Shown piece by piece: positions 1-64,000 of a stretch of 64,000 bases of DNA. The stretch is from Candidatus Latescibacterota bacterium. GTDB taxonomy: Bacteria > Latescibacterota > CBDCVA01. The position numbers were made by a program, and so were the translations under genes. The stretch is taken from positions 28,389 to 92,388 of the forward strand of contig CBDCVA010000001.1 in NCBI GenBank assembly GCA_965222935.1, in the 5' to 3' direction. Each line of letters begins with the position of its first letter. Positions within the stretch are counted from its first letter, which is position 1. A model generated the notes under the pieces. It had not been told where the DNA came from. It saw nothing but the letters and a program-made list of their open reading frames with translations, and did no database searches.

Positions 1-302
1 TCGTCCGCCGTCTTGATGATCACTGGAATCCCCTGAGCTTGATGGTACGATTTGGAGGTCACCGACAAGGCGGTGATACCCTGAGTCACCCCAAAGGTAA
101 GCTTGCGCATCCGGCTTGATCAACCTTTTCGCTCTTGCACACCTGAAGGGGTTCACCGGAAACCTCTCGTCGTTCGGTCCGACGCGCGCTGCGATCTCGT
201 GTAGGACTTGCCCTCCATAGGCGCGCCGCTCTATCCTTAAAATCGGGGAGCATCCGCCCCAATCGCAGCGCTCGGGGAGCCAAGCCAAAGGGAGCTAGCC
301 TG

Positions 303-1562
303 ATGAAACTCGTGATCACCGACGTGGAGCGGATCACCGTCGACGTGCCCTTCCTGGAGCGTCCGGCGAAGCACATGGGGCGCCAGCTCTGGGGATGGAC
401 GATCTCCGAGGTCTGTCGCGTGAAGACGGACGCGGGAATCGAGGGCTTCGGCGAGACGCTGGTCCACTACACCTGGGGACGGGTCAGCGAAGAAGCTGTC
501 GCGCGCGTCATCGGTCGGAACCCGGCCGAGTTTTTGTGGGACGATTCGCTTGGCGCGGGCCTTCAGATGGCGCTGTTCGACCTGACCGGGAAGGCACTCG
601 GTGTGCCGTGCCATCGGCTCATGGGCCAACGCGTGCGCGAGTGGTGCCCCATCTCGTGGTGGGCCATCGACATGCCGCCCTCCGACTGGGCACGGGAGGC
701 GCAGGAAGCCGTGCGCTCAGGCTACACGGGCTTCAAGATCAAGGCCCGCCCGTGGTTCGACATCCGCGAGCAGGTGAAAGCCATCACCGAAGTCGTCCCC
801 GGCCATTTCAAGCTCGACCTCGATTTCAACGGCCTCCTGCTCAACGCGGGTCATGCGGTCCCGCTCCTCCAGGAGCTTGAGCGGATGCCCAACGTCGCCA
901 TGTTCGAATCGCCCATCTCCCAGGGCGATATCGGGGGCAATAAGCAGGTGCGGGCCAAGACGACGCACCCCATCGCCATGCACTACGGCAACCCGCCCAT
1001 CATGACGGCGCTCACCGAAGAGGTCTGCGACGGGTTTGTCATCGGCGTCGGCGCGGCAAACGTCATACGGCAGGGTACCGTTGCGGCTGAAGCGAGAAAG
1101 CCCTTCTGGCTCCAACTCGTCGGGACGGGCATCACCACCGCCTGGGCACTCCATCTGGGCGCCGTCCTCACCCACGCCCAGTGGCCCGCCATTACCTGCC
1201 ACGAGATGTATTCGGATGACCTGATCACCGAACGCATCGAGATTCAAGGCGGCTTCGGCCGCGTTCCCGAGGCGCCTGGGCTCGGTGTCGAGCTGGACGA
1301 AGGTGCGCTCGAACGCCTCCGCACCGATTCCATCGATAGGCCGGCCCCCACGGACCTCTATCGCGTCGTCTGGCCCGACGGGCAGCGCACCGCCTACGCG
1401 AGCCCCGACCAGTACAGGAACGACTTCATGGCCGGCAACCAGTGCGTCTTCGAGGCCGGCGTCACGCTGGAGGTGGTCGAGGACGATGGCAGCGAGGCAT
1501 TCGCCAAGCTCAGGGCGCGGGCGGCCCGGAGCCCCATCCGGGAGTGCTCGAAGGCGGTCTAA
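303..1562 (+). CDS. Enolase-superfamily enzyme (mandelate racemase/muconate lactonizing family, probable acid-sugar dehydratase)
   Basis: 419-aa ORF with AAGGGAG RBS upstream of the ATG. Family-typical segments are GFKIKARPW, KLDLDFNG and AMFESP (barrel K-x-K and metal ligands). Confidence 0.85.
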   Translation: MKLVITDVERITVDVPFLERPAKHMGRQLWGWTISEVCRVKTDAGIEGFGETLVHYTWGRVSEEAVARVIGRNPAEFLWDDSLGAGLQMALFDLTGKALGVPCHRLMGQRVREWCPISWWAIDMPPSDWAREAQEAVRSGYTGFKIKARPWFDIREQVKAITEVVPGHFKLDLDFNGLLLNAGHAVPLLQELERMPNVAMFESPISQGDIGGNKQVRAKTTHPIAMHYGNPPIMTALTEEVCDGFVIGVGAANVIRQGTVAAEARKPFWLQLVGTGITTAWALHLGAVLTHAQWPAITCHEMYSDDLITERIEIQGGFGRVPEAPGLGVELDEGALERLRTDSIDRPAPTDLYRVVWPDGQRTAYASPDQYRNDFMAGNQCVFEAGVTLEVVEDDGSEAFAKLRARAARSPIRECSKAV

Positions 1563-1727
1563 GTCGGGCCCAGCTCCACCTCACGGAAGCACCGCTCGGG
1601 GGATGGGCGCACGAGATGGCGACGAGAAACTCGATCTGGATCTCGCCCCCAGCGGGGAAGGGGGATAGAAAACGGGCCTCCGCGGGGTAGATGCGCGGAG
1701 GCCCTGAGACCAGGTGACGCCCCGAAG

Positions 1728-2411
1728 CTACCGCAGGAACGCAGCCTTGACCGAGGCCCAGGATGCCGCCTCCACGGCCACGGGGCCAAGCTCTTCGCCA
1801 TCCTCTCCGACGGCGAGGACCCCTTCTACAGTCGGGTCCCCGCTGGTCCAGCCGGAATTGCTATCGAGGTTCTCCCAGCCGCCCACAATTGCCGCAATGA
1901 TTTCGAGCTGCTCGCGCACGGGCAGGTTGGGGTCAATCTCGATGAAGTGGCCCGCGACCGTTAGAACGAAGTGGCCAGTATGCGGTTCTGTGGGGTCGAA
2001 CTGAACCAGTTCGGCGTCCACAACGCGGAAGACACGGTCATGCGCGCTGAATGAGCCGCCCCTCCAGAGCCTAACGCCCATCTCCCCTGGACCACTTGTC
2101 ATCGTATCGAGTTTGTCCCAGCCACCCACGAGTGCCGCGATGACCTCCATCTGTTCGAGCAGGTCGACCCCAGGGGCTGATGATGGGGCTATCTCGATGA
2201 GATCGCCGGAGGTCGTTCGGACAAAGTGGCCCGTGTGGGGCTCGGAGGAGGCGTCAAATTGGAGCAACTGACCCTCCACGATGCGGAAGTAGCGCGGCAT
2301 TTCTTCCTGGTCGGAACTCTTGCCATCTGTAACGACAAAGCCAGCTAGCGGGCAGACCATGACAATCGAGGCAACGATTGCTAACGCCACGCGACGGGGT
2401 CTAGTGCACAT
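1728..2411 (-). CDS. Secreted or membrane-anchored hypothetical protein with an internal tandem domain duplication
   Basis: ORF on the minus strand. Preferred start is the ATG at 2411, preceded by GGAGGA. Hydrophobic N-terminus RRVALAIVASIVMVC. Two homologous ~90-aa halves (FRIVEGQLLQFD...HTGHFV...IAALVGGWDKLD and FRVVDAELVQFD...HTGHFV...IAAIVGGWENLD). Confidence 0.65.
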   Translation of the reverse strand: MCTRPRRVALAIVASIVMVCPLAGFVVTDGKSSDQEEMPRYFRIVEGQLLQFDASSEPHTGHFVRTTSGDLIEIAPSSAPGVDLLEQMEVIAALVGGWDKLDTMTSGPGEMGVRLWRGGSFSAHDRVFRVVDAELVQFDPTEPHTGHFVLTVAGHFIEIDPNLPVREQLEIIAAIVGGWENLDSNSGWTSGDPTVEGVLAVGEDGEELGPVAVEAASWASVKAAFLR

Positions 2412-2656
2412 CTCTGAATGATCCTCCATAGTCACGTCTGACGAGAGTGGCTGACAGTTAACGCTACTTCAACAGCATACAGTATAATGTGTGCCCCTGT
2501 CAGGAGGGAAATTGCATCTGCACGAAAAAGTTGCGGTGCGCGGTGTTCCGCCGTCCAATGGCGGCCATCCCGGTGTGGCTGCATACTGGACCGATGCGCA
2601 AGGAGGGGGCAGACATCCGCATACAGGAGCTTGCGCTGTGCGCAGGAGAGGAGATG

Positions 2657-2696
2657 CCCCCCCACCCCCAAACCTCTCCCCGACGGCAGGGAGGGT
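2657..2696 (-). repeat. Degenerate reverse-orientation copy of the REP-like element seen at 61.9-63.7 kb
   Basis: The minus strand reads ccctccctgccgtcggggagaggtttgggggtgggggg. This resembles tcccctccctgc...ggggaggggtcgggggtgggg. Confidence 0.5.
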
Positions 2697-2700
2697 CTAA

Positions 2701-2733
2701 GGCGCCATCCTGAGCCCGTCGAAGGATGGCGCC
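2701..2733. repeat. Perfect 11-bp-stem intergenic hairpin (REP-like)
   Basis: ggcgccatcct / gagcccgtcga / aggatggcgcc, lying directly next to the other repeat copy in an intergenic region. Confidence 0.6.
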
Positions 2734-2874
2734 GCTCGGAGCCTGTCATCTGCCATCTCATCCGCGAGCAATACATTGCACTCCGTCATCGGGATGTGTA
2801 CCATAGCCTCTGAGAACGACCGAATTTCGAGCCTCGAAACGCGTTCGCTTTACCGAGTGATCTGAAAGAAAAAG

Positions 2875-4119
2875 ATGGCTCGCCGCAAACCTGAACTTGC
2901 GGTCCAATCAACGCGATTGCTCTCCGAGCGAGGTTCGACGCGAGCGACCGCTTACTCGGGCACGAACAAGATCGTTACGCGCGATGGCAGGACGCATGTC
3001 GCCTGGCTGGACTCCATCTCCGACACGATGGTTGCGACCTATCATCGCTCCACGGATTCGTGGTCTGGGCCCGTCAAGGTGGGGAACGGAACCGATAACC
3101 ATGGCGGCCCCGCCCTGACCTGCGATAGCGAGGGGCGCTTGCACATCTTCTTCGGCCCGCACGGCGAGGCTCCGTTTCTGCACTATCGTTCGGCAAAACC
3201 CAACGACGCATCGCAGTGGGACAAGCTAGCGGGCGTCGGTGCCAACGCTACCTATCCGAGCGCTGTGTGCGATGACGAAGACACGCTGCATATGATCTAT
3301 CGCCGCTGCGAGCAGTCCCGAGAGCCGCCCTTTTCCTTGATTTACCAGCAGAAACCCCGTGGCGCCGGCTGGAGTGCGCCCCTCATTCTGGCGAAAGCTC
3401 CCGATGATTGGAACGGATACACGTGTTATCATCACGCTTTGACGATTGCAACGGATAACGCACTCCACATAGCGTTTAACATCTACTATGACGGGCGCGC
3501 GCAAGCGGCCGGACATATGATGTCCCAGGATCGAGGTAAGACGTGGATTTTGGCCGATGGTTCACCGCTGTCTCTGCCCGTGAAAATTGAGTCGAACGCC
3601 TTCTTCAAGCGTACTGAAGGGGCTTTAACCATCAACAATGTCGTCTGCGACTCGAAGGGACACCCGTGGGTCAGCCTGAGCCTGGTTGAATCGGATTCGG
3701 CATTGAGAATCTACCATCACGATGGGTCGACATGGTGTTCACTAGAACCGGATGCGTTGCTCTCCTCCGAGGTCACTCCCGGAAAGTTGGACGGCAGCGG
3801 GGTGCTGAGTATCGGTCAAAATGACCGGCTCTATCTCATCACCCGTATGGAGGGTCACGTCATCCTTTTGCATGCCGATTCACAAGCGGAGCCATTTCAC
3901 CTCACACCCCTTTTCCCACCGGACGACGTGCTGCCCCATGCCGGGCTGACGCTTGAACGTCCAACCGGCCACCATGCGGTGGAGGTGCCCTTCGCGCTTT
4001 TCTCCACGGGTGAGAAGGGACCGGATTGTTTCGGAAGGGGCATTTTCCACAAGGTCGTCGCGATGCAGTTGCGCGCATCCGAAAATGGGGTAGGTGCGGC
4101 TAAGCCATTGGATGGATGA
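2875..4119 (+). CDS. BNR/sialidase-like beta-propeller family protein (BNR-4-like), function unknown
   Basis: 414-aa ORF with repeated D..G.lH-type blade motifs (DGRTHVAW, DSEGRLHIFFGPH, DEDTLHMIY, DNALHIAF, DRGKTW). The family call comes from memory of such proteins, not from a search. Confidence 0.55.
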   Translation: MARRKPELAVQSTRLLSERGSTRATAYSGTNKIVTRDGRTHVAWLDSISDTMVATYHRSTDSWSGPVKVGNGTDNHGGPALTCDSEGRLHIFFGPHGEAPFLHYRSAKPNDASQWDKLAGVGANATYPSAVCDDEDTLHMIYRRCEQSREPPFSLIYQQKPRGAGWSAPLILAKAPDDWNGYTCYHHALTIATDNALHIAFNIYYDGRAQAAGHMMSQDRGKTWILADGSPLSLPVKIESNAFFKRTEGALTINNVVCDSKGHPWVSLSLVESDSALRIYHHDGSTWCSLEPDALLSSEVTPGKLDGSGVLSIGQNDRLYLITRMEGHVILLHADSQAEPFHLTPLFPPDDVLPHAGLTLERPTGHHAVEVPFALFSTGEKGPDCFGRGIFHKVVAMQLRASENGVGAAKPLDG

Positions 4120-4206
4120 ATGGCCGGACGATGACGGTAGTGTGGACCACTTCAACATCGCGTACCGCGTAAAGGAAATCCTAACGGCTCACGGCTGGCA
4201 TCTCCG

Positions 4207-5220
4207 TCACAGCTTGTTCACCACCTCGATCAGCGCCGTCATGTAGCCGATCGCGTAGGCGCGGCCGCGATGGCCCCAACGCGTGTCATCCACCATCCGA
4301 GGCACGTGATCGGTGATCATGAAACCCGTGAAGCCCACCTCTTTGAGCGTCTTCACCACCTCGAAGGTATCCACCTGACCCTCGTTGATGAAGCACTCGT
4401 TGAAGCGGGGAACCGTGCCCTGGACGTCGCGGAAGTGGACGTAGATGATCTTGCCCCGGCCTCCGAAGTGGCGTATAGCGGGGATTACGCCCTCGGGGCC
4501 CATCTCCGACCAGCAGCCCATGCAGAAATTGAGGCCGTGGTTGGGGCTGTCGAACGCATCCATCGCCCGCTTGAAGCCCTCGAAGCCGCCGAAGATGCGG
4601 GCGATGCCGCCGAGCGAAGGCACGGGAGGATCGTCCGGGTGCAGCGCAAGCCTGACGTTCGCCTCCTCGGCCACGGGCAGAATGCGCTCCATGTAGGTGC
4701 AGTAGTTGTCCCACATCTCCTCGGCCGAGAAGACCCGACCGTGGGTGAAGGACGCCTCCCTCTGCGCTTTCACGAGACGGTGGTCATCGAGTGACCCGCC
4801 GGCCACGGCGGTCTCCATATCGAAGCGTGTGGCCAACGCGCCACCGCGCAGGACGGCGGGCGGCTCGGTGCGCCAGACGCCGTTGGGTATCCAGTGATAG
4901 CCCAGGATGGGTATGCCGGCCTTCCCCATGTTGCGGATGGTGGCCTGCATGTGCGCGATCTGTTCATCGCGGCCGGGCAGACCCAGCATGGCCTTGTCGT
5001 AGAAGCTGACGGGCACGTTCTCCAGGGACATGAGCCGCAGCCCCGCCGTATCAGCCCGCTGACGCAGGGCCAAGAGATCGTCGACCTCCCACTGCTCATC
5101 CCCGGGTAGCTTGGGGGTGTTCATCAGGAAGTCGTCGGCGCCGCACTGCTTGATGAAGGCCAGCTTCTCATCGGTCAGTTCATTGAACTGGCCTAGGCCA
5201 ACGCGCAGGGTCAGGGACAT
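4207..5220 (-). CDS. Mannonate dehydratase family (UxuA-like) TIM-barrel enzyme
   Basis: 337-aa ORF with AAGGAGG RBS. PVAEEANVRLALHPDDPP...FCMGCW...IIYVHFRD...ITDHVP aligns with the conserved C-terminal half of E. coli UxuA (AVHPDDPP...MCTG...IYFTHLR...PDHG). Confidence 0.8.
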   Translation of the reverse strand: MSLTLRVGLGQFNELTDEKLAFIKQCGADDFLMNTPKLPGDEQWEVDDLLALRQRADTAGLRLMSLENVPVSFYDKAMLGLPGRDEQIAHMQATIRNMGKAGIPILGYHWIPNGVWRTEPPAVLRGGALATRFDMETAVAGGSLDDHRLVKAQREASFTHGRVFSAEEMWDNYCTYMERILPVAEEANVRLALHPDDPPVPSLGGIARIFGGFEGFKRAMDAFDSPNHGLNFCMGCWSEMGPEGVIPAIRHFGGRGKIIYVHFRDVQGTVPRFNECFINEGQVDTFEVVKTLKEVGFTGFMITDHVPRMVDDTRWGHRGRAYAIGYMTALIEVVNKL

Positions 5221-5451
5221 GGCAGGCCTCCTTCGATGTGATCGCTTGGTGCCAGAAGCCTCGACGGTATCGAGACTGGATGCAGCGATAGAGCCAAAAA
5301 ATGCCGCTTCCGGAGCATCCGCAAGACCCGGTACACCTCATCATTGGAACGCCTGAACCGGGTCTCTTCGAGGGGCGCACCGCCTGGGACATCCTCGTCC
5401 GGCGCCAGCACTGCGCCTGAATCCTCGATCCCCTCGGTCCATCCTCCGGCA

Positions 5452-6918
5452 TTAAATAGCGTCCATCGGATACAGCTTCCGCCCCAGTCGGTGAAACGCC
5501 AGCTTGCCATCGGCCGGATCGTGCACGCTGGGCTCGGAGACCACATGGATCGACCCGGCCCACGATTCGAACCCGGCCCGGAAATGGGCTGTGGACTTGA
5601 CGCAGATGTAGCGCATCTGCCGCGGGTCCAGGCCCAGGCTCCGCGCGAAGGCCGTATCGAAGGGCTGCTCGCGCTCGGTCACCAGGAGGACGTGGACTCC
5701 GCGCTCTCGGATGTGCGCCGACGGGCCCATGCTTGCCTCCAGTCCCTCGAACATCGGGCCATCGTAGCGGAAGCGGCCATCGGAGAGCGCCGCCACTTCG
5801 GCTGTCATCCTCACGGGCTCACCCTGGAGCGGCGTGGATTTGGCGCCCACGTCCAACGTCAGCGTCGCGCCCAGGCCAGCCTGAGTGCATTGCGCCACCG
5901 CCTCCGGGTCCACGATGTAGAGGACGCAGGCATCCTGGAGATCGGCCTCGAGGAACGTCCGAAGGGCGCCCGTGCTGTCACCGGGTGAACCGCCGCCCGT
6001 GTTGTCGTTGCGGTCGGCGAAGATGATGGGGAAGCGCCCAGCGGTGTGCTGTTGTTCCAGCGCCTGGAGGGTCGAGGGACTCGGGACCTGCCAGTCGGCC
6101 CGCCGTGCGAAGATCCACTCGCCCAGCTCATCTGCATAGCGCTGCGCGAGGGCTTGGTCGTTGTCGGTGGCGACATAGACCGAAGCCCCCATATCCGGCA
6201 CGTCGGCAAGGGGATAGCAGGTGGCGATGGAGCCGCAGACGACGCCCGGCTGGGCCTCGATCCGGTGGAGTTCGGCGACGGCCTCGCTCATGGGTGGATG
6301 CGCCGTCACCTGGTTCGTGCCCCAGATCATGGGGATCTGGCAGAGCGCCATGGTCGGACGCAGGGCTTCTCTCGCCATCCGAACCAGCACATCAGCGCAT
6401 TCGCGGCCCCGCGCGGCCATGTCCACTTCGGGATAGGTCTCCCGCCCGATCAGCACATCCGCCATCTCGACCATGCGGTCCGAGACGTTGGAATGGATGT
6501 CCAGTTGCCCGACGATGGGCACCTCTGGCCCCACCAGTTCGCGCACGGCGCCGAGGACATGCCCTTCGCCATCGTCGATGCCCTCGATCACCATCGAGCC
6601 GTGCAGCTCTAGGAGGACGCCGTCCATGGGCGCGGCCTCGGTGATGCCGTCGAGCAGCTCTTTCAGGGTCGCATCAAAGATGTCCCTCGGCGTTGGTCCG
6701 CTCGGTTGCGGCTCGGCAAAAACCGTGGGAATCAGCTCGAAACCATGCGCTTCGGCCCCTTCGATGAACCCGCCCATCGGGGTATTGGTCTTCCGAAACT
6801 TCTTCAAGATCTCGCTTCCGAGCCAATACCCGAAGCGCGCGTGATAGCTCTCCCACGTCGTGGGTACCGTGGTGAAGGTGCTCGTCTCATGGCTGATGGC
6901 ACCTGTGACAACCCTCAT
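5452..6918 (-). CDS. M81 family metallopeptidase (MlrC/microcystinase C-like)
   Basis: The family-typical N-terminus MRVVTGAISHETSTF begins at the internal ATG at 6918. The longer track ORF to 7155 would overlap leuD and is Arg/Pro-rich. Confidence 0.8.
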   Translation of the reverse strand: MRVVTGAISHETSTFTTVPTTWESYHARFGYWLGSEILKKFRKTNTPMGGFIEGAEAHGFELIPTVFAEPQPSGPTPRDIFDATLKELLDGITEAAPMDGVLLELHGSMVIEGIDDGEGHVLGAVRELVGPEVPIVGQLDIHSNVSDRMVEMADVLIGRETYPEVDMAARGRECADVLVRMAREALRPTMALCQIPMIWGTNQVTAHPPMSEAVAELHRIEAQPGVVCGSIATCYPLADVPDMGASVYVATDNDQALAQRYADELGEWIFARRADWQVPSPSTLQALEQQHTAGRFPIIFADRNDNTGGGSPGDSTGALRTFLEADLQDACVLYIVDPEAVAQCTQAGLGATLTLDVGAKSTPLQGEPVRMTAEVAALSDGRFRYDGPMFEGLEASMGPSAHIRERGVHVLLVTEREQPFDTAFARSLGLDPRQMRYICVKSTAHFRAGFESWAGSIHVVSEPSVHDPADGKLAFHRLGRKLYPMDAI

Positions 6919-7067
6919 GGCTCCGATCCTTTCTTGCCGCCGCTTGACGCAGGGCGCTTTCCCCTCGTCAGAAGTCGCGTCTAGGGCCGGTAAAACCCAG
7001 GCGTCTCGGATGGAGCACCGTGCGCGGATGTGAATGGCGCCGCAACCTGAATTCGCCGGAGGGATGG

Positions 7068-7676
7068 TTAGATCTGGTGGGCCCGTTCGTAGGCGGTGAT
7101 CTTGTCTTTGTGCTGTAGGGTCAGCGCGATGTCGTCCAGCCCGCTCAGCAGGCATTGCCGCCGGAACACGTGCGTTTCGGGGTCAGGATGCACCGTAAAG
7201 GCGGCCGAGAGACCTCCCTCGTCGGATATCTCACACCGCTCCAAGTCCACCGTCAGCCCGTATCCGGGAGATGCCTTTGCGTTGGCGATGATCTGCTCAA
7301 CCGTCCCTTCCGGCAGGAACACGGGTACCACCCCGTTCTCAAGGCAATTCTTGTGGAAGATGTCGGCAAAGCTGGGGGCGATGATCGCACGAAAGCCGTA
7401 GTCCAACAGACCCCACACCGCATGCTCCCTCGACGAGCCACAGCCGAAATTCCGCCTGGCCACAAGGATCGTGGACCCCTCGAAGCCCGGATGGTTGAGA
7501 ACGAAGTCCCCGTTGGGCTTTCCATCGGGCTGAAAGCGCCAGTCGAAGAAGAGGAACTGGCCGAAGCCCGTCCGCTCAATGCGCTTGAGAAACTGCTTGG
7601 GCATGATCTGGTCGGTGTCCACATTCACCCGATCCAGGGGGGTGACGATGCCGGTCAGCTTGGTGAACGGTTCCAT
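7068..7676 (-). CDS. leuD: 3-isopropylmalate dehydratase small subunit
   Basis: 202 aa with the GCGSSREHA motif, 8 nt downstream of leuC. Confidence 0.93.
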
Positions 7677-7684
7677 CGGAGGCG

Positions 7685-9091
7685 CTATCCCTTCCAGTCC
7701 CGGATGTCCACGAAGTGGCCGGCGATGGCCGCGGCCGCGGCCATCGGAGGGCTCACCAGGTGGGTGCGTCCCCCCTTGCCCTGCCGCCCTTCGAAATTGC
7801 GGTTAGACGTGGAGGCGCACCGCTGACCGGATTCCAGGACGTCCGGGTTCATGCCCAGGCACATGGAGCAGCCAGCCTCCCGCCAGTCGAACTCGGCGTC
7901 CTTGAAGATCCGGTCCAGGCCCTCGGCCTCAGCCTGCACCTTCACCCCGGCGGAACCCGGCACCACCATGGCGGACACCCCCCGGTGCACTTTGCGCCCC
8001 TTGACCATCTCGGCGGCGGCCCGCAGATCTTCGATGCGGGCGTTGGTGCAGGAGCCGATGAAGACGCGATCGATGGTGATCTCTTCCATGGGTGTACCTG
8101 GCTGTAGCCCCATGTACTCCAGGGCTCGCTCCGCTGCGGACTGATCTTCGGCAGCGAGGTAGGAGGCGGGATCGGGGACGCGATCGGTGATGGGGACCAC
8201 CATGCCGGGGTTGGTGCCCCAGGTGACGTAGGGCGCAAGGCTGGCCGCGTCTATCTCCACCACCCCGTCGAAGGCAGTGCCTGGATCGGTCGGCAGGGCG
8301 CGCCATCGCTCCACCGCTGCCTCAAAGGCATCGCCCTGGGGCACTTGCGGCCGTCCCCGCATGTACTCGAAAGTGGTCTCGTCGGGAGCGACCATGCCCG
8401 CTCGAGCCCCGGCCTCGATGGACATGTTGCACACCGTCATCCGGCCTTCCATGGACAGCGAGCGTATGGCTTCCCCGGTGTACTCGAACACATGCCCCGC
8501 CCCTCCATCGACGCCGATCTGGCCAATGATGCCCAGGATCAGGTCCTTGGCCGCCACGCCTTTTGGCAGCCGGCCGCTCGTTCGAATCTCCATGAGCTTG
8601 GGTTTGGACTGCACGAGACACTGGGTCGCCAGGACATGTTCTACCTGCGAGGTGCCAACGGGCATGGCGAAGGCCCCGAAGGCGCCGTGGGTCGAGGTGT
8701 GGCTGTCGCCGCAGACGACGGTCTTGCCCGGCTGCGTGTAGCCTTGCTCCGGTCCGATGATATGCACGATGCCCTGCCGGGGGCTGTGAATATCGTAGAG
8801 CGTGATCCCGAAGGCTTCCGCGTTGCGGGAGAGGGCCTCGATCTGCTTCAGGGCAATCTCATCGGTGATGGGTAGCGACCGGTCCGACGTGGGGACGTTA
8901 TGGTCGGCTGTGGCGACGGTCAGGTCGGGACGCCGCACCTTGCGGCCCGCCAGCCGTAACCCCTCGAACGCCTGCGGCGAGGTCACCTCATGCACCAGAT
9001 GCAAGTCTATATATAGAATCGCCGGCTTGCCCGGCTCCTCATGCACCACGTGATTATCCCAGATCTTCTCGAACATCGTTTTAGGCGTCAT
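7685..9091 (-). CDS. leuC: 3-isopropylmalate dehydratase large subunit
   Basis: 468 aa with aconitase-family motifs [14 protein letters not shown] and [11 protein letters not shown]. Confidence 0.95.
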
Positions 9092-9231
9092 GGCACAACC
9101 TCTCTAAAAAGAGCACGCTTCCATCACGGCTGCCGGCTACAATATGTCATCCTATGCCGGGGGAGCGCCAATCCTTCTCGCCCGCGGCCTGACCTCTCAA
9201 CCCCCGTGGCGTGCGCCCCGCCCCCATAGGT

Positions 9232-10917
9232 TTAGCTTGTGACGGCTCCAACGGATGCCGACGAAACCAGCTTGGCATACTTGGCCATCACGCCCCTCTC
9301 GTACCTGGCCGGGGGAGCGACCCATTCTCCCCGACGCCGCTCCATCTCATCATCGGGGATTCTGACGCTCAGCTCTTGGGTCATGACGTCCATCACGACG
9401 ATGTCGCCGTCCCGAACGAGAGCGATGGGACCGCCCACCGCAGCCTCCGGCGCCACGTGGCCTATCATGGGCCCTCGCGTCGCACCTGAGAAACGCCCGT
9501 CAGTCAAAAGCACGACGCTTTCGCCCAGCCCTACACCCACGATGGCGCCCGTGACGGCCAGCATCTCTTGCATGCCGGGGCCTCCCTTGGGGCCCTCGTA
9601 GCGGATCACTACCACGTCGCCCTCCGCGATCCCGCCGCCCGTCACGGCGTCGAACGCGGCCCGTTCTCCGTCGAAGACGCGGGCTGGCCCTTCGTGTTTG
9701 AGATGCTGGGTCCCCGCCACCTTCATCACCGCGCCCTCTGGAGCCAGGTTGCCCTTGAGGATCGCCAGCCCGCCTGTGGGGCTGCGAGGTGAGGACACGG
9801 GGTAGATGACTCGGCTATCCGGCTTGCGGTCGAAGCCTTCCAGGTTCTCTCTCAGCGTCAACCCCGTGACCGTCATGACATCGCCGTGCAGAAGTCCGGC
9901 GTCTAGAAGCTCCCTCATCACCACCGGCACGCCGCCAGCCTTGTCCACATCGCTCATGACGTAGCGCCCGCCCGGGCGAAGGTCGGTGAGATAGGGCGTG
10001 CGTCGGCTGAGGCGGTTGAAGTCATCGATCTCCAGGGGAACGTCCGCTTCGTGGGCTATGGCCAAAAGGTGCAAGACGGCGTTGGTGGAGCCCCCCATCG
10101 CCAGAACGACGGCGATGGCGTTCTCGAAGGATGCCTGCGTCAGGATGTCGCGCGGCTTGATGTCGCTTCCCAGGAGGTTGTAGAGCATCCTGCCGGCGCT
10201 CTTGGCTATCTCCTCGGCACGGGGGGCAACCGCCGGAACGGACGCCGCTCCCGGCATCGACATCCCCAGCGCCTCGATGGCCGATGACATCGTGTTGGCC
10301 GTGAACATCCCGGCGCACGCGCCTTCGCCGGGACAGGCGACGCGTTCCATGGCCAGAAGCTCGTCCAGGGACATCTTGCCCTGAGTGTGAGCGCCCACGG
10401 CCTCGATCATATCCTGGTAGTTGATGTCTTCCCCTCGATACTGGCCGGGCAGAATGGTGCCGCCATACACGAACACCGAGGGGATATTGAGCCTGGCCAT
10501 CGCCATCATCGCGCCGGGCATGTTCTTGTCGCAGCCTCCGACCACGATCAGCCCGTCCATGCTTTCCGCGAAGCTCACCGTCTCGATGGAGTCAGCGATG
10601 ACCTCCCGGCTCACCAATGACGCCTTCATGCCTTCCGTTCCCATCGAGATGCCGTCGCTCACGGTGATGGTGCCGAAGAGGAAGGGGACGCCATTCGCGG
10701 CCCATACGCCCTCCTTGACCTTTTTCGCCAGCCGGTCCAGATGGACGTTGCAGGGCGTCACGTCGCTGGCGAGGTTGGCTACCCCGATGAAGGGCTTGTC
10801 CATATCCTCGTCCTTGAGCCCCATTGCGCGGAGCATGGCGCGCGCCGCCGCTCTATCCGGGCCGTCGCTCACGGCCCGGCTCTTGTGCTTGAGCCTCGAC
10901 CTCACCTCCGCTTTCAT
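9232..10917 (-). CDS. ilvD: Dihydroxy-acid dehydratase
   Basis: 561 aa with IlvD/Edd signatures GGCDKNMPG and TDGRFSG. Confidence 0.95.
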
Positions 10918-10937
10918 CGTCGTCTCCCCTCTCGAAT

Positions 10938-10957
10938 CATCACGAGCCGGCTCGTGA
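10938..10957. promoter_or_regulatory. Perfect 20-nt palindrome between the UxuA-like stop and the ilvD RBS
   Basis: atcacgagcc|ggctcgtgat, 21 nt upstream of the ilvD start and directly next to its GAGAGGGGA RBS. Confidence 0.35.
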
Positions 10958-11010
10958 TCGAGCTGAACCGTGCCAGCTTTCCGGTCACCAAGCGCAAAGG
11001 CGTGCCGGTT

Positions 11011-12006
11011 CTAGCTTCCGCTCTCCAGCGCCTGCAAGATACCCCGCGTATGGCCCACACAATAGGCGATGTACTCCCGCCCCTCGGGGCCGTCCGTCCC
11101 GAGTTTCATGATGTGATCGTAGTCCAGAACACCGTCGTAGCCCACATCCCGGAGCGCCGCCGCCACCCGGGCCATATCGACATCCCCGGCGTCGGGGATC
11201 ACCTCTTCGTAGCTCCGATTCGCGGGAATCGTGCCCCGCACATTCCGGAAATGCACGTGGAAGATCTTCCCCTGGCCTCCAAAGCGCCGGATTCCCTCGT
11301 AGATATCCTCACCCGACTCATACCGGGTGCCCACGCAGAAGGTCAGGCCGCTGTAGGGCGACGGCACCTCGGACAGAAGACGATCCAGGGCATCGAAATT
11401 GTACAGAATCTGCGGCACGCCGTAGAGGCTGGGCACGGGCGGATCGTTCCCGTGCATCGCGATCTTCACCCCGGCCCTCTCCGCCGCGGGTACGATTGTC
11501 CGATAGACCCTTAGCGTCCGCTCCCAGAGCTCCTCGTACGTCGGTGCGCCCGGTGGAGGCGGCCCCTCGAGCGCATCCGAAAGGTCCACCTTCAAGTGCC
11601 GATAGCCGCCGCGCCCCTCGACCCAATGGTAGAAGGACTCCGGAAACTCCGTGAACTGGGACGCCTGGAAGCACTGCACCCCCACCACCGGGAACTTGAA
11701 TTCCCCGCAGAGTTCGACGTTATGAACCAGATGGTCGAGCTCCCTCTCGGCGCCTGGCTGATCCAGATAGATCGCCTTCATGAAAAGGTTCAAAGCGTTG
11801 GCGCGCTCGATCTTCAACCCAGCACGATCGATCGCCTCTGCCACCTGCTCCAGTCCCTCGCGGTTGGCCCGGCCACCGGACTCCGTGAAGCCTGGACAGA
11901 TGTCGAGCGTGATGTCCACACAGTCTACACCGATCTGCTTCAGAAAGCTCAGATCCTCCGGCCGGTCCAGCCAGTCGGGGTCGATGCGAGTACCGATCCT
12001 CATCAT
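11011..12006 (-). CDS. UxuA-family/xylose-isomerase-like TIM-barrel enzyme (second paralogue)
   Basis: Start ATGATG at 12006 with GGAGGTGA RBS. KIAMHGNDPPVPS...FCVGT...IFHVHFRN parallels the UxuA core. Confidence 0.7.
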   Translation of the reverse strand: MMRIGTRIDPDWLDRPEDLSFLKQIGVDCVDITLDICPGFTESGGRANREGLEQVAEAIDRAGLKIERANALNLFMKAIYLDQPGAERELDHLVHNVELCGEFKFPVVGVQCFQASQFTEFPESFYHWVEGRGGYRHLKVDLSDALEGPPPPGAPTYEELWERTLRVYRTIVPAAERAGVKIAMHGNDPPVPSLYGVPQILYNFDALDRLLSEVPSPYSGLTFCVGTRYESGEDIYEGIRRFGGQGKIFHVHFRNVRGTIPANRSYEEVIPDAGDVDMARVAAALRDVGYDGVLDYDHIMKLGTDGPEGREYIAYCVGHTRGILQALESGS

Positions 12007-12359
12007 CTTGTCACCTCCAGATCGTTCGCGGGCGCGTGCCGCTTCACTCTTATCGCGCACGCGCACCGTGCAAGGGGCACTCCATGCTCGCTCTCTCTTT
12101 GCTCATCCCGTCAGTTGACTCGAAATCACGGGTGCAATGACCTATGGGGCAAGTCGCTTTTTCGTGAGAGAGGGCGTCCCGGTGGCGGGTGTCGCTGCAC
12201 GGCGCCGGCGCTGAGACGGCCCGCAGCCCGCCGAGCTGCGGGGTTGGAGCCAATGGTACTCATGGCGCTAACGCCCGACGGGTATTTCTTTAGAGCGACG
12301 ATCGGCTGCCTCCCGCTGGCTGAGAGCGGGCATCCAGCGAAAGCATCGAAGGAGACCTC

Positions 12360-13193
12360 ATGAGTGACCACGACGAAGGCGCGATCCTGACGGATGCGCA
12401 TCCCGATCTCCAGCGCGAACTGCGCTTCTTCCCGATCCGTAACGAGAGGCCTTCGATCCTAACCCCCGGTCAGATCCACCATTTCAATCAAAAGGGCTAC
12501 ATCTCCAGGCTGCCGGTTTTCAGCCGTGACGAGATGGCCATTCACCGCGCTAATTTTGATCGCTTGCTGGAGGTGGAACTGAGGGAGGGGCGGGGCAGCT
12601 ACGCCATCAACGGCCGGCAGCATGAACTGTGGGAAATCTATGATCTGGCAAAGGAGCCGCGCATTCTCGATTACGTACAGGATCTCATCGGCGAGAACAT
12701 CATCTGCTGGGCGACGCACTACTTCTGCAAGCTGCCCGGCGATGGAAAGGCCGTCTCATGGCACCAGGACGCTTCCTACTGGCCCGTGACGCCTTCGAAG
12801 ACCGTCACCGTCTGGCTGGCCATCGACGACGCTGACACCGAAAACGGCTGCATGTGTTTCATTCCCGGGTCCCATGTGCACGGCCAGATCCCCTTCGTGG
12901 CAAGCGCGCCCAAGGAGGGCAATGTGCTGGACCAGACCGTCGAGGGTGCCGAGCGTTATGGGGATGCGCCCTTCAATGTCGAGCTTGAAGCCGGTGAAAT
13001 CTCCCTGCATTCGGACCTCATACTCCACGCCTCCAACCCCAACACCTCAACCCGGCGCCGCTGTGGACTGACCCTCCGCTACGCGCCGCCGGAGGTTCGG
13101 GCCTACAAGGGGCGGAACCTCAAGAGCATGATCTGTAGAGGCGCGGACCCGACCGGCCACTGGGCAAACGTCCCGAGGCCCCCGGCGGATTGA
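12360..13193 (+). CDS. Phytanoyl-CoA dioxygenase (PhyH) family Fe(II)/2-oxoglutarate oxygenase
   Basis: 277 aa with WHQDASYWP (the HxD of the facial triad) and a later LHSDLILHAS. Confidence 0.8.
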   Translation: MSDHDEGAILTDAHPDLQRELRFFPIRNERPSILTPGQIHHFNQKGYISRLPVFSRDEMAIHRANFDRLLEVELREGRGSYAINGRQHELWEIYDLAKEPRILDYVQDLIGENIICWATHYFCKLPGDGKAVSWHQDASYWPVTPSKTVTVWLAIDDADTENGCMCFIPGSHVHGQIPFVASAPKEGNVLDQTVEGAERYGDAPFNVELEAGEISLHSDLILHASNPNTSTRRRCGLTLRYAPPEVRAYKGRNLKSMICRGADPTGHWANVPRPPAD

Positions 13194-13215
13194 GGGCCAT
13201 TCGCTCCCCTCGAGC

Positions 13216-14085
13216 TCACGAGAGCCCCCGGCGATTCGTGCGGGCGCGGTAGAGGCAGCCATCGAAGCCGGTGACGTAAAGGCTCCTCAGGTCCTCATCC
13301 CCGAAGGCGCAGTTGGTCGGCGGCGTCGGCGTGGGGTGGGTTTCCAGCACCCGCCCCGAGGGGTCGAAGACATAGATCATGGGCCCCGGACCGCTCTCCT
13401 CCGAGCCCGCCGTCGCCACGATGTTCCCCTCCGAATCGAGGGTCATCCCATCGATGCCTCGATGCGGGTAAAAGTTGTGCAGCACCTCGTATTCCCTCGG
13501 GGTGTCGTCCTCCCGTAAGGCGTACGCGCGCAGCTCCCTTTTTTTGTCCTCGCCGTATTCGCTCTGGGCCACATACAACGTCTTCACATCGGGGGTTACG
13601 ATCAGGCCGTTGGGGCGCGTCGTGTCGTAGGTCATTCGCGCGATGGACCAGGAGCCATCGGCCGCTGGGTCAAGCCTGTAGATCGATTCGTGATCGAGTT
13701 CCATAGAGTCTCGGTCACCGGTGTAGCGCGGATCGGTGAACCAGATGCGCCCCTTCGCGTCCACCACCAGGTCGTTGGGGCTGTTGAGGCGGCAGCCTTC
13801 GAGTCGATCGACGATCACGGCGGTCGCTCCGCCGGGGTCGTAGCGCACGATGCGGCGTCCGTCTCCGCTGCCTTCGCAGGCGTAGAGGTGGCCCTCCGGG
13901 TTTAGCGCCAGGCCGTTGGCTTCGTTGGTGCCCGTGCGGTAGGTGTCGCAGGCCCCCGTCCCGGGGTCGTAGCGCAGGGTCCGGCTACTTGCGATGTCGC
14001 TGAAGAGGAGAACTTGCCCGGTCCAGACGGGGCCTTCGGTGAAGTTGAAGGGTCCGGCGACGCGCTCGAACTGCCATTCTTCCAT
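13216..14085 (-). CDS. SMP-30/gluconolactonase/LRE family protein
   Basis: Start ATG at 14085 with AAGGAG RBS. The N-terminus has FNFTEGPVW, followed by propeller motifs NDLVVD and PNGLIV. The track extension to 14235 is non-coding-like. Confidence 0.8.
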   Translation of the reverse strand: MEEWQFERVAGPFNFTEGPVWTGQVLLFSDIASSRTLRYDPGTGACDTYRTGTNEANGLALNPEGHLYACEGSGDGRRIVRYDPGGATAVIVDRLEGCRLNSPNDLVVDAKGRIWFTDPRYTGDRDSMELDHESIYRLDPAADGSWSIARMTYDTTRPNGLIVTPDVKTLYVAQSEYGEDKKRELRAYALREDDTPREYEVLHNFYPHRGIDGMTLDSEGNIVATAGSEESGPGPMIYVFDPSGRVLETHPTPTPPTNCAFGDEDLRSLYVTGFDGCLYRARTNRRGLS

Positions 14086-14391
14086 CGGTTTTTCTCCTTG
14101 GCTCGTGTCCCCCGGCCCATGAGGAAGTCCGGCGATCCCAGCGGACCTTCGGTGAAGTTGAAGGGTTTCCCAACGCGGCCCAATTCCCATACCACCGTGC
14201 GTCCATGTCCCCAAAACCGGACGGGCCGGCAACAATCCCTATGTACGCTGGCGGTATGCGGAGGTCAAGGTTACAAGCCTTCTCAAGGCGGGCCGGGAGC
14301 CCATCCTGCAAATCGCCGGTTTGTCTTGGGTCGCTCCGGTGATTAGCTTGCTTGCACCATCCGAGAAGGCGATTCAACCATCGCACAGCAT

Positions 14392-16044
14392 ATGAGGAGA
14401 AGCTTCATGACGGCAGCCGATGTTCTGGTCAAGATCCTGCTCGCCGAAGGCGTCGAGCAGTGCTTCTGCTATCCCAACAGCGACATCATAGATCCCATGG
14501 CCCGCGCGGGCCTGCGCGTCATCACCACCCGTCAGGAGCGGGTGACGGGGAACATGGCCGATGGCGTGTCCCGCTCGACCAACGGCGGCCAGATCGGGGT
14601 CTTCGCGGTGCAGGCCCTGGCGGGATCGGAGAATGCCTTCGCGGGCGTCGCCCACTCCCATACGGATTCAACGCCCGTCCTGTTTCTTCCGGGTCACCCG
14701 GGCACGGAGTGCATAGGAAACATACCGACGTTCGACAGCCTCGACAACTATGGCGCCACGACCAAGATGGCGCAGAAGGTGCTCTCGGCCGAGCAAATGC
14801 CGAGCAAGCTGCGGCAGGCGTTCACGGCGCTTCGGTCCGGGAGACCGCAGCCCGTGATGCTGGAGCTCCCCACGGACGTGTGCAACGCCCCGTTCAAAGC
14901 GGAACTGGCCTACACGCCCGTCAAGCGGATGCGACCGGCAGCGGACAGCGGCGCCGTGCAGGAGGCGGCCGAACGTTTGGTGGCGGCGGAGACACCGCTC
15001 ATCTGGGCCGGCCACGGGGTACTCTACGCCGAGGCGAGCGACGAACTGCGCGAAGTCGCCGAACTGCTCGGCGCCCCGGTGATGACCACCCTCCAGGGCA
15101 AGAGCGCCTTCCCGGAGCGCCACGAACTGGCCGCGGGGGTTGGCGCCTACGTGTGGACCGCGATGGCCGCACATTACATCAACGCCTGCGACGTCCTGCT
15201 GGCCGTGGGCTCAAGCCTTAGTCGCGCGCCCTTCACGCCGGTGGTACCAGAGGGGAAGACGATCATCCACGCCACCGTCGATCCCCGGGACATCCATAAG
15301 GAGTACGCGGCGGACGTGGGCATCATCGCCGACGCCAAGCTCTTTCTGGCCCAGCTCGCCGAGGCGCTTCGCTCTCTGGTCGGGCCGCGCCAGAGGGAGC
15401 TCGGGGCGAAGAACGCCCGGATTCTGGCCAACCTGCGGCGCGATTGGCTTGCGGAATATGAACCTCAATTCAGCGATGATTCGGTGCCCATCAACGGCTA
15501 CCGGATGTTCCGCGAACTGTGGAGCGTCATCGACCCCGATACCACGATGCTCACCCACGAATCGGGAGCCTCGCGCGATATCCAGAGCATCTTCTACGAA
15601 TCGACGGTCCCGCGCAGTTACATCGCCTGGGGGCAGTCGTCGCAGCTTGGGTTCTCTCTGGGCCTGGCTATGGGCGCCAAGCTGGCCAATCCCGATAAGC
15701 TCGTGGTGAACGTTATGGGCGACGGCGCGGTGGGAATGACGGGCATGGACTGGGAGACCGCATCGCGCAACGAAATTCCCATCCTTTCGGTGGTCAAACA
15801 CGATTCCATCTTCAGCGCGTACGACAGGAACATTCCGGAGGCCGTCAAGCGCTACAAGGCCTCGTCGCAGTATGGCGACTACGCGGCCGTGGCTGCTGCG
15901 CTCGGGTGCTGGTCCGAGAAGGTGACCCAGCCGGCGGAGCTAAGGCCCGCGCTTGAAAGGGCTATCAGGGCCACGCATGAGGGGCAGCCCGCGGTGGTGG
16001 ACGTGATCACTGCGGAGACGCGGTTGCTCTCGCGTCCGAGCTAG
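14392..16044 (+). CDS. Thiamine-pyrophosphate-dependent enzyme (acetolactate synthase-like family)
   Basis: 550 aa with the TPP-binding motif GDGAVGMTGMDWETASRNEIPILSVVKHD. Confidence 0.8.
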   Translation: MRRSFMTAADVLVKILLAEGVEQCFCYPNSDIIDPMARAGLRVITTRQERVTGNMADGVSRSTNGGQIGVFAVQALAGSENAFAGVAHSHTDSTPVLFLPGHPGTECIGNIPTFDSLDNYGATTKMAQKVLSAEQMPSKLRQAFTALRSGRPQPVMLELPTDVCNAPFKAELAYTPVKRMRPAADSGAVQEAAERLVAAETPLIWAGHGVLYAEASDELREVAELLGAPVMTTLQGKSAFPERHELAAGVGAYVWTAMAAHYINACDVLLAVGSSLSRAPFTPVVPEGKTIIHATVDPRDIHKEYAADVGIIADAKLFLAQLAEALRSLVGPRQRELGAKNARILANLRRDWLAEYEPQFSDDSVPINGYRMFRELWSVIDPDTTMLTHESGASRDIQSIFYESTVPRSYIAWGQSSQLGFSLGLAMGAKLANPDKLVVNVMGDGAVGMTGMDWETASRNEIPILSVVKHDSIFSAYDRNIPEAVKRYKASSQYGDYAAVAAALGCWSEKVTQPAELRPALERAIRATHEGQPAVVDVITAETRLLSRPS

Positions 16045-16129
16045 GGTGCTCCTGGACGGACTAGGGGGTGACCCCGCGGACGGATGGATCATCCCTGAAG
16101 AACCGTGGCGTCGGGGTAGGGGCGTTAGA

Positions 16130-18061
16130 CTAAAGGCCCTCGATCGCTACGGGTGCGACCGGCTCGGCTAGGTCGAAGCCGAAGACCCGTGAATAGAAGT
16201 AGAGCTCAGCGTCGAGCGCCCGCTTGATGTTCTCGGCGCGTCGGAAGCCGTGTCCCTCGCCCTCGAAGGGGACATACGCGACGGGTAATCCCTTGGCGCG
16301 CAGTGCCTCGACCATGAACTCGGCCTGATCGGGCGGAACGACCTTATCGTCGAGTCCCTGGAAGAGGATGACCGGGCAGGAGAGCCGATCGGTGAAGTGG
16401 ATCGGTGAACGCTCGACGTAGAGGTCGCGTCGCTCGGGATAGGAGCCGACCAGCCGGTCTAGGTAGCGCGACTCGAACTTGTGCGTGTCTTTCGTCATCG
16501 CTTCCAGATCACTGATTCCGCAGTAGCTCGCGCCGGCGGCGAAGACATCACCGCAGGTGAGCGCGCACAGTGTCGCGTAGCCGCCTGCGCTGCTGCCCCT
16601 GATGGCGAGCCGATCTCCATCGACCTCGCCGCGCTCGACCAGATAGCGTGCTGCGTTGGTGCAGTCGTTCATATCAACGATACCCCATTGTCCGTCCAGT
16701 CGCTCGCGATAGGCTCGACCGTAGCCGGTGCTGCCGCCATAGTTCACGTCACAGACGGCAAAGCCCCGGCTGGTCCAGTACTGGATTCTGAGATCGAGGG
16801 CGTCCGAGGTCGCCGAGGTCGGTCCGCCGTGGCTCACGACTAGAAGGGGCGGCCGCTCACTCGCTGGCGGGACGTGGTCGCAGTTGTTCGGCGCGTAGAA
16901 GAAGGCGTGGGCTGTGAGCCCGCCTTCGGTCGGGAACACAATCGCTTGAGGCACGGACACATAGCCGAGGTCCAATGTTATTTCGCTCGAACGGCGTAAG
17001 ACCTCATACTCGTGCGCAGCCACGTCAAGCTGGACGATGGACGCGGGTTCCGTCGGCGAAGCCGCGAGGAACAGGGCGCGTCCAGGGCTCGCCTGGAGGG
17101 CACTAAAGTCGGTATAGGGGGCCTCGATCGCGTCGAGCTCGCCGCTCGTCGTATCGAGGCTCGCCAGTCGCCAGGTGCCGCCCTGCGTGAATGTGCAGAT
17201 GATGCGGTCCGCCGATTCGAACGCATAGGCCGATAGTCCGAAGACCCACTGAGGCATGCCGAACTCGGCCTCCATGCTGCACAGCGGCTCGGCCCGCCCG
17301 CTGTGCCAGCGATGGAGGTTCCACCAGCCCGTCCGGTCCGAGACGAAGTAGAGGCGGCCGTCGGGCGACCACCGGGGCTCGAAGATGGATTCGTCGGCGC
17401 CGCCAGCCAGGTGCTCGGCGGGACCCAGCGACCCATCAGGCTCGATGTCGGCGACCCACAGCTCGGTCCCGTCCCACGGCATGTTCGGGTGGTCCCATAC
17501 CAGCCACGCGAGACGGGTTCCATCTGGGCTGAGGCGTGGAGAGCTACAGAAATCGTTGCCGGAGACGAGCTCCCGGATGTCCTGGCGACCCTCAAGATCG
17601 ACGGCCACCAGCGCGTTGACCGGCTCGCCCCGGGTTCCGGTGTGATCCTCACGCACGCAGATCACCCTGCGGCGGCGGCGGTCGATGACGCCATCGGCGT
17701 AGCGCATCTCCGCCCCCGGGGTGATCGGTCGTGGCTCGGCGCCGGGGTCCTGACGGTAGAGGCGCCCATCGGCGAAGTTCGAGAAGACGACCGCACCGCC
17801 ATCGACGACGAAGGCACCGCCCCCATACTCGTGGACGCGCGTCCGAACGTTGAAGCCGTCCGGCGTGACGTCGAACATCCGCCCGTCGGGTGTGCGCTTG
17901 ACGATGACGTTTCGCCCTCCCTCACCCGGGCGCATCTCGGTCCAGTAGACCTCCTCGCCATCGAGGGCAATCTGCCCGAGGTCGATGGTTTCGGAGACGA
18001 TCAGGTCCGAGGTGATCGGCGATGTCCAGGAGCCGTGAGGGGTGATCTGTGGCTCAACCAT
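16130..18061 (-). CDS. S9 family serine peptidase (prolyl oligopeptidase/acylaminoacyl-peptidase type)
   Basis: 643 aa. The N-terminal part is propeller-like. The C-terminal hydrolase part has the nucleophile elbow GSSAGGY, DDKVV and GEGHGF. Confidence 0.85.
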
Positions 18062-18104
18062 ACTGTCGACCGGTTTCCGGGGTGCTTAGCGTTTGACGGA
18101 TCGC

Positions 18105-19208
18105 TCAATCCGTCAGGAGTTCATCGACATCGAGGTCTAAGACCCCCGCGCATACGCGTTGCAACCAGACATCGCGTAGCGCGAGCCCGCGTTCATCCGT
18201 CCACTCATTCATCGTCACGGTGTACACCATGCCGGCTAGGCAGAGGAGCATGGAGAGCCGGTAGTCGTGCAGGAGCCGATCAAACGCGTAGTCCCCAACC
18301 CCGTTTTCCATCAGGATCGTGTGGTAGGTACTCAACAACTCCATCTCTTTTGCTTTCCGTTCCTGGGGCTGCATGTTCCCGCAAAGAAAATAGGCAACTT
18401 CCCACGCGCCGCATCCGGGGCGCACGCTGTCCCAGTCGACGACGGCAAGGGAGGCGCCGCCTTCCGGGCTCGGAAAGAAGATGTGATCCAGACGGTAGTC
18501 GCCGTGAAGCATCGTCACAGGCGACGCTGCAAGCTGATCCGGGATGTTGACGCGGTCCTTCTCGATCTTCTCGCCAATCTCCAGGATCGAAGCGGGCAAT
18601 TGGTCGCCGACCTCTTCGAGGAACCGGCCCCATCTGTGCTTATGTCCTTCCCGATGCAATGAGCTATCCTCGGCTTCCACGGTCCTCAAAATACCTAAGC
18701 GCCTGTGAACATCCGCTAGCCGTGGGCTCTCCCACCAGTCAGCGTGGAACTGCGCCAGATGGCGAATCGCCAATTCCGCTTCGTCACCGGTGCAGCCAGC
18801 GACCTGATTGCCGGCGCGGGCGGGGGCCAGATCCTCGATCAGGAGGACGAACCGCTGGGCCTCGATGTCAATGTCGCTGAAGTAATGACGCGGCGCCCGT
18901 AGGCTGATCTCCCGGGCGAGCTCCTGGTAGAACCACACATCTTTCTCATACGCACCCCAGGACCATGCACGGGCACGCATCTGTGGGTCCAGGCTGGGAA
19001 ATTTCGCGATGAGTGACGCCGGCGCACCTTCTCCGTCCTTGTCATAGCACAGGTTCACCCGAGCGACCCTCGAAATGAAGCCCGCCCCCTTCCCGATGAT
19101 CTCTGCGTGGAAGGATTCGACGGCCGCCTTGGTGATGGTGCCCCGGTGGCGAAGCGCCCAGGTGAGCCATTCGGGCGTCAGCTCCTCGGGACCCGTGGGA
19201 ATCTTCAT
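18105..19208 (-). CDS. Phosphotransferase (APH/ecdysteroid-kinase-like) family protein
   Basis: 367 aa with catalytic-loop HGDYRLDHIFF and VVDWDS. Confidence 0.75.
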   Translation of the reverse strand: MKIPTGPEELTPEWLTWALRHRGTITKAAVESFHAEIIGKGAGFISRVARVNLCYDKDGEGAPASLIAKFPSLDPQMRARAWSWGAYEKDVWFYQELAREISLRAPRHYFSDIDIEAQRFVLLIEDLAPARAGNQVAGCTGDEAELAIRHLAQFHADWWESPRLADVHRRLGILRTVEAEDSSLHREGHKHRWGRFLEEVGDQLPASILEIGEKIEKDRVNIPDQLAASPVTMLHGDYRLDHIFFPSPEGGASLAVVDWDSVRPGCGAWEVAYFLCGNMQPQERKAKEMELLSTYHTILMENGVGDYAFDRLLHDYRLSMLLCLAGMVYTVTMNEWTDERGLALRDVWLQRVCAGVLDLDVDELLTD

Positions 19209-19418
19209 GTCCGCCGTATCGCTGTTTATCCCGTTCCGCCTACGAAGGAGTCCTCTGTCGAGCGCGTCACTCTCCGACCCGGCTCCGTCATTCGATATAA
19301 CGGTTGTGAATGGGTCCCCGCATAGGCGCAGGCGGTGACGAGTTGATCAAGCTCCTGCAGCAAGATGGCTGGCAGGCCGAACGGCGCGCGCGTTCGGGGC
19401 CCGAGCAGCCGCCTCGGT

Positions 19419-20423
19419 CTAGGGGAGACGAAGCTCCGCCAGATAGATCGCGGAGGGCGCAAGGACCGTCCCGCTGCCTTCATGGCTGGAATAATAGGAC
19501 AGGAGACCTCGCGTTTCGCTGAGTTGGACGAACCCCGGATAGGAATTATCCCCGCCACTGGGCAGTTCCGCAATCTCTTGAAGCCGGTCATCGATGAGCC
19601 AGTAGAGCGTCGTCCTGGGGTTCTTCGGATCGATCCTCTTCCGGCCGCCGACGAGGACTCTGTCACCCCATTTCGCCACGAGCGGTCCGCCGATGTTCCG
19701 ATCCAGGTCAGTGCGGCTCCAATGGTGGTATGGGGGATGGGACCTGCAGACCTGCGCTGGTCGCGGCTCCTTGCTTCGTGCCACGGCCAGGATCGAACCC
19801 TCCCTCTCGAACAGGAACGCGGTCTCGCTCCCATAGCTCTCTTGAAACAGGCTCGCGTGCTTCCACACGAACCCATCATCGCTCTCAAGGAGCGCCGATT
19901 CCATGATGGGATCAGCGTCGCGCCCGCCAGCCGTCCGCGCGAACGCCCGCTTCCTTCGGCCACAGAGGTACGCCTTGCCGCCATGGGCGGCCGCTCGCCA
20001 GATGTAGTGGCCGTACGTGCCCTCAAGGAAGCGAGGCCCCTGCCACACCCGGCCGTCGCTGCTCCAGGCGCAGTAGCCCAGGTGATCGTTGACATCTTGC
20101 TTCTCCGTCCACGCCGAGGGTGCTTCGGCGGGGTCGCATAGCCAAGTGCCCGTGTAGACGAACAGCGCCTCACCGAAAACCAGGAAGTGCGGATCGCGAA
20201 CGTCGCGATCGGAAACGCTGAACGCGTACGCTTGCTCCCAGCGCTCACCGTCCCCGCTGCTCAGGATCACGACGCGCGAACTGGTAAAGACATGGTGGCC
20301 ATCAGGACAACTGCGGAACGTGAGATAGTATCGGTCCCGAAAGCGGCAGAGGTCCGTGAAGGCGTTGTGGTTGCCGTCATCGAAGACCTTGCGCACCGAT
20401 TCGACAGTCACCCTACACCCCAC
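19419..20423 (-). CDS. Sialidase/BNR-like beta-propeller protein, function unknown
   Basis: 334-aa ORF with repeated S.DG..W blades (SSGDGERW, SSDGRVW, SDDGFVW). The start codon is uncertain (GTG). Confidence 0.55.
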   Translation of the reverse strand: MGCRVTVESVRKVFDDGNHNAFTDLCRFRDRYYLTFRSCPDGHHVFTSSRVVILSSGDGERWEQAYAFSVSDRDVRDPHFLVFGEALFVYTGTWLCDPAEAPSAWTEKQDVNDHLGYCAWSSDGRVWQGPRFLEGTYGHYIWRAAAHGGKAYLCGRRKRAFARTAGGRDADPIMESALLESDDGFVWKHASLFQESYGSETAFLFEREGSILAVARSKEPRPAQVCRSHPPYHHWSRTDLDRNIGGPLVAKWGDRVLVGGRKRIDPKNPRTTLYWLIDDRLQEIAELPSGGDNSYPGFVQLSETRGLLSYYSSHEGSGTVLAPSAIYLAELRLP

Positions 20424-20514
20424 TCGACCTGAACGATTGACGACGCCATCATCTTCGATTTGTTGGGGCGGGTTATTCGCCAGCCCCTCCTCTATGGGTG
20501 CGCCTGGCTGAAGC

Positions 20515-21255
20515 TCAGCGAGGGCGCTCGGACATATGACGCTTTTTCACAGTTCCCCAGGTCACCTCTCTAACGGCACTCGATACATTTGACTCACTTG
20601 ACTGGAGATTGAAACTTATAAGCTCCAGAGTCTCTTGCCGCGCTTCTAGATCAACTGTGTACGATCTAATTAATCCTATCTGGGGATGTATATAGAGTGT
20701 TGTCTCACATTCCTGGATCTCAATGGGAGACGTGAACCAAAACTTAAAGATTCCGGAATACAAAGAGTGGTCGACTACCATCTCTAAGGGACCCCATCTA
20801 ACAAGTTCCGATTCTTCGGAGATAATAAGTCCACCGAACACACCTTCATACCGTATTTCACCCTTTTGATCTATCCCCACACGCCATAGATCGAAATAGA
20901 TATATTCCTCTGCACTCTTGGCATCGTACCACCAGATCACTCCATCAGCCGATGCTCGATACAGTTCTCCATCTCCCCAACGACTGTTTGTAACGTGTAC
21001 CCGGTAGTATTCCTGATCTCCTACTTGCTCTGTTCCGACAACGCTTACGATGACTGTATCAATCCTGGTTTCATAGGTTGTACTCGACGTCTGTATCCCT
21101 GTCGTTCTATGATAGGTCCATGAGTCTCCGACCTGTGGCGGCACACAGATATCGACTATACCATAACCCAAAGCATCGCATGGTATCGGCAGCGCCAAAT
21201 AGACCAGCACGGAAAGCATGAAACAGGGTCTTGAACCTTTCCAGCAGCCCGTCAT
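20515..21255 (-). CDS. Secreted hypothetical protein (P3), AT-richer gene
   Basis: Start ATG at 21255 behind the conserved AAAGGAGGTCGTG leader. Signal-like FMLSVLVYLALPIPCDA. The VGDSWTYH motif is shared with P2. The C-terminus is REVTWGTVKK. Confidence 0.7.
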   Translation of the reverse strand: MTGCWKGSRPCFMLSVLVYLALPIPCDALGYGIVDICVPPQVGDSWTYHRTTGIQTSSTTYETRIDTVIVSVVGTEQVGDQEYYRVHVTNSRWGDGELYRASADGVIWWYDAKSAEEYIYFDLWRVGIDQKGEIRYEGVFGGLIISEESELVRWGPLEMVVDHSLYSGIFKFWFTSPIEIQECETTLYIHPQIGLIRSYTVDLEARQETLELISFNLQSSESNVSSAVREVTWGTVKKRHMSERPR

Positions 21256-21491
21256 GACACGACCTCCTTTAAGGGCACGGCGCACCAATATACCCTTGCT
21301 CTCATCATTCGACAAGGGCCATGGTTCGCGTTGACTGCAAGGTTTCCGTCGCCATAAACATGCGCCGGGAAGTGCGTCCCGTCGGGCTGAACGAAGGGGG
21401 CTATTTCGTCGACGACCATGGCATGGATAGAACCTACGCTTGACCCTACCGAGATAAGCGCCAGCAGGATCGTGAATCGACGTCTCCTCAT
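21252..21491 (-). pseudogene. Gene remnant: signal peptide fused to a frame-shifted tail of a T9SS/FlgD-Ig-type C-terminal domain
   Basis: ATG at 21491 with GAGGAGGA RBS gives MRRRRFTILLALISVGSSVGSIHA. An alternative frame at the 3' end reads TSRRMFMATETLQSTRTMALVE*, homologous to SGMFFYRLTTATLKSTRTMVLVK* at the end of the 22432 gene. Confidence 0.45.
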
Positions 21492-21492
21492 T

Positions 21493-22254
21493 TCAATCCT
21501 CCTCGTCTGGATGGGCAAATGTCCGCTTCAAGGCGCCCCATGAAGTCTCCCTGACCACGGTATATGGGTATCGAAAAGTTTCTGGGTCGCGCTCCTCGCC
21601 GTTTATCGTCGCTGAGCGAAGGCGCAGGTGATTCTTCATATGGTACTGGTCGTTAGCGCTTCCCGATTGTATTAGCATCCCATCCACGCTAAAATATGGT
21701 ATACCAAGGCCAGGGCTAAAGTACACTTGTCGCCATTCATAGTAGTACGACACTCCGCCTCTCGGGTAGCCATCTGGCGTGTATAACGAGGGCTTCTCAT
21801 CTCCGTGTCCCAGAAGTTCAAAGTTCCCCCATCCACGTGCTACTACTAGCGTATCTGATTCTGTCTCGGGAATACTGTATGACTGATCGCCGGACTTGAA
21901 TTGGTATAGCGCGATGTCGCCTTCCCGTCCTCGAAATACCAGATTATTGCCGTCGAACCTCACTTTTTGACCCGCTGGAAAGAAGGAGAGTACGGGGGGA
22001 TCTTCGTAAGGCATGGGACTGAAGACGTAATAGGTATACCCCTCGATGTCTTCCGTGTGCGTAATGCGAATGGTTATATAGCGACCGGTTCTATCACCTG
22101 AACCTTCCGTTAGATAATTGAAATAGCCATGCTCGTAATCCCAACTGTTGCCCACCGCTAGCGGCAGCATTTGGTCAGCAGTTGCCACCGACTCCTGGGC
22201 TTCAGCCCATGACGCAGCCTACAACCCCATGATCAAGACGGCTATGGTTTTCAT
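21493..22254 (-). pseudogene. Secreted hypothetical protein (P2) interrupted by an in-frame TAG inside its signal peptide
   Basis: The frame reads MKTIAVLIMGL-TAG-AASWAEAQESVATADQML..., with the TAG at 22219-22221 in frame with the 231-aa ORF. The C-terminus is RETSWGALKRTF. Confidence 0.55.
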
Positions 22255-22431
22255 CATCTGCATCCTATGGGTTAGGGTAGGCTCGACCAACTTAAGTCCG
22301 TCCTCGCGTCTCAGCCATTCTCCACCGCCAGTGGACGGGCACTCAAGCTGAGTGCGGTGTGAGCTATATCCTATGCCTGTCATGGCACGACCTCTTTTAA
22401 GGGGTAGGAAAGCTAATATACCCTGATCTCA

Positions 22432-23903
22432 TCATTTGACGAGGACCATCGTTCGCGTGGACTTCAAGGTTGCCGTCGTCAACCGATAGAAGAACATCCC
22501 GGAGCCGGCGGAGTTTCCCCGGTCGTCCCGGCCATCCCAGGGGATCTGATACCTGCCCGTTGGATAGACGCCCTCCATCAGGGTGGCCACCGATTGGCCG
22601 GTCAGGCTGAAGACCTCCAGCGAAAGGCGCTCCGTTCGCGGCAGGTGAAAGGCGATGTGGGTCTCGCCGTTGAAGGGATTGGGGTGGTTCTGAAAGAGGT
22701 GGAAGGACTGCGGTTCGCCCCCGCCGCTTTCGCCCTCGGTGGAAGTAGGCGAGGCCGGAGGCAGGGACGAACTGTCCCACTTCATCACGCCGCCATAATC
22801 TGATCCGAGCCAGAGATGGCCTTCATCGTCCATGACGGCGGACTCCGCGCGAAACTCGTCGTAAGGAAACGCGGTCCAGGATGTACCATCCAGCACGCCG
22901 AAAGTGCTGGCAGCGATCCAAAGTCTACTATAGCTGTCTTCATTCATGTGATATGCTCCTCTAAAATCCTCCCTATCGTACTTGCTCCAGGTTCCCTTCT
23001 CACGAACGTATAACCCATAAACCCCCCCTACCCACACCCGGTTCTTACGGTCCGCGAATACCGTGTGAATACTCCCCTGACCTGGGACCTGGTAAGAAAT
23101 CCACTGACTGCCGTCGAATGAAATGATCGAGTAGTCATGAGGGGGGGGGGGGATGGCGTACCTGGGAGTACACCCACATCTTCTGGGAATATATCGGCCC
23201 AGACTGTGCCCGACGTGTCCACCGCAATCCGCCAAACTTGCCCCTCTGGAATGCCATCTTCATGACCGTATTTCCACCAGTCCTGACCGTCGAAACGGTA
23301 GATCAGGTGTTCGCTTACGAACCACACATTCCCATTCGGCGCCACAGCAAGACCTGTCCCGCCTGGCACAATGTTGTATCGGTACCAGTTCTGGCCATCG
23401 AAACGGGTGACGCCGCCGCTACCGATCAACCACAAGTGACCCCGTTGGTCCACGTCCACACCCCATCTAGAGCCATCTGCCAGGCCGTCCCTTGTGGTAA
23501 AGGTAGTCCAGCTTTCACCGTCGAAGTGGCTCAGCCCACTTGCAGTGTTCACCCATAAACTGCTATCGGGGTCTATGACAATCTTACCTGTGCTCCCGGG
23601 AGCCGGCCCCTGAGCCGAAGTGCCGCCGCCGCCCTGGCTCACAACCGCCGTTATACCGGTCAAGCGCGTTCCCTGTCCGGTTCCCGTCACGGCCGATGAC
23701 ACGGTCACCGGGGTGGGCAGGCCCACATCCACCACCGTCGGCGCATTGAAAGACCGCAGCACAGAGCCGCTGGTCGTATAGTGCGTCACCTGTCGGGTCT
23801 CCTGCGCTATCAGCCCAGCGGGCAAAAGCAGGAGCAAAGCCGCCCAGCAGCCCACCAGCCGGCGGAGTTGAGTGCGGTGTGAACTATATCCTGTGTCCGT
23901 CAT
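22432..23903 (-). pseudogene. Secreted Reg_prop-type beta-propeller protein with T9SS/FlgD-Ig-like C-terminal domain (P1), split by a frameshift at a homopolymer
   Basis: ORFs 23028-23903 and 22432-23235 carry the same repeat type (G..FDG..W.....DG). They change frame exactly at the C12 run. The C-terminus is FQNHPNPFNGET...WDGRDDRGNSAGSGMFFYRL...MVLVK. Confidence 0.7.
23141..23152. repeat. Homopolymeric G12 (C12 on the coding strand) tract
   Basis: Counted directly: twelve G between a23140 and a23153. A tract of 10 or 13 would restore one open frame. Confidence 0.9.
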
Positions 23904-24064
23904 GGCACGACCTCCTTTAAGGGGGAGTCACCCGTTCCGATTCCACGCGAAGCCCACCCTTGATATATGAAACCTACCCTCATGGCAAAAGGGTTTTTCT
24001 GCAAGGGGCCTGTCGCCGTCCCCCTGGCGCTCGGGCCTGTTCTCGGGATTTGAAATCCAGTCGG

Positions 24065-24093
24065 TTGACAGACGGGAGCGGCGCGGCTATATT
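24065..24093 (+). promoter_or_regulatory. Sigma70-type promoter (TTGACA-17 nt-TATATT)
   Basis: TTGACA at 24065-24070, a 17-nt spacer, then TATATT at 24088-24093, immediately upstream of the riboswitch. Confidence 0.6.
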
Positions 24094-24099
24094 CGGGTG

Positions 24100-24290
24100 A
24101 CGCCACGGGTTCGGGTGCCGATCCAGTATGGGATCGGAACAGGGAAGTGCGGTTTTGAAGCCGCCGCGGCCCCGCCACTGTGAGCGATGCACCACCCCGG
24201 CGCACGATGCCACTGGGGGCATGAGCCCTTGGGAAGGCGCGCACGGGGGTGTCGCGAGCCAGGAAACCTGCCCGGCCCAGACGGTCGCAC
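24100..24290 (+). promoter_or_regulatory. Cobalamin (B12) riboswitch
   Basis: The hallmark segments appear in order: AGGGAAGTGCGGTtttgAAGCCgccGCGGCCCCGCCACTGT, then GCCACTGGG...GGGAAGGCG, then the B12 box AGCCAGGAAACCTGCC (24257-24273). Confidence 0.85.
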
Positions 24291-24347
24291 TGGACGCTTT
24301 CGAGGGGAAGGCGGTGACCGCGGCTTGCGAGCCGCAGGGGTAGGTTA

Positions 24348-24391
24348 CCCCCCGTCACTCCACCTCCGGAGAGGCGGGGGCGTTTTGTTTT
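24348..24391 (+). terminator. Candidate riboswitch expression-platform terminator
   Basis: An imperfect GC hairpin (cccccg...cctc cgga gagg cggggg) is followed by CGTTTTGTTTT. Confidence 0.4.
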
Positions 24392-24456
24392 AGTCCGCCC
24401 CCACCCCCGAACCTTTCTCTCCGAGAGCGCCCGGATGCCTCTCGAGGGAGAAAGCA

Positions 24457-26736
24457 GTGGCTCGAATCGGACACCTCGCTTCACCAGGACGGGCAACCCG
24501 CCCGCGAGACCTGCTCCTGGCCGCCGCGGTGGGGATCGTCGTTCACCTTCTGATCTTCACGCTTCCATATCGGCCCACATGGCTCTGGCGGCGAGCGGAG
24601 GCCCCCCGCTCCCCCGTGCGCGTCATCCTCGCGCCCCGTCAACCGCAAGCGGCACCAGCGCCGGCACCCGAACCCATCGCGCCACTGAAGCCTCGGACAT
24701 CCCCGCCTCCCTCGGCGCCGAGGGTGCCGCTCGAAGCGGCGCCGCCGCCCCAGGCTGCGCCGGAATCGGCCGGTCCACCGCCCGCGCAGCGCCCCATCGC
24801 GCCCGAGAAGCCAGTCGCGCCTTCCACGCTGGCCGCCCCCGCGCCGCCTCCCCCCGCAGAAACCCTGAGGGACCGACACGCCCGAGCGACGAGCATGGCC
24901 ACGGTCCTTGAGAGAGAAGACCTGGGGGCTGCCCTCGCGATCGACCTGGCGGGCGCGCTCGGCAGGCTGGCGGGCGTGGAGGTGCGCGAGTACGGGGGCC
25001 TGAGCGGGCTGGCGACGGTCTCGGTGCGCGGCGTGTCCGCGAGCCAGACGCTCGTGGTCGTGGATGGCATCCCCATGAGCGACGTCCAGACCGGCGGGAC
25101 GAACCTGCGCAGCATACCGCTCGATGAGGTGGAGCGCGTCGAGGTCATCCGGGGTCCGGCGGCGGCGCTGTACGGCGCCGATGCGGTGGGGGGCGTCATC
25201 GCGATTGCGACGCGGCGGGCGCAGGAGAGCGGGGTCGAGATCCGCTCCGAGCGCGGATTGTACGGTCTTGAGCGGTACGGCGTCGAGGGGCACTGGGTTG
25301 GGCGCGGTCTGGCGGTCACGGGGCTCTTCGGCCGGCATGGAGGTGATGGCGATTACCCGTACACCGGTAAAGACGGCTCACAGCGCATCCGGCGTAACGC
25401 GGGGTTCGATGAGTCGCACGGATTGGTACGCCTGCGGGCGGGCCGCCCTGGGCGCACGACCCTCGATCTCTTGTGGGAACGGACGCGGGATTTCAGGGAA
25501 GACCCGCCGGTGCTGGGTGGGGAGCCCCCTGGCAGCGATCCGTGGCGCGACCTGGAAGCCTGGGTGCGGGACCGTCGCGGGCGGGCGTACCTAACGCTGA
25601 CCCGGTCGCTCGCTCCGGGCATCGCGCTCGAGGCGCGCGCCGCGCGGCACGCTCTCACGCAGCGCCACATGGAGACCGCTTATGGTCCTCGCGCGCGTGT
25701 CGATACGGTGGCGACCGACTGGCGGCGGGCGACCACGCGGATGGCTAGCTTCGAGGCGCAGGCGGCGTTGGGCACCGAAGAGAGTACCCGCGCGAGCGCG
25801 CGCCTGGGTTGGGAGGGCCGCTGGGACGCGGTGCGAAGCACAAGCCTGGGCGGGAGCCGCAGGCGGCATGTCCGTCGTGCGGGCTGCCCTTTCGCCAGCG
25901 CGCTCGTGAGCTCGCCCCGGCTCGCACGGCAGTTGGGCGCCTCGTCCGCGAAGCTGCTTCTGGCGGGCCGGTACGACCGTTACAGCGATTTCGGCGGCCT
26001 GCGCAGCGCCAAGGTGGGCGCGACGGTCGCCTACGGCGATTCGGCCGGCCCGAAGGTGAGCCTTCGCGGCGGGTGGGGAACGGCCTATCGGGCGCCGACG
26101 ATGAACGAGCAATTCTGGTCGGGCTTCGGTGCCTCGGGCAATCCCAATATCCGGCCCGAACGCGCGGCGGGTTACGAGGCGGGGGCGGATTTCAACGCTC
26201 GCCGCCTGAGCGCCTCGGTGACGGCGTTCCGGACGACCATCGAGGATTTCATCCTCTGGTTCCGTTCCTTCGCCGCGTACTGGACGGCGCAGAACCTCGA
26301 CCGGGTGCGCACCCAGGGCGCGGAGGTGGAGGGGGCCTGGAGCGCCTGGCCGGGAAGGTTGGACATCAACTGGGCCTACACCTTTCTTGACGCGCGCGAC
26401 GCCCTCGGCGAGCGCAACCCCCTGTACGATGGAAAGTTCCTCGTCTATCGCCCCCGGCACGCGCTGGACGCCGAGGTAGCGCTTCGGCTGGGCGCAGCTC
26501 GCCTGGCGCTCGGCACGACCTATCGCTCGCGGCAGTACGTGACCCGCAGTAACACCAAGTGGCTCGGAGATTTCGCGACGTTCAACTTTCGGGTTGGCCA
26601 CCGCTTGTCCGTGCCCGGCGGAAGGCTCGCCTGGGGCCTCAAAGTCCTGAACCTGACCGATCGGGCGCACCAGTGGACGAGAGGCTACCCCCAGCCGGGA
26701 CGACTGTGGACGGTCACGACCGATCTCGAACTATGA
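24457..26736 (+). CDS. BtuB-like TonB-dependent receptor with an N-terminal TM anchor and proline-rich extension
   Basis: GTG start with GGGAG RBS, 65 nt after the terminator. The plug region GLATVSVRGVSASQTLVVVDGIPM...VEVIRGPAAALYGADAVGGVIAIATRR parallels E. coli BtuB. A ~550-aa barrel follows. Residues 1-145 are a TM helix plus a Pro/Ala-rich segment. Confidence 0.85.
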   Translation: MARIGHLASPGRATRPRDLLLAAAVGIVVHLLIFTLPYRPTWLWRRAEAPRSPVRVILAPRQPQAAPAPAPEPIAPLKPRTSPPPSAPRVPLEAAPPPQAAPESAGPPPAQRPIAPEKPVAPSTLAAPAPPPPAETLRDRHARATSMATVLEREDLGAALAIDLAGALGRLAGVEVREYGGLSGLATVSVRGVSASQTLVVVDGIPMSDVQTGGTNLRSIPLDEVERVEVIRGPAAALYGADAVGGVIAIATRRAQESGVEIRSERGLYGLERYGVEGHWVGRGLAVTGLFGRHGGDGDYPYTGKDGSQRIRRNAGFDESHGLVRLRAGRPGRTTLDLLWERTRDFREDPPVLGGEPPGSDPWRDLEAWVRDRRGRAYLTLTRSLAPGIALEARAARHALTQRHMETAYGPRARVDTVATDWRRATTRMASFEAQAALGTEESTRASARLGWEGRWDAVRSTSLGGSRRRHVRRAGCPFASALVSSPRLARQLGASSAKLLLAGRYDRYSDFGGLRSAKVGATVAYGDSAGPKVSLRGGWGTAYRAPTMNEQFWSGFGASGNPNIRPERAAGYEAGADFNARRLSASVTAFRTTIEDFILWFRSFAAYWTAQNLDRVRTQGAEVEGAWSAWPGRLDINWAYTFLDARDALGERNPLYDGKFLVYRPRHALDAEVALRLGAARLALGTTYRSRQYVTRSNTKWLGDFATFNFRVGHRLSVPGGRLAWGLKVLNLTDRAHQWTRGYPQPGRLWTVTTDLEL

Positions 26737-26769
26737 GACCGTTCTCTCATACATAGGAGGACCCCCAAC

Positions 26770-28128
26770 ATGCGACGTCTGCCCCGGACCCTGGCGGCCG
26801 CCGTACTCTTCGGCCTCAACCTCGCAGCGCCGGGCCGCGCCGACGAATTGGCGTACGGCGTCAATAGTCAAGACGAGACGGTGTCGATCTTCAACCTGAC
26901 GACAGGCGAGGTGCGCCCTAACGTCCTGGTCACGGGTGAGACCCCCGGTTCCATCTTCGTGCGCGGAGACCGCGCCTTCATCGTCAATTCGGCCGACAAC
27001 AACGTTCAGGTCGTGAACTTGCGGACCAACGCCACCGAGCAGTTCATCCCGACGGGCGACGGTTCGAACCCGTGGGACATCGCGTTCGGACCGGATGGCC
27101 GCGGCTACGTGACCAACCTGAGGACGCATGAAGTCATCGTGGTGGATCTCGGGACGGGCGCCACGCTCAATCGCATCCCCGTGGGGGGATCGCCGGAGGG
27201 TCTCGCCTTCGCGCGCGGTAAGCTGTACGTGGCGAACACGGGCTTCGTCCGGTTCGACGGGGAGTTGGGCCGTTCCATCTACGATCCGGGTGTGATCTCG
27301 GTCATCGATCCGGGGACGGGGAGCGTGGTAGGTGAGATCGCCGTGGGCAGCAACCCGCAGTACGTGGTACTCGATCCCGAAGGTAACTTGCTGGTCGCCC
27401 AAACGGGGGATTTCGCGGAGATCTTCGGCAGCATTGAGGTCATCGATACCTCGACCGACGCGGTGGTCACGACGGTCCCCATCGAGGCCTTCCCGGGTCG
27501 CATCGCCGTGACGCCGGAGGGCAAGGCTTACGTCACGGTCTTCAAACCCGATTTTACCAGCGCGGTGGTGGTCTTCGACGCGCGCAGCCGGACGTTCGTC
27601 CGCGGGCCTGGCGACCCCATCGAGGGGATCGCCGCCGCCTTCTTCGCCGCTGTGGCGCCGACGAGCGGCCATGTGATCGTGGCGGGATCGAACTTCTTCG
27701 ACGTGAACAAGCTCTACGTCATCGACCCCGAGACGGACGCGGTGATCGGAGAGTTCGACGGCGGAGTGGGGCTGAGCAGCGTCGCGGTCTACGACTCCGA
27801 GCGGCCCACAGCCGTGGCCGAGATCCCTTCACCCGAGCTGCCGGCGCGCTTCGAGTTGGGCTCCGGTTTCCCGAACCCCTTCAATCCCACGGTGACCCTG
27901 TCCTTTGCGCTGCCGGGTCCGGACGCGACGCCGGTTCGGCTCGCCGTGTTCGACGCCCGAGGGGCGCGCGTCACCAAGCTCGTGGAAGGCCGCCTGCGGG
28001 CGGGTCTTTACCGCGCGACGTGGGATGGCCGCGATGAGGGAGGAAGACCGGTCGCGTCGGGCGTCTACCTGATCCGCATGGAGACGGACGGGTTCGGCGC
28101 AACGCGCGCGGTAACCCTCGCGCGCTGA
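26770..28128 (+). CDS. YVTN-type beta-propeller surface protein with T9SS/FlgD-Ig-like C-terminal domain
   Basis: AGGAGG RBS and signal peptide MRRLPRTLAAAVLFGLNLAAPGRA. Repeats of the YVTN/LYVAN/AYVTV type. The C-terminus is GFPNPFNPTVTLSF...WDGRDEGGRPVASGVYLIRM...AVTLAR. Confidence 0.8.
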   Translation: MRRLPRTLAAAVLFGLNLAAPGRADELAYGVNSQDETVSIFNLTTGEVRPNVLVTGETPGSIFVRGDRAFIVNSADNNVQVVNLRTNATEQFIPTGDGSNPWDIAFGPDGRGYVTNLRTHEVIVVDLGTGATLNRIPVGGSPEGLAFARGKLYVANTGFVRFDGELGRSIYDPGVISVIDPGTGSVVGEIAVGSNPQYVVLDPEGNLLVAQTGDFAEIFGSIEVIDTSTDAVVTTVPIEAFPGRIAVTPEGKAYVTVFKPDFTSAVVVFDARSRTFVRGPGDPIEGIAAAFFAAVAPTSGHVIVAGSNFFDVNKLYVIDPETDAVIGEFDGGVGLSSVAVYDSERPTAVAEIPSPELPARFELGSGFPNPFNPTVTLSFALPGPDATPVRLAVFDARGARVTKLVEGRLRAGLYRATWDGRDEGGRPVASGVYLIRMETDGFGATRAVTLAR

Positions 28129-28328
28129 CACGCATCGGCTTCTTCTTTCAATCGGCTTAGAGCCAGCACGCTTTCGTCCGTTGGAGACCGTCCGCGAAAA
28201 AGGGGCGTGACGAGCGGGGAAGAGCGTGCATACTCACGTAGGATGGGGTCAGGGCTAGAAGCGGCTTCGCCATCCATGACCGGACACAGCCTGGCGAAAG
28301 TCGCCGCACTGACCGGCAACCCATGCGA

Positions 28329-29897
28329 TCATGCCTCGAGGGGGTCGAAGAAGGTCAGATCGGCACCAAAATTCTCCATTGCTGCGACGGCGTCGCCACG
28401 GAGGCGGACCTGAATGTCCCGCGTCCGATGCTTCAGGACCAGCTTCTCCTCTCCAAGTGGATACCGCAGGCTGATCGGTCGGTCCACCGGAGGCGCCGCG
28501 AAGAAGGCGTACGCACCCCCAACGCGCGGCGAGGCGGCACCCTCGACGACGATCTCATCCGAGGACACCCAGGGAGGGATACGAACGAACAGCGGCCCCG
28601 GCTTTTGAAGCGTGATGCGAAGGGCCGGACCCGTGTAGATCGCCTCCACCCCGATGGCCTCCGTACGGTGGTCGAAGAGGAGGTTGACCCGGTGCTCGGC
28701 GCCGTCGAACCGCGTCGCTTCCCGGTAGGCCTCGCACAGGGAGCCGACCGCACCGCCCACGATGTCCATGTTGAAGCTGACCCTTTCGATCCCCAGGGGC
28801 TCGTGGCCGTAAGGCGCGGGAAAGCCGAATGCGCCCAGGTGACGGTCGGCGACGTCCCGCAATCCATCCTCGCCGTGGGGGTTGGGCGGGTCGGTGATGA
28901 AGGAGATGTCCCTGAGCTGCGATGGCAGGAGGTGACCTCGCAGGATGCGCTCGGCATCGTGGAAGCCTTCGGGATAGCCCCACCGGCCGAGGATCAGGGC
29001 GGTCTCGATGATGTCGCCGGTGTTGTTCACCTCGCCGCGGTCGGGACTGGCGTCATCGCGGCTGCTCTCGATCACCCAGCCGAGGTCGTCTCGGATCTGC
29101 CACAGACCGCCGTCGTAGAAGGCCTTGACACGGTCCATCAGGGCTGAGTCGGACGTCAGTTCAGCTAGCTGAGCAAGCGAGGACATGACGCACGTCGTCG
29201 AGTGCGTGTGATCCCCGAAAACCTCGGAATCGTACGCGCCGTCCTCACCGAAGCATTCATCGATCGCTTTGTCTTTCAGAACCACCGCCAGATCGAGCGC
29301 CGGGCCGTAGTCGGTCACCCGGTAGATTTTGACGAGCGGGCCGATGGCGCGGGCCAGGCCACTGATGAAGGTCGGGTTATCCCTGTAATTCAGGCCGTGA
29401 TCGCCTTCGAGGCGCCGCCCATCCCATCCCGCCTCGGGGTCCCAGTACTCGAAAATGGCGGCGATGCTAGCCTCTATCAGCTCGCGTGCGCGCACTGAGC
29501 CGCGGTATCGGGCGAGGGCGTAGAGCGCATGAAATCCTTCGCGTATGCTGTGCGGGATGAAGTTCACGAGCGGTCCGCCCATCTCTTCACGATTGAGCGG
29601 CAGCGGGAGCGGACCACTGTAGGAGAAGAAAGCGGCGCGTGCGTGTTTCTCGACGGCGGCTTCATCGAGGGCGATGCCGGCGGCGTCTTCGGCCTCCAGA
29701 AGCGCGTTCAGATGCCGCCCGGGGACGTGCGCCTCGGAATTGAAGCGGCTGAAGGTGAGACGCGCCTCGGGACGCACCCGCGAACCGAAGAACGGGGTGT
29801 CGTTGTCGTCGGCATTGAAGACGCTGGACATGGTGCGGCAGCCCAGACGAATGGCGTCATGGATGTCAGTTGTGTTGACGTCGGAGAGTTTCGCCAT
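28329..29897 (-). CDS. Hypothetical protein, possibly an (alpha/alpha)6-barrel glycoside-hydrolase-like enzyme
   Basis: Start ATG at 29897 with AAGGAG RBS, 522 aa. The fold and family guess is weak (resemblance to DUF1680/GH127-like proteins from memory only). Confidence 0.5.
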   Translation of the reverse strand: MAKLSDVNTTDIHDAIRLGCRTMSSVFNADDNDTPFFGSRVRPEARLTFSRFNSEAHVPGRHLNALLEAEDAAGIALDEAAVEKHARAAFFSYSGPLPLPLNREEMGGPLVNFIPHSIREGFHALYALARYRGSVRARELIEASIAAIFEYWDPEAGWDGRRLEGDHGLNYRDNPTFISGLARAIGPLVKIYRVTDYGPALDLAVVLKDKAIDECFGEDGAYDSEVFGDHTHSTTCVMSSLAQLAELTSDSALMDRVKAFYDGGLWQIRDDLGWVIESSRDDASPDRGEVNNTGDIIETALILGRWGYPEGFHDAERILRGHLLPSQLRDISFITDPPNPHGEDGLRDVADRHLGAFGFPAPYGHEPLGIERVSFNMDIVGGAVGSLCEAYREATRFDGAEHRVNLLFDHRTEAIGVEAIYTGPALRITLQKPGPLFVRIPPWVSSDEIVVEGAASPRVGGAYAFFAAPPVDRPISLRYPLGEEKLVLKHRTRDIQVRLRGDAVAAMENFGADLTFFDPLEA

Positions 29898-30243
29898 TCG
29901 GTTATCTCCTTGGGGCTCGCCTATCTGTACCAGGGCTTGTTCCGCAGTTCTGAGAGCCACCGGGAAGCCTTGCGAGAGAACCCGGTTCTCTCACAAGAGA
30001 CGCCGATGGACCGTGCGGCCGATGCTCAGGCCGCTGGCGTATGACGCCCCTATCTAGTAACATCGGATTCACGACCGCAACCGGAATGGTCGTATCGCAG
30101 AGACGGGCGCGCGGATCGCTTCCGCTGGTTGTGAGAGGGCTCCCCGGGATTTGATTCCTGCCGCGCCCGGCCCAGCGGATACCGTCGCGTGCCCGCTCAA
30201 TCGCTGTGCCGCCAACCTCTGACCAAGCGAAGGGAGCACGACG

Positions 30244-31365
30244 ATGGCAAAGGTCGCAGCGGTACTGGCTCGCACCGTGCGCGTGCCTCTCGATCACCCA
30301 ACCTCTTTCTCCACCCGTCGCGTCCTGCACCGCGACTACACGCTGGTCACCGTGCGCGGCGACGACGGCATCGAAGGGATCGGCTTCTGCTACGGAGGCA
30401 GCAACGCCGGCAGCATCGCGACCTTGGCGGTCCGGGAGTTGCTCGCGCCCGCCGTCGTGGGGCGGGATACGCATGGAGTCGAGGCGCTCTGGGCGGCGAT
30501 GTATCAGGAGTCGCTGCTTCACGGGCGTGCGGGCTCAGTGATGCGTGCGATCAGCGCGGTCGATGTTGCGCTGTGGGACCGCAACGCTCGGGCGGCAGGG
30601 CTCCCGCTGTGGAAGGTTTTGGGCGCGGCCCGGCCCGAGACCGTTCCGGCGTATGCGAGCGGCGGCTACTACCTCGACGGCAAGACGCCCCAGAGGCTCG
30701 GGGCGGAGCTCGCAGGCTACGTCGAGGCGGGCTTTGGGGCCGTCAAGATCAAGGTTGGGCGCCTCGATCCTTCGGGGGAAGAGGCGCGCATGGCCGCCGC
30801 CAGGGATGCGATCGGCCCGGACATCCAGCTCATGCTCGACGCCAACAACGCATGGGCAGACCTGCCGACGGCGCTCGAATACATGAAGCGCTACGAACCC
30901 TACGACCCGTACTGGATCGAGGAGCCCTTCAGTCCCGACGACATCGACAACCATGCGCGGCTGGCGGAGCGGACGCCCGTTATGGTCGCCACAGGGGAGA
31001 TTGAGGCGGGGCGGTGGCGCTTCAAGGAGTTGCTGGAGAAGGGCGCCGCGGCGATCCTCCAGCCGGATGCCTGCGTGTGCGGCGGCATCAGCGAGTTCCG
31101 TCGCATCGCGGCGACCGCCGCCAGCTACGGCGTGACGCTCTCGCCACACTGGTTTCACGATCTGCACATCCACCTGGTCGCTGCCGCTCCAAACGCCCGG
31201 TACGTCGAGTTTTTCCCTGACGATCAGGTGCATAATTTCCGCAGGCTGATCGACACGCAACTCGAGGTACGGGGCGGCGAGCTGGTGCTGCCGGAAGGGC
31301 GCGGACTCGGCTTCGGCTTCGATGATGCGAAGGTCGAGGCGTACGCGCTCGATCCGCCCTCGTAG
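30244..31365 (+). CDS. Enolase-superfamily enzyme (mandelate racemase/muconate lactonizing family)
   Basis: 373 aa with AVKIKVGR, LMLDANNAW and YWIEEP. Confidence 0.85.
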   Translation: MAKVAAVLARTVRVPLDHPTSFSTRRVLHRDYTLVTVRGDDGIEGIGFCYGGSNAGSIATLAVRELLAPAVVGRDTHGVEALWAAMYQESLLHGRAGSVMRAISAVDVALWDRNARAAGLPLWKVLGAARPETVPAYASGGYYLDGKTPQRLGAELAGYVEAGFGAVKIKVGRLDPSGEEARMAAARDAIGPDIQLMLDANNAWADLPTALEYMKRYEPYDPYWIEEPFSPDDIDNHARLAERTPVMVATGEIEAGRWRFKELLEKGAAAILQPDACVCGGISEFRRIAATAASYGVTLSPHWFHDLHIHLVAAAPNARYVEFFPDDQVHNFRRLIDTQLEVRGGELVLPEGRGLGFGFDDAKVEAYALDPPS

Positions 31366-31497
31366 CGCGGGCGCTGACCCCGTGGCCTCCGTTAGCGCGG
31401 CTCATATCGGGATCATAGCCTCCACGGATTCCCAAGCCGCAACGAGCGAATCGGAAACTACCGGGAGATGCCTTGCGCCATCAGGGACCTCTAGGGA

Positions 31498-32133
31498 TCA
31501 GGCGCGCGTGCGGTCGAGCTTGGAGCGGAACGGCCTTGGCCAGGGCAAAAGCATGGGGACGCGGCGGCGGTAGTCCCGGTAGCGCTCACCGAAGGTCCGG
31601 GCCAGCTTGCGCTCCTCGAGCCGCGCGCCCACGACGATGTAGGCGGTCCAGGCCAGGCACAGGAGCAGTCGGCCAGCCGTCATCGTGGGCGTGCCCCAGC
31701 CGAGTGCAAGAAGGCCCAGGTACAGCGGGTGGCGCACCAGGCCGTAGGGTCCTCGGTCGAGGAAGACGAGGCCGGGAGGGCCGACGCCGCGCCTCGCTGC
31801 ACGCCACTGCGCCATTCCGAAGAACTCGCGCAGGTCGATCACCCGGGCGGTGGCGAGCAGGAGCACTCCGCCGGCCAGACCGACCGCCATCAGCACCAGC
31901 CCGACGGCGCCTTCGATCCGGTAGATCACCGACGGCAGCGGCTGCCACCACGCCGCCAGAGCGACCAGCATCGCACTGGAGACAGCGACGTAAACGCACC
32001 GCTCGACCGATTCGGGGATAAGGCGGCGCATGGCGCGCTTGATGCGTTCGGCTGCCATGATGCTATGCTGAACGCTGAAGGCGGCGAGGAGTGCAGCATC
32101 CACCGTCAGCGCTCGTGGGTCCACGTCAAGCAT
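31498..32133 (-). CDS. Isoprenylcysteine carboxyl methyltransferase (ICMT)/phospholipid methyltransferase family membrane protein
   Basis: 211 aa, multi-TM, with RGPYGLVRHPLYLG and a C-terminal EE..L...FG..Y..Y motif. Confidence 0.7.
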   Translation of the reverse strand: MLDVDPRALTVDAALLAAFSVQHSIMAAERIKRAMRRLIPESVERCVYVAVSSAMLVALAAWWQPLPSVIYRIEGAVGLVLMAVGLAGGVLLLATARVIDLREFFGMAQWRAARRGVGPPGLVFLDRGPYGLVRHPLYLGLLALGWGTPTMTAGRLLLCLAWTAYIVVGARLEERKLARTFGERYRDYRRRVPMLLPWPRPFRSKLDRTRA

Positions 32134-32366
32134 GGCTGCCGGCCGTTCGCGAAGTTCGATGGGTTATGCGGGAGAGCTCCACTAGCTGCCACGAAATGTC
32201 CTATTGGGCGGCTCGTCAAGCGCGTGAGGCCGCTAGACTTGGGAGGGGAGGTCCTCTCGTAACCGGAAGTGTGGGCGGGGGGCTTGACAGCCGGAAAACG
32301 GGTAGTATATTGGTGGGTGAGTCTGTGCGAGAACCGAGCCCTGTGGCAGGTTGTAAGGGAGGGAGC

Positions 32367-33536
32367 ATGATGAAAGGCTTGCGTCGCTATCTGACCCCCG
32401 TCTTGGCGGTGGCGTTCGCGCTCATGATCGCGGGCTGCTCCGAAGATGAGACCACCAAGTCCGGCTTCGGGAACCTGCGCTTCGATGTCCGCCCCCAAGG
32501 CGCGTCGTTCTTCTTCGATGGCAACCCGGTCGCCGCGGAGGATGCCAACGTCGAGATCGTCACCGAGTATGACGCGGCCAACGGGCGGCTGCGTTTCGAC
32601 CGTCCTCAGGACGTGCAGGAGCTGCTGGAGAACCACGATCTGATCTTCATGGACGAGGTGCCCTCGGGCCGACACGAGATCAGAGTCGAGGCGGCCGGGT
32701 TTCTCACGCGCACGCTCCCGATCATCGTCCGCGCCGATGAGATCAAGGGAATCCCGGTCGAGCTTCAGGGCCTCGTCACGGTCACGGTTCGTTCCAGCCC
32801 GGATCAGGCGCGTCTTTTCCTCAACGGCATCTTGCAGACGCTCACCGATCGGAGCGGCCAGCTCGTCGATGCCGTCACACCGGTGACCTTGGGGGACGGA
32901 CTGGTCGTCCCGGAGGAACGCTACACCTTCAAGCTGACGAAGGATGGCTTCTTCACGACCGAGAGAATCGATACCGTTCGCGTGGATAAATCTCGGTTCA
33001 GCTTCGATCTGCTGCCCCTGCCGGTGCTCAAACCGCTGCGCTTCGGAACGAAGGCGAAGGCGGATGAGAAGCCGCCGTCGCTTCCGGACAATCTCAAGAA
33101 TGCGATGGAGGCCGACGGGGTTAAGGTTGGCAAGCGCAACGCCAAGCGCGCGGATGGCTCGAAGATCGTCTTCGGGGTCAAGTCACTGGACAACGAGAAC
33201 GACCTTTTCAGCGCGTTCCAGTTCCTGCGCGACGAGCGGCTGGGTGGCGAGTTCGACCACATCGCTGTCGTCGCCGAGTTCGAGAGCCCGGTGCAGCGGT
33301 TCTTCCAACCCGCCATTCGGCTGGTGTGGAACAATCGCCTGCTCCCCAACAAGACTTTCTTCCCCCAGGTGGGGAAGTGGGATTTCGTTATCGTTTACGA
33401 CAACAACGACTTCCGTAACGCCATCCAGGTCATGCACTCCAATGACCTGGGGACCAACCTTCAGGCGGGCCAGTACCGGGTAGAGCTGGTCTGGGATCGG
33501 CGCATTCTCCAAAAGAGCGAGTTCGAGATACGCTGA
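32367..33536 (+). CDS. Lipoprotein with PEGA-like domains
   Basis: ATG at 32367 behind AAGGGAGGGAG. Lipobox LMIAGC. PEGA-like segments (HEIRVEAAGFLTRTLPIIV). The longer track ORF start is rejected. Confidence 0.65.
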   Translation: MMKGLRRYLTPVLAVAFALMIAGCSEDETTKSGFGNLRFDVRPQGASFFFDGNPVAAEDANVEIVTEYDAANGRLRFDRPQDVQELLENHDLIFMDEVPSGRHEIRVEAAGFLTRTLPIIVRADEIKGIPVELQGLVTVTVRSSPDQARLFLNGILQTLTDRSGQLVDAVTPVTLGDGLVVPEERYTFKLTKDGFFTTERIDTVRVDKSRFSFDLLPLPVLKPLRFGTKAKADEKPPSLPDNLKNAMEADGVKVGKRNAKRADGSKIVFGVKSLDNENDLFSAFQFLRDERLGGEFDHIAVVAEFESPVQRFFQPAIRLVWNNRLLPNKTFFPQVGKWDFVIVYDNNDFRNAIQVMHSNDLGTNLQAGQYRVELVWDRRILQKSEFEIR

Positions 33537-33715
33537 TTCGGGCACGTACCGGCATGCCTTACGAGCGCGGCACCGGTTGTCCGGATGCCGCGTTTCGTTT
33601 GAGGGGCTACAGGGCTGAGGTGACCGGTGGTCGTGATAGGTTGGAACGACGCATTGCGTCACGGCGTCAACTGAAAACGAGGGCGCCGGCCGCTTCGATG
33701 GCGGCCGGGAAGTGA

Positions 33716-34261
33716 GTGATGCTAGGGGTTCTTCAGCACCGTCGCAGCATGCATCGGTTCTTCTGGCTCCTGTCGCTTTCGGCCCTTCTGACTTGGGCTG
33801 GCGAGGCGCAGGCGCAGTGGACGAAGCGCCTTCGCTTCTCCGGGCGGAGCCAACAGGACACCCTGCGAGTCATGCTGGGTGGCGAGATCCCGCTTCCCAC
33901 CGTCGGCACCACGGTCGCTGAGCGCGGGGCGGCGATGCGCCTCGATTTCAAGGACACCCTCAGGATGTTCCGGGACGGGGTGGACGTGGCGTCGGGGCGT
34001 GTGCTTCTGCGGGGTCCCGACACGCCGGTGACGGAGCTCATCGTTTACTTCGCGTACGAGGGACCGGAGGGCATGCGAGTGCCGGTCGCCTTCGACACGA
34101 CCGACACCGAAGGGCGCTACCATCTCGTCGCCCCCAATCCCACCAGCATCCGCTACGAGATCATGACCAAGCCGGTCGAGCGGATCACGCTCAAGACCAC
34201 CTCGGCCGTCGACGCCGATACACCACCCCAATCTCAGGTAGTCCGGCGCCGGAAGCCGTGA
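33716..34261 (+). CDS. Secreted hypothetical protein
   Basis: 181 aa with signal peptide FFWLLSLSALLTWAGEAQA. The stop overlaps the next gene start (GTGA). Confidence 0.55.
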   Translation: MMLGVLQHRRSMHRFFWLLSLSALLTWAGEAQAQWTKRLRFSGRSQQDTLRVMLGGEIPLPTVGTTVAERGAAMRLDFKDTLRMFRDGVDVASGRVLLRGPDTPVTELIVYFAYEGPEGMRVPVAFDTTDTEGRYHLVAPNPTSIRYEIMTKPVERITLKTTSAVDADTPPQSQVVRRRKP

Positions 34262-35631
34262 CGGGCGCGCCGATGGACGCGCAGACCGCCACAGCCCGGA
34301 CTGGCCCGGCTGCTACGCTCAAGGGGCGCCTTCTGGCGCGCGAGGCGCGCGTCGCTGTCTACGGTGCGGGCTATGTCGGTCTGCCGCACGCGGTGGAGTT
34401 GGCTAGGGCGGGCTTTGGGGTCACGGCGATCGAACGCCTCCCCCAGCGGGTGGAAGCCGTCCTCGGAGGCCGCTCCTACATTGATGATGTATCCGATGAG
34501 GCGCTGAGCCGAGAGGTCACCGCAGGCCGGCTCTCCGCGACGACTGATCCCGCTGCCCTGGCCGAAGCCGATAGCGTCACGATCTGCGTCCCTACGCCGC
34601 TGGACGAGCACCATCAGCCCGACATCTCCTACCTTGTGACCACAGCCGAGCACGTCTCTAGGCACCTCCACCGGGGCATGCTCGTGATCCTGGAGAGCAC
34701 CACCTACCCCGGCACGACCGAGGAGGTTCTGCTGCCCATTCTCCGGCACAGCGGCCTCGAAGTCGGACGCGATTTCTTTCTGGCCTTCTCTCCCGAACGG
34801 CTCGACCCCGGCAACCGCGACTACGGCATCGCCGACATCCCCCGCGTCGTGGGGGGCGTGACGCCGGCGTGTGCCGATCTCGCCGCCGTGCTCTACGGGA
34901 CATTCGTGCGCTCGGTGCACAGGGTCAGTTCTCCCAGGGTCGCCGAGCTTTGCAAGCTTCTGGAGAACATCTTTCGCATCGTCAACGTCTCGATGGTCAA
35001 CGAGATGGCGCTCTTGGCCAAGCGCATGGGCATCGACATCTGGGAGGTCATCGAGGCCGCGCGGACCAAGCCCTATGGCTTCATGCCTTTTTATCCGGGA
35101 CCCGGCGTGGGCGGCCACTGCATCCCCATAGACCCCTTCTACCTCTCGTGGAAAGCCAGGGAATACGGCATAGGTACGCGCTTCATCGAGCTTGCCGGCG
35201 AAATCAACGCTCAGATGCCTCACCACGTCGTGGACCTGGTCGCCGATGTCCTCAATCAGAGGGGCGCGCCGCTCAAGGGATCGAAGGTCCTGGTGCTCGG
35301 TGTTGCGTTCAAGCGTGACGTGGGCGACTGGCGCGAATCGCCCGCGCTCACCGTCATGAAGCTTTTGCGCGAACGGCAGGCGCTGGTTTCCTACCACGAC
35401 CCCTTCATCCCGGAGGTGCCCCTGGGGCCCACCGCGCACGCCGGGGGGGCGCGGCCGACCGAGGCCTCCGTCCCCCTGACTGACGAGGTGCTTCAGGGTG
35501 CGGATGTGGTGATCGTCGCGACGGATCACACCCGCGTGGATTACGCGCGCGTGGCTCGGCTCGCTCGGGCGATCGTGGACACCCGCAACGCCATCAAGGA
35601 CCGGTCGCTCCCGCACGTCACGCGTTTATAG
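34258..35631 (+). CDS. Nucleotide-sugar dehydrogenase (UDP-N-acetyl-hexosamine dehydrogenase-like, WecC/TviB family)
   Basis: Rossmann motif VYGAGYVGLP and catalytic segment GPGVGGHCIPIDP. Confidence 0.8.
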   Translation: MTGAPMDAQTATARTGPAATLKGRLLAREARVAVYGAGYVGLPHAVELARAGFGVTAIERLPQRVEAVLGGRSYIDDVSDEALSREVTAGRLSATTDPAALAEADSVTICVPTPLDEHHQPDISYLVTTAEHVSRHLHRGMLVILESTTYPGTTEEVLLPILRHSGLEVGRDFFLAFSPERLDPGNRDYGIADIPRVVGGVTPACADLAAVLYGTFVRSVHRVSSPRVAELCKLLENIFRIVNVSMVNEMALLAKRMGIDIWEVIEAARTKPYGFMPFYPGPGVGGHCIPIDPFYLSWKAREYGIGTRFIELAGEINAQMPHHVVDLVADVLNQRGAPLKGSKVLVLGVAFKRDVGDWRESPALTVMKLLRERQALVSYHDPFIPEVPLGPTAHAGGARPTEASVPLTDEVLQGADVVIVATDHTRVDYARVARLARAIVDTRNAIKDRSLPHVTRL

Positions 35632-35647
35632 ACCGAAGAGAACCCCG

Positions 35648-36712
35648 ATGCCTCTGACCGAGAAAGACAAGCTCCGGCTGACGGCGCTGAGCCACGGCGG
35701 CGGCTGAGCGTGCAAGCTGGGTCCGGGTGACCTGGAGCGCGCCATACGCCATCTCGCCTCGGTGAGCGATCCTCGCGTCCTGGTGGGGACCGAAACCGTG
35801 GACGATGCCGCGGTTTACGAACTGGGTGACGGTCAGGCGGTCGTCCAGACGATGGATTTCTTCGCGCCGGTGGTGGACGATCCGTACACTTTCGGTCGGA
35901 TCGCGGCGGCCAACTCGATGAGCGACATCTACGCGATGGGCGCAAAGCCCCTGTTTGCGCTCAACATCGTCGCCTTCCCGTCGCGGACGGTGCCGATGGA
36001 GGTCCTGGGCGAGATCCTGCGCGGCGGGGCGGAGATGGCGGCCGAGGCCGGTGTGCCCATCCTGGGCGGCCACTCCATCGACGATCCCGAACCCAAGTAC
36101 GGGCTTTGCGTGACGGGCATCGTCCACCCCGATCAGGTCGTCACCAACGCGAGCGCGAAACCCGGCGATCGGCTGGTCCTGACCAAACCACTGGGCAGCG
36201 GAATCATGTCCCATGCACTCAAGACCGATCTGGCGACCGAGGCCGATATCGCGCGGGCGGTGGCCGTGATGACCACCCTCAACCGCGCGGGCAGCGAGGC
36301 GATGGTCGCGGTCGGCGTTCACGCCGCCACGGACGTGACCGGCTACGGGCTCTTGGGTCACCTCCGTTGGATCGTCCGTGCGGCGAACGTGCGTGCGGTC
36401 GTGCGCTACAGCCAGGTGCCGGTGATGGAGGAGGCCCTTGATCTGGCTGCGAAGGGCGCGCGCACCGGCGGCTACGCGCGGAACAAGGACTACGTGGATT
36501 CCATCGTCTCATGGGCGGACGGCCTGCCCGAACTGGCCGACCAGATCCTCTACGATCCGCAGACCTCCGGCGGTCTGCTCATCGTGGTGCCGCCCGAGCG
36601 TGCTAAGGTGCTGGAAGAGGCGCTGCGCGAGCGCGGCGTCGAGGGGGCGAAAGAGATCGGGGGGATCGCTCCGGAGTCCGTCGAGGGCGGCGCGATTCGG
36701 GTGATACCCTAG
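35648..36712 (+). CDS. selD: Selenide, water dikinase (selenophosphate synthetase) with UGA-encoded selenocysteine at codon 20
   Basis: ATG at 35648 gives MPLTEKDKLRLTALSHGGG-TGA-ACKLGPGDL, in frame with the 316-aa SelD ORF. It matches the SelD N-terminal motif RLT..SHG.G(U/C).CK. Confidence 0.88.
35717..35735 (+). promoter_or_regulatory. Candidate bacterial SECIS hairpin
   Basis: ctgggtc-cgggt-gacctgg: a 7-bp stem including two G-U pairs, with a G-rich 5-nt loop, starting 10 nt after the UGA at 35705-35707. Confidence 0.45.
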
Positions 36713-36798
36713 CTATCCGCGTCCGACGACCTCTCTCCCGAACGTATCGGAGGGCCACTCGGTTTCCTGCAACCGTAATCTCATGAGGGGAGAACCAT

Positions 36799-37746
36799 AT
36801 GATCGCCGATGAGATCAGGCGCGTGGCCGTTGTGGGCGCTGGCTTGATGGGGCATGGGATCGCGCAGGAATTTGCTCTTGCGGGTTATGAGGTCCACCTC
36901 AACGATCTCACCGAGGAGAAGCTGGAGGGCGCCCTGGCCAACATCCGGGCGAACCTCGATAAGCATACGGAGCTTGGATGGGTGGACCGCGAGAGGGCAA
37001 AGGGTGTTCCGGAGAGGATCTATGCGAGCACGGTGCTCGAAGAGGTGGTTAGGGACGTAGACCTGGTCATCGAGGCGGTGTACGAGGATCTGCCGCTGAA
37101 GCAGGAGATCTTCGAGGCGCTTGACCGAAGTTGTCCAGAGCACACGATCCTGGCGAGCAACACGTCTTCGCTCATGCCGAGCAAGATCGCTGAACGGGTC
37201 CGGCGGGTCGATAAGGTGCTGGTGGCGCATTACGTCAATCCACCCTATTTGATCCCGCTCGTTGAAATCGTCCCAAGCCAGGAGACCTCCGATGAGACGG
37301 TCAGCACTGTGATTGACGTGTTGACGCGATTGGGGAAGCGCACCGTCATGGTGCAGAAAGAAGTGCCCGGCTTCATCATCAACCGCCTTCAGTTGGCGCT
37401 TTTGCGGGAGGCTCTTTCGATCGTGGAAGGGGGCATTGCCAGCGCTCAGGACGTGGACGCCGCAATCAAGACGAGCATCGGCCGGCGGTGGGCTGTGGCG
37501 GGCATCTTCGAGGTCTTCGAGCTAGCGCGGTGGGACCTGCTCCTGGCCATCGCTAAGGAGCTGTATCCGCATCTGGAAGCTTCGCCGGAGGTGCCGCCCA
37601 TTCTGCGGGAGAAGGTCGAACGGGGCGAGCTTGGGGTGCAGACCGGGAAGGGCTTCTATGATTGGACGCCGGAGGGGGCCGCAGCGCTGCGGGAGAGAAT
37701 AGCGCATGCCCTTGTCGAGATAGGGCGTTGGTCTCAGACATCGTGA
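36799..37746 (+). CDS. 3-hydroxyacyl-CoA dehydrogenase family protein
   Basis: 315 aa with N-terminal VAVVGAGLMGHGIAQEFA and the family-typical middle and C-terminal domains. Confidence 0.85.
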   Translation: MIADEIRRVAVVGAGLMGHGIAQEFALAGYEVHLNDLTEEKLEGALANIRANLDKHTELGWVDRERAKGVPERIYASTVLEEVVRDVDLVIEAVYEDLPLKQEIFEALDRSCPEHTILASNTSSLMPSKIAERVRRVDKVLVAHYVNPPYLIPLVEIVPSQETSDETVSTVIDVLTRLGKRTVMVQKEVPGFIINRLQLALLREALSIVEGGIASAQDVDAAIKTSIGRRWAVAGIFEVFELARWDLLLAIAKELYPHLEASPEVPPILREKVERGELGVQTGKGFYDWTPEGAAALRERIAHALVEIGRWSQTS

Positions 37747-38000
37747 GGCTGTAAGCGACGTGCCAGGCCGCGATTCAGGCTGTGTCTGGCCATCGAAAAG
37801 CTCGCAGGGCAAAATGCGTGGCGCGTCGGTCTAACCCCACCCCATGCTGATGGAGGCAAGAGGGCTCTATACGCGGGGGTTGCCGATTTCGCTCGTTCCG
37901 TCTAGATTGCTCTTGACGAGACCGGGCATCCGGGAAGGGTTGAGCGTGTGCATAGTGCTTGGCGGGTCGTAAGCTCACCAAGCTAGGGGGAGGAGCAAAG

Positions 38001-38456
38001 ATGAGGCACGGACGCTGGATTCAGTTTGCGTCGTTCGCGGTCTGCTCGGCGCTTGTGGCTTGGGGCGGGCCCGTCCGAGGCCAGGAAGCCGAGCAGATGG
38101 AAAAAGAAGAAGCCGAAATGGCCGAAATGATGGAGGAGGAGAAGCCGCAAGAGGTCACCGTCATGGGCCAGCTCGTGGATGTGGCCTGCTTTGCCATGAG
38201 CGGTGGTCAACCCGGGGAACGTCACAAGATGTGCGCCATGAAGTGCGCGAAGAACGGCTTGCCCGTGGGGGTGTGGGACGCGGAGCCGGGGACCGTTACC
38301 ATCATCCTGGCACCCGCTCCGGCGTTCGAGGCGTACATGCAAGGAGAAGCGCGGGTCACCGGGATGATGATGGAAAAGGCCAACGCCCTCCTGCCGTCCA
38401 AGATAGAAGTCCAGACCGACGGCGAGTGGAAAGAGGTCGAATTCAAGGCCATGTAA
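38001..38456 (+). CDS. Periplasmic Met/Cys-rich hypothetical protein
   Basis: ATG at 38001 behind GGGGGAGGAG. It has a signal peptide, an acidic Met-rich linker and the Cys motif HKMCAMKCAKNG. Confidence 0.6.
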   Translation: MRHGRWIQFASFAVCSALVAWGGPVRGQEAEQMEKEEAEMAEMMEEEKPQEVTVMGQLVDVACFAMSGGQPGERHKMCAMKCAKNGLPVGVWDAEPGTVTIILAPAPAFEAYMQGEARVTGMMMEKANALLPSKIEVQTDGEWKEVEFKAM

Positions 38457-38489
38457 TAGCCGAAAGAGGGTAGAAGGGGAGGGGGCCAA

Positions 38490-38514
38490 AAGGGGCGTCC
38501 GCCCCTTCTTTATT
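38490..38514 (+). terminator. Rho-independent terminator
   Basis: aaggggc-gtcc-gcccctt hairpin followed by CTTTATT. Confidence 0.65.
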
Positions 38515-38709
38515 CATGACAGATTCTTCTTCACTCTCCAGACGTGTTTCCACCCGGTCTCATCCAGTACTCGGCTCGGTCTCCCGTTGTCGTCGCGTGC
38601 GGCGGATCGTTACCTCGTACGTTTGCGGTCGTAAGGTGAAGCTCCAGCCGGTACGACAGATGAGGGCGCACGGCTCGGCGGCCCTCGAAAAAGGGAGGAA
38701 GGCGGCAGC

Positions 38710-39120
38710 ATGAGGTTCCTCGATTGTATCGCTCCCGGAGCGCATTGACTTCTGCGCCTCGCGCTGGCCAGCGTGTTCCTGTATCACGGCGTGGGAAAGT
38801 TCCCGATGTTGAACCAGATGGCGCAGATGATGGGGGCGCCCGTTGCCATGATAGCCTTGCTCGCGACCGTAGAGACGGTCGGGGCGCTGCTCGTCCTCTT
38901 GGGAGGGTTCTCCAAAGACTGGATGACGCGCATTGGCGCGCTGTTGCTCGTGCCCGTCATGCTCGGCGCGATCACCAAGGTGCACTGGGGCCAGTGGAGC
39001 TTCCTGCCTTCGGAGACGCATCCGATGGGTGGGGTGGAATTCCAGGTGACGCTGCTCTTGATCCAGCTTTACCTGCTGATCAAGGGCAACAACGTGAAAG
39101 CCGGCGCGGTGGCTTCGTGA
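38710..39120 (+). CDS. DoxX family membrane protein with an in-frame TGA at codon 13
   Basis: A strong RBS GGGAGGAAGG lies 9 nt before the ATG at 38710. The frame reads MRFLDCIAPGAH-TGA-LLRLALASVFLYHGVGKF, and the residues after the TGA are the conserved DoxX TM1. Confidence 0.6.
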
Positions 39121-39187
39121 ACTGGACTGGCGAGGTCTGACGACCGCTCGAAGGATGGGACGGGGGCTCGCCATCGTCCCCCGGTCG

Positions 39188-39463
39188 TCACTTATGGCAC
39201 TTCAGACAGTTGCGTCGGTCGGTGAACAGATCGCGCATGGGGATGCGGGGTGCGACCTCGCTGGACGGCTTGTGGCACTTCCTGCATTCATTGGTGATGC
39301 GCTTCACCGATTCGCCCGATTGACGGAGCGACGCGATCAGTTCCGCGTGAACGTCGGTGTCCCCAATCATCGGCCCTCGCGTCGCCGCACAAGCGACCAG
39401 TGCGATCACCCCCACGGCGCCGAGCGCCAGAGCCCACCGGCCCCGGCGATGGTGCGGGCTCAC
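39188..39463 (-). CDS. Small dihaem c-type cytochrome, probable lipoprotein
   Basis: 91 aa with lipobox-like ALVAC and two CxxCH motifs (CRKCH, CLKCH). Confidence 0.65.
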   Translation of the reverse strand: MSPHHRRGRWALALGAVGVIALVACAATRGPMIGDTDVHAELIASLRQSGESVKRITNECRKCHKPSSEVAPRIPMRDLFTDRRNCLKCHK

Positions 39464-39681
39464 GAGAGAGACTCCGCGGCGGGCATGGTCACCTCCCCAG
39501 GTGTAGACACCTGTATGATAGAGGGCTCCCGGAGGAAGGTCAAGGAAAGGACTTCGGGGTCAGGGCGGCAAGGCGTTGGAATCGTCGCGGAACGCGTTGA
39601 AGAGTTGGGGCGTCCCGACCTGAGTTAAATACGGCTTGCGGCGCGTTGCCCGCACGCGTCCGCCCGGAAAGGACCTCCGTC

Positions 39682-40416
39682 ATGCTCACGCCGATTGCGC
39701 TCGCGGCGCTGCTCGGGTGCGGTGCTGTCGCCGCCTTCGGGGCGACCCTGACCGGCTTCGGGTTCGCCACGCTCATCACCCCTGTGGCGGCCGCCTTTAT
39801 GCCTTTGGTGGATGCCATCGTGCTCGTCTCGGCATTCCACGGCGCCAACAGCCTCGCACGGTTCGTGCTGTTCCGGCGGCACGTGGAGAGGTCCTTCGTC
39901 CTCTGGTACGGCATCCCGGGCATGGTGGCGGCAGCGGTGGGCGCCCAACTCCTGGGACAACTCCGCTCGCCCATCATTACCCTCCTCTTCGGCGGGGTCC
40001 TGGCAGTTTACGCGCTCCTGGGCTTGTGGGGGAAGACCCTGCGTCTGCCGGATAGGCGCCCCACACTCGTCCTGGGCGGCCTCCTTTCCGGGCTCACGGC
40101 GGGGATGATCGGGCTTCAGGGAGCGATCCGTTCGGTGGTCCTCATCTCCACGGATCTGGCCAGGGAGCGTTTCATCGCTACGTCCGCGGCCATCGCTCTC
40201 ATCGTCGACGCGACGCGGATCAGCGTCTACTTCGCGACGGGGGTCGGAATGGAAACCCTCAGCGCCCGGACCATTGCACTCTTCATGGGGGCCGCCTTTT
40301 TGGGTTCATGGCTCGCCAAACGGCTCTTGCCGCGCGTCTCCGAGGTGAAATTCCGGCGTGTCGTCTTCGGCGCACTGGTGGTCTACGGCGTCTGGCTCGT
40401 CGTCAGTCCGACCTGA
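39682..40416 (+). CDS. TauE/SafE family anion exporter-like membrane protein
   Basis: Start ATG at 39682 (GAAAGGA RBS). It is multi-TM, Gly-rich, with an internal two-fold repeat typical of DUF81/TauE. Confidence 0.7.
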   Translation: MLTPIALAALLGCGAVAAFGATLTGFGFATLITPVAAAFMPLVDAIVLVSAFHGANSLARFVLFRRHVERSFVLWYGIPGMVAAAVGAQLLGQLRSPIITLLFGGVLAVYALLGLWGKTLRLPDRRPTLVLGGLLSGLTAGMIGLQGAIRSVVLISTDLARERFIATSAAIALIVDATRISVYFATGVGMETLSARTIALFMGAAFLGSWLAKRLLPRVSEVKFRRVVFGALVVYGVWLVVSPT

Positions 40417-40436
40417 GACGCCGTTCGCTCCGACCT

Positions 40437-41540
40437 CTACTGGAACTTGCCCCGCGCGGCAACGGGCCAGGCCGCCTCGACAGCGCCCGCCCGATGCGCG
40501 AAAAGCCATTCGTGCAGGTTGAAGGTGGTGCAGCCGTGGCCGGGGATCACCTGAAAAACATCGCCCACCTTTGGCGCGCGGGCGCCGTCGCTCACGGAGA
40601 ACGACCCGTGCTCCTCCGCAAGACTTTGGGCCTCTAGTTCGGGATGCGCCACGACGGCGGGCATCCCGAATTCCGGCGTGACGGCCTTCATGCCCGCATC
40701 GGTGATCAAGGTCTCCGAGTTCGGTCGCGAGATCGTGGTCACCAGGACCGTGAGCGCGTTGTCGAATTCGGGCATGTTCTGTTTGTAGCGGGCGTCCATC
40801 GTCGCATACGTCCCTGCCTGCACTTCCGTCACACCTGGGTGCGCCCCGGTGATATGGTAGGTCCCGGTCCCCCCCGAGGAAATGATGGGCGATTCGATGC
40901 CGGCCTCGTCCACGATCCCCTTCGTGCGGAAAAGCTCCCCCAGGTGGCGCAGCGTGTTCTCCTTTTTCGCCTCGGGGTCGGCTTCGAGGACGCAGTGGCC
41001 CTCGTAGGCCATGAGGCCGCTGTAGCGCAGGCCCTCCAGCTCCAGGACCTTCTGCACCATCGCGAGCGTCGGCTCGCCGGGAAGGACGCCGCACCTGCCC
41101 ATGCCGCTGTCGATCTCCACCAGCACGCGCACCCGCGTCCCGGCTGCGAGCGCCGCCTGTGAGATCATCTGCGCGTTGTCCGCGTCGTCTAGGGCGACCA
41201 TGACGTCCGAGCGTTTCGCCAGTTCGATCAGCCGCGCGATCTTCTTGGCGCCCACGACCTGGTTGGCAACCAGGATGTCGGTGATGCCGCTTTGGGCGAT
41301 CACCTCCGCCTCGCCCAGCTTCGCGCACGTGATCCCGACCGCCCCGGCCTCGATTTGCATGTGCGCGATCTGGGGGCACTTGTGCGTTTTCGAATGCGGC
41401 CGCAGCCCCGATGCTTGCTTCGCGAAGAAGGCGGCCATGCGGTTGATGTTGGCTTCGAGCAGGTCCAGGTCCACCAGGAGCGCGGGTGTGTCCAGCTCCT
41501 CGATGGGCAGCCCCACTAGGGCTTCGGTGTCGTCGGGCAT
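40437..41540 (-). CDS. DSD1/D-threonine-aldolase-like PLP-dependent enzyme (alanine racemase N-terminal fold)
   Basis: 367 aa with the PLP-lysine segment RPHSKTHKCPQIA and a C-terminal HGC..FNL motif. Confidence 0.75.
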   Translation of the reverse strand: MPDDTEALVGLPIEELDTPALLVDLDLLEANINRMAAFFAKQASGLRPHSKTHKCPQIAHMQIEAGAVGITCAKLGEAEVIAQSGITDILVANQVVGAKKIARLIELAKRSDVMVALDDADNAQMISQAALAAGTRVRVLVEIDSGMGRCGVLPGEPTLAMVQKVLELEGLRYSGLMAYEGHCVLEADPEAKKENTLRHLGELFRTKGIVDEAGIESPIISSGGTGTYHITGAHPGVTEVQAGTYATMDARYKQNMPEFDNALTVLVTTISRPNSETLITDAGMKAVTPEFGMPAVVAHPELEAQSLAEEHGSFSVSDGARAPKVGDVFQVIPGHGCTTFNLHEWLFAHRAGAVEAAWPVAARGKFQ

Positions 41541-41668
41541 GGCGTGGCTCCTTAAGCGTCGAATCGGGAAAGGTCGTCAGTGATCCTCAGAAGATAAAGT
41601 GACGCAACCTGCACCTGAGCGCAACGACCGCGTTGGGACCCGGTGAGAGCGAGGCGGCCCGCCCATCG

Positions 41669-41881
41669 CTAGTCCCCCGATTCCTTCTTCCCGTTGCCGC
41701 GGAGCGTGATGCTTCGCACGTCCGCCGTCTTGAGAGCGATCCGCTCGGTGACGATCAACGCCTCGCTCCGTCTGCGAGCACGGGCCCACAGTTGCAGAAG
41801 GGGCGCCGCCGTCGCCAGAAGGAGCGTCTGCCCGCTTTGCAATTCCACGTGGTAATGCGTGACGGTCGGTTCCTCAGCCAT
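41669..41881 (-). CDS. Small hypothetical protein
   Basis: About 70-aa ORF with no recognisable motif. Weak support only. Confidence 0.3.
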   Translation of the reverse strand: MAEEPTVTHYHVELQSGQTLLLATAAPLLQLWARARRRSEALIVTERIALKTADVRSITLRGNGKKESGD

Positions 41882-42283
41882 TCCCTTCATCTCAGCGGCA
41901 AGCCCACCTGTAAGGGAGGCCTCGTCCGCGCTCTATGTTTCCTGATGGCGCTTGACGCTCCCCGGTGATGAAAATATATTCGGCGTAGCCTCGGTTCGGA
42001 AATGGCGGTGATGCTGGCGTAAGGGGCGGATGCGGCCGAAGACGGGTTCGTGCTGCGAGAGAAGGTCTCGGTCATGGTGGGATGGGTGCATAGGTGGGGA
42101 CGCTGCGCGGCGTGATTTTTCTGGATGTGGACGGGCGGCTTCGGGATGCCATGAACGAGCCGTTTCGGTGCTTCCCGCTTCTGGCCGACACGGGCGCGAT
42201 GCGCCTCCTCGATGAGGCTCACGTCGCCCAAATCCGTCCCGCCGAAACTAGGGCGTAGCGCGTTTAGCCCACCCGCTCCTCCC

Positions 42284-42313
42284 TTGACACGCCTCGAGGA
42301 TGGGGTGTATCCT
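42284..42313 (+). promoter_or_regulatory. Candidate promoter of the Wzi/GT2/radical-SAM operon (TTGACA-18 nt-TATCCT)
   Basis: The -10 element ends 8 nt before the ATG at 42322 and there is no SD sequence. This suggests a leaderless or near-leaderless transcript. Confidence 0.4.
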
Positions 42314-42321
42314 CCGCGTTG

Positions 42322-44028
42322 ATGTCCGACCGGCCTCAGAGGTTCCTGGCAGTTCTCCTTTTGTCCTGCCTCTCGGCTGGGGCGCTACGGGCCGCGGAAC
42401 CCGTCTCGACCTACCTCCCTCTCGATCACCGCGCTTACGATGCCCTCGAACGCTGGGAGGCCAAGGGCCTCCTGCCCCGCCTGGCCGATGGCACCCGGCC
42501 GCTCTCCCGGCTCGACGTCGCCCGTGCCCTCGACCGGGTGTGGGGCGCGCGCGACCAGGAGCCGGGCCTGTCGTCGGTCGAACGGGCGGATCTCGTGTGG
42601 CTCGCCGACGAATTCGCTATCGAGTTGGAGGCGTTGGACGCAGGCCTCAAGGGGAAACGTCCCGATCGCGAGCGTGGGCTCCGCAGGTTGCTGAGAGGCG
42701 GCCCCCTGGCCCGCTGGGAGAGGTCCGACGCCACGCTGGAAGTGGACCTGATGGTCAAGGGCGAGGCGATCGTGGAGCGGGGCGACCTGCGCGAGACGAC
42801 CCGCGTGACCACCAGCGGGGGCATCGCCCGAGGAACGCTGGGGGAGACGTTCGCCTTCTATAGCCGCTTTCGCGAGACGCGGGAGCGGGGCACCAAGTTC
42901 TACAACACCCCCGATGTCCTCAGCACACGGCGCGTCGGCTTCGTCAAGCTGCGCGACGATTTCGCCGATTACGACGAGGGCCTTGCCTACGTACTGGTCC
43001 GCCTGAGGTGGTTTCTGATCGAATTCGGCCGCGATGCGCTCCAATGGGGCCCCGGTGCGCGCGGCAGCCTGATCCTTTCGCCCTCGGCGCCTCCCTTCAC
43101 GATGGTCAAGCTGGAAACGCATTACGGTCGGCTCAAGTACATCGCGCTGGGCGGCGTCTTGCGCACCGAAGAACTCGATTCCTTGAAGATTTACCAGGTC
43201 GGACCCCTCCTGCGCAAGGATTTCCGAAAGAAGGCCATCGCCGCGCACCGGCTGGAAGTGGCGGCGACCGACTGGCTGGATGTGGCCGCCAGCGAGGTCG
43301 TCATCTACGGCGACCGGGGTCTGGACATGGCGTACTTCAACCCCGCCATCGTCCTGCGGGCCGCAGAGCGCGACCAGGGAGACCGCGACAACGCCACCGC
43401 GGCGCTGGACCTGGAGGCCCGCTTGCCCCGCCGAATCAAAATGTACGGGGCGCTCTTCATCGACGACCTGACCAAGTCGAAGGTCGGCACGAGCTTCTTC
43501 GGCAACAAGCTGGCCTGGTTGGGCGGTGCCTTCTGGGTGGACCCCTGGCGGCTCGTGAACACCGACTTCCGCTTCGAGTACGCGCGGTTGGACCCCTTCG
43601 TCTACACCCACACCTTCGGGGTCAACGCCTTCACCAACTGGCGGGCCTCGCTCGGGCATTGGCTTGATCCCAACTCGGACGAGTGGTATCTTGAGGCGCG
43701 GCATCGGCCCCATCGGTCTCTCCGGGTCGAGTTGGCGCTTTGGGGTCGGCGGCACGGAGCGAATCCGCCGGGAGCCAACTTCGGAGGGGACCTGCGTCTT
43801 GGCTCGTCGGTGCAAGCCGGCGCGGGGGGCGAGTTTCTCGCGGGCGAGCGTGAGCGCGAAACGGCGTTTCGGACCCGGCTCGTCTACGAGCCGATCCGCG
43901 ATCTGCTCGCCGTTTTCGATTATCGGCACCGACAGTTGCGCAACGTCCTTGGGAAGGATCTTTCGGGGCCAAGGGGGGACGAACTGCGTCACGAGTTCCG
44001 TTTCATCATCGGCTACAACGATTTCTGA
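42322..44028 (+). CDS. Capsule-assembly Wzi-like outer-membrane protein
   Basis: Signal peptide FLAVLLLSCLSAGALRA. The N-terminal motif PLDHRAYDALERWEAKGLL...RPLSRLDVARAL is typical of the Wzi family (from memory). The rest is beta-rich and ends in an aromatic residue (YNDF). Confidence 0.65.
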   Translation: MSDRPQRFLAVLLLSCLSAGALRAAEPVSTYLPLDHRAYDALERWEAKGLLPRLADGTRPLSRLDVARALDRVWGARDQEPGLSSVERADLVWLADEFAIELEALDAGLKGKRPDRERGLRRLLRGGPLARWERSDATLEVDLMVKGEAIVERGDLRETTRVTTSGGIARGTLGETFAFYSRFRETRERGTKFYNTPDVLSTRRVGFVKLRDDFADYDEGLAYVLVRLRWFLIEFGRDALQWGPGARGSLILSPSAPPFTMVKLETHYGRLKYIALGGVLRTEELDSLKIYQVGPLLRKDFRKKAIAAHRLEVAATDWLDVAASEVVIYGDRGLDMAYFNPAIVLRAAERDQGDRDNATAALDLEARLPRRIKMYGALFIDDLTKSKVGTSFFGNKLAWLGGAFWVDPWRLVNTDFRFEYARLDPFVYTHTFGVNAFTNWRASLGHWLDPNSDEWYLEARHRPHRSLRVELALWGRRHGANPPGANFGGDLRLGSSVQAGAGGEFLAGERERETAFRTRLVYEPIRDLLAVFDYRHRQLRNVLGKDLSGPRGDELRHEFRFIIGYNDF

Positions 44029-45176
44029 TGTTTCTCCTGACGCTGGCGGCGGGCTACACGCTGCTTTTGGCCGTTCTGCTTTGGGGCTGGCGGCGGGACG
44101 TTCGCCGTGCGCGGGAGCGCCCTCCGGCCACACCCGAGGCGACCCCTTTCGTCTCGGTTCTGGTCGCGGCCCGGAACGAGGCGCGGACGTTGGGCCGCTG
44201 CCTCGAAGCGCTTCTAAGGCAGGATTATCCGAGCGATCGCTACGAGGTCATTGTCATCGACGACCGTTCGACGGATGCGACTTGCGAGGTCGCCCGAATG
44301 CATGCAGCGCGTGACGCGAGGATACAGGTCGTCCTCAAGCGTTCCGAGGGGCCCTACCGCTGCCCGAAGAAGAGTGCGCTTGCAGCGGCGATGACGAAAG
44401 CGCGCGGGGAGATCATCGCGACGACCGACGCGGACTGCTGGGCTGAGACGGGATGGCTCCGGGCGATGGTGAGCCGATGCACCCCTGAAGTCGGCATGGT
44501 CGTCGGCGCCTCACCGGTTGCCGGGGCGCGGACGGCCCTCGAGCACCTGGCCGCGCTGGAATCTCTTCTGGTGCCCATCCTGGCTCGCTCGGCGATCGGC
44601 CTGGGCTGGCCGCTGGCGTGCACGGGGCGGAGTCTGGCCTACCGCCGCGAGGCTTTCGACCAAGTCGGCGGTTTCTCGCGCATCGGCGGTGTCGTCGGCG
44701 GGGACGACGTGTTGCTGCTGCACGAGCTGCGCAAGAGGACGCAATGGAGGGTCGCTTTCTGTCCACTGGAGGGGGCGCTCGTGTGGACGCTCCCCGATCG
44801 CGGCACGACGGCGGCGCGTTCGCACCGTCTGGTCCGCCGCGCTGCGAAAGCGCTCTGGCAGGCGCCTACGCAGATCCTTTGCGGGCTGTGGGTCGTGGCG
44901 TTCTACCTGGCTCTCGTCTGGGCGGCCTTTGATGCGCTCGGAGGGGGAGATCCGATGCCCTTGGTCCTTGCGCTGGCTGCCAAGCTCGGAGTGGACGCGC
45001 TGGTCATGACGCGGGGGACCCGGGCCTTCAAGGTTCGCGCGCTGGAGCGCTGGATCCCGCTGGGGAGCCTCTTGCACGTCATCGCCTTTCCTACGGCGCA
45101 CCTGCTGGGCGTACTCGGGACTTACCGCTGGCCGGCGAACGCTCCTCTGGCGACCCCCTCGGGGAGCGAGGCGTGA
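44028..45176 (+). CDS. Membrane-embedded family-2 glycosyltransferase (copy 1)
   Basis: N-terminal TM, then SVLVAARNE...VIVIDDRSTDAT...TTDADC, then a C-terminal TM bundle. The Q/RxxRW position is degenerate (HRLVRRAAK). The start overlaps the Wzi stop (TGATG). Confidence 0.85.
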   Translation: MFLLTLAAGYTLLLAVLLWGWRRDVRRARERPPATPEATPFVSVLVAARNEARTLGRCLEALLRQDYPSDRYEVIVIDDRSTDATCEVARMHAARDARIQVVLKRSEGPYRCPKKSALAAAMTKARGEIIATTDADCWAETGWLRAMVSRCTPEVGMVVGASPVAGARTALEHLAALESLLVPILARSAIGLGWPLACTGRSLAYRREAFDQVGGFSRIGGVVGGDDVLLLHELRKRTQWRVAFCPLEGALVWTLPDRGTTAARSHRLVRRAAKALWQAPTQILCGLWVVAFYLALVWAAFDALGGGDPMPLVLALAAKLGVDALVMTRGTRAFKVRALERWIPLGSLLHVIAFPTAHLLGVLGTYRWPANAPLATPSGSEA

Positions 45177-46240
45177 CCCTCGCCGCGCGTGCCGCTTACG
45201 CCTGGCGCAAGTTCGGCTGGGCGCTCACGCCCCGCAGGCTGGCCAACTTGGCGATGGTGACCGCCTCGTGGCACTTCTCGCGGTGGACCGGGCGGGCGGT
45301 CGTCTGGGGTACGCCGCCGGTGTTGATGGCCGAGCCCACCGATGTCTGCAACCTGCGCTGCCCGCTCTGCCCATCGGGGGCGCTCACGCTCACGCGGCCG
45401 CGGGGATACATGGATCTGGAAACCTTTCGGCGTTCTGTGGACACCCTGGCCGACCGGCTGTGCCTGCTTCTGCTCTGGAACCAGGGCGAGCCACTCCTGC
45501 ACCCCGATTTCTGCGAGATGGTGCGTTACGCGACGAGCAAGCGCATCCCCACCATGACCAGCACCAACGGCAATTGGCCCCGCGCGATGGAGGCCGACCC
45601 CACGCCGCTCGTGCGCTCTGGTTTGCGGGAGCTCATCGTCTCGCTGGATGGGGCGACGTCCGAGACCTATCGCGTCTACCGCAAAGGCGGGGATTTCGAC
45701 CGCGTGCTTCAGAACATCCAGAACGTGCAGCGGGTCAAGCACGAACTGGGGAGCCCCACGCCGCTTTTAACCCTCCAGTTCATCGTCATGCGTCACAACG
45801 AAAGCGAACTGGAAGACATCCAGAGGCTGGCGAGAGAGCTGGGAGTCGAGCGGCTTGCGGTCAAGACCTGTCAGGTCTATACCGAGGGGGAAGCGCAGAC
45901 CTACCTGCCCGGTGACGAGCGGTTCAGCCGCTACGAACGCTCGCCCGACGGCGGCTTCCGCATGAAGGCGAAAAGCCTTCCCAACGTCTGCCGGCATCTG
46001 TGGTTCAACACCGTCGTCAACTGGAACGGGACCGTCACCCCCTGCTGCTTCGATAAGGACGCCGAATTCCCCCTGGGCCAGGCGGCAAACGGCCAACCCT
46101 TCTCTGCGGTGTGGCATGGGGCGGCCTACCAGACCTTCCGGCGGCGGGTGATGGAGCGGCGTCCGGGGATCGCCATGTGCACCAACTGCTCGGAGGGGCT
46201 TAAAGGTGGGCTCTTCGTGAGCGTGGGGCCCATCGCGTGA
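45173..46240 (+). CDS. Radical SAM enzyme with a SPASM-like Cys-rich C-terminal domain (copy 1)
   Basis: CNLRCPLC (CX3CX2C) and C-terminal CRHLW...TPCCFD...MCTNC. The start is a GTGA overlap with the upstream GT2. Confidence 0.85.
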   Translation: MTLAARAAYAWRKFGWALTPRRLANLAMVTASWHFSRWTGRAVVWGTPPVLMAEPTDVCNLRCPLCPSGALTLTRPRGYMDLETFRRSVDTLADRLCLLLLWNQGEPLLHPDFCEMVRYATSKRIPTMTSTNGNWPRAMEADPTPLVRSGLRELIVSLDGATSETYRVYRKGGDFDRVLQNIQNVQRVKHELGSPTPLLTLQFIVMRHNESELEDIQRLARELGVERLAVKTCQVYTEGEAQTYLPGDERFSRYERSPDGGFRMKAKSLPNVCRHLWFNTVVNWNGTVTPCCFDKDAEFPLGQAANGQPFSAVWHGAAYQTFRRRVMERRPGIAMCTNCSEGLKGGLFVSVGPIA

Positions 46241-47451
46241 AAGCCCTGGCACACGCGGCGACCGCCGGTCTGGCCGTCACGGGGGCGCTCTACGGCGGAT
46301 TCTTGATCGCTTACGCGGTGGGCTTGTGGCGGCTGCGGCGCGGGCGTTCGGACGTCCAGCCTTCGGTCAGCGTCGTCGTGCCGGCGCGTGACGAGGAGGA
46401 AAACATCGGGGCGTGTCTGGCAGCGCTATCCGAACAAAAGTACCCGACGGACCGCTTGGAGATCGTCGTGGTGGACGACCACTCGGCGGATGCCACCGCG
46501 GACATCGTCTCGGAGTGGGCGGGGCGGGATGACCGAATCCGGGGCATTCGGGCCCCCGAGCCGCCGGCTGGCGTTGCGCCCAAGAAGCACGCCGTCGAGG
46601 TGGGAATCGAGGCCGCGAGCGGTGAGGTGATTGCGACGACGGATGCCGATTGCGTGCCCGGACCGGGCTGGGTTCGGGGACTCGTGCGCCACCTGACGCC
46701 CGACGTGGGGGTCGTTGTGGGCTTGACTGAGTACGACCTGAAGGGCGTGCGATGGCGTTTTCTTCAGGGTATGAACGCGCTGGATTTTCTCACCCACACC
46801 TTTTGTCGAGCCGGTGCCCTGGGCTTGGGCTGGGCCTGCGATGCCAATGCCAACAACTTCGCCTACCGCCGCAGTGCCTATGAAGCGGTGGACGGGTTCG
46901 GGGAGGCGCGGCGCCTTACCTCCGGTGACGACGCCATGCTCATGACGCGGATTGCCACGCGGACCTCCTGGCGCGCCGCTTTCGCGTCTGAGCCGGAAAC
47001 CTTCGTCTGTACGCGGCCCGAAGCCTCCTGGCGCGCGTTCTGGCGGCAGCGGATGCGCTGGGCCTCGAAGGGCACCGCCTACCGGCCGTCTTTCGTCATT
47101 TTCTTGACGGGCGCCTTCGGGTTCTTCGCGCTCTTGTCCACGACGCTTCCTTTCGCTCTTGCCGCACCCAGGGCGTTCAGCGCGCCCCTTTGGGCGTGGC
47201 TGGCCAAAGGAGGGGTTGAAGCCTTCGTCATGGGCGTGGGTGCCTGGCGGTTCCGCCGCTTCGGGCTTTTACCTTATTTTCTACCGGCTCAACTCCTGCA
47301 CGCGCCCGTTATCGTGCTCGCGGTCTTGGGCGGCCATCTGACCCGGTTCGAGTGGAAGGGCCGGGCGCTGGGGCGGAGCGTCCCGGTCGCCCCTGCCGGG
47401 GCCACGGATACAGCGAGGGTGGATGCTGATGCGCTATCTCCCGGTAAGTAA
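46237..47451 (+). CDS. Membrane-embedded family-2 glycosyltransferase (copy 2)
   Basis: SVVVPARDE...IVVVDDHSADAT...TTDADC...QRMRW, plus N- and C-terminal TM helices. GTGA overlap with the upstream gene. Confidence 0.88.
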   Translation: MKALAHAATAGLAVTGALYGGFLIAYAVGLWRLRRGRSDVQPSVSVVVPARDEEENIGACLAALSEQKYPTDRLEIVVVDDHSADATADIVSEWAGRDDRIRGIRAPEPPAGVAPKKHAVEVGIEAASGEVIATTDADCVPGPGWVRGLVRHLTPDVGVVVGLTEYDLKGVRWRFLQGMNALDFLTHTFCRAGALGLGWACDANANNFAYRRSAYEAVDGFGEARRLTSGDDAMLMTRIATRTSWRAAFASEPETFVCTRPEASWRAFWRQRMRWASKGTAYRPSFVIFLTGAFGFFALLSTTLPFALAAPRAFSAPLWAWLAKGGVEAFVMGVGAWRFRRFGLLPYFLPAQLLHAPVIVLAVLGGHLTRFEWKGRALGRSVPVAPAGATDTARVDADALSPGK

Positions 47452-48388
47452 ATACGCCCGGACGGCGGCTTACACGATGCGGAATCTCGCCAGTGGCGAT
47501 ATCCGCTATCCGTTCTACGCCTCCTACAAGATCACCCGCCGCTGCAACTTCACCTGCAGCTACTGTGAGATCTGGCGTGAGCCGAAACCGGAACTCTCGC
47601 CCGAAGACGCGCTGCGCGTGATCGAGAATATCGGGCGTTCCAGCACCGCCATGCTCGCGCTGGAAGGGGGCGACCCGCTTCTGCGCGACGATATCGAAGA
47701 GGTGCTCCGGTTCGCGCACAAGCAGCCGTTCTACATCCTGTTCGTGACTAGCGAGCGCAATCTCCTAGAGCGGCCGATGGAGCGGCTGACGCGCTACATC
47801 GATTTCCTGCATATCTCCATTGATGAGGGGCACCGCAATCTGGAGATGTTCGACGAGCTGGAAGAATACGTCAGGTGGCACTCGACCGTTTGCGTTCAGA
47901 TCGTCGTCCGTGCGCGGGACCTGCCGGAACTCCCGTGGAAGATCGAGCGCTGCGCTCGCGCGGGCGCCAAGGCGCTCATCATGCCCGCGGTGCATCTGGA
48001 TCGCACCAAGAACCAATACCCCGAGATCGAGGCGTTCAGGCGCGATTGCCGGGCGCTCGATAACCGCTTTCCCGACACGGTGATCACCCCCGAGCCGTAC
48101 CTGGAGCAGATTGCCAAGCCCCACGGCTGCAGCGCGTCCTCGATCATCATCGATTCCGACGGCGCTCTCTTCTACCCATGTCGTATCCTGGGCACCAAGC
48201 CCGTGAACCTCGTCGAACAGGACTTAATGGCGTATATCGAATCTCCCGAGGCCCTGGAGTTCCGTAGAGTGATGAAGGTCTGCGAGCGGCGCTGCGGCTG
48301 GTATCAGTACTTCGCCACGACGGCCTTCGTCTCGCCCTCGACCTTCATGGGTGCCATCCGGCCCTATCTGAAAGACCTCGTCCGGTGA
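47423..48388 (+). CDS. Radical SAM enzyme (copy 2)
   Basis: CNFTCSYC motif, with C-terminal cysteines (HGC...YPC...VCERRC). It overlaps the GT2 stop by 29 nt. Confidence 0.85.
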   Translation: MLMRYLPVSKYARTAAYTMRNLASGDIRYPFYASYKITRRCNFTCSYCEIWREPKPELSPEDALRVIENIGRSSTAMLALEGGDPLLRDDIEEVLRFAHKQPFYILFVTSERNLLERPMERLTRYIDFLHISIDEGHRNLEMFDELEEYVRWHSTVCVQIVVRARDLPELPWKIERCARAGAKALIMPAVHLDRTKNQYPEIEAFRRDCRALDNRFPDTVITPEPYLEQIAKPHGCSASSIIIDSDGALFYPCRILGTKPVNLVEQDLMAYIESPEALEFRRVMKVCERRCGWYQYFATTAFVSPSTFMGAIRPYLKDLVR

Positions 48389-49620
48389 GCGGGTGGGGGC
48401 TTCTGATGGCGGCGCCGGGGGTGCTCTACCTCTTGGCTGCCGCCGTGCTGGCGCTTCGCGTCCGGGGTGTCCGCCCCGGGAAACTGGCTCTCCACCCAAA
48501 GGCCTCCGTGTTGCTCCCGGTGCGCGATGAGGCGGAGAACATCGAGGCCGCATTGGGGTGTCTGTCCCGGCAGACCTATCCGCTGGATCAGCTCGAGATC
48601 CTGGTCATTGACGACGGCTCTGGGGATGGCACGGCGGAGCGTGCTAGGCGCGCCGCGAAAGGCCCCCCTCGGGTGCGTGTGCTCAAGACGCCGCCCCTCG
48701 ATCCGGGCATCACGGGCAAGCAGGGGGCGCTCGACTACGGGTTGCGGCGCGCGACGGGGACGGTGATTCTGACGACGGATGCGGACGTACGCGTATCGCC
48801 GACGTGGGTGGCGGAGCACGTCTCGAGGCTACCCCCGCATGGCGAGCGCCTCATTTGCGGGTTGGCCCTCCCCGCGGGTACGAAGACGGGCTTGGGGCGG
48901 CTCTTGTCGTGGTTTGAGGCGGGGGAGCTGCTCCTGCTCCAGACGGTGGCTGCGGGATGGACGGGCCTCGGACGGCCCCTGTCGGGTTTCGGGAAAAACC
49001 TGAGTTACGAGCGGAAAGTCATGGAAGACCTCGGTGGCTACCGCGCGCTGGGCTTCGCTCCCAACGAGGACATGCGTCTCGTTCAGCGCGCAGGACGCCG
49101 CGCCGTTGGCTGGGCCGGCGGTCGCGCGGCGACGGTGCTGGTCTTACCCTCATCGGGTCTGGGGACGCTCCTGCGGCGACGGGCGCGGTGGGCGCGCCAT
49201 GGCTACCGGACGGACCCGTGGCTGTTCGGTTCGTCGCTGGTGGCCTTTCTGAGCGCGCTGGGGACGCTCGGGGCCATAGGCAGTGTCATAGCGCTCGGGA
49301 ATGGCTGGCTCGGGGTGCTGGGCGCCGGACCGCTCGCGCTGGGGAACCTCCTGCTCCTGGCCCGTGGCGCCGCGTTTGCGGGTCGGCCCAGGCTCGTGTG
49401 GTCGTGGCTGCTCGTGCTGGTGGGATACCCGTTCTACGTCATGGCGCTCGGATTGTGGACGGTACTGGGTCCGCGTGAGACCGCCTGGCGCGGGCGGCCG
49501 ATGGAAGCGCCGCCACCCCCATCGAAGCCGCGCAGCCGACGCTACGGGAGGCGCAGGCGGGGACAATCGGCGCAGCGTCAGCGTCACGGTGCATCGAGAC
49601 CGCAAGGAGAAAGGCGGTGA
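48385..49620 (+). CDS. Membrane-embedded family-2 glycosyltransferase (copy 3)
   Basis: SVLLPVRDE...ILVIDDGSGDGT...TTDADV...RRARW with a C-terminal TM bundle. GTGA overlap. Confidence 0.88.
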   Translation: MSGWGLLMAAPGVLYLLAAAVLALRVRGVRPGKLALHPKASVLLPVRDEAENIEAALGCLSRQTYPLDQLEILVIDDGSGDGTAERARRAAKGPPRVRVLKTPPLDPGITGKQGALDYGLRRATGTVILTTDADVRVSPTWVAEHVSRLPPHGERLICGLALPAGTKTGLGRLLSWFEAGELLLLQTVAAGWTGLGRPLSGFGKNLSYERKVMEDLGGYRALGFAPNEDMRLVQRAGRRAVGWAGGRAATVLVLPSSGLGTLLRRRARWARHGYRTDPWLFGSSLVAFLSALGTLGAIGSVIALGNGWLGVLGAGPLALGNLLLLARGAAFAGRPRLVWSWLLVLVGYPFYVMALGLWTVLGPRETAWRGRPMEAPPPPSKPRSRRYGRRRRGQSAQRQRHGASRPQGERR

Positions 49621-50627
49621 GGCTCCCACCCCTCCTGCTGCACTATTACGTCACGTACCGCTGCAACCTGCGCTGCCACTACTGCAACATCCCACTCCAG
49701 CCGGAACCGACCGATCCCGTGGGCTCCTCGTTGGCGACGCTCAAGGCCGTCGTAGCTCAGGCGCGGAAGGTCGGCGCCCGCTTCGTGGATTTCACGGGTG
49801 GAGAACCCCTCCTTTACAAGGCTCTGCCCGACGCACTGGCCTGGGCCAAGTCCCTCGGCTACTGGACGAGCATTACCACCAACTGTACGCTCTACCCCCG
49901 ACGGGCGGACGCCTTGCGCGGTCTGGTTGACCTGCTGCACTTTTCGCTCGATTCGGCCCATCTCGGGGCGCACGATGCTCAGCGCGGCAGCGGCAACTGG
50001 GCCGAGGTGATGACGGCGCTCGATCTGGCGGAGCGGCTGGGCGAGACGCCCGACGTTTTGTTCACCGTGACGCAGGCGAACGTCGGCGAGATGGAGAGCA
50101 TGGTACGGCTGGCGCAGGAGCGTCGCTTGATTCTGATCGTCAACCCCGAGTTCACGTACTTCGGCGGGAACGGGTCGCTCACACAAGCGCAATTTCAAGA
50201 GATCGCCGGCTACGCGTGGGAGCCCTACGTCTACCTGAACCGCGCCTTCCTCAGCCTGCGTCGGCAAGGCGGAAACCGGATCGACAAGCCCCGATGCCGG
50301 GCGGTCACCTCCACCATCGCCGTCTCCCCCGATGGCTGCCTCCTGCTTCCCTGCTACCATCACCACACCGAGCGCATCCCCATCAGGGATAACCTCCGGG
50401 AACTGCTGGATTCCCCAGCCGTCGGCCGCGCACTCCGAATGCAGGGCCGCTACGATTTCTGCGAAGGCTGCGCCATCAACTGCTACATGGACCCCTCCTT
50501 CTGTTACCGGCCCGATGGCCTCTTCTTCGAGAGCCTCGCCTCCAAGGCGAAGTACGGCTTCGACAAATATCTTCGCCGGGCCATTGCGGAACGCCTTGCC
50601 CCGCGTTCGCGGAACGGGGCATCGTGA
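49617..50627 (+). CDS. Radical SAM enzyme with a twitch/SPASM-like C-terminus (copy 3)
   Basis: CNLRCHYC, with C-terminal PCYHHH...FCEGCAINC. GTGA overlap. Confidence 0.85.
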   Translation: MRLPPLLLHYYVTYRCNLRCHYCNIPLQPEPTDPVGSSLATLKAVVAQARKVGARFVDFTGGEPLLYKALPDALAWAKSLGYWTSITTNCTLYPRRADALRGLVDLLHFSLDSAHLGAHDAQRGSGNWAEVMTALDLAERLGETPDVLFTVTQANVGEMESMVRLAQERRLILIVNPEFTYFGGNGSLTQAQFQEIAGYAWEPYVYLNRAFLSLRRQGGNRIDKPRCRAVTSTIAVSPDGCLLLPCYHHHTERIPIRDNLRELLDSPAVGRALRMQGRYDFCEGCAINCYMDPSFCYRPDGLFFESLASKAKYGFDKYLRRAIAERLAPRSRNGAS

Positions 50628-50634
50628 GTACGGG

Positions 50635-51918
50635 ATGTTGACTCGTGTTGAAATAGAGAATTACAGACCTCTGGCTCAGGTGTCTCAAAGTCTAGGGGGT
50701 CTCTGCATCTTGGTGGGTCCAAATGCGTCAGGAAAAACAGCGTTCCTTGACGCACTGTCCTTCGTGCGTGACCTCCTGACCGAAGGGCTAGAAACTGCGG
50801 TTCTGTCGCGTGCGCCGGGCCAAGATCTTGTCTTTTTCGGTTCGGTGCCCAAGGGTGGCAAAACGCAAAACACCAACGGGTTCGGGATCGCCCTTGAGCT
50901 ATCGATCCCTCAGAAATTACGTCGCAAGCTCCCCAACCAGTACTCGCTATGCCGCTACGAGGTCTTCATCAACCCGGCTCATGTACCGGAGTTCGTATCG
51001 GAAAACCTGTGGCTGCTTCAAGGTCCTTCGTCTTCTAAGCGTCTCGAACGCCTTGGTTTAATGGATCCCCCCTTGCCGATATCTCTTGAGACGCCGCCTC
51101 TTAGTCCACGCTGGGTGGTCACGCCACAAGCACGTAAGGGATGGAGAAGAATAGTCAGTAAGACCGCAGGTGGGAATGACTACTTCCGTAGTGAAACTAC
51201 CGGGTGGAATGCACCTTTTCGCCTCGGGGTTCATAAATCTGTTCTGGCTAACCTGCCTGAAGAGGAGGATCGGTTTCCGGTAGCAACTTGGTGCAAGCGG
51301 TTGCTCATAGAGGGGATCCGACCACTTTTACTCGATACGTCATCGATGCGCCTTCCCCGTCCGGCCATGCCGTCACCAACCCTTGAGGCCGATGGATCCA
51401 ACCTCGCCTCGGTCGTCGGCTGGCTGCACCATAATGACCGACCTCGATTCGATCAATGGCTGAACCACGTCCGCACGATCATCCCCGAACTGGCAACCGT
51501 GAAGGCAGGAGGTGGTGTCGAGCGCTTGACATATCTGATGGCAAAGGAGGCTAGTGGCGTCCAGACGCCGGGCTGGCTCATGTCGGATGGCACACTGCGC
51601 TTGTTGGCCCATACGATAGTGGCGTACCTGCCAACCTCCGAACGCATCTACCTCATCGAAGAGCCCGAGAATGGCATCCATCCCCGCGCCATCGAGGCGG
51701 TGTACGACTCTCTCTCGTCCGTCTACGACGGCCAAGTCCTCGTCGCCACGCATTCGCCCGTACTCTTGAGCGTCGCCGATCCCGCCGAGGTGCTCTGCTT
51801 CAGCAAGGACAAGGATGGCGCCACGCATATCGTCCGAGGCGATAAGCACCCCGCCCTCAAAGACTGGCACGGCGAGCCCAACCTGAGCGTCCTCTACGCC
51901 GCGGGTATCCTCGGCTAG
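50635..51918 (+). CDS. ABC/SMC-type (AAA_21-like) ATPase
   Basis: ATG at 50635. Walker A GPNASGKT, signature-like MSDGTLR, Walker B IYLIEEPENGIHP and H-loop VATHSP. The 5' extension in the track ORF overlaps the radical-SAM gene and is rejected. Confidence 0.85.
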   Translation: MLTRVEIENYRPLAQVSQSLGGLCILVGPNASGKTAFLDALSFVRDLLTEGLETAVLSRAPGQDLVFFGSVPKGGKTQNTNGFGIALELSIPQKLRRKLPNQYSLCRYEVFINPAHVPEFVSENLWLLQGPSSSKRLERLGLMDPPLPISLETPPLSPRWVVTPQARKGWRRIVSKTAGGNDYFRSETTGWNAPFRLGVHKSVLANLPEEEDRFPVATWCKRLLIEGIRPLLLDTSSMRLPRPAMPSPTLEADGSNLASVVGWLHHNDRPRFDQWLNHVRTIIPELATVKAGGGVERLTYLMAKEASGVQTPGWLMSDGTLRLLAHTIVAYLPTSERIYLIEEPENGIHPRAIEAVYDSLSSVYDGQVLVATHSPVLLSVADPAEVLCFSKDKDGATHIVRGDKHPALKDWHGEPNLSVLYAAGILG

Positions 51919-51920
51919 AC

Positions 51921-52550
51921 ATGGACGGAGTCGCCACAAGAGACCTGTTCGTGTTGCTGCCCGATTCTCACATGCGGGCCGTATTCGACGTCGTGCTCAG
52001 CCGTCCCCAGGAGTTGGGCATCCGGCCCATCACGTACGATGTCTACGCCCATCCTCATCGCGATTCCGGCGTCCACCACGAGGGCGCAGCGTTCGTCCGC
52101 ACTCGCGCAAGGGGCTACAGCCGCTTCGTCATGGCCTTCGACCGCGAGCACTACGGCACGAAGGATCCGCCGCTGGCGAAAGAACTATCCGAGGCAGTAA
52201 GGGTGCAGCTCGCTCGCATGGACCTCGCCGACCGCACCGTCGCCCTCGTCCTCGATCCCGAGCTCGAGGTTTGGGCCTGGAGCGATCTGGCCGATGTGGC
52301 GCGTACGATGGGCTGGAGCTCCCCCAACGAGATCAAACAGTGGTTGGTGACCAACGACATCGAATGGCCCCCGTCCGACCCGAAACGGGCCTTCCACGCG
52401 GCATTGAGGGAACGCGGCCTGAAGCGGTCCGCCGCCGTATACTCGGAGTTAACGGCAGCCGCACGTCTCGACCGCTGCACCGATCCCGCATTCGCCGCGC
52501 TCGTCCGTGCCCTGCGCGAGTGGTTCCCACTCATCTCGGACGAATCCTGA
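51921..52550 (+). CDS. Uncharacterized 209-aa partner of the ATPase
   Basis: It starts 2 nt after the ATPase stop and I can recognise no catalytic motif. Conserved-looking acidic positions are LLPDS, FVMAFDREH and LVLDPELEVWAW. A DUF4276/TOPRIM-like assignment is only a guess. Confidence 0.7.
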   Translation: MDGVATRDLFVLLPDSHMRAVFDVVLSRPQELGIRPITYDVYAHPHRDSGVHHEGAAFVRTRARGYSRFVMAFDREHYGTKDPPLAKELSEAVRVQLARMDLADRTVALVLDPELEVWAWSDLADVARTMGWSSPNEIKQWLVTNDIEWPPSDPKRAFHAALRERGLKRSAAVYSELTAAARLDRCTDPAFAALVRALREWFPLISDES

Positions 52551-52596
52551 TTCCGACGGAGGGCCTGAAGACCCGCTTAGCCATAGGGAGGTGGCG

Positions 52597-53451
52597 ATGA
52601 ACCGAAGCTTTGTCCTGGTGTGCGCGCTCTTCGCGGTGCTGGCCGCCATCGCGCCGGCCGAGGCCAGGGACCTGGTCCGGATCGGCGGAAGCGTGGTCGT
52701 GGAAGAGGGCGAACAGGTGCAGGACGCCGTGGCCGTGGGCGGAGACGTGACGGTCCACGGCGAGGTGCGCGGTGACGCCGTCGCCATCGGCGGGGACGTC
52801 ATCGTGAAGGCGGGAGGGCAGGTCGGGAACGATGCCGTGGCCGTGGGGGGACGGCTCGTGATGGAGCCGGGCGCCGAGATCGGCGGAAGCGAAATCGAGG
52901 TGGCTGGCGAAGCCATGTCCGAAGCGCTGAGATGGGCCTCGGTCGTTCCGGTCGTGTGGGGGCCGCTCAAGGCCTTCTACTGGATGGGTAAGCTGGTGGC
53001 TCTCCTGGCCCTGGGGATGCTGCTCCTGACGCTCCTGCCCGCTCAGATGGAAGCCGTCGTGACGGCGGCCGAGCAGAACGCCTGGAAGACGGCCGCGGTG
53101 GGCCTCGTGGGCGTGTTGGCCATCGCGCCGTTTTTGGCCCTGCTGTGCCTGACGATCATCGGCATCCCGCTCATTCCACTCGTCATCATGGCCGTGGCGG
53201 TGGCTCTCTTGTTCGGCTACGTGGGCGTGGGATACCTGGTCGGCCGTAAGCTCCCGTGGGAGGCGCTCAAGGGGCGCTCACCCCTTCTGACGCTGGCGCT
53301 GGGGATGCTCCTCCTGTCGGTGGCGAACGAAGTGCCGTGGCTCGGCTGGCTGGTGTTCTTTGCCGCGAGCCTCTTGGGATTCGGGGCGGTGCTCCGGTCC
53401 ACGTTCGGGAGGCTCCGGAAGACGGCTACGCCTGCGCCGCTTCCAGAATGA
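52597..53451 (+). CDS. Membrane protein with a bactofilin-like (polymer-forming) repeat domain
   Basis: GGGAGGTG RBS and a signal peptide. Repeats of the type GGDVTVHGEVRGDAVAIGGDVIV, followed by 4-5 TM helices. Confidence 0.6.
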   Translation: MNRSFVLVCALFAVLAAIAPAEARDLVRIGGSVVVEEGEQVQDAVAVGGDVTVHGEVRGDAVAIGGDVIVKAGGQVGNDAVAVGGRLVMEPGAEIGGSEIEVAGEAMSEALRWASVVPVVWGPLKAFYWMGKLVALLALGMLLLTLLPAQMEAVVTAAEQNAWKTAAVGLVGVLAIAPFLALLCLTIIGIPLIPLVIMAVAVALLFGYVGVGYLVGRKLPWEALKGRSPLLTLALGMLLLSVANEVPWLGWLVFFAASLLGFGAVLRSTFGRLRKTATPAPLPE

Positions 53452-53890
53452 CTTCCAGCTCGATGGGCGGGCCCAGGGGTAGCTCGTTCACGCCCACGGC
53501 CAGCCGCGCGTGCATGCCCGCGTCGCCGAAGATCTGGCGCATCAGTTCCGAAGCGCCGTTCATGACGCGCGCCTGATCGGTGTAGCCGGGGGCGCTGGCC
53601 ACAAAGCCGACCAGCCGGACGACGCGGCGAACCCGGTCCAGGCTCCCCAATTCCGCATCCGCGACCGCGAGGGCGTTGAGCGCCGCCTGACGCGCGGCAT
53701 CGGCGCCCTCTTCGGTCGTGACTTCCGCGCCCAGCTTCCCGGTGTACATGAGCGCACTCTCGACGAACGGAAGCTGCCCCGAGATGAACAGGAGATTCCC
53801 GCTTTGGACCGCCCGGACGTAGGCGCCCGCGGGCTGGGGTGGTGAGGGAAGCGTGATGTCCAGTTCGCGCAGCCGCGCTTCGACGTTCAT
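53426..53890 (-). CDS. RidA/YjgF family protein
   Basis: Start ATG at 53890 with GGGAGGA RBS. About 154 aa with family-typical ISGQLPF and C-terminal ELEVILEA. Confidence 0.8.
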   Translation of the reverse strand: MNVEARLRELDITLPSPPQPAGAYVRAVQSGNLLFISGQLPFVESALMYTGKLGAEVTTEEGADAARQAALNALAVADAELGSLDRVRRVVRLVGFVASAPGYTDQARVMNGASELMRQIFGDAGMHARLAVGVNELPLGPPIELEVILEAAQA

Positions 53891-53930
53891 GGCGGGGTCC
53901 TCCCGATAGGTGAATGGATTTCGTGCCGGC

Positions 53931-54515
53931 CTATTCCGTTTGCGGTGCAAGCCCCGATGTCGGAGGCTGGATACCGACCGAGCGTAGCAGGCCCTCGACG
54001 AAAGTCAGTTCGGCGCGCAGGTGCGTCCACGTGCGCCCCAGGATGAGCGTCATCCCCGCTTCAGCGCGGTGCTCCGCGCTCCGGGTCATCGCTGCGTCCG
54101 CTTCATGCAATTCCTTCTCCAGCCGCTCGCGGTAGCGCCCGAGCGCCTCGATGAGTTCGTCCGTTTCGAGATAGCGGATGTGAGCCAGGGCGATGTCGAA
54201 CATCGAGCGTACGACGGGAGGATCGGCCAGGATACCCCTGATGGCGGCGTGAAAGGCTTCGCGGCCGTCGGGCGTGACCGCGTAGATCTTCACGGGAAGG
54301 CCCCGGTCGCTTTCGCGCAGCCGGTAGTCCACGAAACCCTTGGCGCGCAATTTCGCCATGACGTTATATACGGAGGAGAAACCCACATCCGCCCAGGCAT
54401 GCACGCCTTTGGCTTCGACGCGGGACCACAACTCGTAGCCGTGCGCGGGGCCTTCGAGCAAAAGCCCTAACACCGCCAGTTCGACGGGGGGCAAGGGCTT
54501 GGCTTGTCGCGGCAT
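53931..54515 (-). CDS. PadR family transcriptional regulator
   Basis: Winged-HTH segment AVLGLLLEGPAHGYELWSRV...SSVYNVMAKLRAKGFV. Confidence 0.85.
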   Translation of the reverse strand: MPRQAKPLPPVELAVLGLLLEGPAHGYELWSRVEAKGVHAWADVGFSSVYNVMAKLRAKGFVDYRLRESDRGLPVKIYAVTPDGREAFHAAIRGILADPPVVRSMFDIALAHIRYLETDELIEALGRYRERLEKELHEADAAMTRSAEHRAEAGMTLILGRTWTHLRAELTFVEGLLRSVGIQPPTSGLAPQTE

Positions 54516-54542
54516 GAGAGGGGTAGGGATGACAGTCCCTTA

Positions 54543-54564
54543 GGTATTCTTATGATAGAATACC
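54543..54564. promoter_or_regulatory. Candidate PadR operator (8-bp inverted repeat)
   Basis: ggtattct-tatgat-agaatacc, 28-49 nt upstream of the PadR start. Confidence 0.4.
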
Positions 54565-54669
54565 CCCCCCTTCCTGTCAAGCGGCGTTGACCCCTCGGGG
54601 GGCGAGGCCGAACCGCTCGGGCGAGCGGTCTCGTGAGGCCTCGATTCACGCGCGGGCGTGTGGCGGAGG

Positions 54670-54858
54670 TCAGGAGAGAAAAGTCATCGGCGCGCCGCCC
54701 TCCTGCTCGGCGAGTTCAAGCTGGGCGACGATCTTGCGCGCGCACTCCACGCAGACGTTGTTGTTCCCGAAGGCGTAGCCGCCCAGGAATTCCCAGACGA
54801 GGTCTTTCTGCTCGCCGCACTCGTCGCAGACGATGTCCGTGACGATCCGTCCGTTCAT
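54670..54858 (-). CDS. Small zinc-ribbon-like protein
   Basis: 62 aa from the ATG at 54858 (GGGAG RBS), with two CxxC pairs (CDEC, CVEC). Confidence 0.45.
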   Translation of the reverse strand: MNGRIVTDIVCDECGEQKDLVWEFLGGYAFGNNNVCVECARKIVAQLELAEQEGGAPMTFLS

Positions 54859-55006
54859 GGGCACGATGCTCCCGGTTTGTGATCTGGCACTGAGCGCCGG
54901 GAAAGTCCACGGCGACGGTCGCCCCTAATGTGACACTTTCAACGGCCGGAGACAACCAGAATCCGCCCTGGAGCCGGAAGCCGGTGACGACGGGTCCGTC
55001 ACTCTT

Positions 55007-56452
55007 TCAAAACCCGCGCAAAAAGCGCAGGTGTCCTTCGTCCATCCCCGCGCGCTTGAGGAAGGCGACGTAGTCGGCGTGAAGTTTGCGGGCCACGTCT
55101 GGATGCTGATGGATGACGTCCCGCGTGCATGCCGGGTCTTCGCGCAGGTGATAGAGTTCGGGACGGATGGACCCCCGCTCCAGCGCGCGAACCTGGCGCT
55201 GGATGCCGTCCACCATCCGGGTCATCTCCGGGTCGGTGATCCTGTCGGTCTGGCTGCCGAAGATCAGCGTCCAGTCGCCGCTGGTGATTGTGCTGCGCGT
55301 CGTGGGGTGAGGTGCGGCGATCGCCGGAGAGGAGAGCGTCGGAGAGCTCACGGCAAAGGGGCGCACCGCACGCCGCTTGCCGCGCAGGAGTGTAAGGAGC
55401 GACCGGCCCTGGACCGCACCGGGGATCGGGACGCCGAAAAGCTCCAGGATGGTGGGCATCAGGTCCACGGGCTGGGCGTAGGCGCGAATCCTCCGCCTGC
55501 GAGCGCTGTTCGGCAGATGCGCCAGAAGCGGGATGCGGGCGACCTCGGGGTAGAGTGGAAGCGCCTGCTGGTACTCGGGAGCGATGAGGGACTTGCCGAT
55601 GTACCCGTGCTCGCCCAGGTAGAAGCCGTGGTCGCTCATCACGAAGATGGCCGTGTCGTTCCACAGGCCCAGGTCCTCGACGCGCCGCAGCAGATGGCCC
55701 ACCCAACGGTCCACGAGCGAGACTTCACCCGCATAGAGCGCGCGGCAGTGGTTCAGTTCAGCCTGAGTTAGAAAGTCGCATCGGTCGTAGCGGGGGTAGA
55801 TGACCTTCTCTCCCTCGTAGCCAGGGTCGTAAAGGTCGGTGTAGTGCTGGGGCGGGTCCCAGGGCTCGTGCGGGTCGAAGGTGTCGATGTAGAGGAAGAA
55901 GGGGTAACGGCTGTTGCGTTCGAGCCAATGCGCTGCGGCACGCATCGTCCGGGCGGGGAAGTAGTCCTCCTCCTTCTCGCGCTCGGCGACGTTGCGAAGG
56001 TACTGGCCGGTGCTCTGCTCGCCGGCCCGCAGCTTCGTCGGATCGCAGGGGAAGACGATCTCGGCGGGCTCGGTCTTCCACCGGTCATGCTCCTGCCCGC
56101 GAATGACCTCCCAGCCCGCGAAGCCGCGCTGATAGTTGAAGCCCGGAGTAAAGGGGTGCGGCGTATCGGCGAAGAGGGCGGTCGCCACGCCCGCCTGGTC
56201 CAGCACCTCGGCTAGGACCGTCTCGCCCTCCCCTATCGGCGCCCAGGACTTGTAGGTGAACGTGTATCGGCCGGTGAAAAGATCGTTCCTGCACGGCACG
56301 GTCGGAAAAGAGGCGAGGTACGCCCGCTCGAAAATGTGGGCGCCTTGGGCAAAGCGGTCCAGGTTGGGCGTCGAGATCCAGTCGTTGCCGTAGCAGCCTA
56401 TGTGGTCGCGCCTGAGCGTGTCACTGACGATCAAGATGACGTTCATGCCCAC
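55007..56452 (-). CDS. Sulfatase-like hydrolase/transferase (alkaline-phosphatase superfamily)
   Basis: 481 aa. The N-terminus is NVILIVSDTLRRDH...TPNLDRFA. The active-site segment is TVPCRNDLFTGR, where Thr replaces the canonical Cys/Ser. Confidence 0.8.
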   Translation of the reverse strand: MGMNVILIVSDTLRRDHIGCYGNDWISTPNLDRFAQGAHIFERAYLASFPTVPCRNDLFTGRYTFTYKSWAPIGEGETVLAEVLDQAGVATALFADTPHPFTPGFNYQRGFAGWEVIRGQEHDRWKTEPAEIVFPCDPTKLRAGEQSTGQYLRNVAEREKEEDYFPARTMRAAAHWLERNSRYPFFLYIDTFDPHEPWDPPQHYTDLYDPGYEGEKVIYPRYDRCDFLTQAELNHCRALYAGEVSLVDRWVGHLLRRVEDLGLWNDTAIFVMSDHGFYLGEHGYIGKSLIAPEYQQALPLYPEVARIPLLAHLPNSARRRRIRAYAQPVDLMPTILELFGVPIPGAVQGRSLLTLLRGKRRAVRPFAVSSPTLSSPAIAAPHPTTRSTITSGDWTLIFGSQTDRITDPEMTRMVDGIQRQVRALERGSIRPELYHLREDPACTRDVIHQHPDVARKLHADYVAFLKRAGMDEGHLRFLRGF

Positions 56453-56459
56453 CGACCTC

Positions 56460-58316
56460 CTACGTCGCCCGGCTTACACGGGTTCCGGGATTGGACACGC
56501 TGTACTGGCCGAAGCGATACGAGGTCGCCTGGAGCCGATACAGTTCGGCATACTCGCCATCAGCGGACAACAGTGCGGCGTGTGTCCCTTGCTCGATTAG
56601 GCGACCCTCCCGTAGCACCAGAATGCGGTCTGCAATCTGACATGACGCCAATCTATGGGAGATGAGGATGGCCGTGTTCTCTTGTGCCATGTCGGCAAAG
56701 TGCCGATAGACTGCCGCTTCTGCCTTCGCATCGAGCGCTGATGCCGGCTCGTCTAGAATGAGAATCTCGGCGGGTCGGAAGTAGGCGCGGGCAATCGCCA
56801 GCTTCTGCCATTGTCCCACCGATAGCTCCGCGCCTGCATGGAACTCCTTACCCAGCGGGGTGTCCAGACCGCGTGGCAGCACAGTTACCGCCTCCTGGGC
56901 GCCACTGCGCGTGAGGACTGTCTCCAGGCGCGCTTCATCGGTTGCCCCTTCGAGCCAACCGAAGGTGATGTTTTCCTGGACAGTCGTCTGGTAACGAAGA
57001 AAGGACTGGAAGACGGACCCCAATTTTGTGTACCAGTCGGTGAGAGCAATCTCGTTGAGGTCATTTCCATCAACCACAATGCGGCCCGATGTCGGTCGGT
57101 ACAGGCCCATCAAGAGCTTGACGAGCGTGGTTTTGCCCGCACCATTCTCCCCCACGAGCGCGATCCGCTCACCGGGCCGGAGCGACAAATCGATATTAGA
57201 GAGGGCCGGTCGTGCGGCGCCCGGATAGGTGAAGGAGACATTTTCCATCACGATAGGCTCGGTGATTGCGTGCTCCAGCCGTCGGCCGGCTTTCAGGTCG
57301 ACACGCGGGGTATCCATCAACGCGAAGAAATCCTGCAAATAGTGAAGGTCATTGTAGAGCAAAGACCCACCCCAGATCAGATCTGCATAATTGACTTGGA
57401 AGCTTTCAATCGCTGCGAAGAGTGCAGCAGCCGCACCGATACTGATGTGGCCGTTGACCAGCAGACCGACACTCAATCCAATCGCCAAGATATGGACCAC
57501 GCCATTTAGTCCGTCGGAGACCACTGTGCGTCTCGCCTCATGCGCTGCGAGTTGTAGCCTCTCTGCATGGAGGCCACGACGGAGCTCCCCAGCCTGACCG
57601 AGCAGCCACCGCCCAAGGCTGAATAGCCGGATCTCGGCGGCTGCCTCCCGACCGGTCATTAAGCCGGTATATACCTCGAAGCGGCGTTCTTGCGGGGTCT
57701 GCGCACGCTCCATGAGATACCGCTGACGAAGGAGACGCTCGCGCAGGAACACACCTGGGGTCGTGCCGACAGCCAGTAACACCGGCAGTCCCCAGTGGAA
57801 TTGCCCTAAGTAGAGGAGGAGCGACATCAACGCGACGAAGAGTGAGAGACTTTCCCAAAGGAAAGACATGGTGTGGCCCAGGCGTCCGACTGTTCTGCGT
57901 CGCACTCGGTGCAATAGGTCATAGTGCTCGTCGTGCTCGAACCACTCCAGCGGCATAGATTGAGCCTGTTGCAGGCAGCGCTCCTCGACGAACGCAGCCA
58001 ACACTTCCTGATGATGTCGGGCAAGCATATCTCTGCCGTAGAGCACTGCAGTTTGCAGGAGTGCGAGCAGGGCGAGGACTAGCCCCCACAAGAGACCGGC
58101 TCCTACTGAGGCGTTTCCTTCCACTACCTGCTGTGCTGTCTCTATGAGCCGACGCAGTACATGCACGTCTGCCACAGCAAACAGCCCCATGCCGGCACTC
58201 AATACGGTCAGGAGCGTAGCACCTCTGGCATCGGCAGCCAGCAGCAAGCGCATTGTACGGGGGAGATACCTTAGGCGCCGCCAAGACCGAGCATTGTTGT
58301 CCTGTGCAGTGCTCAT
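56460..58316 (-). CDS. ABC exporter, fused permease/ATPase (subunit 2)
   Basis: Six-TM N-terminal half, with GENGAGKTT, LSVGQWQ and ILILDEP. The ATG at 58316 overlaps the upstream stop (TGATG). Confidence 0.88.
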   Translation of the reverse strand: MSTAQDNNARSWRRLRYLPRTMRLLLAADARGATLLTVLSAGMGLFAVADVHVLRRLIETAQQVVEGNASVGAGLLWGLVLALLALLQTAVLYGRDMLARHHQEVLAAFVEERCLQQAQSMPLEWFEHDEHYDLLHRVRRRTVGRLGHTMSFLWESLSLFVALMSLLLYLGQFHWGLPVLLAVGTTPGVFLRERLLRQRYLMERAQTPQERRFEVYTGLMTGREAAAEIRLFSLGRWLLGQAGELRRGLHAERLQLAAHEARRTVVSDGLNGVVHILAIGLSVGLLVNGHISIGAAAALFAAIESFQVNYADLIWGGSLLYNDLHYLQDFFALMDTPRVDLKAGRRLEHAITEPIVMENVSFTYPGAARPALSNIDLSLRPGERIALVGENGAGKTTLVKLLMGLYRPTSGRIVVDGNDLNEIALTDWYTKLGSVFQSFLRYQTTVQENITFGWLEGATDEARLETVLTRSGAQEAVTVLPRGLDTPLGKEFHAGAELSVGQWQKLAIARAYFRPAEILILDEPASALDAKAEAAVYRHFADMAQENTAILISHRLASCQIADRILVLREGRLIEQGTHAALLSADGEYAELYRLQATSYRFGQYSVSNPGTRVSRAT

Positions 58317-60187
58317 CAGCCGTGCTCCATGTTTGCTGGCTCGGCATACCAACGCGCTTGCAGGCTGTACATCTGGGCGTACACGCCGTCAAGGTGCAAC
58401 AGCGCCTCGTGGTCGCCATCCTCGACAATGCGGCCGTTCGCCAGCACGACAATCCGATCCGCGAGCCGTGCCGCTCCCAGCCGGTGAGAGACAAGGATCG
58501 CGCACCGTCCGGCTGCAACCTGGGTAAACTGACGGTAAAACTCGACCTCAGCCCGTGGGTCCAAGGCAGCGGTGGGCTCATCGAGGGCAACGATCTGGGC
58601 GTCGCGCAGGTAGGCCCGCGCGAGCGCCAGCCGCTGCCACTGACCGGAAGATAGCTCCATCCCGTCCGGCCACTCCTTGCCGAGGTGAGTCGCGTAGCCA
58701 GACGGCAGTTCAGCGATAAACCCATCTGCACCGCTCTGTGCTGCGGCGGCGGCAATGCGAGGATGGATGGCCCCAGCAGCAGGGACAACTTCTGCCAGCA
58801 AGGTTGAATCGCCGTAGGCAATATTCTCGCGCACCGTCGTGGGGTAGCGAACAAAGTCCTGGAAGACTGCCGTCGCCTCGCGCCGCCACGTGTCGGGGTG
58901 GATTCTAACCAGATCCACGCCATCCACAGCGATAGTCCCATGGGTAGGCTGGTAGAGTCCTAAGAGCAAGCGCACCAGCGTGGTCTTGCCCGCGCCATTC
59001 TCTCCCACGAGCGCAATTCGCTCACCGGGTCGGATCGACAAATCGATGTCAGAGAGGGCCAGTCGGTCGGCGCCCGGGTACATGAAGCTAACACCGTGGA
59101 ACTGAATGGCCTCACGCAGCGGTCGTTGGAGTGTTTGGCCGGCAGCCTGCGGCGCAGGGGCCTCTGCTTCCAATGCAAGGAAGTCTCGCAGATACTCCGC
59201 GTACTGCAGGTCCGGATACACATTCTCCAGAGCAGCGGAGATATTGTCGGCGAGGGTGCGGAACCGGCTCAATCCATACAGAAGCGCTACCAAGCTGCCA
59301 AGAGTAATGTTGCCTCCTAGGGCGAGCAGCAAGACAAACACTATGACCAGCGCTACGCCCTCTTGGGCGGCTACGCTAGCTAAACCCGGCAGAGCCATCC
59401 TGCGCTGGGCGGCCATAATCTCTCCCAGGAAGCGTTGGAAGACACGGCGGCGGCGCTGGAGGAAGTAGCCAGCAAGACCGGACAACCGTATTTCAGGGGC
59501 GGCATCGCGACGGGAGAGGAGGCGCGACCAGTAGCGCATCTCGCGCCTGCGGGGCGAGTTCTCGTAGCTGACTTCAACGAAGGTGCGTGCGATATAGGAC
59601 TGCACGATGGACCGCAAGCCCATCACGGCCACCAGCGCCACGCCAATGAGCCAGTGGGCACGGAAATAGAGCGCCATCAACCCGGCAGCGCCGATAAGCG
59701 AACTGACCAGCCAGGAGAGATTCTCCAGGAGATCGCGAAGACCACTCCCCTTCCCGGCAACCTCCAGCTTGGTGTAGTACTCTTCCCGTTCGAAGGTACT
59801 TAGGGGGAGTGAAATGGCCTTCTCGCACACCATGTGTTGCACGGCAGCGCCGAGACGCAAGCCCGTCTGCTGAAAGAGGTAGTCACCGATAGCGCTATCG
59901 AGACTGCGGATGGCGAAGGCCACAAGCAGCATTAGCAACCAGGGGACAATGGAGGACCATATGTTGGTCGGGTCGGCACTTGATCGCGGTAAGGCGTCGA
60001 TCAGTCCGCTGATAGCCCACACAACGAGAGGCGTGGCTGCACCGGAGGCGAGACTCTGTGCCGCGAGCAGAGACCCGGGTACGGGGACCTCCTTGAAGAC
60101 CAGGCTGATGACAAAGCCTACCCTAGCCGTTGTTGCCCGCAGGTGAGCAACGGGCTCCCGTAGCCAAGCCGGATGAGTCGAGATCAT
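58316..60187 (-). CDS. ABC exporter, fused permease/ATPase (subunit 1)
   Basis: 623 aa with GENGAGKTT, LSSGQWQR and IVALDEP. Confidence 0.9.
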   Translation of the reverse strand: MISTHPAWLREPVAHLRATTARVGFVISLVFKEVPVPGSLLAAQSLASGAATPLVVWAISGLIDALPRSSADPTNIWSSIVPWLLMLLVAFAIRSLDSAIGDYLFQQTGLRLGAAVQHMVCEKAISLPLSTFEREEYYTKLEVAGKGSGLRDLLENLSWLVSSLIGAAGLMALYFRAHWLIGVALVAVMGLRSIVQSYIARTFVEVSYENSPRRREMRYWSRLLSRRDAAPEIRLSGLAGYFLQRRRRVFQRFLGEIMAAQRRMALPGLASVAAQEGVALVIVFVLLLALGGNITLGSLVALLYGLSRFRTLADNISAALENVYPDLQYAEYLRDFLALEAEAPAPQAAGQTLQRPLREAIQFHGVSFMYPGADRLALSDIDLSIRPGERIALVGENGAGKTTLVRLLLGLYQPTHGTIAVDGVDLVRIHPDTWRREATAVFQDFVRYPTTVRENIAYGDSTLLAEVVPAAGAIHPRIAAAAAQSGADGFIAELPSGYATHLGKEWPDGMELSSGQWQRLALARAYLRDAQIVALDEPTAALDPRAEVEFYRQFTQVAAGRCAILVSHRLGAARLADRIVVLANGRIVEDGDHEALLHLDGVYAQMYSLQARWYAEPANMEHG

Positions 60188-60355
60188 AACAGTTCCAGTG
60201 TGTGTTCTGTGATGGTATTCACCTGACAGTTATCCATTGAATAAGCGGTGGTCAAACCGCCCCTGCTTGGGTATTTAAGAAGGGACTCTTGCCCCCAGCC
60301 TTATCAATAAAGTCATACAGTTACAGAGTTTCGAAACCTCACCGTGAGCCTGGCT

Positions 60356-60976
60356 TCAGCGGGCTTCGAGCGGCGCGCCGAAGAAGGCCAGCTCGCACCG
60401 CATCGCGTAGCGATAGACATCGCGCACCGGGGGCGTGTCCTCGGACAGGCGATCCAGCAATCTCTCCAGCCGTGCGGCGAGCGCAGCGAAGTCGGCGCTG
60501 CTGTACGTGGCGATCCAGTCGGCGTAGGCGTGGTCGGGGACGCCGTCGCGGGCCAGTTCGGCGCCCAGGAAGGCGTACAGCCGCATGCAGGGCGTCATCG
60601 CCGCGACCGTCTCGCTGAGGCCCCCGCCCCAGGCGGCAGCGAGCAGGAAATCCGTATAGGCGCTGGTGCTCCGCCAGGGCTTCGCCCCGGCGAGGTCGAT
60701 CCCCAGCGTCCTCGCGTAGGCCGCGTGCAGCTTCAATTCTTCGAGAACGCCGCCTAACAGTTCGTGGAAATCGGCGATGGTCTCGGTGGCCTCGCTCCGC
60801 GCAGCGGCGAGGGCATAGGCGCGGGCGAAGGCGCGCAGGAAGAAGGCGTCCTGGGCGACGTAGCGCTTGAACGCCCCCTCGTCGAGCGTCCCGTCGGCGA
60901 TGCCCCGCACGAAGGGATGGTCAAGGCATGCGCGGGCCAGGTCCTCGTTCGCTCTCCAGAGCTCGGCGCTGAGCAT
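60356..60976 (-). CDS. TenA family thiaminase II/aminopyrimidine aminohydrolase (Cys-type)
   Basis: HPFVRGIADGTL...YVAQDAFFL and the active-site-like MTPCMRLY. Confidence 0.8.
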   Translation of the reverse strand: MLSAELWRANEDLARACLDHPFVRGIADGTLDEGAFKRYVAQDAFFLRAFARAYALAAARSEATETIADFHELLGGVLEELKLHAAYARTLGIDLAGAKPWRSTSAYTDFLLAAAWGGGLSETVAAMTPCMRLYAFLGAELARDGVPDHAYADWIATYSSADFAALAARLERLLDRLSEDTPPVRDVYRYAMRCELAFFGAPLEAR

Positions 60977-61582
60977 CTAGCCCTCCCATGTCATCCGCCA
61001 GAAGGCCGCCTCGTGCCGGAGGGCCTCGTTGAAGGCCTCCTGGGCCCTGGGGTGCGGATTCGCCTCCTGGGCTCGGCGCAGGGCATCCACATAAGCTGCG
61101 AACTCGGGACTCGACCAGCGCCCGATGAACTCGGCGTAGGGCCCGGCGGCTTCGAGCGCGCTCCATGCCGCCAGATAGCTCACCTCGACCCCGTAGAGGA
61201 TCGCCAGCAGCACCGGGTGGGGCTCGGTGTAGGCGGCCCGGAGCAGGAAATCCGTGTAGTGGCGGCAGACCGGGTGCAGGGGGGCGTCCAGCGCCAGGTT
61301 GCGCTCCCTGGCGTTCGCCTCGAACCAGTCCAACTCGGCGTCTATGGCGCCTAGGCCTGCGATGAGCGGCTTGTGGTGGAGTCTGGGGGTCTTGGCTGCG
61401 GCCACGGCTTGAAACGACAGCAGGCGCAAGGCGAAGTGGTAGTCCTGGACGAGCCAGCGGGCAAAAGCCTCCTCGGGCAGTGTCCCCGCCTGAGCGGCAT
61501 CGAGGAAGGCGGCATGGGTCGCTCCCTCCCATAGCGTTCCGGCGCGCCCGATGAGCGGGCTATCGGTCGGGGTTGACATCAT
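60977..61582 (-). CDS. TenA-like family protein (no active-site Cys)
   Basis: Start ATGATG at 61582 (GGAAAGGA RBS). It has FLDAAQAGTLPEEAF..WLVQDYHF. The stop abuts the next start (TAGATG). Confidence 0.75.
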   Translation of the reverse strand: MMSTPTDSPLIGRAGTLWEGATHAAFLDAAQAGTLPEEAFARWLVQDYHFALRLLSFQAVAAAKTPRLHHKPLIAGLGAIDAELDWFEANARERNLALDAPLHPVCRHYTDFLLRAAYTEPHPVLLAILYGVEVSYLAAWSALEAAGPYAEFIGRWSSPEFAAYVDALRRAQEANPHPRAQEAFNEALRHEAAFWRMTWEG

Positions 61583-61629
61583 GCAGCCATCCTTTCCGCC
61601 GTGCGTGCTGGCCGCTCGATCGGGGCCCC

Positions 61630-61773
61630 TCACGCCAGGTGAGATTCGTGGTCTTGATCGTCGGTGTCGTCGCGTCCGGCGATGGAATCGCGCCTCAGGC
61701 GCCCTGCGGCCACCACCGCCCCGACGATGGCCAGGCCCAACAGAATGATCGCCAGCCAGGTCTCATGCGTCAT
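61630..61773 (-). CDS. 47-aa single-TM hypothetical peptide
   Basis: MTHETWLAIILLGLAIVGAVVAAGRLRR..., upstream of the TenA pair. A duplicated, disrupted copy lies at 61864-62016. Confidence 0.35.
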   Translation of the reverse strand: MTHETWLAIILLGLAIVGAVVAAGRLRRDSIAGRDDTDDQDHESHLA

Positions 61774-61863
61774 GCGGTCAATCTCCCCCGTAGGGGGGCT
61801 CCTCGCCGCGATCGCGGCATCAAGGACTCCATCCCGTGTAGTCTACCACACCCCTCGCAACCC

Positions 61864-62016
61864 CTAGCGCCCGTCGAGGTCGATCCCACGTGCGGGCCCT
61901 TCTTTTGTCTCCCCTCCCTGCAATGCGGGGAGGGGTCGGGGGTGGGGTTTCCCACCACCGCCCCCGACGATGGCCAGGCCCAACAGGAGGATCGCCAGCC
62001 AGGTCTCATGCGTCAT
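61864..62016 (-). pseudogene. Second copy of the small TM ORF, disrupted after about 21 codons by a REP-like element
   Basis: MTHETWLAILLLGLAIVGG, then the translation runs into the repeat (GGGKPHPRPLPALQGGE). Confidence 0.35.
61908..61949 (+). repeat. REP-like hairpin/G4 element, short form
   Basis: tctcccctccctgcaatgcggggaggggtcgggggtggggtt. Confidence 0.8.
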
Positions 62017-62020
62017 GCGG

Positions 62021-62203
62021 TCAATCTTCCCCGTAAAGCGGCTCCTCGCCGCGATCGATGCGGTCGAGGTCCGCGATGAATGTCTTCTTCTCCGCCTCGT
62101 CCTCGAACTTGATGGAGGGGAGCGCACGCGCGCGCCAGTGCGGACGACCCGTTTCGGGCATCCCCTCGTAGAGATCTACAGCCGCCATAAGGTCGTCTCT
62201 CAC
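62021..62203 (-). CDS. 60-aa hypothetical protein
   Basis: The ORF ends 4 nt before the small TM ORF copy, and its last ~13 codons are duplicated at about 61790-61820. Confidence 0.3.
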   Translation of the reverse strand: MRDDLMAAVDLYEGMPETGRPHWRARALPSIKFEDEAEKKTFIADLDRIDRGEEPLYGED

Positions 62204-62218
62204 GGCTCGATCCTCCCC

Positions 62219-62833
62219 TTACGCTCTAGGCCGGGGCATCACGATGACGCCCTCAGCCGAATCGCCGTAGGCCTCGGCTCGGCCCTCTAAGAAGGCTGCT
62301 CCTACCAGCGCGGCCGTGACCGCGTCCAGTTCATGGTCGCTCCTGGGTTCATCCAGGCCCCGGACGCCCAGGCCCATGAGCCCGCAGCGCAGCTTCTCCA
62401 CGCCCTGCTTCTTGCGGGGGATACCCCACACATCCTGTGCTCCCCCAGGGTAGGCCTCCTCGATCCGGAGGCCCCGCGCCTTCAACCGCGCCGCCAGCCC
62501 CATGCCCCGCTCCGTCAGGAGCCGCATCGGGCCGAGCGTGACCGGGAAGAAACGAATCCCCCGTCGGAGCAGTTCACGGTCGCAGGTCCTGAGGTGTTCG
62601 CCGTTTCTGTCGGCCAGCGAATGCCGTCCCGGTGGAAGGCTCAGCGGTGCATCGACTGTGATGAGCGCGGGCCGGGCTGCCGTGACCCGATCCACGATCT
62701 CGTCATCAGTATAGACCAGGGCCGTCTCCGCCCAAAGGTTTCTCAGGAGGCACAGGCCGGTGGGCCGGGTCTCGACCCCTGCGAGGTCCAGCCCGACGAC
62801 CACTTCACCATTTCGCGATATCAAGCGCTCCAT
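62219..62833 (-). CDS. DUF429 family protein (RNase H-like fold predicted)
   Basis: 204 aa with VVGLDLAG...PTGLCLL...ITVDAPLSLP, typical of DUF429. Confidence 0.7.
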   Translation of the reverse strand: MERLISRNGEVVVGLDLAGVETRPTGLCLLRNLWAETALVYTDDEIVDRVTAARPALITVDAPLSLPPGRHSLADRNGEHLRTCDRELLRRGIRFFPVTLGPMRLLTERGMGLAARLKARGLRIEEAYPGGAQDVWGIPRKKQGVEKLRCGLMGLGVRGLDEPRSDHELDAVTAALVGAAFLEGRAEAYGDSAEGVIVMPRPRA

Positions 62834-62848
62834 CCCGCCCTTCTATCC

Positions 62849-62897
62849 TCTCCCCTCCCTGCATGTGCCAGCGGAGCTTCCGCCGGGGAGGGGCCGG
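62849..62897 (+). repeat. REP-like hairpin/G4 element, long form
   Basis: tctcccctccctgcatgtgccagcggagcttccgccggggaggggccgggggtggggtc. Confidence 0.8.
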
Positions 62898-62919
62898 GGG
62901 TGGGGTCTCCGCGGTAGGG

Positions 62920-63339
62920 TCACAGATTGCGCCACTTCACCAGTTCGAGCAGGATACCATCGGGATCGCGGAAGAAGCAGAGCTTGAGGCCCTGGCCAAT
63001 CTCGGGGAAGGTGACGTCCCTGAGCGGCGTTTCGAACGCGACGCCCTGCGCTTCGAGATGGGCGCAGACCTCCTCGATATTGTCCACAGCAAGTCCAATG
63101 TGTCGGAAGAAGCCGGGGCTGCCCCCCCCGATGGACCCATCGTCCGTATGACGGGTGAGCTCGACGCCGGGGAGCCACACGACGCGGGGCTTCTTGGGGT
63201 CGTCGGGCATGGGGAGCTGGCGGAGGATGGGCAGGCCCAGAACCTCGTGATAGAAGCGGACCGAGCGTTCCAGGTCCTTGCAGTAGACGGACGCGTGGTT
63301 GATGCCTGCGTTGACCTTGGGATGGATGGACGCGGCCAC
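62920..63339 (-). CDS. VOC (glyoxalase/bleomycin-resistance/dioxygenase) family protein
   Basis: Preferred GTG start at 63339 (AAGGAG RBS). It has INHASVYCKDLERSVRFYHEVLGL and HIGLAVDNIEE...FFRDPDGILLEL. Confidence 0.8.
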   Translation of the reverse strand: MAASIHPKVNAGINHASVYCKDLERSVRFYHEVLGLPILRQLPMPDDPKKPRVVWLPGVELTRHTDDGSIGGGSPGFFRHIGLAVDNIEEVCAHLEAQGVAFETPLRDVTFPEIGQGLKLCFFRDPDGILLELVKWRNL

Positions 63340-63408
63340 TTCGGGTTCTCCTTCCGGTGAGGGTCCGGGCTGCACTCGGGCCGCACCCCTCGCAGCTCCT
63401 TCTTTCAT

Positions 63409-63467
63409 TCTCCCCTCCCTGCTTGTGCCAGCGGAGCTTCCGCCGGGGAGGGGCCGGGGGTGGGGTC
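63409..63467 (+). repeat. REP-like hairpin/G4 element, long form
   Basis: Near-identical to the 62849 copy, with a single difference in the loop (gcttgtg versus gcatgtg). Confidence 0.8.
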
Positions 63468-63671
63468 CTCAAGGATACGACGCCGCACCCCGAAGCGTCA
63501 ACCGCATCGCGCCGAGAAACCTTGACTTTCTGGCATAGCCGGCGGTACGATGGCCTTGCGTTGGACGGGAGATGATGCATACCGACTCCTCTCAACCGGA
63601 CAGGAGCGTCTCGATGGATTTTGTTGACCTCGATGTCGCCGAATGCTACCGGCTCGCGGATCCTTCTTCTC

Positions 63672-63713
63672 TCTCCCCTCCCTGCGTTGCGGGGAGGGGT
63701 CGGGGGTGGGGTT
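63672..63713 (+). repeat. REP-like hairpin/G4 element, short form
   Basis: tctcccctccctgcgttgcggggaggggtcgggggtggggtt. Confidence 0.8.
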
Positions 63714-63761
63714 CGCATTCAAGCCGGACGCCGGGGTAGCTGGAAGAGAGGCGTAGCTGCG

Positions 63762-64000
63762 ATGGCCGAGCCGAAGATCCTGGTTGTGGATGATGAGAAG
63801 AGCATCGTCGAAGCGGTGCGGTATAGCCTCGAAAGGGCCGGGTTTCGCGTCGCGGCGGTCTCCGACGGCGAAGAGGCGCTCGAACGCTGCCGGGCCGAGG
63901 CGCCGGACCTCATGATCCTGGACCTCATGCTGCCGGGACTCGACGGCCTCGAAGTCTGCCGCATCCTCCGGGGGGATAACGCGACCCGGGGGATCCCCAT
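63762..64000 (+). CDS. Response regulator receiver domain (5' partial, runs off the window)
   Basis: MAEPKILVVDDEKSIVEAV...APDLMILDLMLPGLDGLEVCRIL. It is absent from the ORF track because no stop lies within the window. Confidence 0.8.
   Translation, partial: MAEPKILVVDDEKSIVEAVRYSLERAGFRVAAVSDGEEALERCRAEAPDLMILDLMLPGLDGLEVCRILRGDNATRGIP

Follow-up and report, generated by a model that had tools for sequence, protein, structure and literature searches.

The 759-amino-acid open reading frame described here is best explained, from sequence and structure prediction, as an intact corrinoid (B12-type) TonB-dependent transporter that appears to be paired with a BtuG-like surface propeller. Its first 146 residues are a translated part of the protein under selection, and this N-terminus is most likely a conserved signal-anchor that stays uncleaved in the inner membrane. 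The receptor may be wired directly to the energy motor instead of through a separate TonB. The reading that the uncleaved anchor and the proline-rich arm behind it act like the N-terminal half of TonB is given a rough probability of 0.4. The likeness to TonB lies in layout only and comes without detectable sequence similarity. An earlier sequence-only reading of the window (the whole 64,000-nucleotide stretch of DNA that was analyzed) had drawn attention to the N-terminus of this reading frame, and that observation is confirmed.

Upstream Regulation and Start of the Reading Frame

The source of the receptor reading frame is a sponge-associated bacterium. The reading frame and the elements that precede it are as follows:

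24065..24093, + strand, sigma-70-like promoter TTGACA-17-TATATT directly before the riboswitch, with 11 of 12 consensus matches
24096..24289, + strand, cobalamin riboswitch aptamer RF00174, a full-length model match at 82.5 bits against a gathering score of 31.5
24363..24392, + strand, intrinsic-terminator-like stem (24363-24380) and T-run, serving as expression platform
24413..24456, + strand, hairpin sequestering the ribosome-binding site GAGGGAG in the minimum-free-energy fold
24457..26736, + strand, whole reading frame of 759 aa with a GTG start, putatively anchored BtuB-like TonB-dependent transporter

Shuffled sequence gives a mean of 0.1 sites of the promoter type. The riboswitch family is also present at the orthologous locus L018 (97.1 bits), where the helix of the ribosome-binding-site hairpin is kept with two pairs changed on both sides. 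Sponge metatranscriptome contigs cover only 24106-24401 and end at 24340-24401, at or near the terminator-like site; a terminated riboswitch leader is visible in RNA. The transporter gene would be switched off by B12 through this terminator riboswitch. The start had been placed 65 nt past the terminator behind a ribosome-binding site, and this holds, with the T-run ending at about 24392, the GTG at 24457 and GAGGGAG (24444-24450) 6 nt upstream of it.

The extension is taken as coding because of its SNP pattern and its conservation in an orthologue, not because of its third-position G+C; the G/C-rich third positions once offered as support say little, as G+C is 0.73 at third and 0.81 at first codon positions. 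Of the 22 population SNPs in residues 1-146, 14 are synonymous and 8 non-synonymous, and 13 fall on third codon positions, whereas the two other frames over the same SNPs give 2/20 and 6/16 (P = 0.0013), and the extension has no population indels. Compared with locus L001 it differs by 15 synonymous and 10 non-synonymous changes, again without indels. The L018 orthologue, 70% identical, retains the extension and is likewise 759 aa long in total, so the proposed search for the extension in orthologues came out in its favor; the L018 reading frame contains one frameshift at an A5 homopolymer, in an assembly of 2x coverage whose genes are all frameshifted. The carriers of the extension that were found amount to three contigs, which represent two lineages.

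The automatic gene calls for two orthologues (P0001 and P0012) begin at Met147 or Val148, as they would if the extension were an untranslated leader, the true start lay near Met147 and the gene were non-functional or its product exported some other way. This is very improbable. A start at 147 leaves no signal peptide and Met147 is not conserved, being Ala in L018, while the only ribosome-binding site and the regulated hairpin are located at GTG 24457. The SNP and dN/dS patterns show selection in the 24457 frame, and purifying selection on the plug and barrel shows that the gene is not a pseudogene. In-frame starts at codons 25, 54, 90 and 147 were considered as candidates and rejected; all lack a ribosome-binding site, and none would give the protein a signal peptide.

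Receptor Identity and Downstream Partner

24886..25197, + strand, Plug domain PF07715, residues 144-247, E = 1e-24, pLDDT >90
25447..26655, + strand, beta-barrel PF00593, residues 331-733, 22 strands, E = 5e-39
26770..28128, + strand, downstream partner gene, YncE/BtuG-like beta-propeller with a C-terminal FlgD_ig domain (Pfam)

The sequence-only reading had the extension run directly into a canonical plug, as the Pfam match at residues 144-247 bears out. In the AF2 model (pLDDT 84.6, pTM 0.81), residues 147-759 form a confident BtuB-like plug and barrel. Its fold matches in the PDB are all TonB-dependent transporters, and ranks 1-17 are all taken by BtuB entries of E. coli and B. theta (E of about 1e-37 to 1e-33; target TM-score 0.84-0.87, but 0.73 for a single deep-learning model). 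The protein is 17-21% identical in sequence to BtuBs of solved structure. The best NCBIfam equivalogs, TIGR01779 (161.4 against a cut-off of 599.7) and NF007926 (130.5 against 836), are both matched far below cut-off. The propeller gene matches the BtuG1 chain 8blw_B at E = 2.8e-9 in a PDB sequence search and is syntenic in L001 and L018.

Proposed Membrane Anchor

24457..24510, + strand, residues 1-18, Arg-rich N-terminal tail MARIGHLASPGRATRPRD, presumed cytoplasmic, net charge +3
24511..24564, + strand, residues 19-36, single hydrophobic helix LLLAAAVGIVVHLLIFTL, the only export signal, with an invariant His30
24565..24612, + strand, residues 37-52, juxtamembrane segment PYRPTWLWRRAEAPRS, with PTWL and RAE invariant and a short AF2 helix at 41-47

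The charged stretch and the single His-containing helix without a standard cleavage motif, as first described, are all recovered. Residues 19-37 (LLLAAAVGIVVHLLIFTLP) form the only strongly hydrophobic 19-residue window of the protein, with a mean Kyte-Doolittle value of 2.46 that lies above 97.5% of the N-termini of 159 relatives (top 2.5%), and AF2 predicts a helix at 16-35. In comparison with L018, MARI, G11, R12 and PRD are invariant in the tail and HLLIFTLP in the helix. The periplasmic flank of the helix also carries a net charge of +3 in the window protein, so that the positive-inside rule is not clear-cut. A Tat signal and a lipoprotein signal were both considered and rejected, as there is no twin arginine and no Cys within residues 1-146.

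A loose signal-peptidase motif, [AVSTGILC]-x-[AGS]-[not P], was sought after the hydrophobic core and not found, and the same -3/-1 motif is present in 137/137 relatives with a signal-peptide-like core. The AEA at 47-49 has a Pro after it and lacks conservation. The motif scan leaves one weak site, IFT|LP, in which Thr35 at -1 and Ile33 at -3 are formally allowed and conserved. The helix could be removed at this site or by another protease, in which case the mature protein would be a receptor of the outer membrane only, with a long disordered spacer, energized in trans by an ordinary TonB; PVRV(I/T)(L/F)A would then be a TonB box displaced onto a Pro-rich tether, or the junction sequence TLRDRHARATS would be the docking site. 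This processed form is unlikely, although several lines of evidence given below speak for it. No A, G or S stands at -1 after the core, unlike in the relatives, and the helix is long and very hydrophobic. The dN/dS of residues 17-61 against L018 is 0.21, compared with 0.23-0.24 for the barrel and 0.17 for the plug. The anchor region is as constrained as the barrel, which is unusual for a discarded peptide and not expected of a plain signal peptide.

Candidate Strand Motif, Proline Arm and TonB Box

24613..24636, + strand, residues 53-60, Pro-flanked strand-like PVRVILAP, candidate D-box analogue or displaced TonB box
24637..24861, + strand, residues 61-135, Pro/Ala-rich spacer of about 75 residues, predicted disordered with pLDDT <50
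24862..24894, + strand, residues 136-146, TLRDRHARATS at the spacer-plug junction, 11/11 identical in L018

PVRVILAP, noted earlier as a short segment behind the helix, sits at residues 53-60 and reads PVRVTFAP in L018, with PVRV and AP invariant. A strand like PVRVILAP could equally be a TonB box. The Pro/Ala-rich run had been put at about 100 residues; the run is there but its length is about 87, and residues 60-146 are 33% Pro and 23% Ala. One stretch within residues 1-146 of the 759-aa protein reads QPQAAPAPAPEPIAPLKPR. The spacer has a dN/dS of 0.72 and is not constrained like the anchor, yet the protein length stays at 759 aa. The junction sequence TLRDRHARATS has a dN/dS of 0.05 and an AF2 helix at 137-145, and in an alignment with 91 relatives it adjoins the stretch that holds their TonB box. 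A degenerate CarboxypepD_reg domain was rejected as an identity for this region, which is 33% Pro, predicted disordered and without a Pfam match.

Most of 85 relatives compared carry a TonB box of the form (E/P)(I/V)VVTATR, and at the corresponding place in the 91-relative alignment the window protein reads PVAPSTLAAPAPPPPAETLRDRHARATS. With a scoring matrix built from the boxes of the 85 relatives, the first 170 residues reach a maximum of 4.1 bits, compared with a median of 20.9 bits for the relatives' own sites, and the earlier statement that no TonB box precedes the plug is upheld. For shuffled sequences the median best score is 2.1 bits and the 95th percentile 8.0 bits, so the maximum lies inside the shuffled range and under the 5th percentile of real sites, which counts against a displaced box in a processed receptor. 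The best matrix match, though non-significant, is nonetheless VRVILAPRQP, and in L018 the PVRV segment is near-best at 4.4 bits against 4.7 for EPVTPATPFP; both speak for the displaced box. A TonB box is also not recognizable in a few relatives with ordinary signal peptides, which have the lowest own-site scores.

Relatives and Database Searches

A HMMER search of 1.84 billion representatives returned one close cluster (P0012, which leads to L018), and a helix-plus-Pro-rich N-terminus was found in none of the other top 149. In JGI metagenome contigs no relative was found with either the full-length alignment (A4) or the N-terminal one (A3), and GTDB species genomes contained only distant TonB-dependent transporters, mostly from Bacteroidota, that aligned chiefly over the plug. 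The 70-aa N-terminal profile (A3) had no match at E <= 10 among 5.8 billion proteins because gene callers had trimmed the extension, which is absent from that database. A PDB sequence search with the extension gave nothing at E <= 10, and Pfam gave no match on residues 1-143 at E <= 1, TonB-related or otherwise. The NCBIfam GltJ match on the extension (E = 0.0045, 16 bits against a cut-off of 450) is probably driven by composition.

The nearest relatives, at 27-38% identity, have a CarboxypepD_reg domain of a length similar to that of the extension. The combination of a cleavable signal peptide, a 30-50-residue Pro/Ala-rich spacer and then a TonB box is common in relatives (P0004 and P0007), and another receptor, L019, has a Pro-rich (TP)n stretch ahead of its plug. 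Both observations favor a cleaved signal followed by a long spacer.

Likeness to TonB and the ExbBD Motor

The SHLS motif of the TonB/TolA helix is Ser-x3-His-x6-Leu-x3-Ser (PMC12905483). The corresponding positions read G26-x3-H30-x6-P37-x3-T41 in both lineages, so that the His alone matches (1/4). The D-box or R-box is a Pro-flanked hydrophobic-polar-hydrophobic-polar-hydrophobic-hydrophobic-polar pattern located 10-15 residues past the helix (PMC10907165, PMC12905483). PVRVILAP fits this pattern at 5/7 positions and the PVRVTFAP of L018 at 6/7, both starting 17 residues past the helix. The D-box peptide of E. coli TonB (43-54) is QPISVTMVTPAD; the distance from His30 to Val54 is 24 residues, and that from His20 to Ile45 in E. 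coli TonB is 25. Asp18 at the boundary of the helix and the LLIF string also hinted at an ExbD-like N-terminus, an idea that was rejected, with no Pfam ExbD match and a spacing that fits TonB better.

No similarity to TonB is detectable at the sequence level, with an incomplete SHLS motif, no BLASTP or HMMER match and no TonB_C. The alignment with TonB that had been proposed as a check found no match when the extension was compared by BLASTP with the co-resident TonB of L018 and with E. coli TonB, and the claim that TonB has exactly this layout was overstated, since only the SHLS His is present. The outcome for the motor genes is mixed. In L018 the riboswitch is immediately preceded by exbB, exbD and tonB, which places a motor and a free TonB beside the orthologue, but none of the three genes was found in the window or in L001. 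Searches with jackhmmer and phmmer over all loci retrieved found no further TonB and no anchor paralogue, and a protein-database search with the L018 TonB as query recovered that protein alone. The presence of a free tonB and of exbBD beside the orthologue fits a receptor whose signal is cleaved and, together with the incomplete SHLS motif, is a point against TonB-like coupling.

The anchor could also be retained without engaging ExbB/ExbD. Many single-pass inner-membrane proteins carry Pro-rich periplasmic linkers, and an uncleaved anchor might bridge both membranes for localization, assembly or regulation, for instance near an inner-membrane B12 importer or in envelope sensing, while the receptor is energized by another contact or transports inefficiently. 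The dN/dS and the missing cleavage motif support such a passive tether as well as they support a TonB-like anchor, and the incomplete SHLS motif and lack of TonB similarity favor it. It is nonetheless doubtful, and less probable than a cleaved signal: with its TonB box lost, the plugged barrel has no evident energy input, and an invariant helix His and a Pro-flanked strand at TonB-like spacing become coincidences without explanation.

Proposed Mechanism and Significance

In the preferred reading, that of an uncleaved anchor and arm acting like the N-terminal half of TonB, the proline-rich arm of a single chain would bridge the periplasm and lead into the plug of that same chain's outer-membrane barrel. 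The anchor with His30, the PVRV strand and the arm would stand in for the TonB N-terminal half, the anchor and strand would engage an ExbB/ExbD-type motor and the motor would pull the plug directly, so that a covalent pull would take over from the missing interaction of the TonB box with the TonB C-terminal domain. We infer anchor retention, topology, ExbB/ExbD contact and force transmission. The complete arrangement, a TonB-like anchor, ExbD-binding strand and proline arm fused to a B12-receptor plug, with the TonB C-terminal domain and TonB box dispensed with and ExbBD pulling covalently, is proposed somewhat more tentatively than the preferred reading. We know of no precedent for assembly of a beta-barrel whose N-terminus is held in the inner membrane, which counts against the preferred reading, and a permanent tether would also lose the ligand-gated recruitment of TonB. 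Of the sequence-only proposal of an uncleaved anchor or a self-energizing receptor, the part that stands is an extension that is translated, selected and the sole export signal, with neither a cleavage motif nor a TonB box; self-energization is a plausible hypothesis.

How ExbBD transmits force via TonB to open the receptor is still unsettled. A 2026 review describes the wrap-and-pull model as "largely speculative" and points to the absence of an in-vitro activity assay (PMC12905483). If the receptor is covalently linked to the motor, recognition of the TonB box by the TonB C-terminal domain would be dispensable for force transmission, and a 1:1 motor-receptor complex would be available for structural and single-molecule work. 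Such a link would also raise the question of how a barrel can assemble with its chain fixed in the inner membrane. Should the coupling idea fail, it still holds that gene callers trim the Pro-rich N-termini of such receptors, as seen in the starts at residue 147/148 and the hidden (TP)n stretch of L019, and such architectures are therefore invisible in protein databases.

Comparison with Known Systems

No natural fusion of TonB to a receptor is described in the literature searched. In phage spanins the attachment to the outer membrane is a lipid anchor and not a beta-barrel. If the anchor is retained, the window protein would resemble the unimolecular spanins (PMC6139136) in having one chain attached to both membranes across the periplasm; the spanins are unrelated in sequence and function in lysis, as opposed to uptake here.

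The BtuB-BtuG uptake systems, represented by E. coli BtuB and by BtuB1-3 with the BtuG lipoproteins of Bacteroides thetaiotaomicron (PMC10404256), share the barrel-plug fold, and the window likewise has an upstream cobalamin riboswitch and an adjacent YncE/BtuG-like propeller gene. Unlike BtuB, the window protein has no TonB box and no apparent cleavable signal peptide, and it has a 146-residue anchor-and-arm N-terminus. Unlike BtuG, the window propeller ends in FlgD_ig and is therefore probably not lipoprotein-attached as BtuG is.

Other transporters are extended N-terminally by STN (FecA, FpvA), NTE/CarboxypepD_reg (SusC-like proteins and most relatives here) or AMIN modules (cyanobacterial; bioRxiv 10.64898/2026.07.30.741596), and like the window protein they have an extra module of about 100 residues before the plug. 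Those modules are folded and periplasmic and are located behind a cleaved signal peptide in proteins that retain a TonB box, whereas the module of the window protein is a membrane helix with a predicted disordered Pro-rich arm, no Pfam match and no TonB box.

The N-terminal half of TonB/TolA is similar in that a conserved His sits in a single N-terminal helix and a Pro-rich segment has the length needed to span the periplasm; the Pro-flanked strand-like motif with alternating hydrophobic residues, 17 residues past the helix as against 10-15 in TonB, is a candidate for a further likeness. By our arithmetic, the arm from the helix end to the plug is 110 residues long, and the stretch from the helix end to the C-terminal domain of E. 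coli TonB is about 118. Unlike TonB, the window protein has no TonB_C domain (PF03544, Pfam), and its chain runs on into a plug and barrel.

The receptor locus

In a window of 64% G+C, the receptor gene follows a promoter, a cobalamin riboswitch and a terminator-like stem, and is itself followed by a beta-propeller gene.

Features of the locus and of its orthologous contig
24065-24093, +, sigma-70-like promoter upstream of the riboswitch, matching 11/12 consensus positions
24096-24289, +, full-length cobalamin riboswitch (RF00174, 82.5 bits)
24363-24380, +, terminator-like stem, then a T-run to ~24392
24457-26736, +, receptor ORF of 759 codons, its GTG start 65 bases past the end of the T-run
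26770-28128, +, next gene, YncE/NHL-type beta-propeller with FlgD_ig C-terminal domain
L018 (contig with the 70%-identical orthologue) 4592-6468, same strand as its riboswitch, exbB, exbD and tonB directly upstream of that riboswitch

GTG 24457 is preceded at 6 nt by the ribosome-binding site GAGGGAG, which falls within a hairpin conserved in the orthologous locus. Assembled RNA from four sponge metatranscriptomes covers only 24106-24401, from the riboswitch leader to the terminator, and leaves the ORF nearly uncovered. This is consistent with a functional transcription-termination switch caught in its off state; in situ, terminated leader apparently builds up. Since the leader occurs in public sponge metatranscriptomes, the organism is probably sponge-associated.

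B12 receptors are the best NCBIfam families for the protein, with scores far under the equivalog cut-offs. Its AlphaFold2 model, built from an alignment of 92 sequences, has pLDDT 84.6 and pTM 0.81, with plug and barrel above 90, and the top 17 matches in PDB fold comparison are all BtuB entries from E. coli and Bacteroides (target TM-score 0.84-0.87, save one deep-learning model at 0.73). The propeller matches B. theta BtuG1 (chain 8blw_B, E = 2.8e-9) and is probably a BtuG-like B12-capturing cap; because of its FlgD_ig domain, its attachment would be unlike that of the BtuG lipoprotein. Two further contigs, L018 and the 98%-identical L001, keep riboswitch, receptor and propeller in synteny. 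The BtuB-type fold, the BtuG1-matching propeller and the shared synteny therefore mark the unit as a BtuB/BtuG-like corrinoid uptake module. Elsewhere in the window, a cluster at 44028-50627 comprises two family-2 glycosyltransferases, three radical-SAM genes (a SPASM domain in one of them) and ORF 48385-49620, and two tandem TENA/THI-4 genes lie at 60356-61633.

Coding status of the extension

Parts of the receptor protein (all +; extension parts from sequence, domains from Pfam)
Start of residues 1-146, Arg-rich tail
Residues 19-36, one very hydrophobic helix LLLAAAVGIVVHLLIFTL
Between helix and PVRVILAP, juxtamembrane stretch
Residues 53-60, PVRVILAP segment
Between PVRVILAP and TLRDRHARATS, spacer of ~75 residues (33% Pro, 23% Ala over residues 60-146)
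Residues 136-146 (24862-24894), TLRDRHARATS, 11-mer motif at the spacer-plug junction
Residues 144-247, Plug domain
Residues 331-733, TonB-dependent-receptor barrel

The automatic gene call starts at Met147, which would make the extension an annotation artefact; this is highly improbable. Met147 is Ala in L018, no in-frame start lies upstream of GTG 24457, and none of the in-frame starts at codons 25, 54, 90 and 147 has a ribosome-binding site or yields a signal peptide. Compared with L001, the extension keeps its frame through 15 synonymous and 10 non-synonymous changes with no indel. Contigs from other public runs show 22 variable sites in it, 14 synonymous and 13 at codon position 3, and no indels; the remaining two frames split 2/20 and 6/16 (P = 0.0013). 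The orthologue in L018 has a matching layout behind a corresponding cobalamin riboswitch (97 bits). Its extension carries one frameshift, at an A5 homopolymer, in a 2x-coverage assembly in which every gene is frameshifted, and the repaired protein is again 759 aa. The start codon with its ribosome-binding site, the SNP pattern and the frame kept in L001 and repaired L018 bear out the sequence-only reading that the region is coding, and show it to be translated. Codons changed relative to L001 are ~3x denser in the extension (25/146) than in the remaining gene (35/613), as are synonymous changes (15/146 vs 24/613).

Signal peptide or anchor

Among 159 relatives, 97.5% have an N-terminus less hydrophobic than this helix. 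A loose -3/-1 motif shortly past the core occurs in all 137 relatives having a signal-peptide-like core and is absent after the helix in the window protein and in the L018 protein. AEA 47-49 was rejected as a cleavage site, being unconserved and followed by Pro, and the sole remaining candidate is a weak site between IFT and LP. These features suggest that the anchor is likely retained in the mature protein, with a net +3 on the periplasmic flank of the helix in the window protein as a caution.

In most of 85 relatives compared, (E/P)(I/V)VVTATR lies ~12-14 residues upstream of the first plug strand. Using a scoring matrix derived from these sites (median 20.9 bits on them), the best match in the first 170 residues reaches 4.1 bits, and 4.7 in L018, both within the shuffled range; the earlier claim that no recognisable TonB box precedes the plug thus holds. 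This loss is not unique to the window protein, because low scores also occur in a few relatives whose signal peptides are normal. A processed signal followed by a disordered tether, with the receptor energised in trans and PVRV as a displaced TonB box, could use the weak site; given the absent -3/-1 motif, it is unlikely but still credible.

Constraint on the extension

Between the two lineages, dN/dS is 0.21 in the anchor region (residues 17-61), 0.23-0.24 in the barrel, 0.17 in the plug and 0.72 in the Pro-rich spacer. TLRDRHARATS, a predicted short helix adjoining the stretch that holds the TonB box in relatives, is invariant (0.05); other invariant positions include His30, HLLIFTLP, PTWL, RAE, PVRV and APR. 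Anchor, strand and junction motif therefore have sequence-specific roles, and the spacer requires composition and length only. An anchor retained as a passive tether is distinctly unlikely.

Comparison with known systems

Known N-terminal additions to TonB-dependent receptors are STN, NTE and AMIN domains. The closest relatives (27-38% identity) carry a signal peptide, a CarboxypepD_reg domain and a TonB box ahead of the plug, and none has a helix-plus-Pro-rich N-terminus. Among other relatives, the distant P0006 (29% identity) is called from just ahead of the plug, so that gene calling hides an in-frame (TP)n repeat upstream (L019 1-155, extending to the contig edge). Two putative fusions also occur: P0042 (890 aa) joins a BtuF-like periplasmic binding domain to plug and barrel, and P0044 (902 aa) a weak ECF S-component-like multi-helix region to CarboxypepD_reg, plug and barrel. 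The literature searched yielded no report of a naturally occurring fusion between a TonB arm and a receptor. The extension is carried by two lineages only, and the anchored-receptor case is interesting yet thinly sampled.

The reading preferred here, at a probability of about 0.4, is that the anchor would stay in the inner membrane, the single chain would cross the periplasm, and anchor, strand and arm would form an in-built counterpart of the N-terminal half of TonB, linking the plug to an ExbBD-type motor. The L018 tonB upstream of the riboswitch is frameshifted by assembly error, with a weak TonB_C match (E = 7e-4); exbB, exbD and tonB are absent from the window and from L001.

The helix of TonB and TolA carries the motif Ser-x3-His-x6-Leu-x3-Ser (PMC12905483), and a Pro-flanked D-box strand 10-15 residues past the helix binds the ExbD dimer and is followed by a Pro-rich linker (PMC10907165, PMC12905483). 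The window protein instead reads G26-x3-H30-x6-P37-x3-T41, in which His is the sole match. A TonB-like N-terminus had been proposed; its overall layout stands, whereas profile search, PDB sequence search and BLASTP detect no similarity of the extension to TonB, and Pfam finds no TonB_C domain. With the His-only motif match, these negatives therefore place the protein outside the TonB family, and it resembles TonB in layout only: the Pro-flanked strand begins 17 residues past the helix and agrees with the D-box pattern at 5/7 positions (6/7 in L018), the arm runs 110 residues from helix end to plug, and the His-to-strand spacing is 24 residues vs 25 in E. coli TonB.

What the first reader, a model, noticed from the sequence alone, without database searches (positions are those of the whole stretch)
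42284..50627. Wzi-like outer-membrane protein followed by three consecutive GT2-synthase / radical-SAM pairs in one overlapping operon
Seen in sequence:
- Seven same-strand genes have essentially no intergenic DNA. The Wzi stop and GT2-1 start overlap as TGATG at 44026-44030. There are GTGA stop/start overlaps at 45173, 46237, 48385 and 49617, and a 29-nt overlap at 47423.
- The order is strictly alternating: GT2, rSAM, GT2, rSAM, GT2, rSAM.
- Each GT2 has an N-terminal TM helix, DD.S.D.T and TDAD motifs and a C-terminal TM bundle. Copies 2 and 3 carry QRMRW and RRARW; copy 1 is degenerate at that site.
- Each radical-SAM protein has CX3CX2C plus a Cys-rich C-terminal (SPASM/twitch-like) region.
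- No precursor-peptide ORF, Wza/Wzc, Wzx/Wzy or ABC exporter lies within the operon.

Established knowledge: Q/RxxRW membrane GT2s are synthase-type enzymes that polymerise and translocate (cellulose, PNAG and hyaluronan synthases). Radical-SAM enzymes that remodel sugars exist (BtrN, DesII). One GT2 plus radical-SAM pairing is known in hopanoid side-chain synthesis (HpnI/HpnJ).

Inference: this is an assembly line in which each glycosyl transfer is coupled to a radical modification, producing an unusual surface glycan or glycolipid that is handled at the outer membrane by the Wzi-like protein. I know of no characterised system with this triplicated alternating architecture.
Basis: partly seen in the sequence, partly recalled or inferred. 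Interest (0 to 1): 0.85.

Follow-up and report, generated by a model that had tools for sequence, protein, structure and literature searches.

The report
Glycosyltransferase and radical-SAM pairs operon
This is a real seven-gene operon: an outer-membrane Wzi-like protein followed by three membrane sugar-transferases, each paired with its own radical-SAM enzyme. It is a compact version of an uncharacterised gene cluster found across many little-studied bacterial phyla, and in part in archaea, that most likely builds a chemically tailored surface glycolipid or lipid-linked glycan.

Summary
Seven translationally coupled + strand genes (42319-50627) encode a Wzi-like protein, then GT2, rSAM, GT2, rSAM, GT2, rSAM. 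The same operon occurs in independent assemblies, including a 4.2-Mb contig at 27x, so it is not a chimera.

The three pairs are not recent duplicates. Each rSAM is a separate old family with about 50%-identical orthologues in other phyla. Each GT2 belongs to its own clade, with its own motif and a fixed position.

Related clusters keep the same gene order and add a MprF-type flippase-like protein, a cytoplasmic CE4 deacetylase and a CehA-like hydrolase. The modules also occur alone:
- Wzi-GT-rSAM1-GT
- GT-rSAM2
- GT-rSAM3

rSAM_2 is 47-53% identical in Thermoplasmata archaea. There it sits beside a flippase-like gene and other glycosyltransferases.

No protein reaches the cut-off of any curated family (HpnI/H, MftF/C, PgaC, NodC, BlsE).

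Best reading: stepwise assembly of a lipid-anchored glycan at the cytoplasmic face, with sugar tailoring by rSAM enzymes. The logic resembles HpnI/K/J and calditol synthase.

The claim that the GT2s are polymerising synthases is not supported. The product is unknown. I judge this a new variant of a known kind, of moderate to high interest.

The parts
42284..42313 (+). Sigma-70-like promoter candidate (TTGACA, 18-nt spacer, TATCCT) just upstream of the first gene
   Evidence: Consensus scan: 10 of 12 positions match. This is a consensus match only; the promoter type used by this phylum was not verified.
42319..44028 (+). Wzi-like outer-membrane protein with a signal peptide (569 aa from TTG; probably 568 aa from the ATG at 42322)
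   Evidence: PF14052 at E 3.7e-24, 85.9 bits against a cut-off of 30.1. One N-terminal hydrophobic segment. Orthologues at 28-35% identity over about 90% of the length sit next to GT2/rSAM clusters in L007, L018 and L091. No sequence match to any PDB chain, E. coli Wzi included.
44028..45176 (+). GT2_1: membrane GT2 (GT21/HpnI-like) of the 'first GT' clade, in which the W of Q/RxxRW is lost
   Evidence: PF00535, PF13641 and PF13506. The clade motif is QRKRH or RQVRY in orthologues and HRLVRR here. It is the GT upstream of rSAM_1 in L004/L005 and L091.
45173..46240 (+). rSAM_1: radical SAM enzyme with a SPASM domain (CX3CX2C plus 5 invariant C-terminal Cys)
   Evidence: PF04055 and PF13186. 1999 homologues, about 50% identical, in Latescibacterota and Gemmatimonadota. 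Always flanked by GT2s. Best PDB sequence hits are BlsE, PqqE and BtrN. Cys conservation.
46237..47451 (+). GT2_2: membrane GT2 with intact D,D,D,QRMRW motifs; the clade that always precedes rSAM_2
   Evidence: Pfam. The GT next upstream of rSAM_2 homologues scores 156-296 bits to GT2_2 and 132-184 to GT2_1 in all 17 bacterial loci that have one, adjacent in 16 and about 970 nt away in L032. Motifs. Best PDB hit is 6yv7, a membrane GT2.
47423..48388 (+). rSAM_2: twitch/SPASM-type radical SAM enzyme (CX3CX2C plus 4 invariant C-terminal Cys); likely start at 47429
   Evidence: PF04055. Tight family: only 28 representatives at E<=1e-30 among 1.84 billion. 47-55% identical in FCB (Fibrobacterota-Chlorobiota-Bacteroidota group) bacteria and in Thermoplasmata, Methanomassiliicoccales and Nitrososphaerales archaea. 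AF2 model pLDDT 87.9; fold matches SkfB, SuiB, BlsE, PqqE and viperin.
48385..49620 (+). GT2_3: divergent membrane GT2 (ED in place of GDD; RRARW); the clade that precedes rSAM_3
   Evidence: Pfam. Clade-specific 'T-ED' and QRxRW motifs are shared with the GTs upstream of rSAM_3 homologues in L015, L017, L024, L030, L031, L044 and L046.
49617..50627 (+). rSAM_3: radical SAM enzyme (CX3CX2C plus 5 invariant C-terminal Cys), distantly related to rSAM_2 and to TIGR03961
   Evidence: PF04055. TIGR03961 at 72 bits against a cut-off of 306. 2596 homologues at about 50% identity in Latescibacterota, Zixibacteria, KSB1 and Calditrichota. Occurs as DUF3108-GT-rSAM3-CehA-like in L007 and L092.

Best explanation
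The operon encodes a cytoplasmic-face assembly line for a lipid-anchored glycoconjugate, either a glycolipid head-group or a short lipid-linked glycan.

Proposed steps:
1. Three different GT21/HpnI/NodC-like membrane GT2s each add one sugar, or a few, in the order GT2_1, GT2_2, GT2_3.
2. Each addition is followed by its dedicated twitch/SPASM-type radical SAM enzyme. That enzyme abstracts a sugar hydrogen atom to tailor the newly added residue, for example by epimerisation, oxidation, deoxygenation or ring contraction to a cyclitol.
3. The finished molecule is moved outward and is held or organised at the outer membrane by the Wzi-like barrel.

What is shown:
- the gene content and the translational coupling;
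- the conserved, clade-specific GT-to-rSAM adjacency across phyla;
- the co-occurrence in sister clusters with a MprF-type flippase-like protein, a signal-less CE4 deacetylase, a GT28-like glycosyltransferase and a CehA-like metallohydrolase;
- the archaeal rSAM_2 orthologues embedded among glycosyltransferases and a flippase-like gene.

What is inferred:
- the lipid acceptor;
- that the rSAMs act after transfer rather than on the donor sugars;
- the chemistry of each rSAM;
- the role of the Wzi-like protein.
For: Domains and motifs:
- All three GT2s keep the catalytic motifs and the 1 + 2-4 hydrophobic-segment layout.
- The rSAMs have no hydrophobic segments and must work in the cytoplasm.

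Synteny, from my own HMM tally of 90+ loci:
- Canonical bacterial order: gt1, flippase-like, gt2, rSAM2, CE4, gt3, then rSAM3 or a GT28-like gene, then CehA.
- L031 reads gt, rSAM1, flippase-like, gt, rSAM2, CE4, gt, rSAM3. That is the window's order plus two genes.
- Modules occur alone: Wzi-GT-rSAM1-GT in Gemmatimonadota and Latescibacterota; GT-rSAM1-GT; DUF3108-GT-rSAM3-CehA; GT-rSAM2 (L020, L053).

GT clade matches position.

The accessory genes were identified by Pfam and NCBIfam. The CE4 proteins lack signal peptides.

In about 26 of about 52 archaeal loci the rSAM_2 orthologue sits between a flippase-like gene and a GT4-GT2 fusion, with a GT28-like gene nearby. In about 17 others it follows a GxGYxYP putative glycosidase. 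Archaea and bacteria share sugars, not lipid tails, so the common substrate is probably a sugar.

The best solved relatives of rSAM_1 and rSAM_2 include the sugar-acting enzymes BlsE, BtrN and DesII.

Precedent for GT followed by (deacetylase and) rSAM acting on a lipid-bound sugar: HpnI/HpnK/HpnJ and calditol synthase (PMC13459092; PMC9092360).
Against: - No product, acceptor or donor is known for any member.
- The window operon itself lacks the flippase-like, CE4 and CehA genes, and none was found among the window products scanned against Pfam. Its chemistry may therefore differ from that of the canonical cluster.
- The structural neighbours of rSAM_2 are mostly peptide-modifying SPASM enzymes and viperin. 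The fold gives no substrate information.
- The GT2 model was too poor (pLDDT 52) to show a lipid groove or a channel.
- The Wzi link rests on a Pfam profile match only.
- Q/RxxRW GT2s can also be processive.
Confidence: 0.5

Rival explanations
1. Donor-supply model. The rSAM enzymes act on soluble nucleotide sugars before transfer. Each makes an unusual activated sugar that its neighbouring GT2 then installs. The coupling would be 'make donor, then transfer', not 'transfer, then tailor'.
For: - rSAM_2 is 47-53% identical between bacteria and archaea, and nucleotide sugars are common to both.
- The closest folds and sequences include enzymes that act on nucleotides or nucleotide-linked sugars: viperin, MoaA, BlsE and DesII.
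- The rSAMs have no membrane segments.
Against: - In every conserved pair the gene order is GT first, then rSAM, with translational coupling.
- In the best precedents (HpnJ, calditol synthase) the radical step follows glycosyl transfer.
- The CE4 deacetylase next to rSAM_2 fits processing of an already transferred GlcNAc, as with NodB and HpnK.
Confidence: 0.2
2. Synthase-dependent exopolysaccharide system. The GT2s are processive, channel-forming synthases of the PNAG, chitin or hyaluronan type. The polymer is radical-modified and is anchored at the surface by the Wzi-like protein.
For: - D,D,D,Q/RxxRW motifs and a 1 + 3 TM layout like NodC and PgaC.
- Weak NCBIfam hits to PgaC and NodC.
- A CE4 deacetylase in sister clusters, as in Pga, Ica and Nod.
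- Wzi is a capsule lectin in E. coli (established knowledge).
Against: - PgaC scores 47-68 bits against a cut-off of 422, NodC 28-47 against 550, and CelA about 20-25 against 699.
- Three to six different GT2s in series is unlike the single-synthase systems.
- None of the seven operon proteins, and none of the window products scanned, matches a PgaA/BcsC-type porin or a PilZ domain. No window product scanned matched Wza/Wzc.
- The CE4 is cytoplasmic.
- A lipid-flippase-like gene is a core member.
- rSAM_2 clusters also exist in archaea, which have no outer membrane.
- GT2_1 lacks the acceptor-binding Trp.
Confidence: 0.15
3. Peptide- or cofactor-maturation system of the mycofactocin type: a rSAM/SPASM maturase plus a GT2 that glycosylates a peptide-derived product.
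For: - The best NCBIfam hit of GT2_1 and GT2_2 is MftF, at 85 and 94 bits.
- rSAM_1 hits MftC (63 bits) and the tungsten-enzyme maturase TIGR04317 (110 bits).
Against: - All scores are far below cut-off (280, 265, 380).
- The operon has no intergenic space for a precursor gene.
- No MftA, B, D or E is present.
- The same rSAMs in other genomes are always flanked by GT2s and not by small ORFs or peptidases.
Confidence: 0.03
4. Hopanoid side-chain pathway: true HpnI/HpnJ/HpnH orthologues that decorate bacteriohopanepolyols.
For: GT2_1 and GT2_3 align nearly end to end with the HpnI model, and rSAM_2 matches the N-terminal third of HpnH.
Against: - HpnI scores 35-65 bits against a cut-off of 310. 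HpnH scores 37 against 225.
- HpnJ is not among the 25 best NCBIfam hits listed for any of the three rSAMs.
- Pfam finds no B12-binding domain. HpnJ-type enzymes carry one (from memory).
- No product scanned in the window matches squalene-hopene cyclase or another hpn family.
- rSAM_2 orthologues are abundant in archaea, and archaea are not known to make hopanoids (established knowledge).
Confidence: 0.03

Closest known systems
HpnI / HpnK / HpnJ (bacteriohopanetetrol glucosamine to cyclitol ether)
   Same: - A membrane GT2 of the GT21-like type puts GlcNAc on a lipid.
- A deacetylase and then a radical SAM enzyme remodel the attached sugar.
- Sister clusters here have exactly GT2, rSAM and deacetylase adjacent.
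- GT2_1 and GT2_3 align end to end with the HpnI model.
   Different: - No family cut-off is reached.
- The rSAMs here are small twitch/SPASM types, not the B12-domain HpnJ type.
- The deacetylase in sister clusters is CE4 (from memory, HpnK belongs to a different deacetylase family, YdjC-like). It is absent from this window.
- No hopanoid genes are present.
- There are three GT/rSAM pairs instead of one.
- There is an archaeal branch.
Calditol synthase (Cds) of Sulfolobus acidocaldarius
   Same: - A radical SAM enzyme acts on a hexose already attached to a membrane lipid.
- rSAM_2 orthologues are likewise common in archaea, next to glycosyltransferases.
   Different: - Sequence relatedness to Cds could not be tested because no Cds sequence or model was available.
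- The archaeal hosts here are mainly sediment and soil Thermoplasmata, not acidophilic Sulfolobales.
NodC/NodB and PgaC/PgaB (chito-oligosaccharide and PNAG synthesis)
   Same: Small membrane GT2s with D,D,D,QxxRW motifs and one N-terminal plus about three C-terminal helices, next to a CE4 deacetylase (in sister clusters).
   Different: - Scores are far below cut-off.
- There are several distinct GT2s in series.
- Radical SAM partners are present.
- A flippase-like protein takes the place of a porin/TPR export partner.
- No acyltransferase is present.
Sugar-tailoring radical SAM enzymes of antibiotic pathways (BlsE, BtrN, DesII; from memory also NeoN, AviX12, AprD4, PtmC)
   Same: - rSAM core plus a Cys-rich auxiliary-cluster domain.
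- BlsE is the best PDB sequence hit of rSAM_1. It is also the only fold match of rSAM_2 that covers both proteins end to end (TM 0.66 / 0.65).
   Different: - Identity is 13-20% only.
- Those enzymes act on soluble secondary-metabolite intermediates in Actinomycetota or Bacillota, not in a membrane GT2 operon.
E. coli group 1 capsule Wzi
   Same: Same Pfam family (PF14052), a signal peptide, and genetic linkage to glycan synthesis genes.
   Different: - No pairwise sequence match to the solved Wzi.
- About 90 residues longer.
- No Wza/Wzb/Wzc or Wzx/Wzy partners.
- Linked to GT2/rSAM modules instead.

Membership tests
HpnI (TIGR03472) | Score at or above the curated equivalog cut-off (310 bits) | tested here: not met
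   GT2_1 64.8, GT2_2 35.4 and GT2_3 48.9 bits.
HpnI/HpnJ/HpnK hopanoid pathway | Genomic linkage to squalene-hopene cyclase and other hpn genes | tested here: not met
   No such match among the window products scanned against Pfam. The rest of the genome was not available.
HpnH (TIGR03470) / HpnJ | Equivalog score (225 bits for HpnH); B12-binding domain for HpnJ | tested here: not met
   rSAM_2 scores 36.9 bits to HpnH. HpnJ is not among the 25 best NCBIfam hits listed for any rSAM. Pfam finds no B12-binding domain.
Processive membrane synthases PgaC / NodC / BcsA | Equivalog scores (422 / 550 / 699 bits) | tested here: not met
   PgaC 47-68 bits, NodC 28-47 bits, CelA 20-25 bits with no listed hit for GT2_3.
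Processive membrane synthases PgaC / NodC / BcsA | D,D,D,Q/RxxRW catalytic motifs and a membrane-embedded C-terminal helix bundle | tested here: met
   Motifs are present in GT2_2 and GT2_3, and degenerate in GT2_1. There are 2-4 C-terminal hydrophobic segments. This feature is shared with the non-processive GT21 and HpnI families, so it does not discriminate.
Processive membrane synthases PgaC / NodC / BcsA | Processive polymerisation and a translocation channel | not testable with these tools
   The AF2 model of GT2_2 was unusable (pLDDT 52). Biochemistry is needed.
Mycofactocin system (MftC TIGR03962, MftF TIGR03965) | Equivalog scores (265 / 280 bits) and presence of the precursor MftA with MftB, D and E | tested here: not met
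   MftF 70-94 bits and MftC 28-63 bits. The operon has no room for a precursor gene.
Radical SAM superfamily, SPASM/twitch subclass | CX3CX2C cluster motif plus a C-terminal Cys-rich auxiliary-cluster domain | tested here: met
   PF04055 in all three. PF13186 in rSAM_1 only. Invariant C-terminal Cys number 5, 4 and 5. The rSAM_2 model superposes on SkfB, SuiB, BlsE, PqqE and anSME. Whether clusters are actually bound was not tested.
TIGR03961 (PTO1314 family rSAM) | Score at or above 306 bits | tested here: not met
   rSAM_2 65.3 and rSAM_3 72.0 bits. These are distant relatives only.
Wzi (PF14052) | Pfam gathering score (30.1 bits) | tested here: met
   85.9 bits over residues 169-474.
Group 1 capsule (Wzy-dependent, Wza-Wzb-Wzc) system | Wza, Wzc and Wzx/Wzy genes linked to wzi | tested here: not met
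   None found among the window products scanned or in the sister clusters examined.
Calditol synthase (Cds) | Sequence homology to Saci_1489 | not testable with these tools
   No Cds sequence or model was reachable. The original paper is not held.

The most novel reading that the evidence does not exclude
The three rSAM families are undescribed sugar-remodelling enzymes that work on lipid-bound sugars. Together with their cognate GT2s they would make a new class of carbocyclic or otherwise radical-modified glycolipid head-groups, analogous to calditol or to cyclitol ethers. One enzyme, rSAM_2, would be shared between FCB (Fibrobacterota-Chlorobiota-Bacteroidota group) bacteria and Thermoplasmata archaea. 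Such lipids would be candidate sources of orphan environmental lipid biomarkers and would represent a cross-domain transfer of a membrane head-group pathway.
Probability: 0.3. Interest if true: 0.8.

Novelty: new variant of a known kind. Interest (0 to 1): 0.6.

Why it matters
- The window's three radical SAM enzymes belong to three uncharacterised families. None matches a curated model above cut-off, yet each is highly conserved and tied to membrane glycosyltransferases across at least eight mostly uncultured bacterial phyla. One of them also occurs in archaea.
- Radical SAM chemistry on sugars already attached to lipids is known from only a few cases, namely HpnJ and calditol synthase, and neither has been reconstituted.
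- A system with three such steps in a row, available in compact operon form, is a tractable entry point for finding new sugar-tailoring reactions. It could also identify surface glycolipids of Gemmatimonadota-, Latescibacterota- and Zixibacteria-type organisms.
- It also gives a testable link between Wzi-family barrels and non-capsular glycoconjugates.

Tried and rejected
- Pair-wise duplication: rejected. The rSAMs are 23-29% identical to each other but about 50% identical to orthologues elsewhere. The GT2 clades are position-specific.
- Assembly chimera: rejected.
- Structure of GT2_2 from the three paralogues: pLDDT 52 and unusable, so no fold search was run on it.
- Fold search of rSAM_2: only generic SPASM/twitch neighbours, with no functional call.
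- PDB sequence search with the Wzi-like protein: no hit even at E <= 1.
- Literature: five full-text searches for this gene combination and one for gulose plus rSAM found no description of the cluster. The calditol synthase paper is not held.
- Taxon naming through cluster members: no names were returned. The host is only inferred to be a bacterium of the FCB (Fibrobacterota-Chlorobiota-Bacteroidota) group, like Gemmatimonadota or Latescibacterota, at 65% GC.
- Search for flippase-like, CE4 or CehA genes elsewhere in the window: none found.
- The GT2_3::rSAM_3 fusion ORF in L090 was considered as Rosetta-stone evidence. It was set aside as a probable frameshift artefact of a 2x assembly, which shows 125 gaps against the window.

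Full report
**1. Observation**

| Gene | Coordinates |
|---|---|
| Wzi-like | 42319-44028 |
| GT2_1 | 44028-45176 |
| rSAM_1 | 45173-46240 |
| GT2_2 | 46237-47451 |
| rSAM_2 | 47423-48388 |
| GT2_3 | 48385-49620 |
| rSAM_3 | 49617-50627 |

The junctions are TGATG at 44026, GTGA at 45173, 46237, 48385 and 49617, and a 29-nt overlap at 47423. The last is 23 nt if rSAM_2 starts at the second ATG, which the homologue consensus 'MRxLP' favours.

Pfam confirms PF14052 for the first protein (85.9 bits, cut-off 30.1). It confirms PF00535, PF13641 and PF13506 for the three GT2s and PF04055 for the three rSAMs. PF13186 (SPASM) is found only in rSAM_1. rSAM_2 and rSAM_3 nevertheless keep 4 and 5 invariant C-terminal cysteines across their families.

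A Kyte-Doolittle scan gives one N-terminal and 2-4 C-terminal hydrophobic segments per GT2, none in the rSAMs, and a signal-peptide-like segment in the Wzi-like protein. A sigma-70-like site (TTGACA, 18-nt spacer, TATCCT) lies at 42284-42313.

**2. The arrangement is real**

- An independent Logan assembly (L002) is 100% identical over 14.6 kb.
- The same seven genes in the same order lie on a 4.2-Mb contig at 27x (L094) and on an 80-kb contig (L093) of the same metagenome.
- They also lie, in the same order, in a relative at about 80% nucleotide identity from a different sample (L090).

**3. Not three copies of one pair**

The rSAMs are only 23-29% identical to one another. Each has hundreds to thousands of homologues:

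- rSAM_1: 1999 hits, the best non-self ones 50-55% identical, in Latescibacterota and Gemmatimonadota.
- rSAM_3: 2596 hits in Latescibacterota, Zixibacteria, KSB1 and Calditrichota.
- rSAM_2: 840 hits.

rSAM_2 forms a very tight family. In an exhaustive search of 1.84 billion cluster representatives, only 28 score E <= 1e-30. Scores then fall to generic rSAM level.

The three GT2s are about 35% identical paralogues, but each belongs to a clade with its own motif and its own position:

- The GT next upstream of rSAM_2 homologues always scores best to GT2_2 (156-296 bits against 132-184 to GT2_1). This holds in all 17 of the 22 bacterial cluster loci that have one; it is adjacent in 16 and about 970 nt away in L032.
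- The GT upstream of rSAM_1 is of the GT2_1 type. Its W is replaced by H or Y, and by R in the window.
- The GT upstream of rSAM_3 is of the GT2_3 type, with 'T-ED' in place of 'GDD'.

**4. The wider cluster**

I scanned GTDB species genomes with a rSAM_2 alignment and obtained 80 loci. I annotated them with HMMs built in-session and with Pfam and NCBIfam.

- The canonical bacterial arrangement is GT (type 1), MprF-type flippase-like protein (PF03706 / TIGR00374), GT (type 2), rSAM_2, CE4 polysaccharide deacetylase, GT (type 3), then rSAM_3 or a GT28-like GT, then a CehA/McbA-type metallohydrolase. It is seen in Calditrichota, LCP-89, Ignavibacteria, Bacteroidota and Acidobacteriota.
- Zixibacteria have Wzi, rSAM_1, flippase-like, CE4, GT, rSAM_2, rSAM_3 (L018, L025).
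- L031 has GT, rSAM_1, flippase-like, GT, rSAM_2, CE4, GT, rSAM_3. That is the window's order with two extra genes.

The modules also occur alone:

- Wzi-GT-rSAM_1-GT in a Gemmatimonadota contig and a Latescibacterota genome.
- GT-rSAM_1-GT in genomes of 5-8 Mb.
- DUF3108-GT-rSAM_3-CehA-like in KSB1 and in a 3.6-Mb genome that carries six GT2s, a methyltransferase, a flippase-like gene and a Wzi-like gene.
- GT-rSAM_2 alone in L020 and L053.

The window operon is therefore a compacted fusion of three old GT-rSAM modules behind the Wzi-like gene. It lacks the flippase-like, CE4 and CehA genes, and none of these was found among the window products scanned against Pfam.

**5. The archaeal branch**

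rSAM_2 orthologues at 47-53% identity are abundant in Thermoplasmata, Methanomassiliicoccales and Nitrososphaerales metagenome-assembled genomes.

- In about 26 of about 52 archaeal loci the gene is flanked by a divergently oriented flippase-like gene, a GT4-GT2 fusion glycosyltransferase, a conserved 655-aa protein of unknown function and a GT28-like GT.
- In about 17 others it follows a GxGYxYP putative glycoside hydrolase.

Bacteria and archaea share sugars and nucleotide sugars but not lipid tails. This argues that the rSAM_2 substrate is a carbohydrate moiety.

**6. What the proteins resemble**

No curated NCBIfam cut-off is reached by any of the seven proteins.

| Query | Model | Score (bits) | Cut-off (bits) |
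|---|---|---|---|
| GT2s | MftF | 70-94 | 280 |
| GT2s | HpnB | 72-79 | 379 |
| GT2s | HpnI | 35-65, nearly end to end for GT2_1 and GT2_3 | 310 |
| GT2s | PgaC | 47-68 | 422 |
| GT2s | CruG | 46-68 | 600 |
| GT2s | NodC | 28-47 | 550 |
| rSAM_1 | TIGR04317 | 110 | 380 |
| rSAM_2, rSAM_3 | TIGR03961 | 65, 72 | 306 |

- In the PDB, rSAM_1 is closest to the sugar-acting BlsE (E 8e-13), then PqqE, with BtrN matching the SPASM part.
- GT2_2 is closest to chain 6yv7, a membrane family-2 glycosyltransferase.
- An AF2 model of rSAM_2 (pLDDT 87.9) matches SkfB, SuiB, BlsE (TM 0.66 / 0.65, the only match covering both proteins), PqqE, viperin, anSME, AbmM and DesII. That is the twitch/SPASM architecture, with no specific functional assignment.
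- The GT2_2 model was unusable (pLDDT 52).

**7. Mechanism proposed**

The rSAMs, the signal-less CE4 deacetylases and the GT-A domains all work on the cytoplasmic side. Several different Q/RxxRW GT2s in series, together with a lipid-flippase-like core member, fit stepwise construction of a defined head-group or short glycan on a membrane lipid. They fit poorly with a single processive synthase.

Adjacent GT, rSAM and deacetylase genes mirror HpnI, HpnK and HpnJ, in which GlcNAc is placed on a hopanoid, deacetylated, and ring-contracted by a radical SAM enzyme. They also mirror calditol synthase, which acts on a hexose already attached to an archaeal lipid (PMC13459092; PMC9092360).

I therefore propose sequential glycosyl transfer by GT2_1, GT2_2 and GT2_3. 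Each transfer is followed by hydrogen-atom abstraction and tailoring of the sugar by the cognate rSAM. The product is then exported and is bound or organised at the outer membrane by the Wzi-like barrel.

The acceptor, the sugars, the timing of the radical steps and the Wzi role are all inferred. One weak extra hint: a Zn-dependent phospholipase C gene lies two genes upstream of the Wzi-GT-rSAM_1-GT module in two phyla. That would fit a diacylglycerol acceptor.

**8. Rivals**

- Donor-sugar synthesis by the rSAMs (0.2).
- Mycofactocin-like or RiPP maturation (0.03).
- True hopanoid decoration (0.03).

The evidence for and against each is given in the structured fields.

**9. Novelty**

I found no description of this cluster in the searchable literature, and there is no curated family for any of the three rSAMs. 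The logic of a GT2 followed by rSAM sugar tailoring has precedents. The three-module series, the Wzi link and the cross-domain rSAM_2 family do not. I rate it a new variant of a known kind, interest 0.6.

**10. Limits**

The host taxon is not named. It is inferred only to be a Gemmatimonadota- or Latescibacterota-like bacterium of the FCB (Fibrobacterota-Chlorobiota-Bacteroidota) group at 65% GC. Only 64 kb of its genome was available. No biochemical data exist for any family member.

Noticed in passing
window 50567-52594 (genes 50635-51918 and 51921-52550, + strand): A two-gene defence-type module starts 8 nt after the rSAM_3 stop. It comprises an AAA ATPase (NCBIfam MADS MAD3, 394 bits against a cut-off of 420; PADLOC HEC-01A) and a MAD4-like / HEC-01B partner. 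The 2-kb bin around it (50001-52000) has low GC (0.596). The module is a strain-specific insertion: the block is missing from L001 in the nucleotide alignment, and in L090, L093 and L094 rSAM_3 is followed directly by the DUF8173 gene. Only two of the MADS components are present.
   Followed up: partly
L001 17940-18386, corresponding to the gap between window 54614 and 54656: A sister strain carries a GmrSD_C-domain gene, which is defence-related, at a point where the window has nothing. The region downstream of the operon therefore behaves as a small variable defence islet.
   Followed up: no
window 24096-24289 (+), upstream of 24457-26736: A cobalamin riboswitch (RF00174, 82.5 bits) lies directly upstream of a TonB-dependent receptor gene. 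This is probably a BtuB-like B12 uptake unit.
   Followed up: no
window about 20000-24000: A low-GC stretch (0.53-0.57 against about 0.65) carries minus-strand ORFs that have only weak Reg_prop and FlgD_ig matches. It is possibly acquired DNA.
   Followed up: no
L028, L035, L036, L038 and about 22 other archaeal loci: Thermoplasmata carry a conserved cluster: flippase-like gene (minus strand), rSAM_2 orthologue, GT4-GT2 fusion glycosyltransferase, a 655-aa protein with no Pfam match, and a GT28-like GT. About 17 other archaeal loci instead have a roughly 1000-aa GxGYxYP protein directly upstream of the rSAM.
   Followed up: partly
L090 5917-8220: A single 767-aa ORF fuses GT2_3 and rSAM_3. The contig has 2x coverage and shows 125 gaps against the window, so a frameshift artefact is likely. 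If real, it would be Rosetta-stone evidence for the pair.
   Followed up: partly
L091 2504-3373 and the P0104 contig: A Zn-dependent phospholipase C gene lies on the same strand shortly upstream of the Wzi-GT-rSAM_1-GT module in both a Latescibacterota and a Gemmatimonadota genome. It is a possible hint at a diacylglycerol acceptor, or it may be mere synteny.
   Followed up: no
window 56460-60187 (- strand): Two adjacent ABC exporter genes, each about 625 aa (both with ABC_tran; ABC_membrane detected in one), lie 6 kb downstream on the opposite strand. They are not part of the operon, and they are absent from this position in L090.
   Followed up: no
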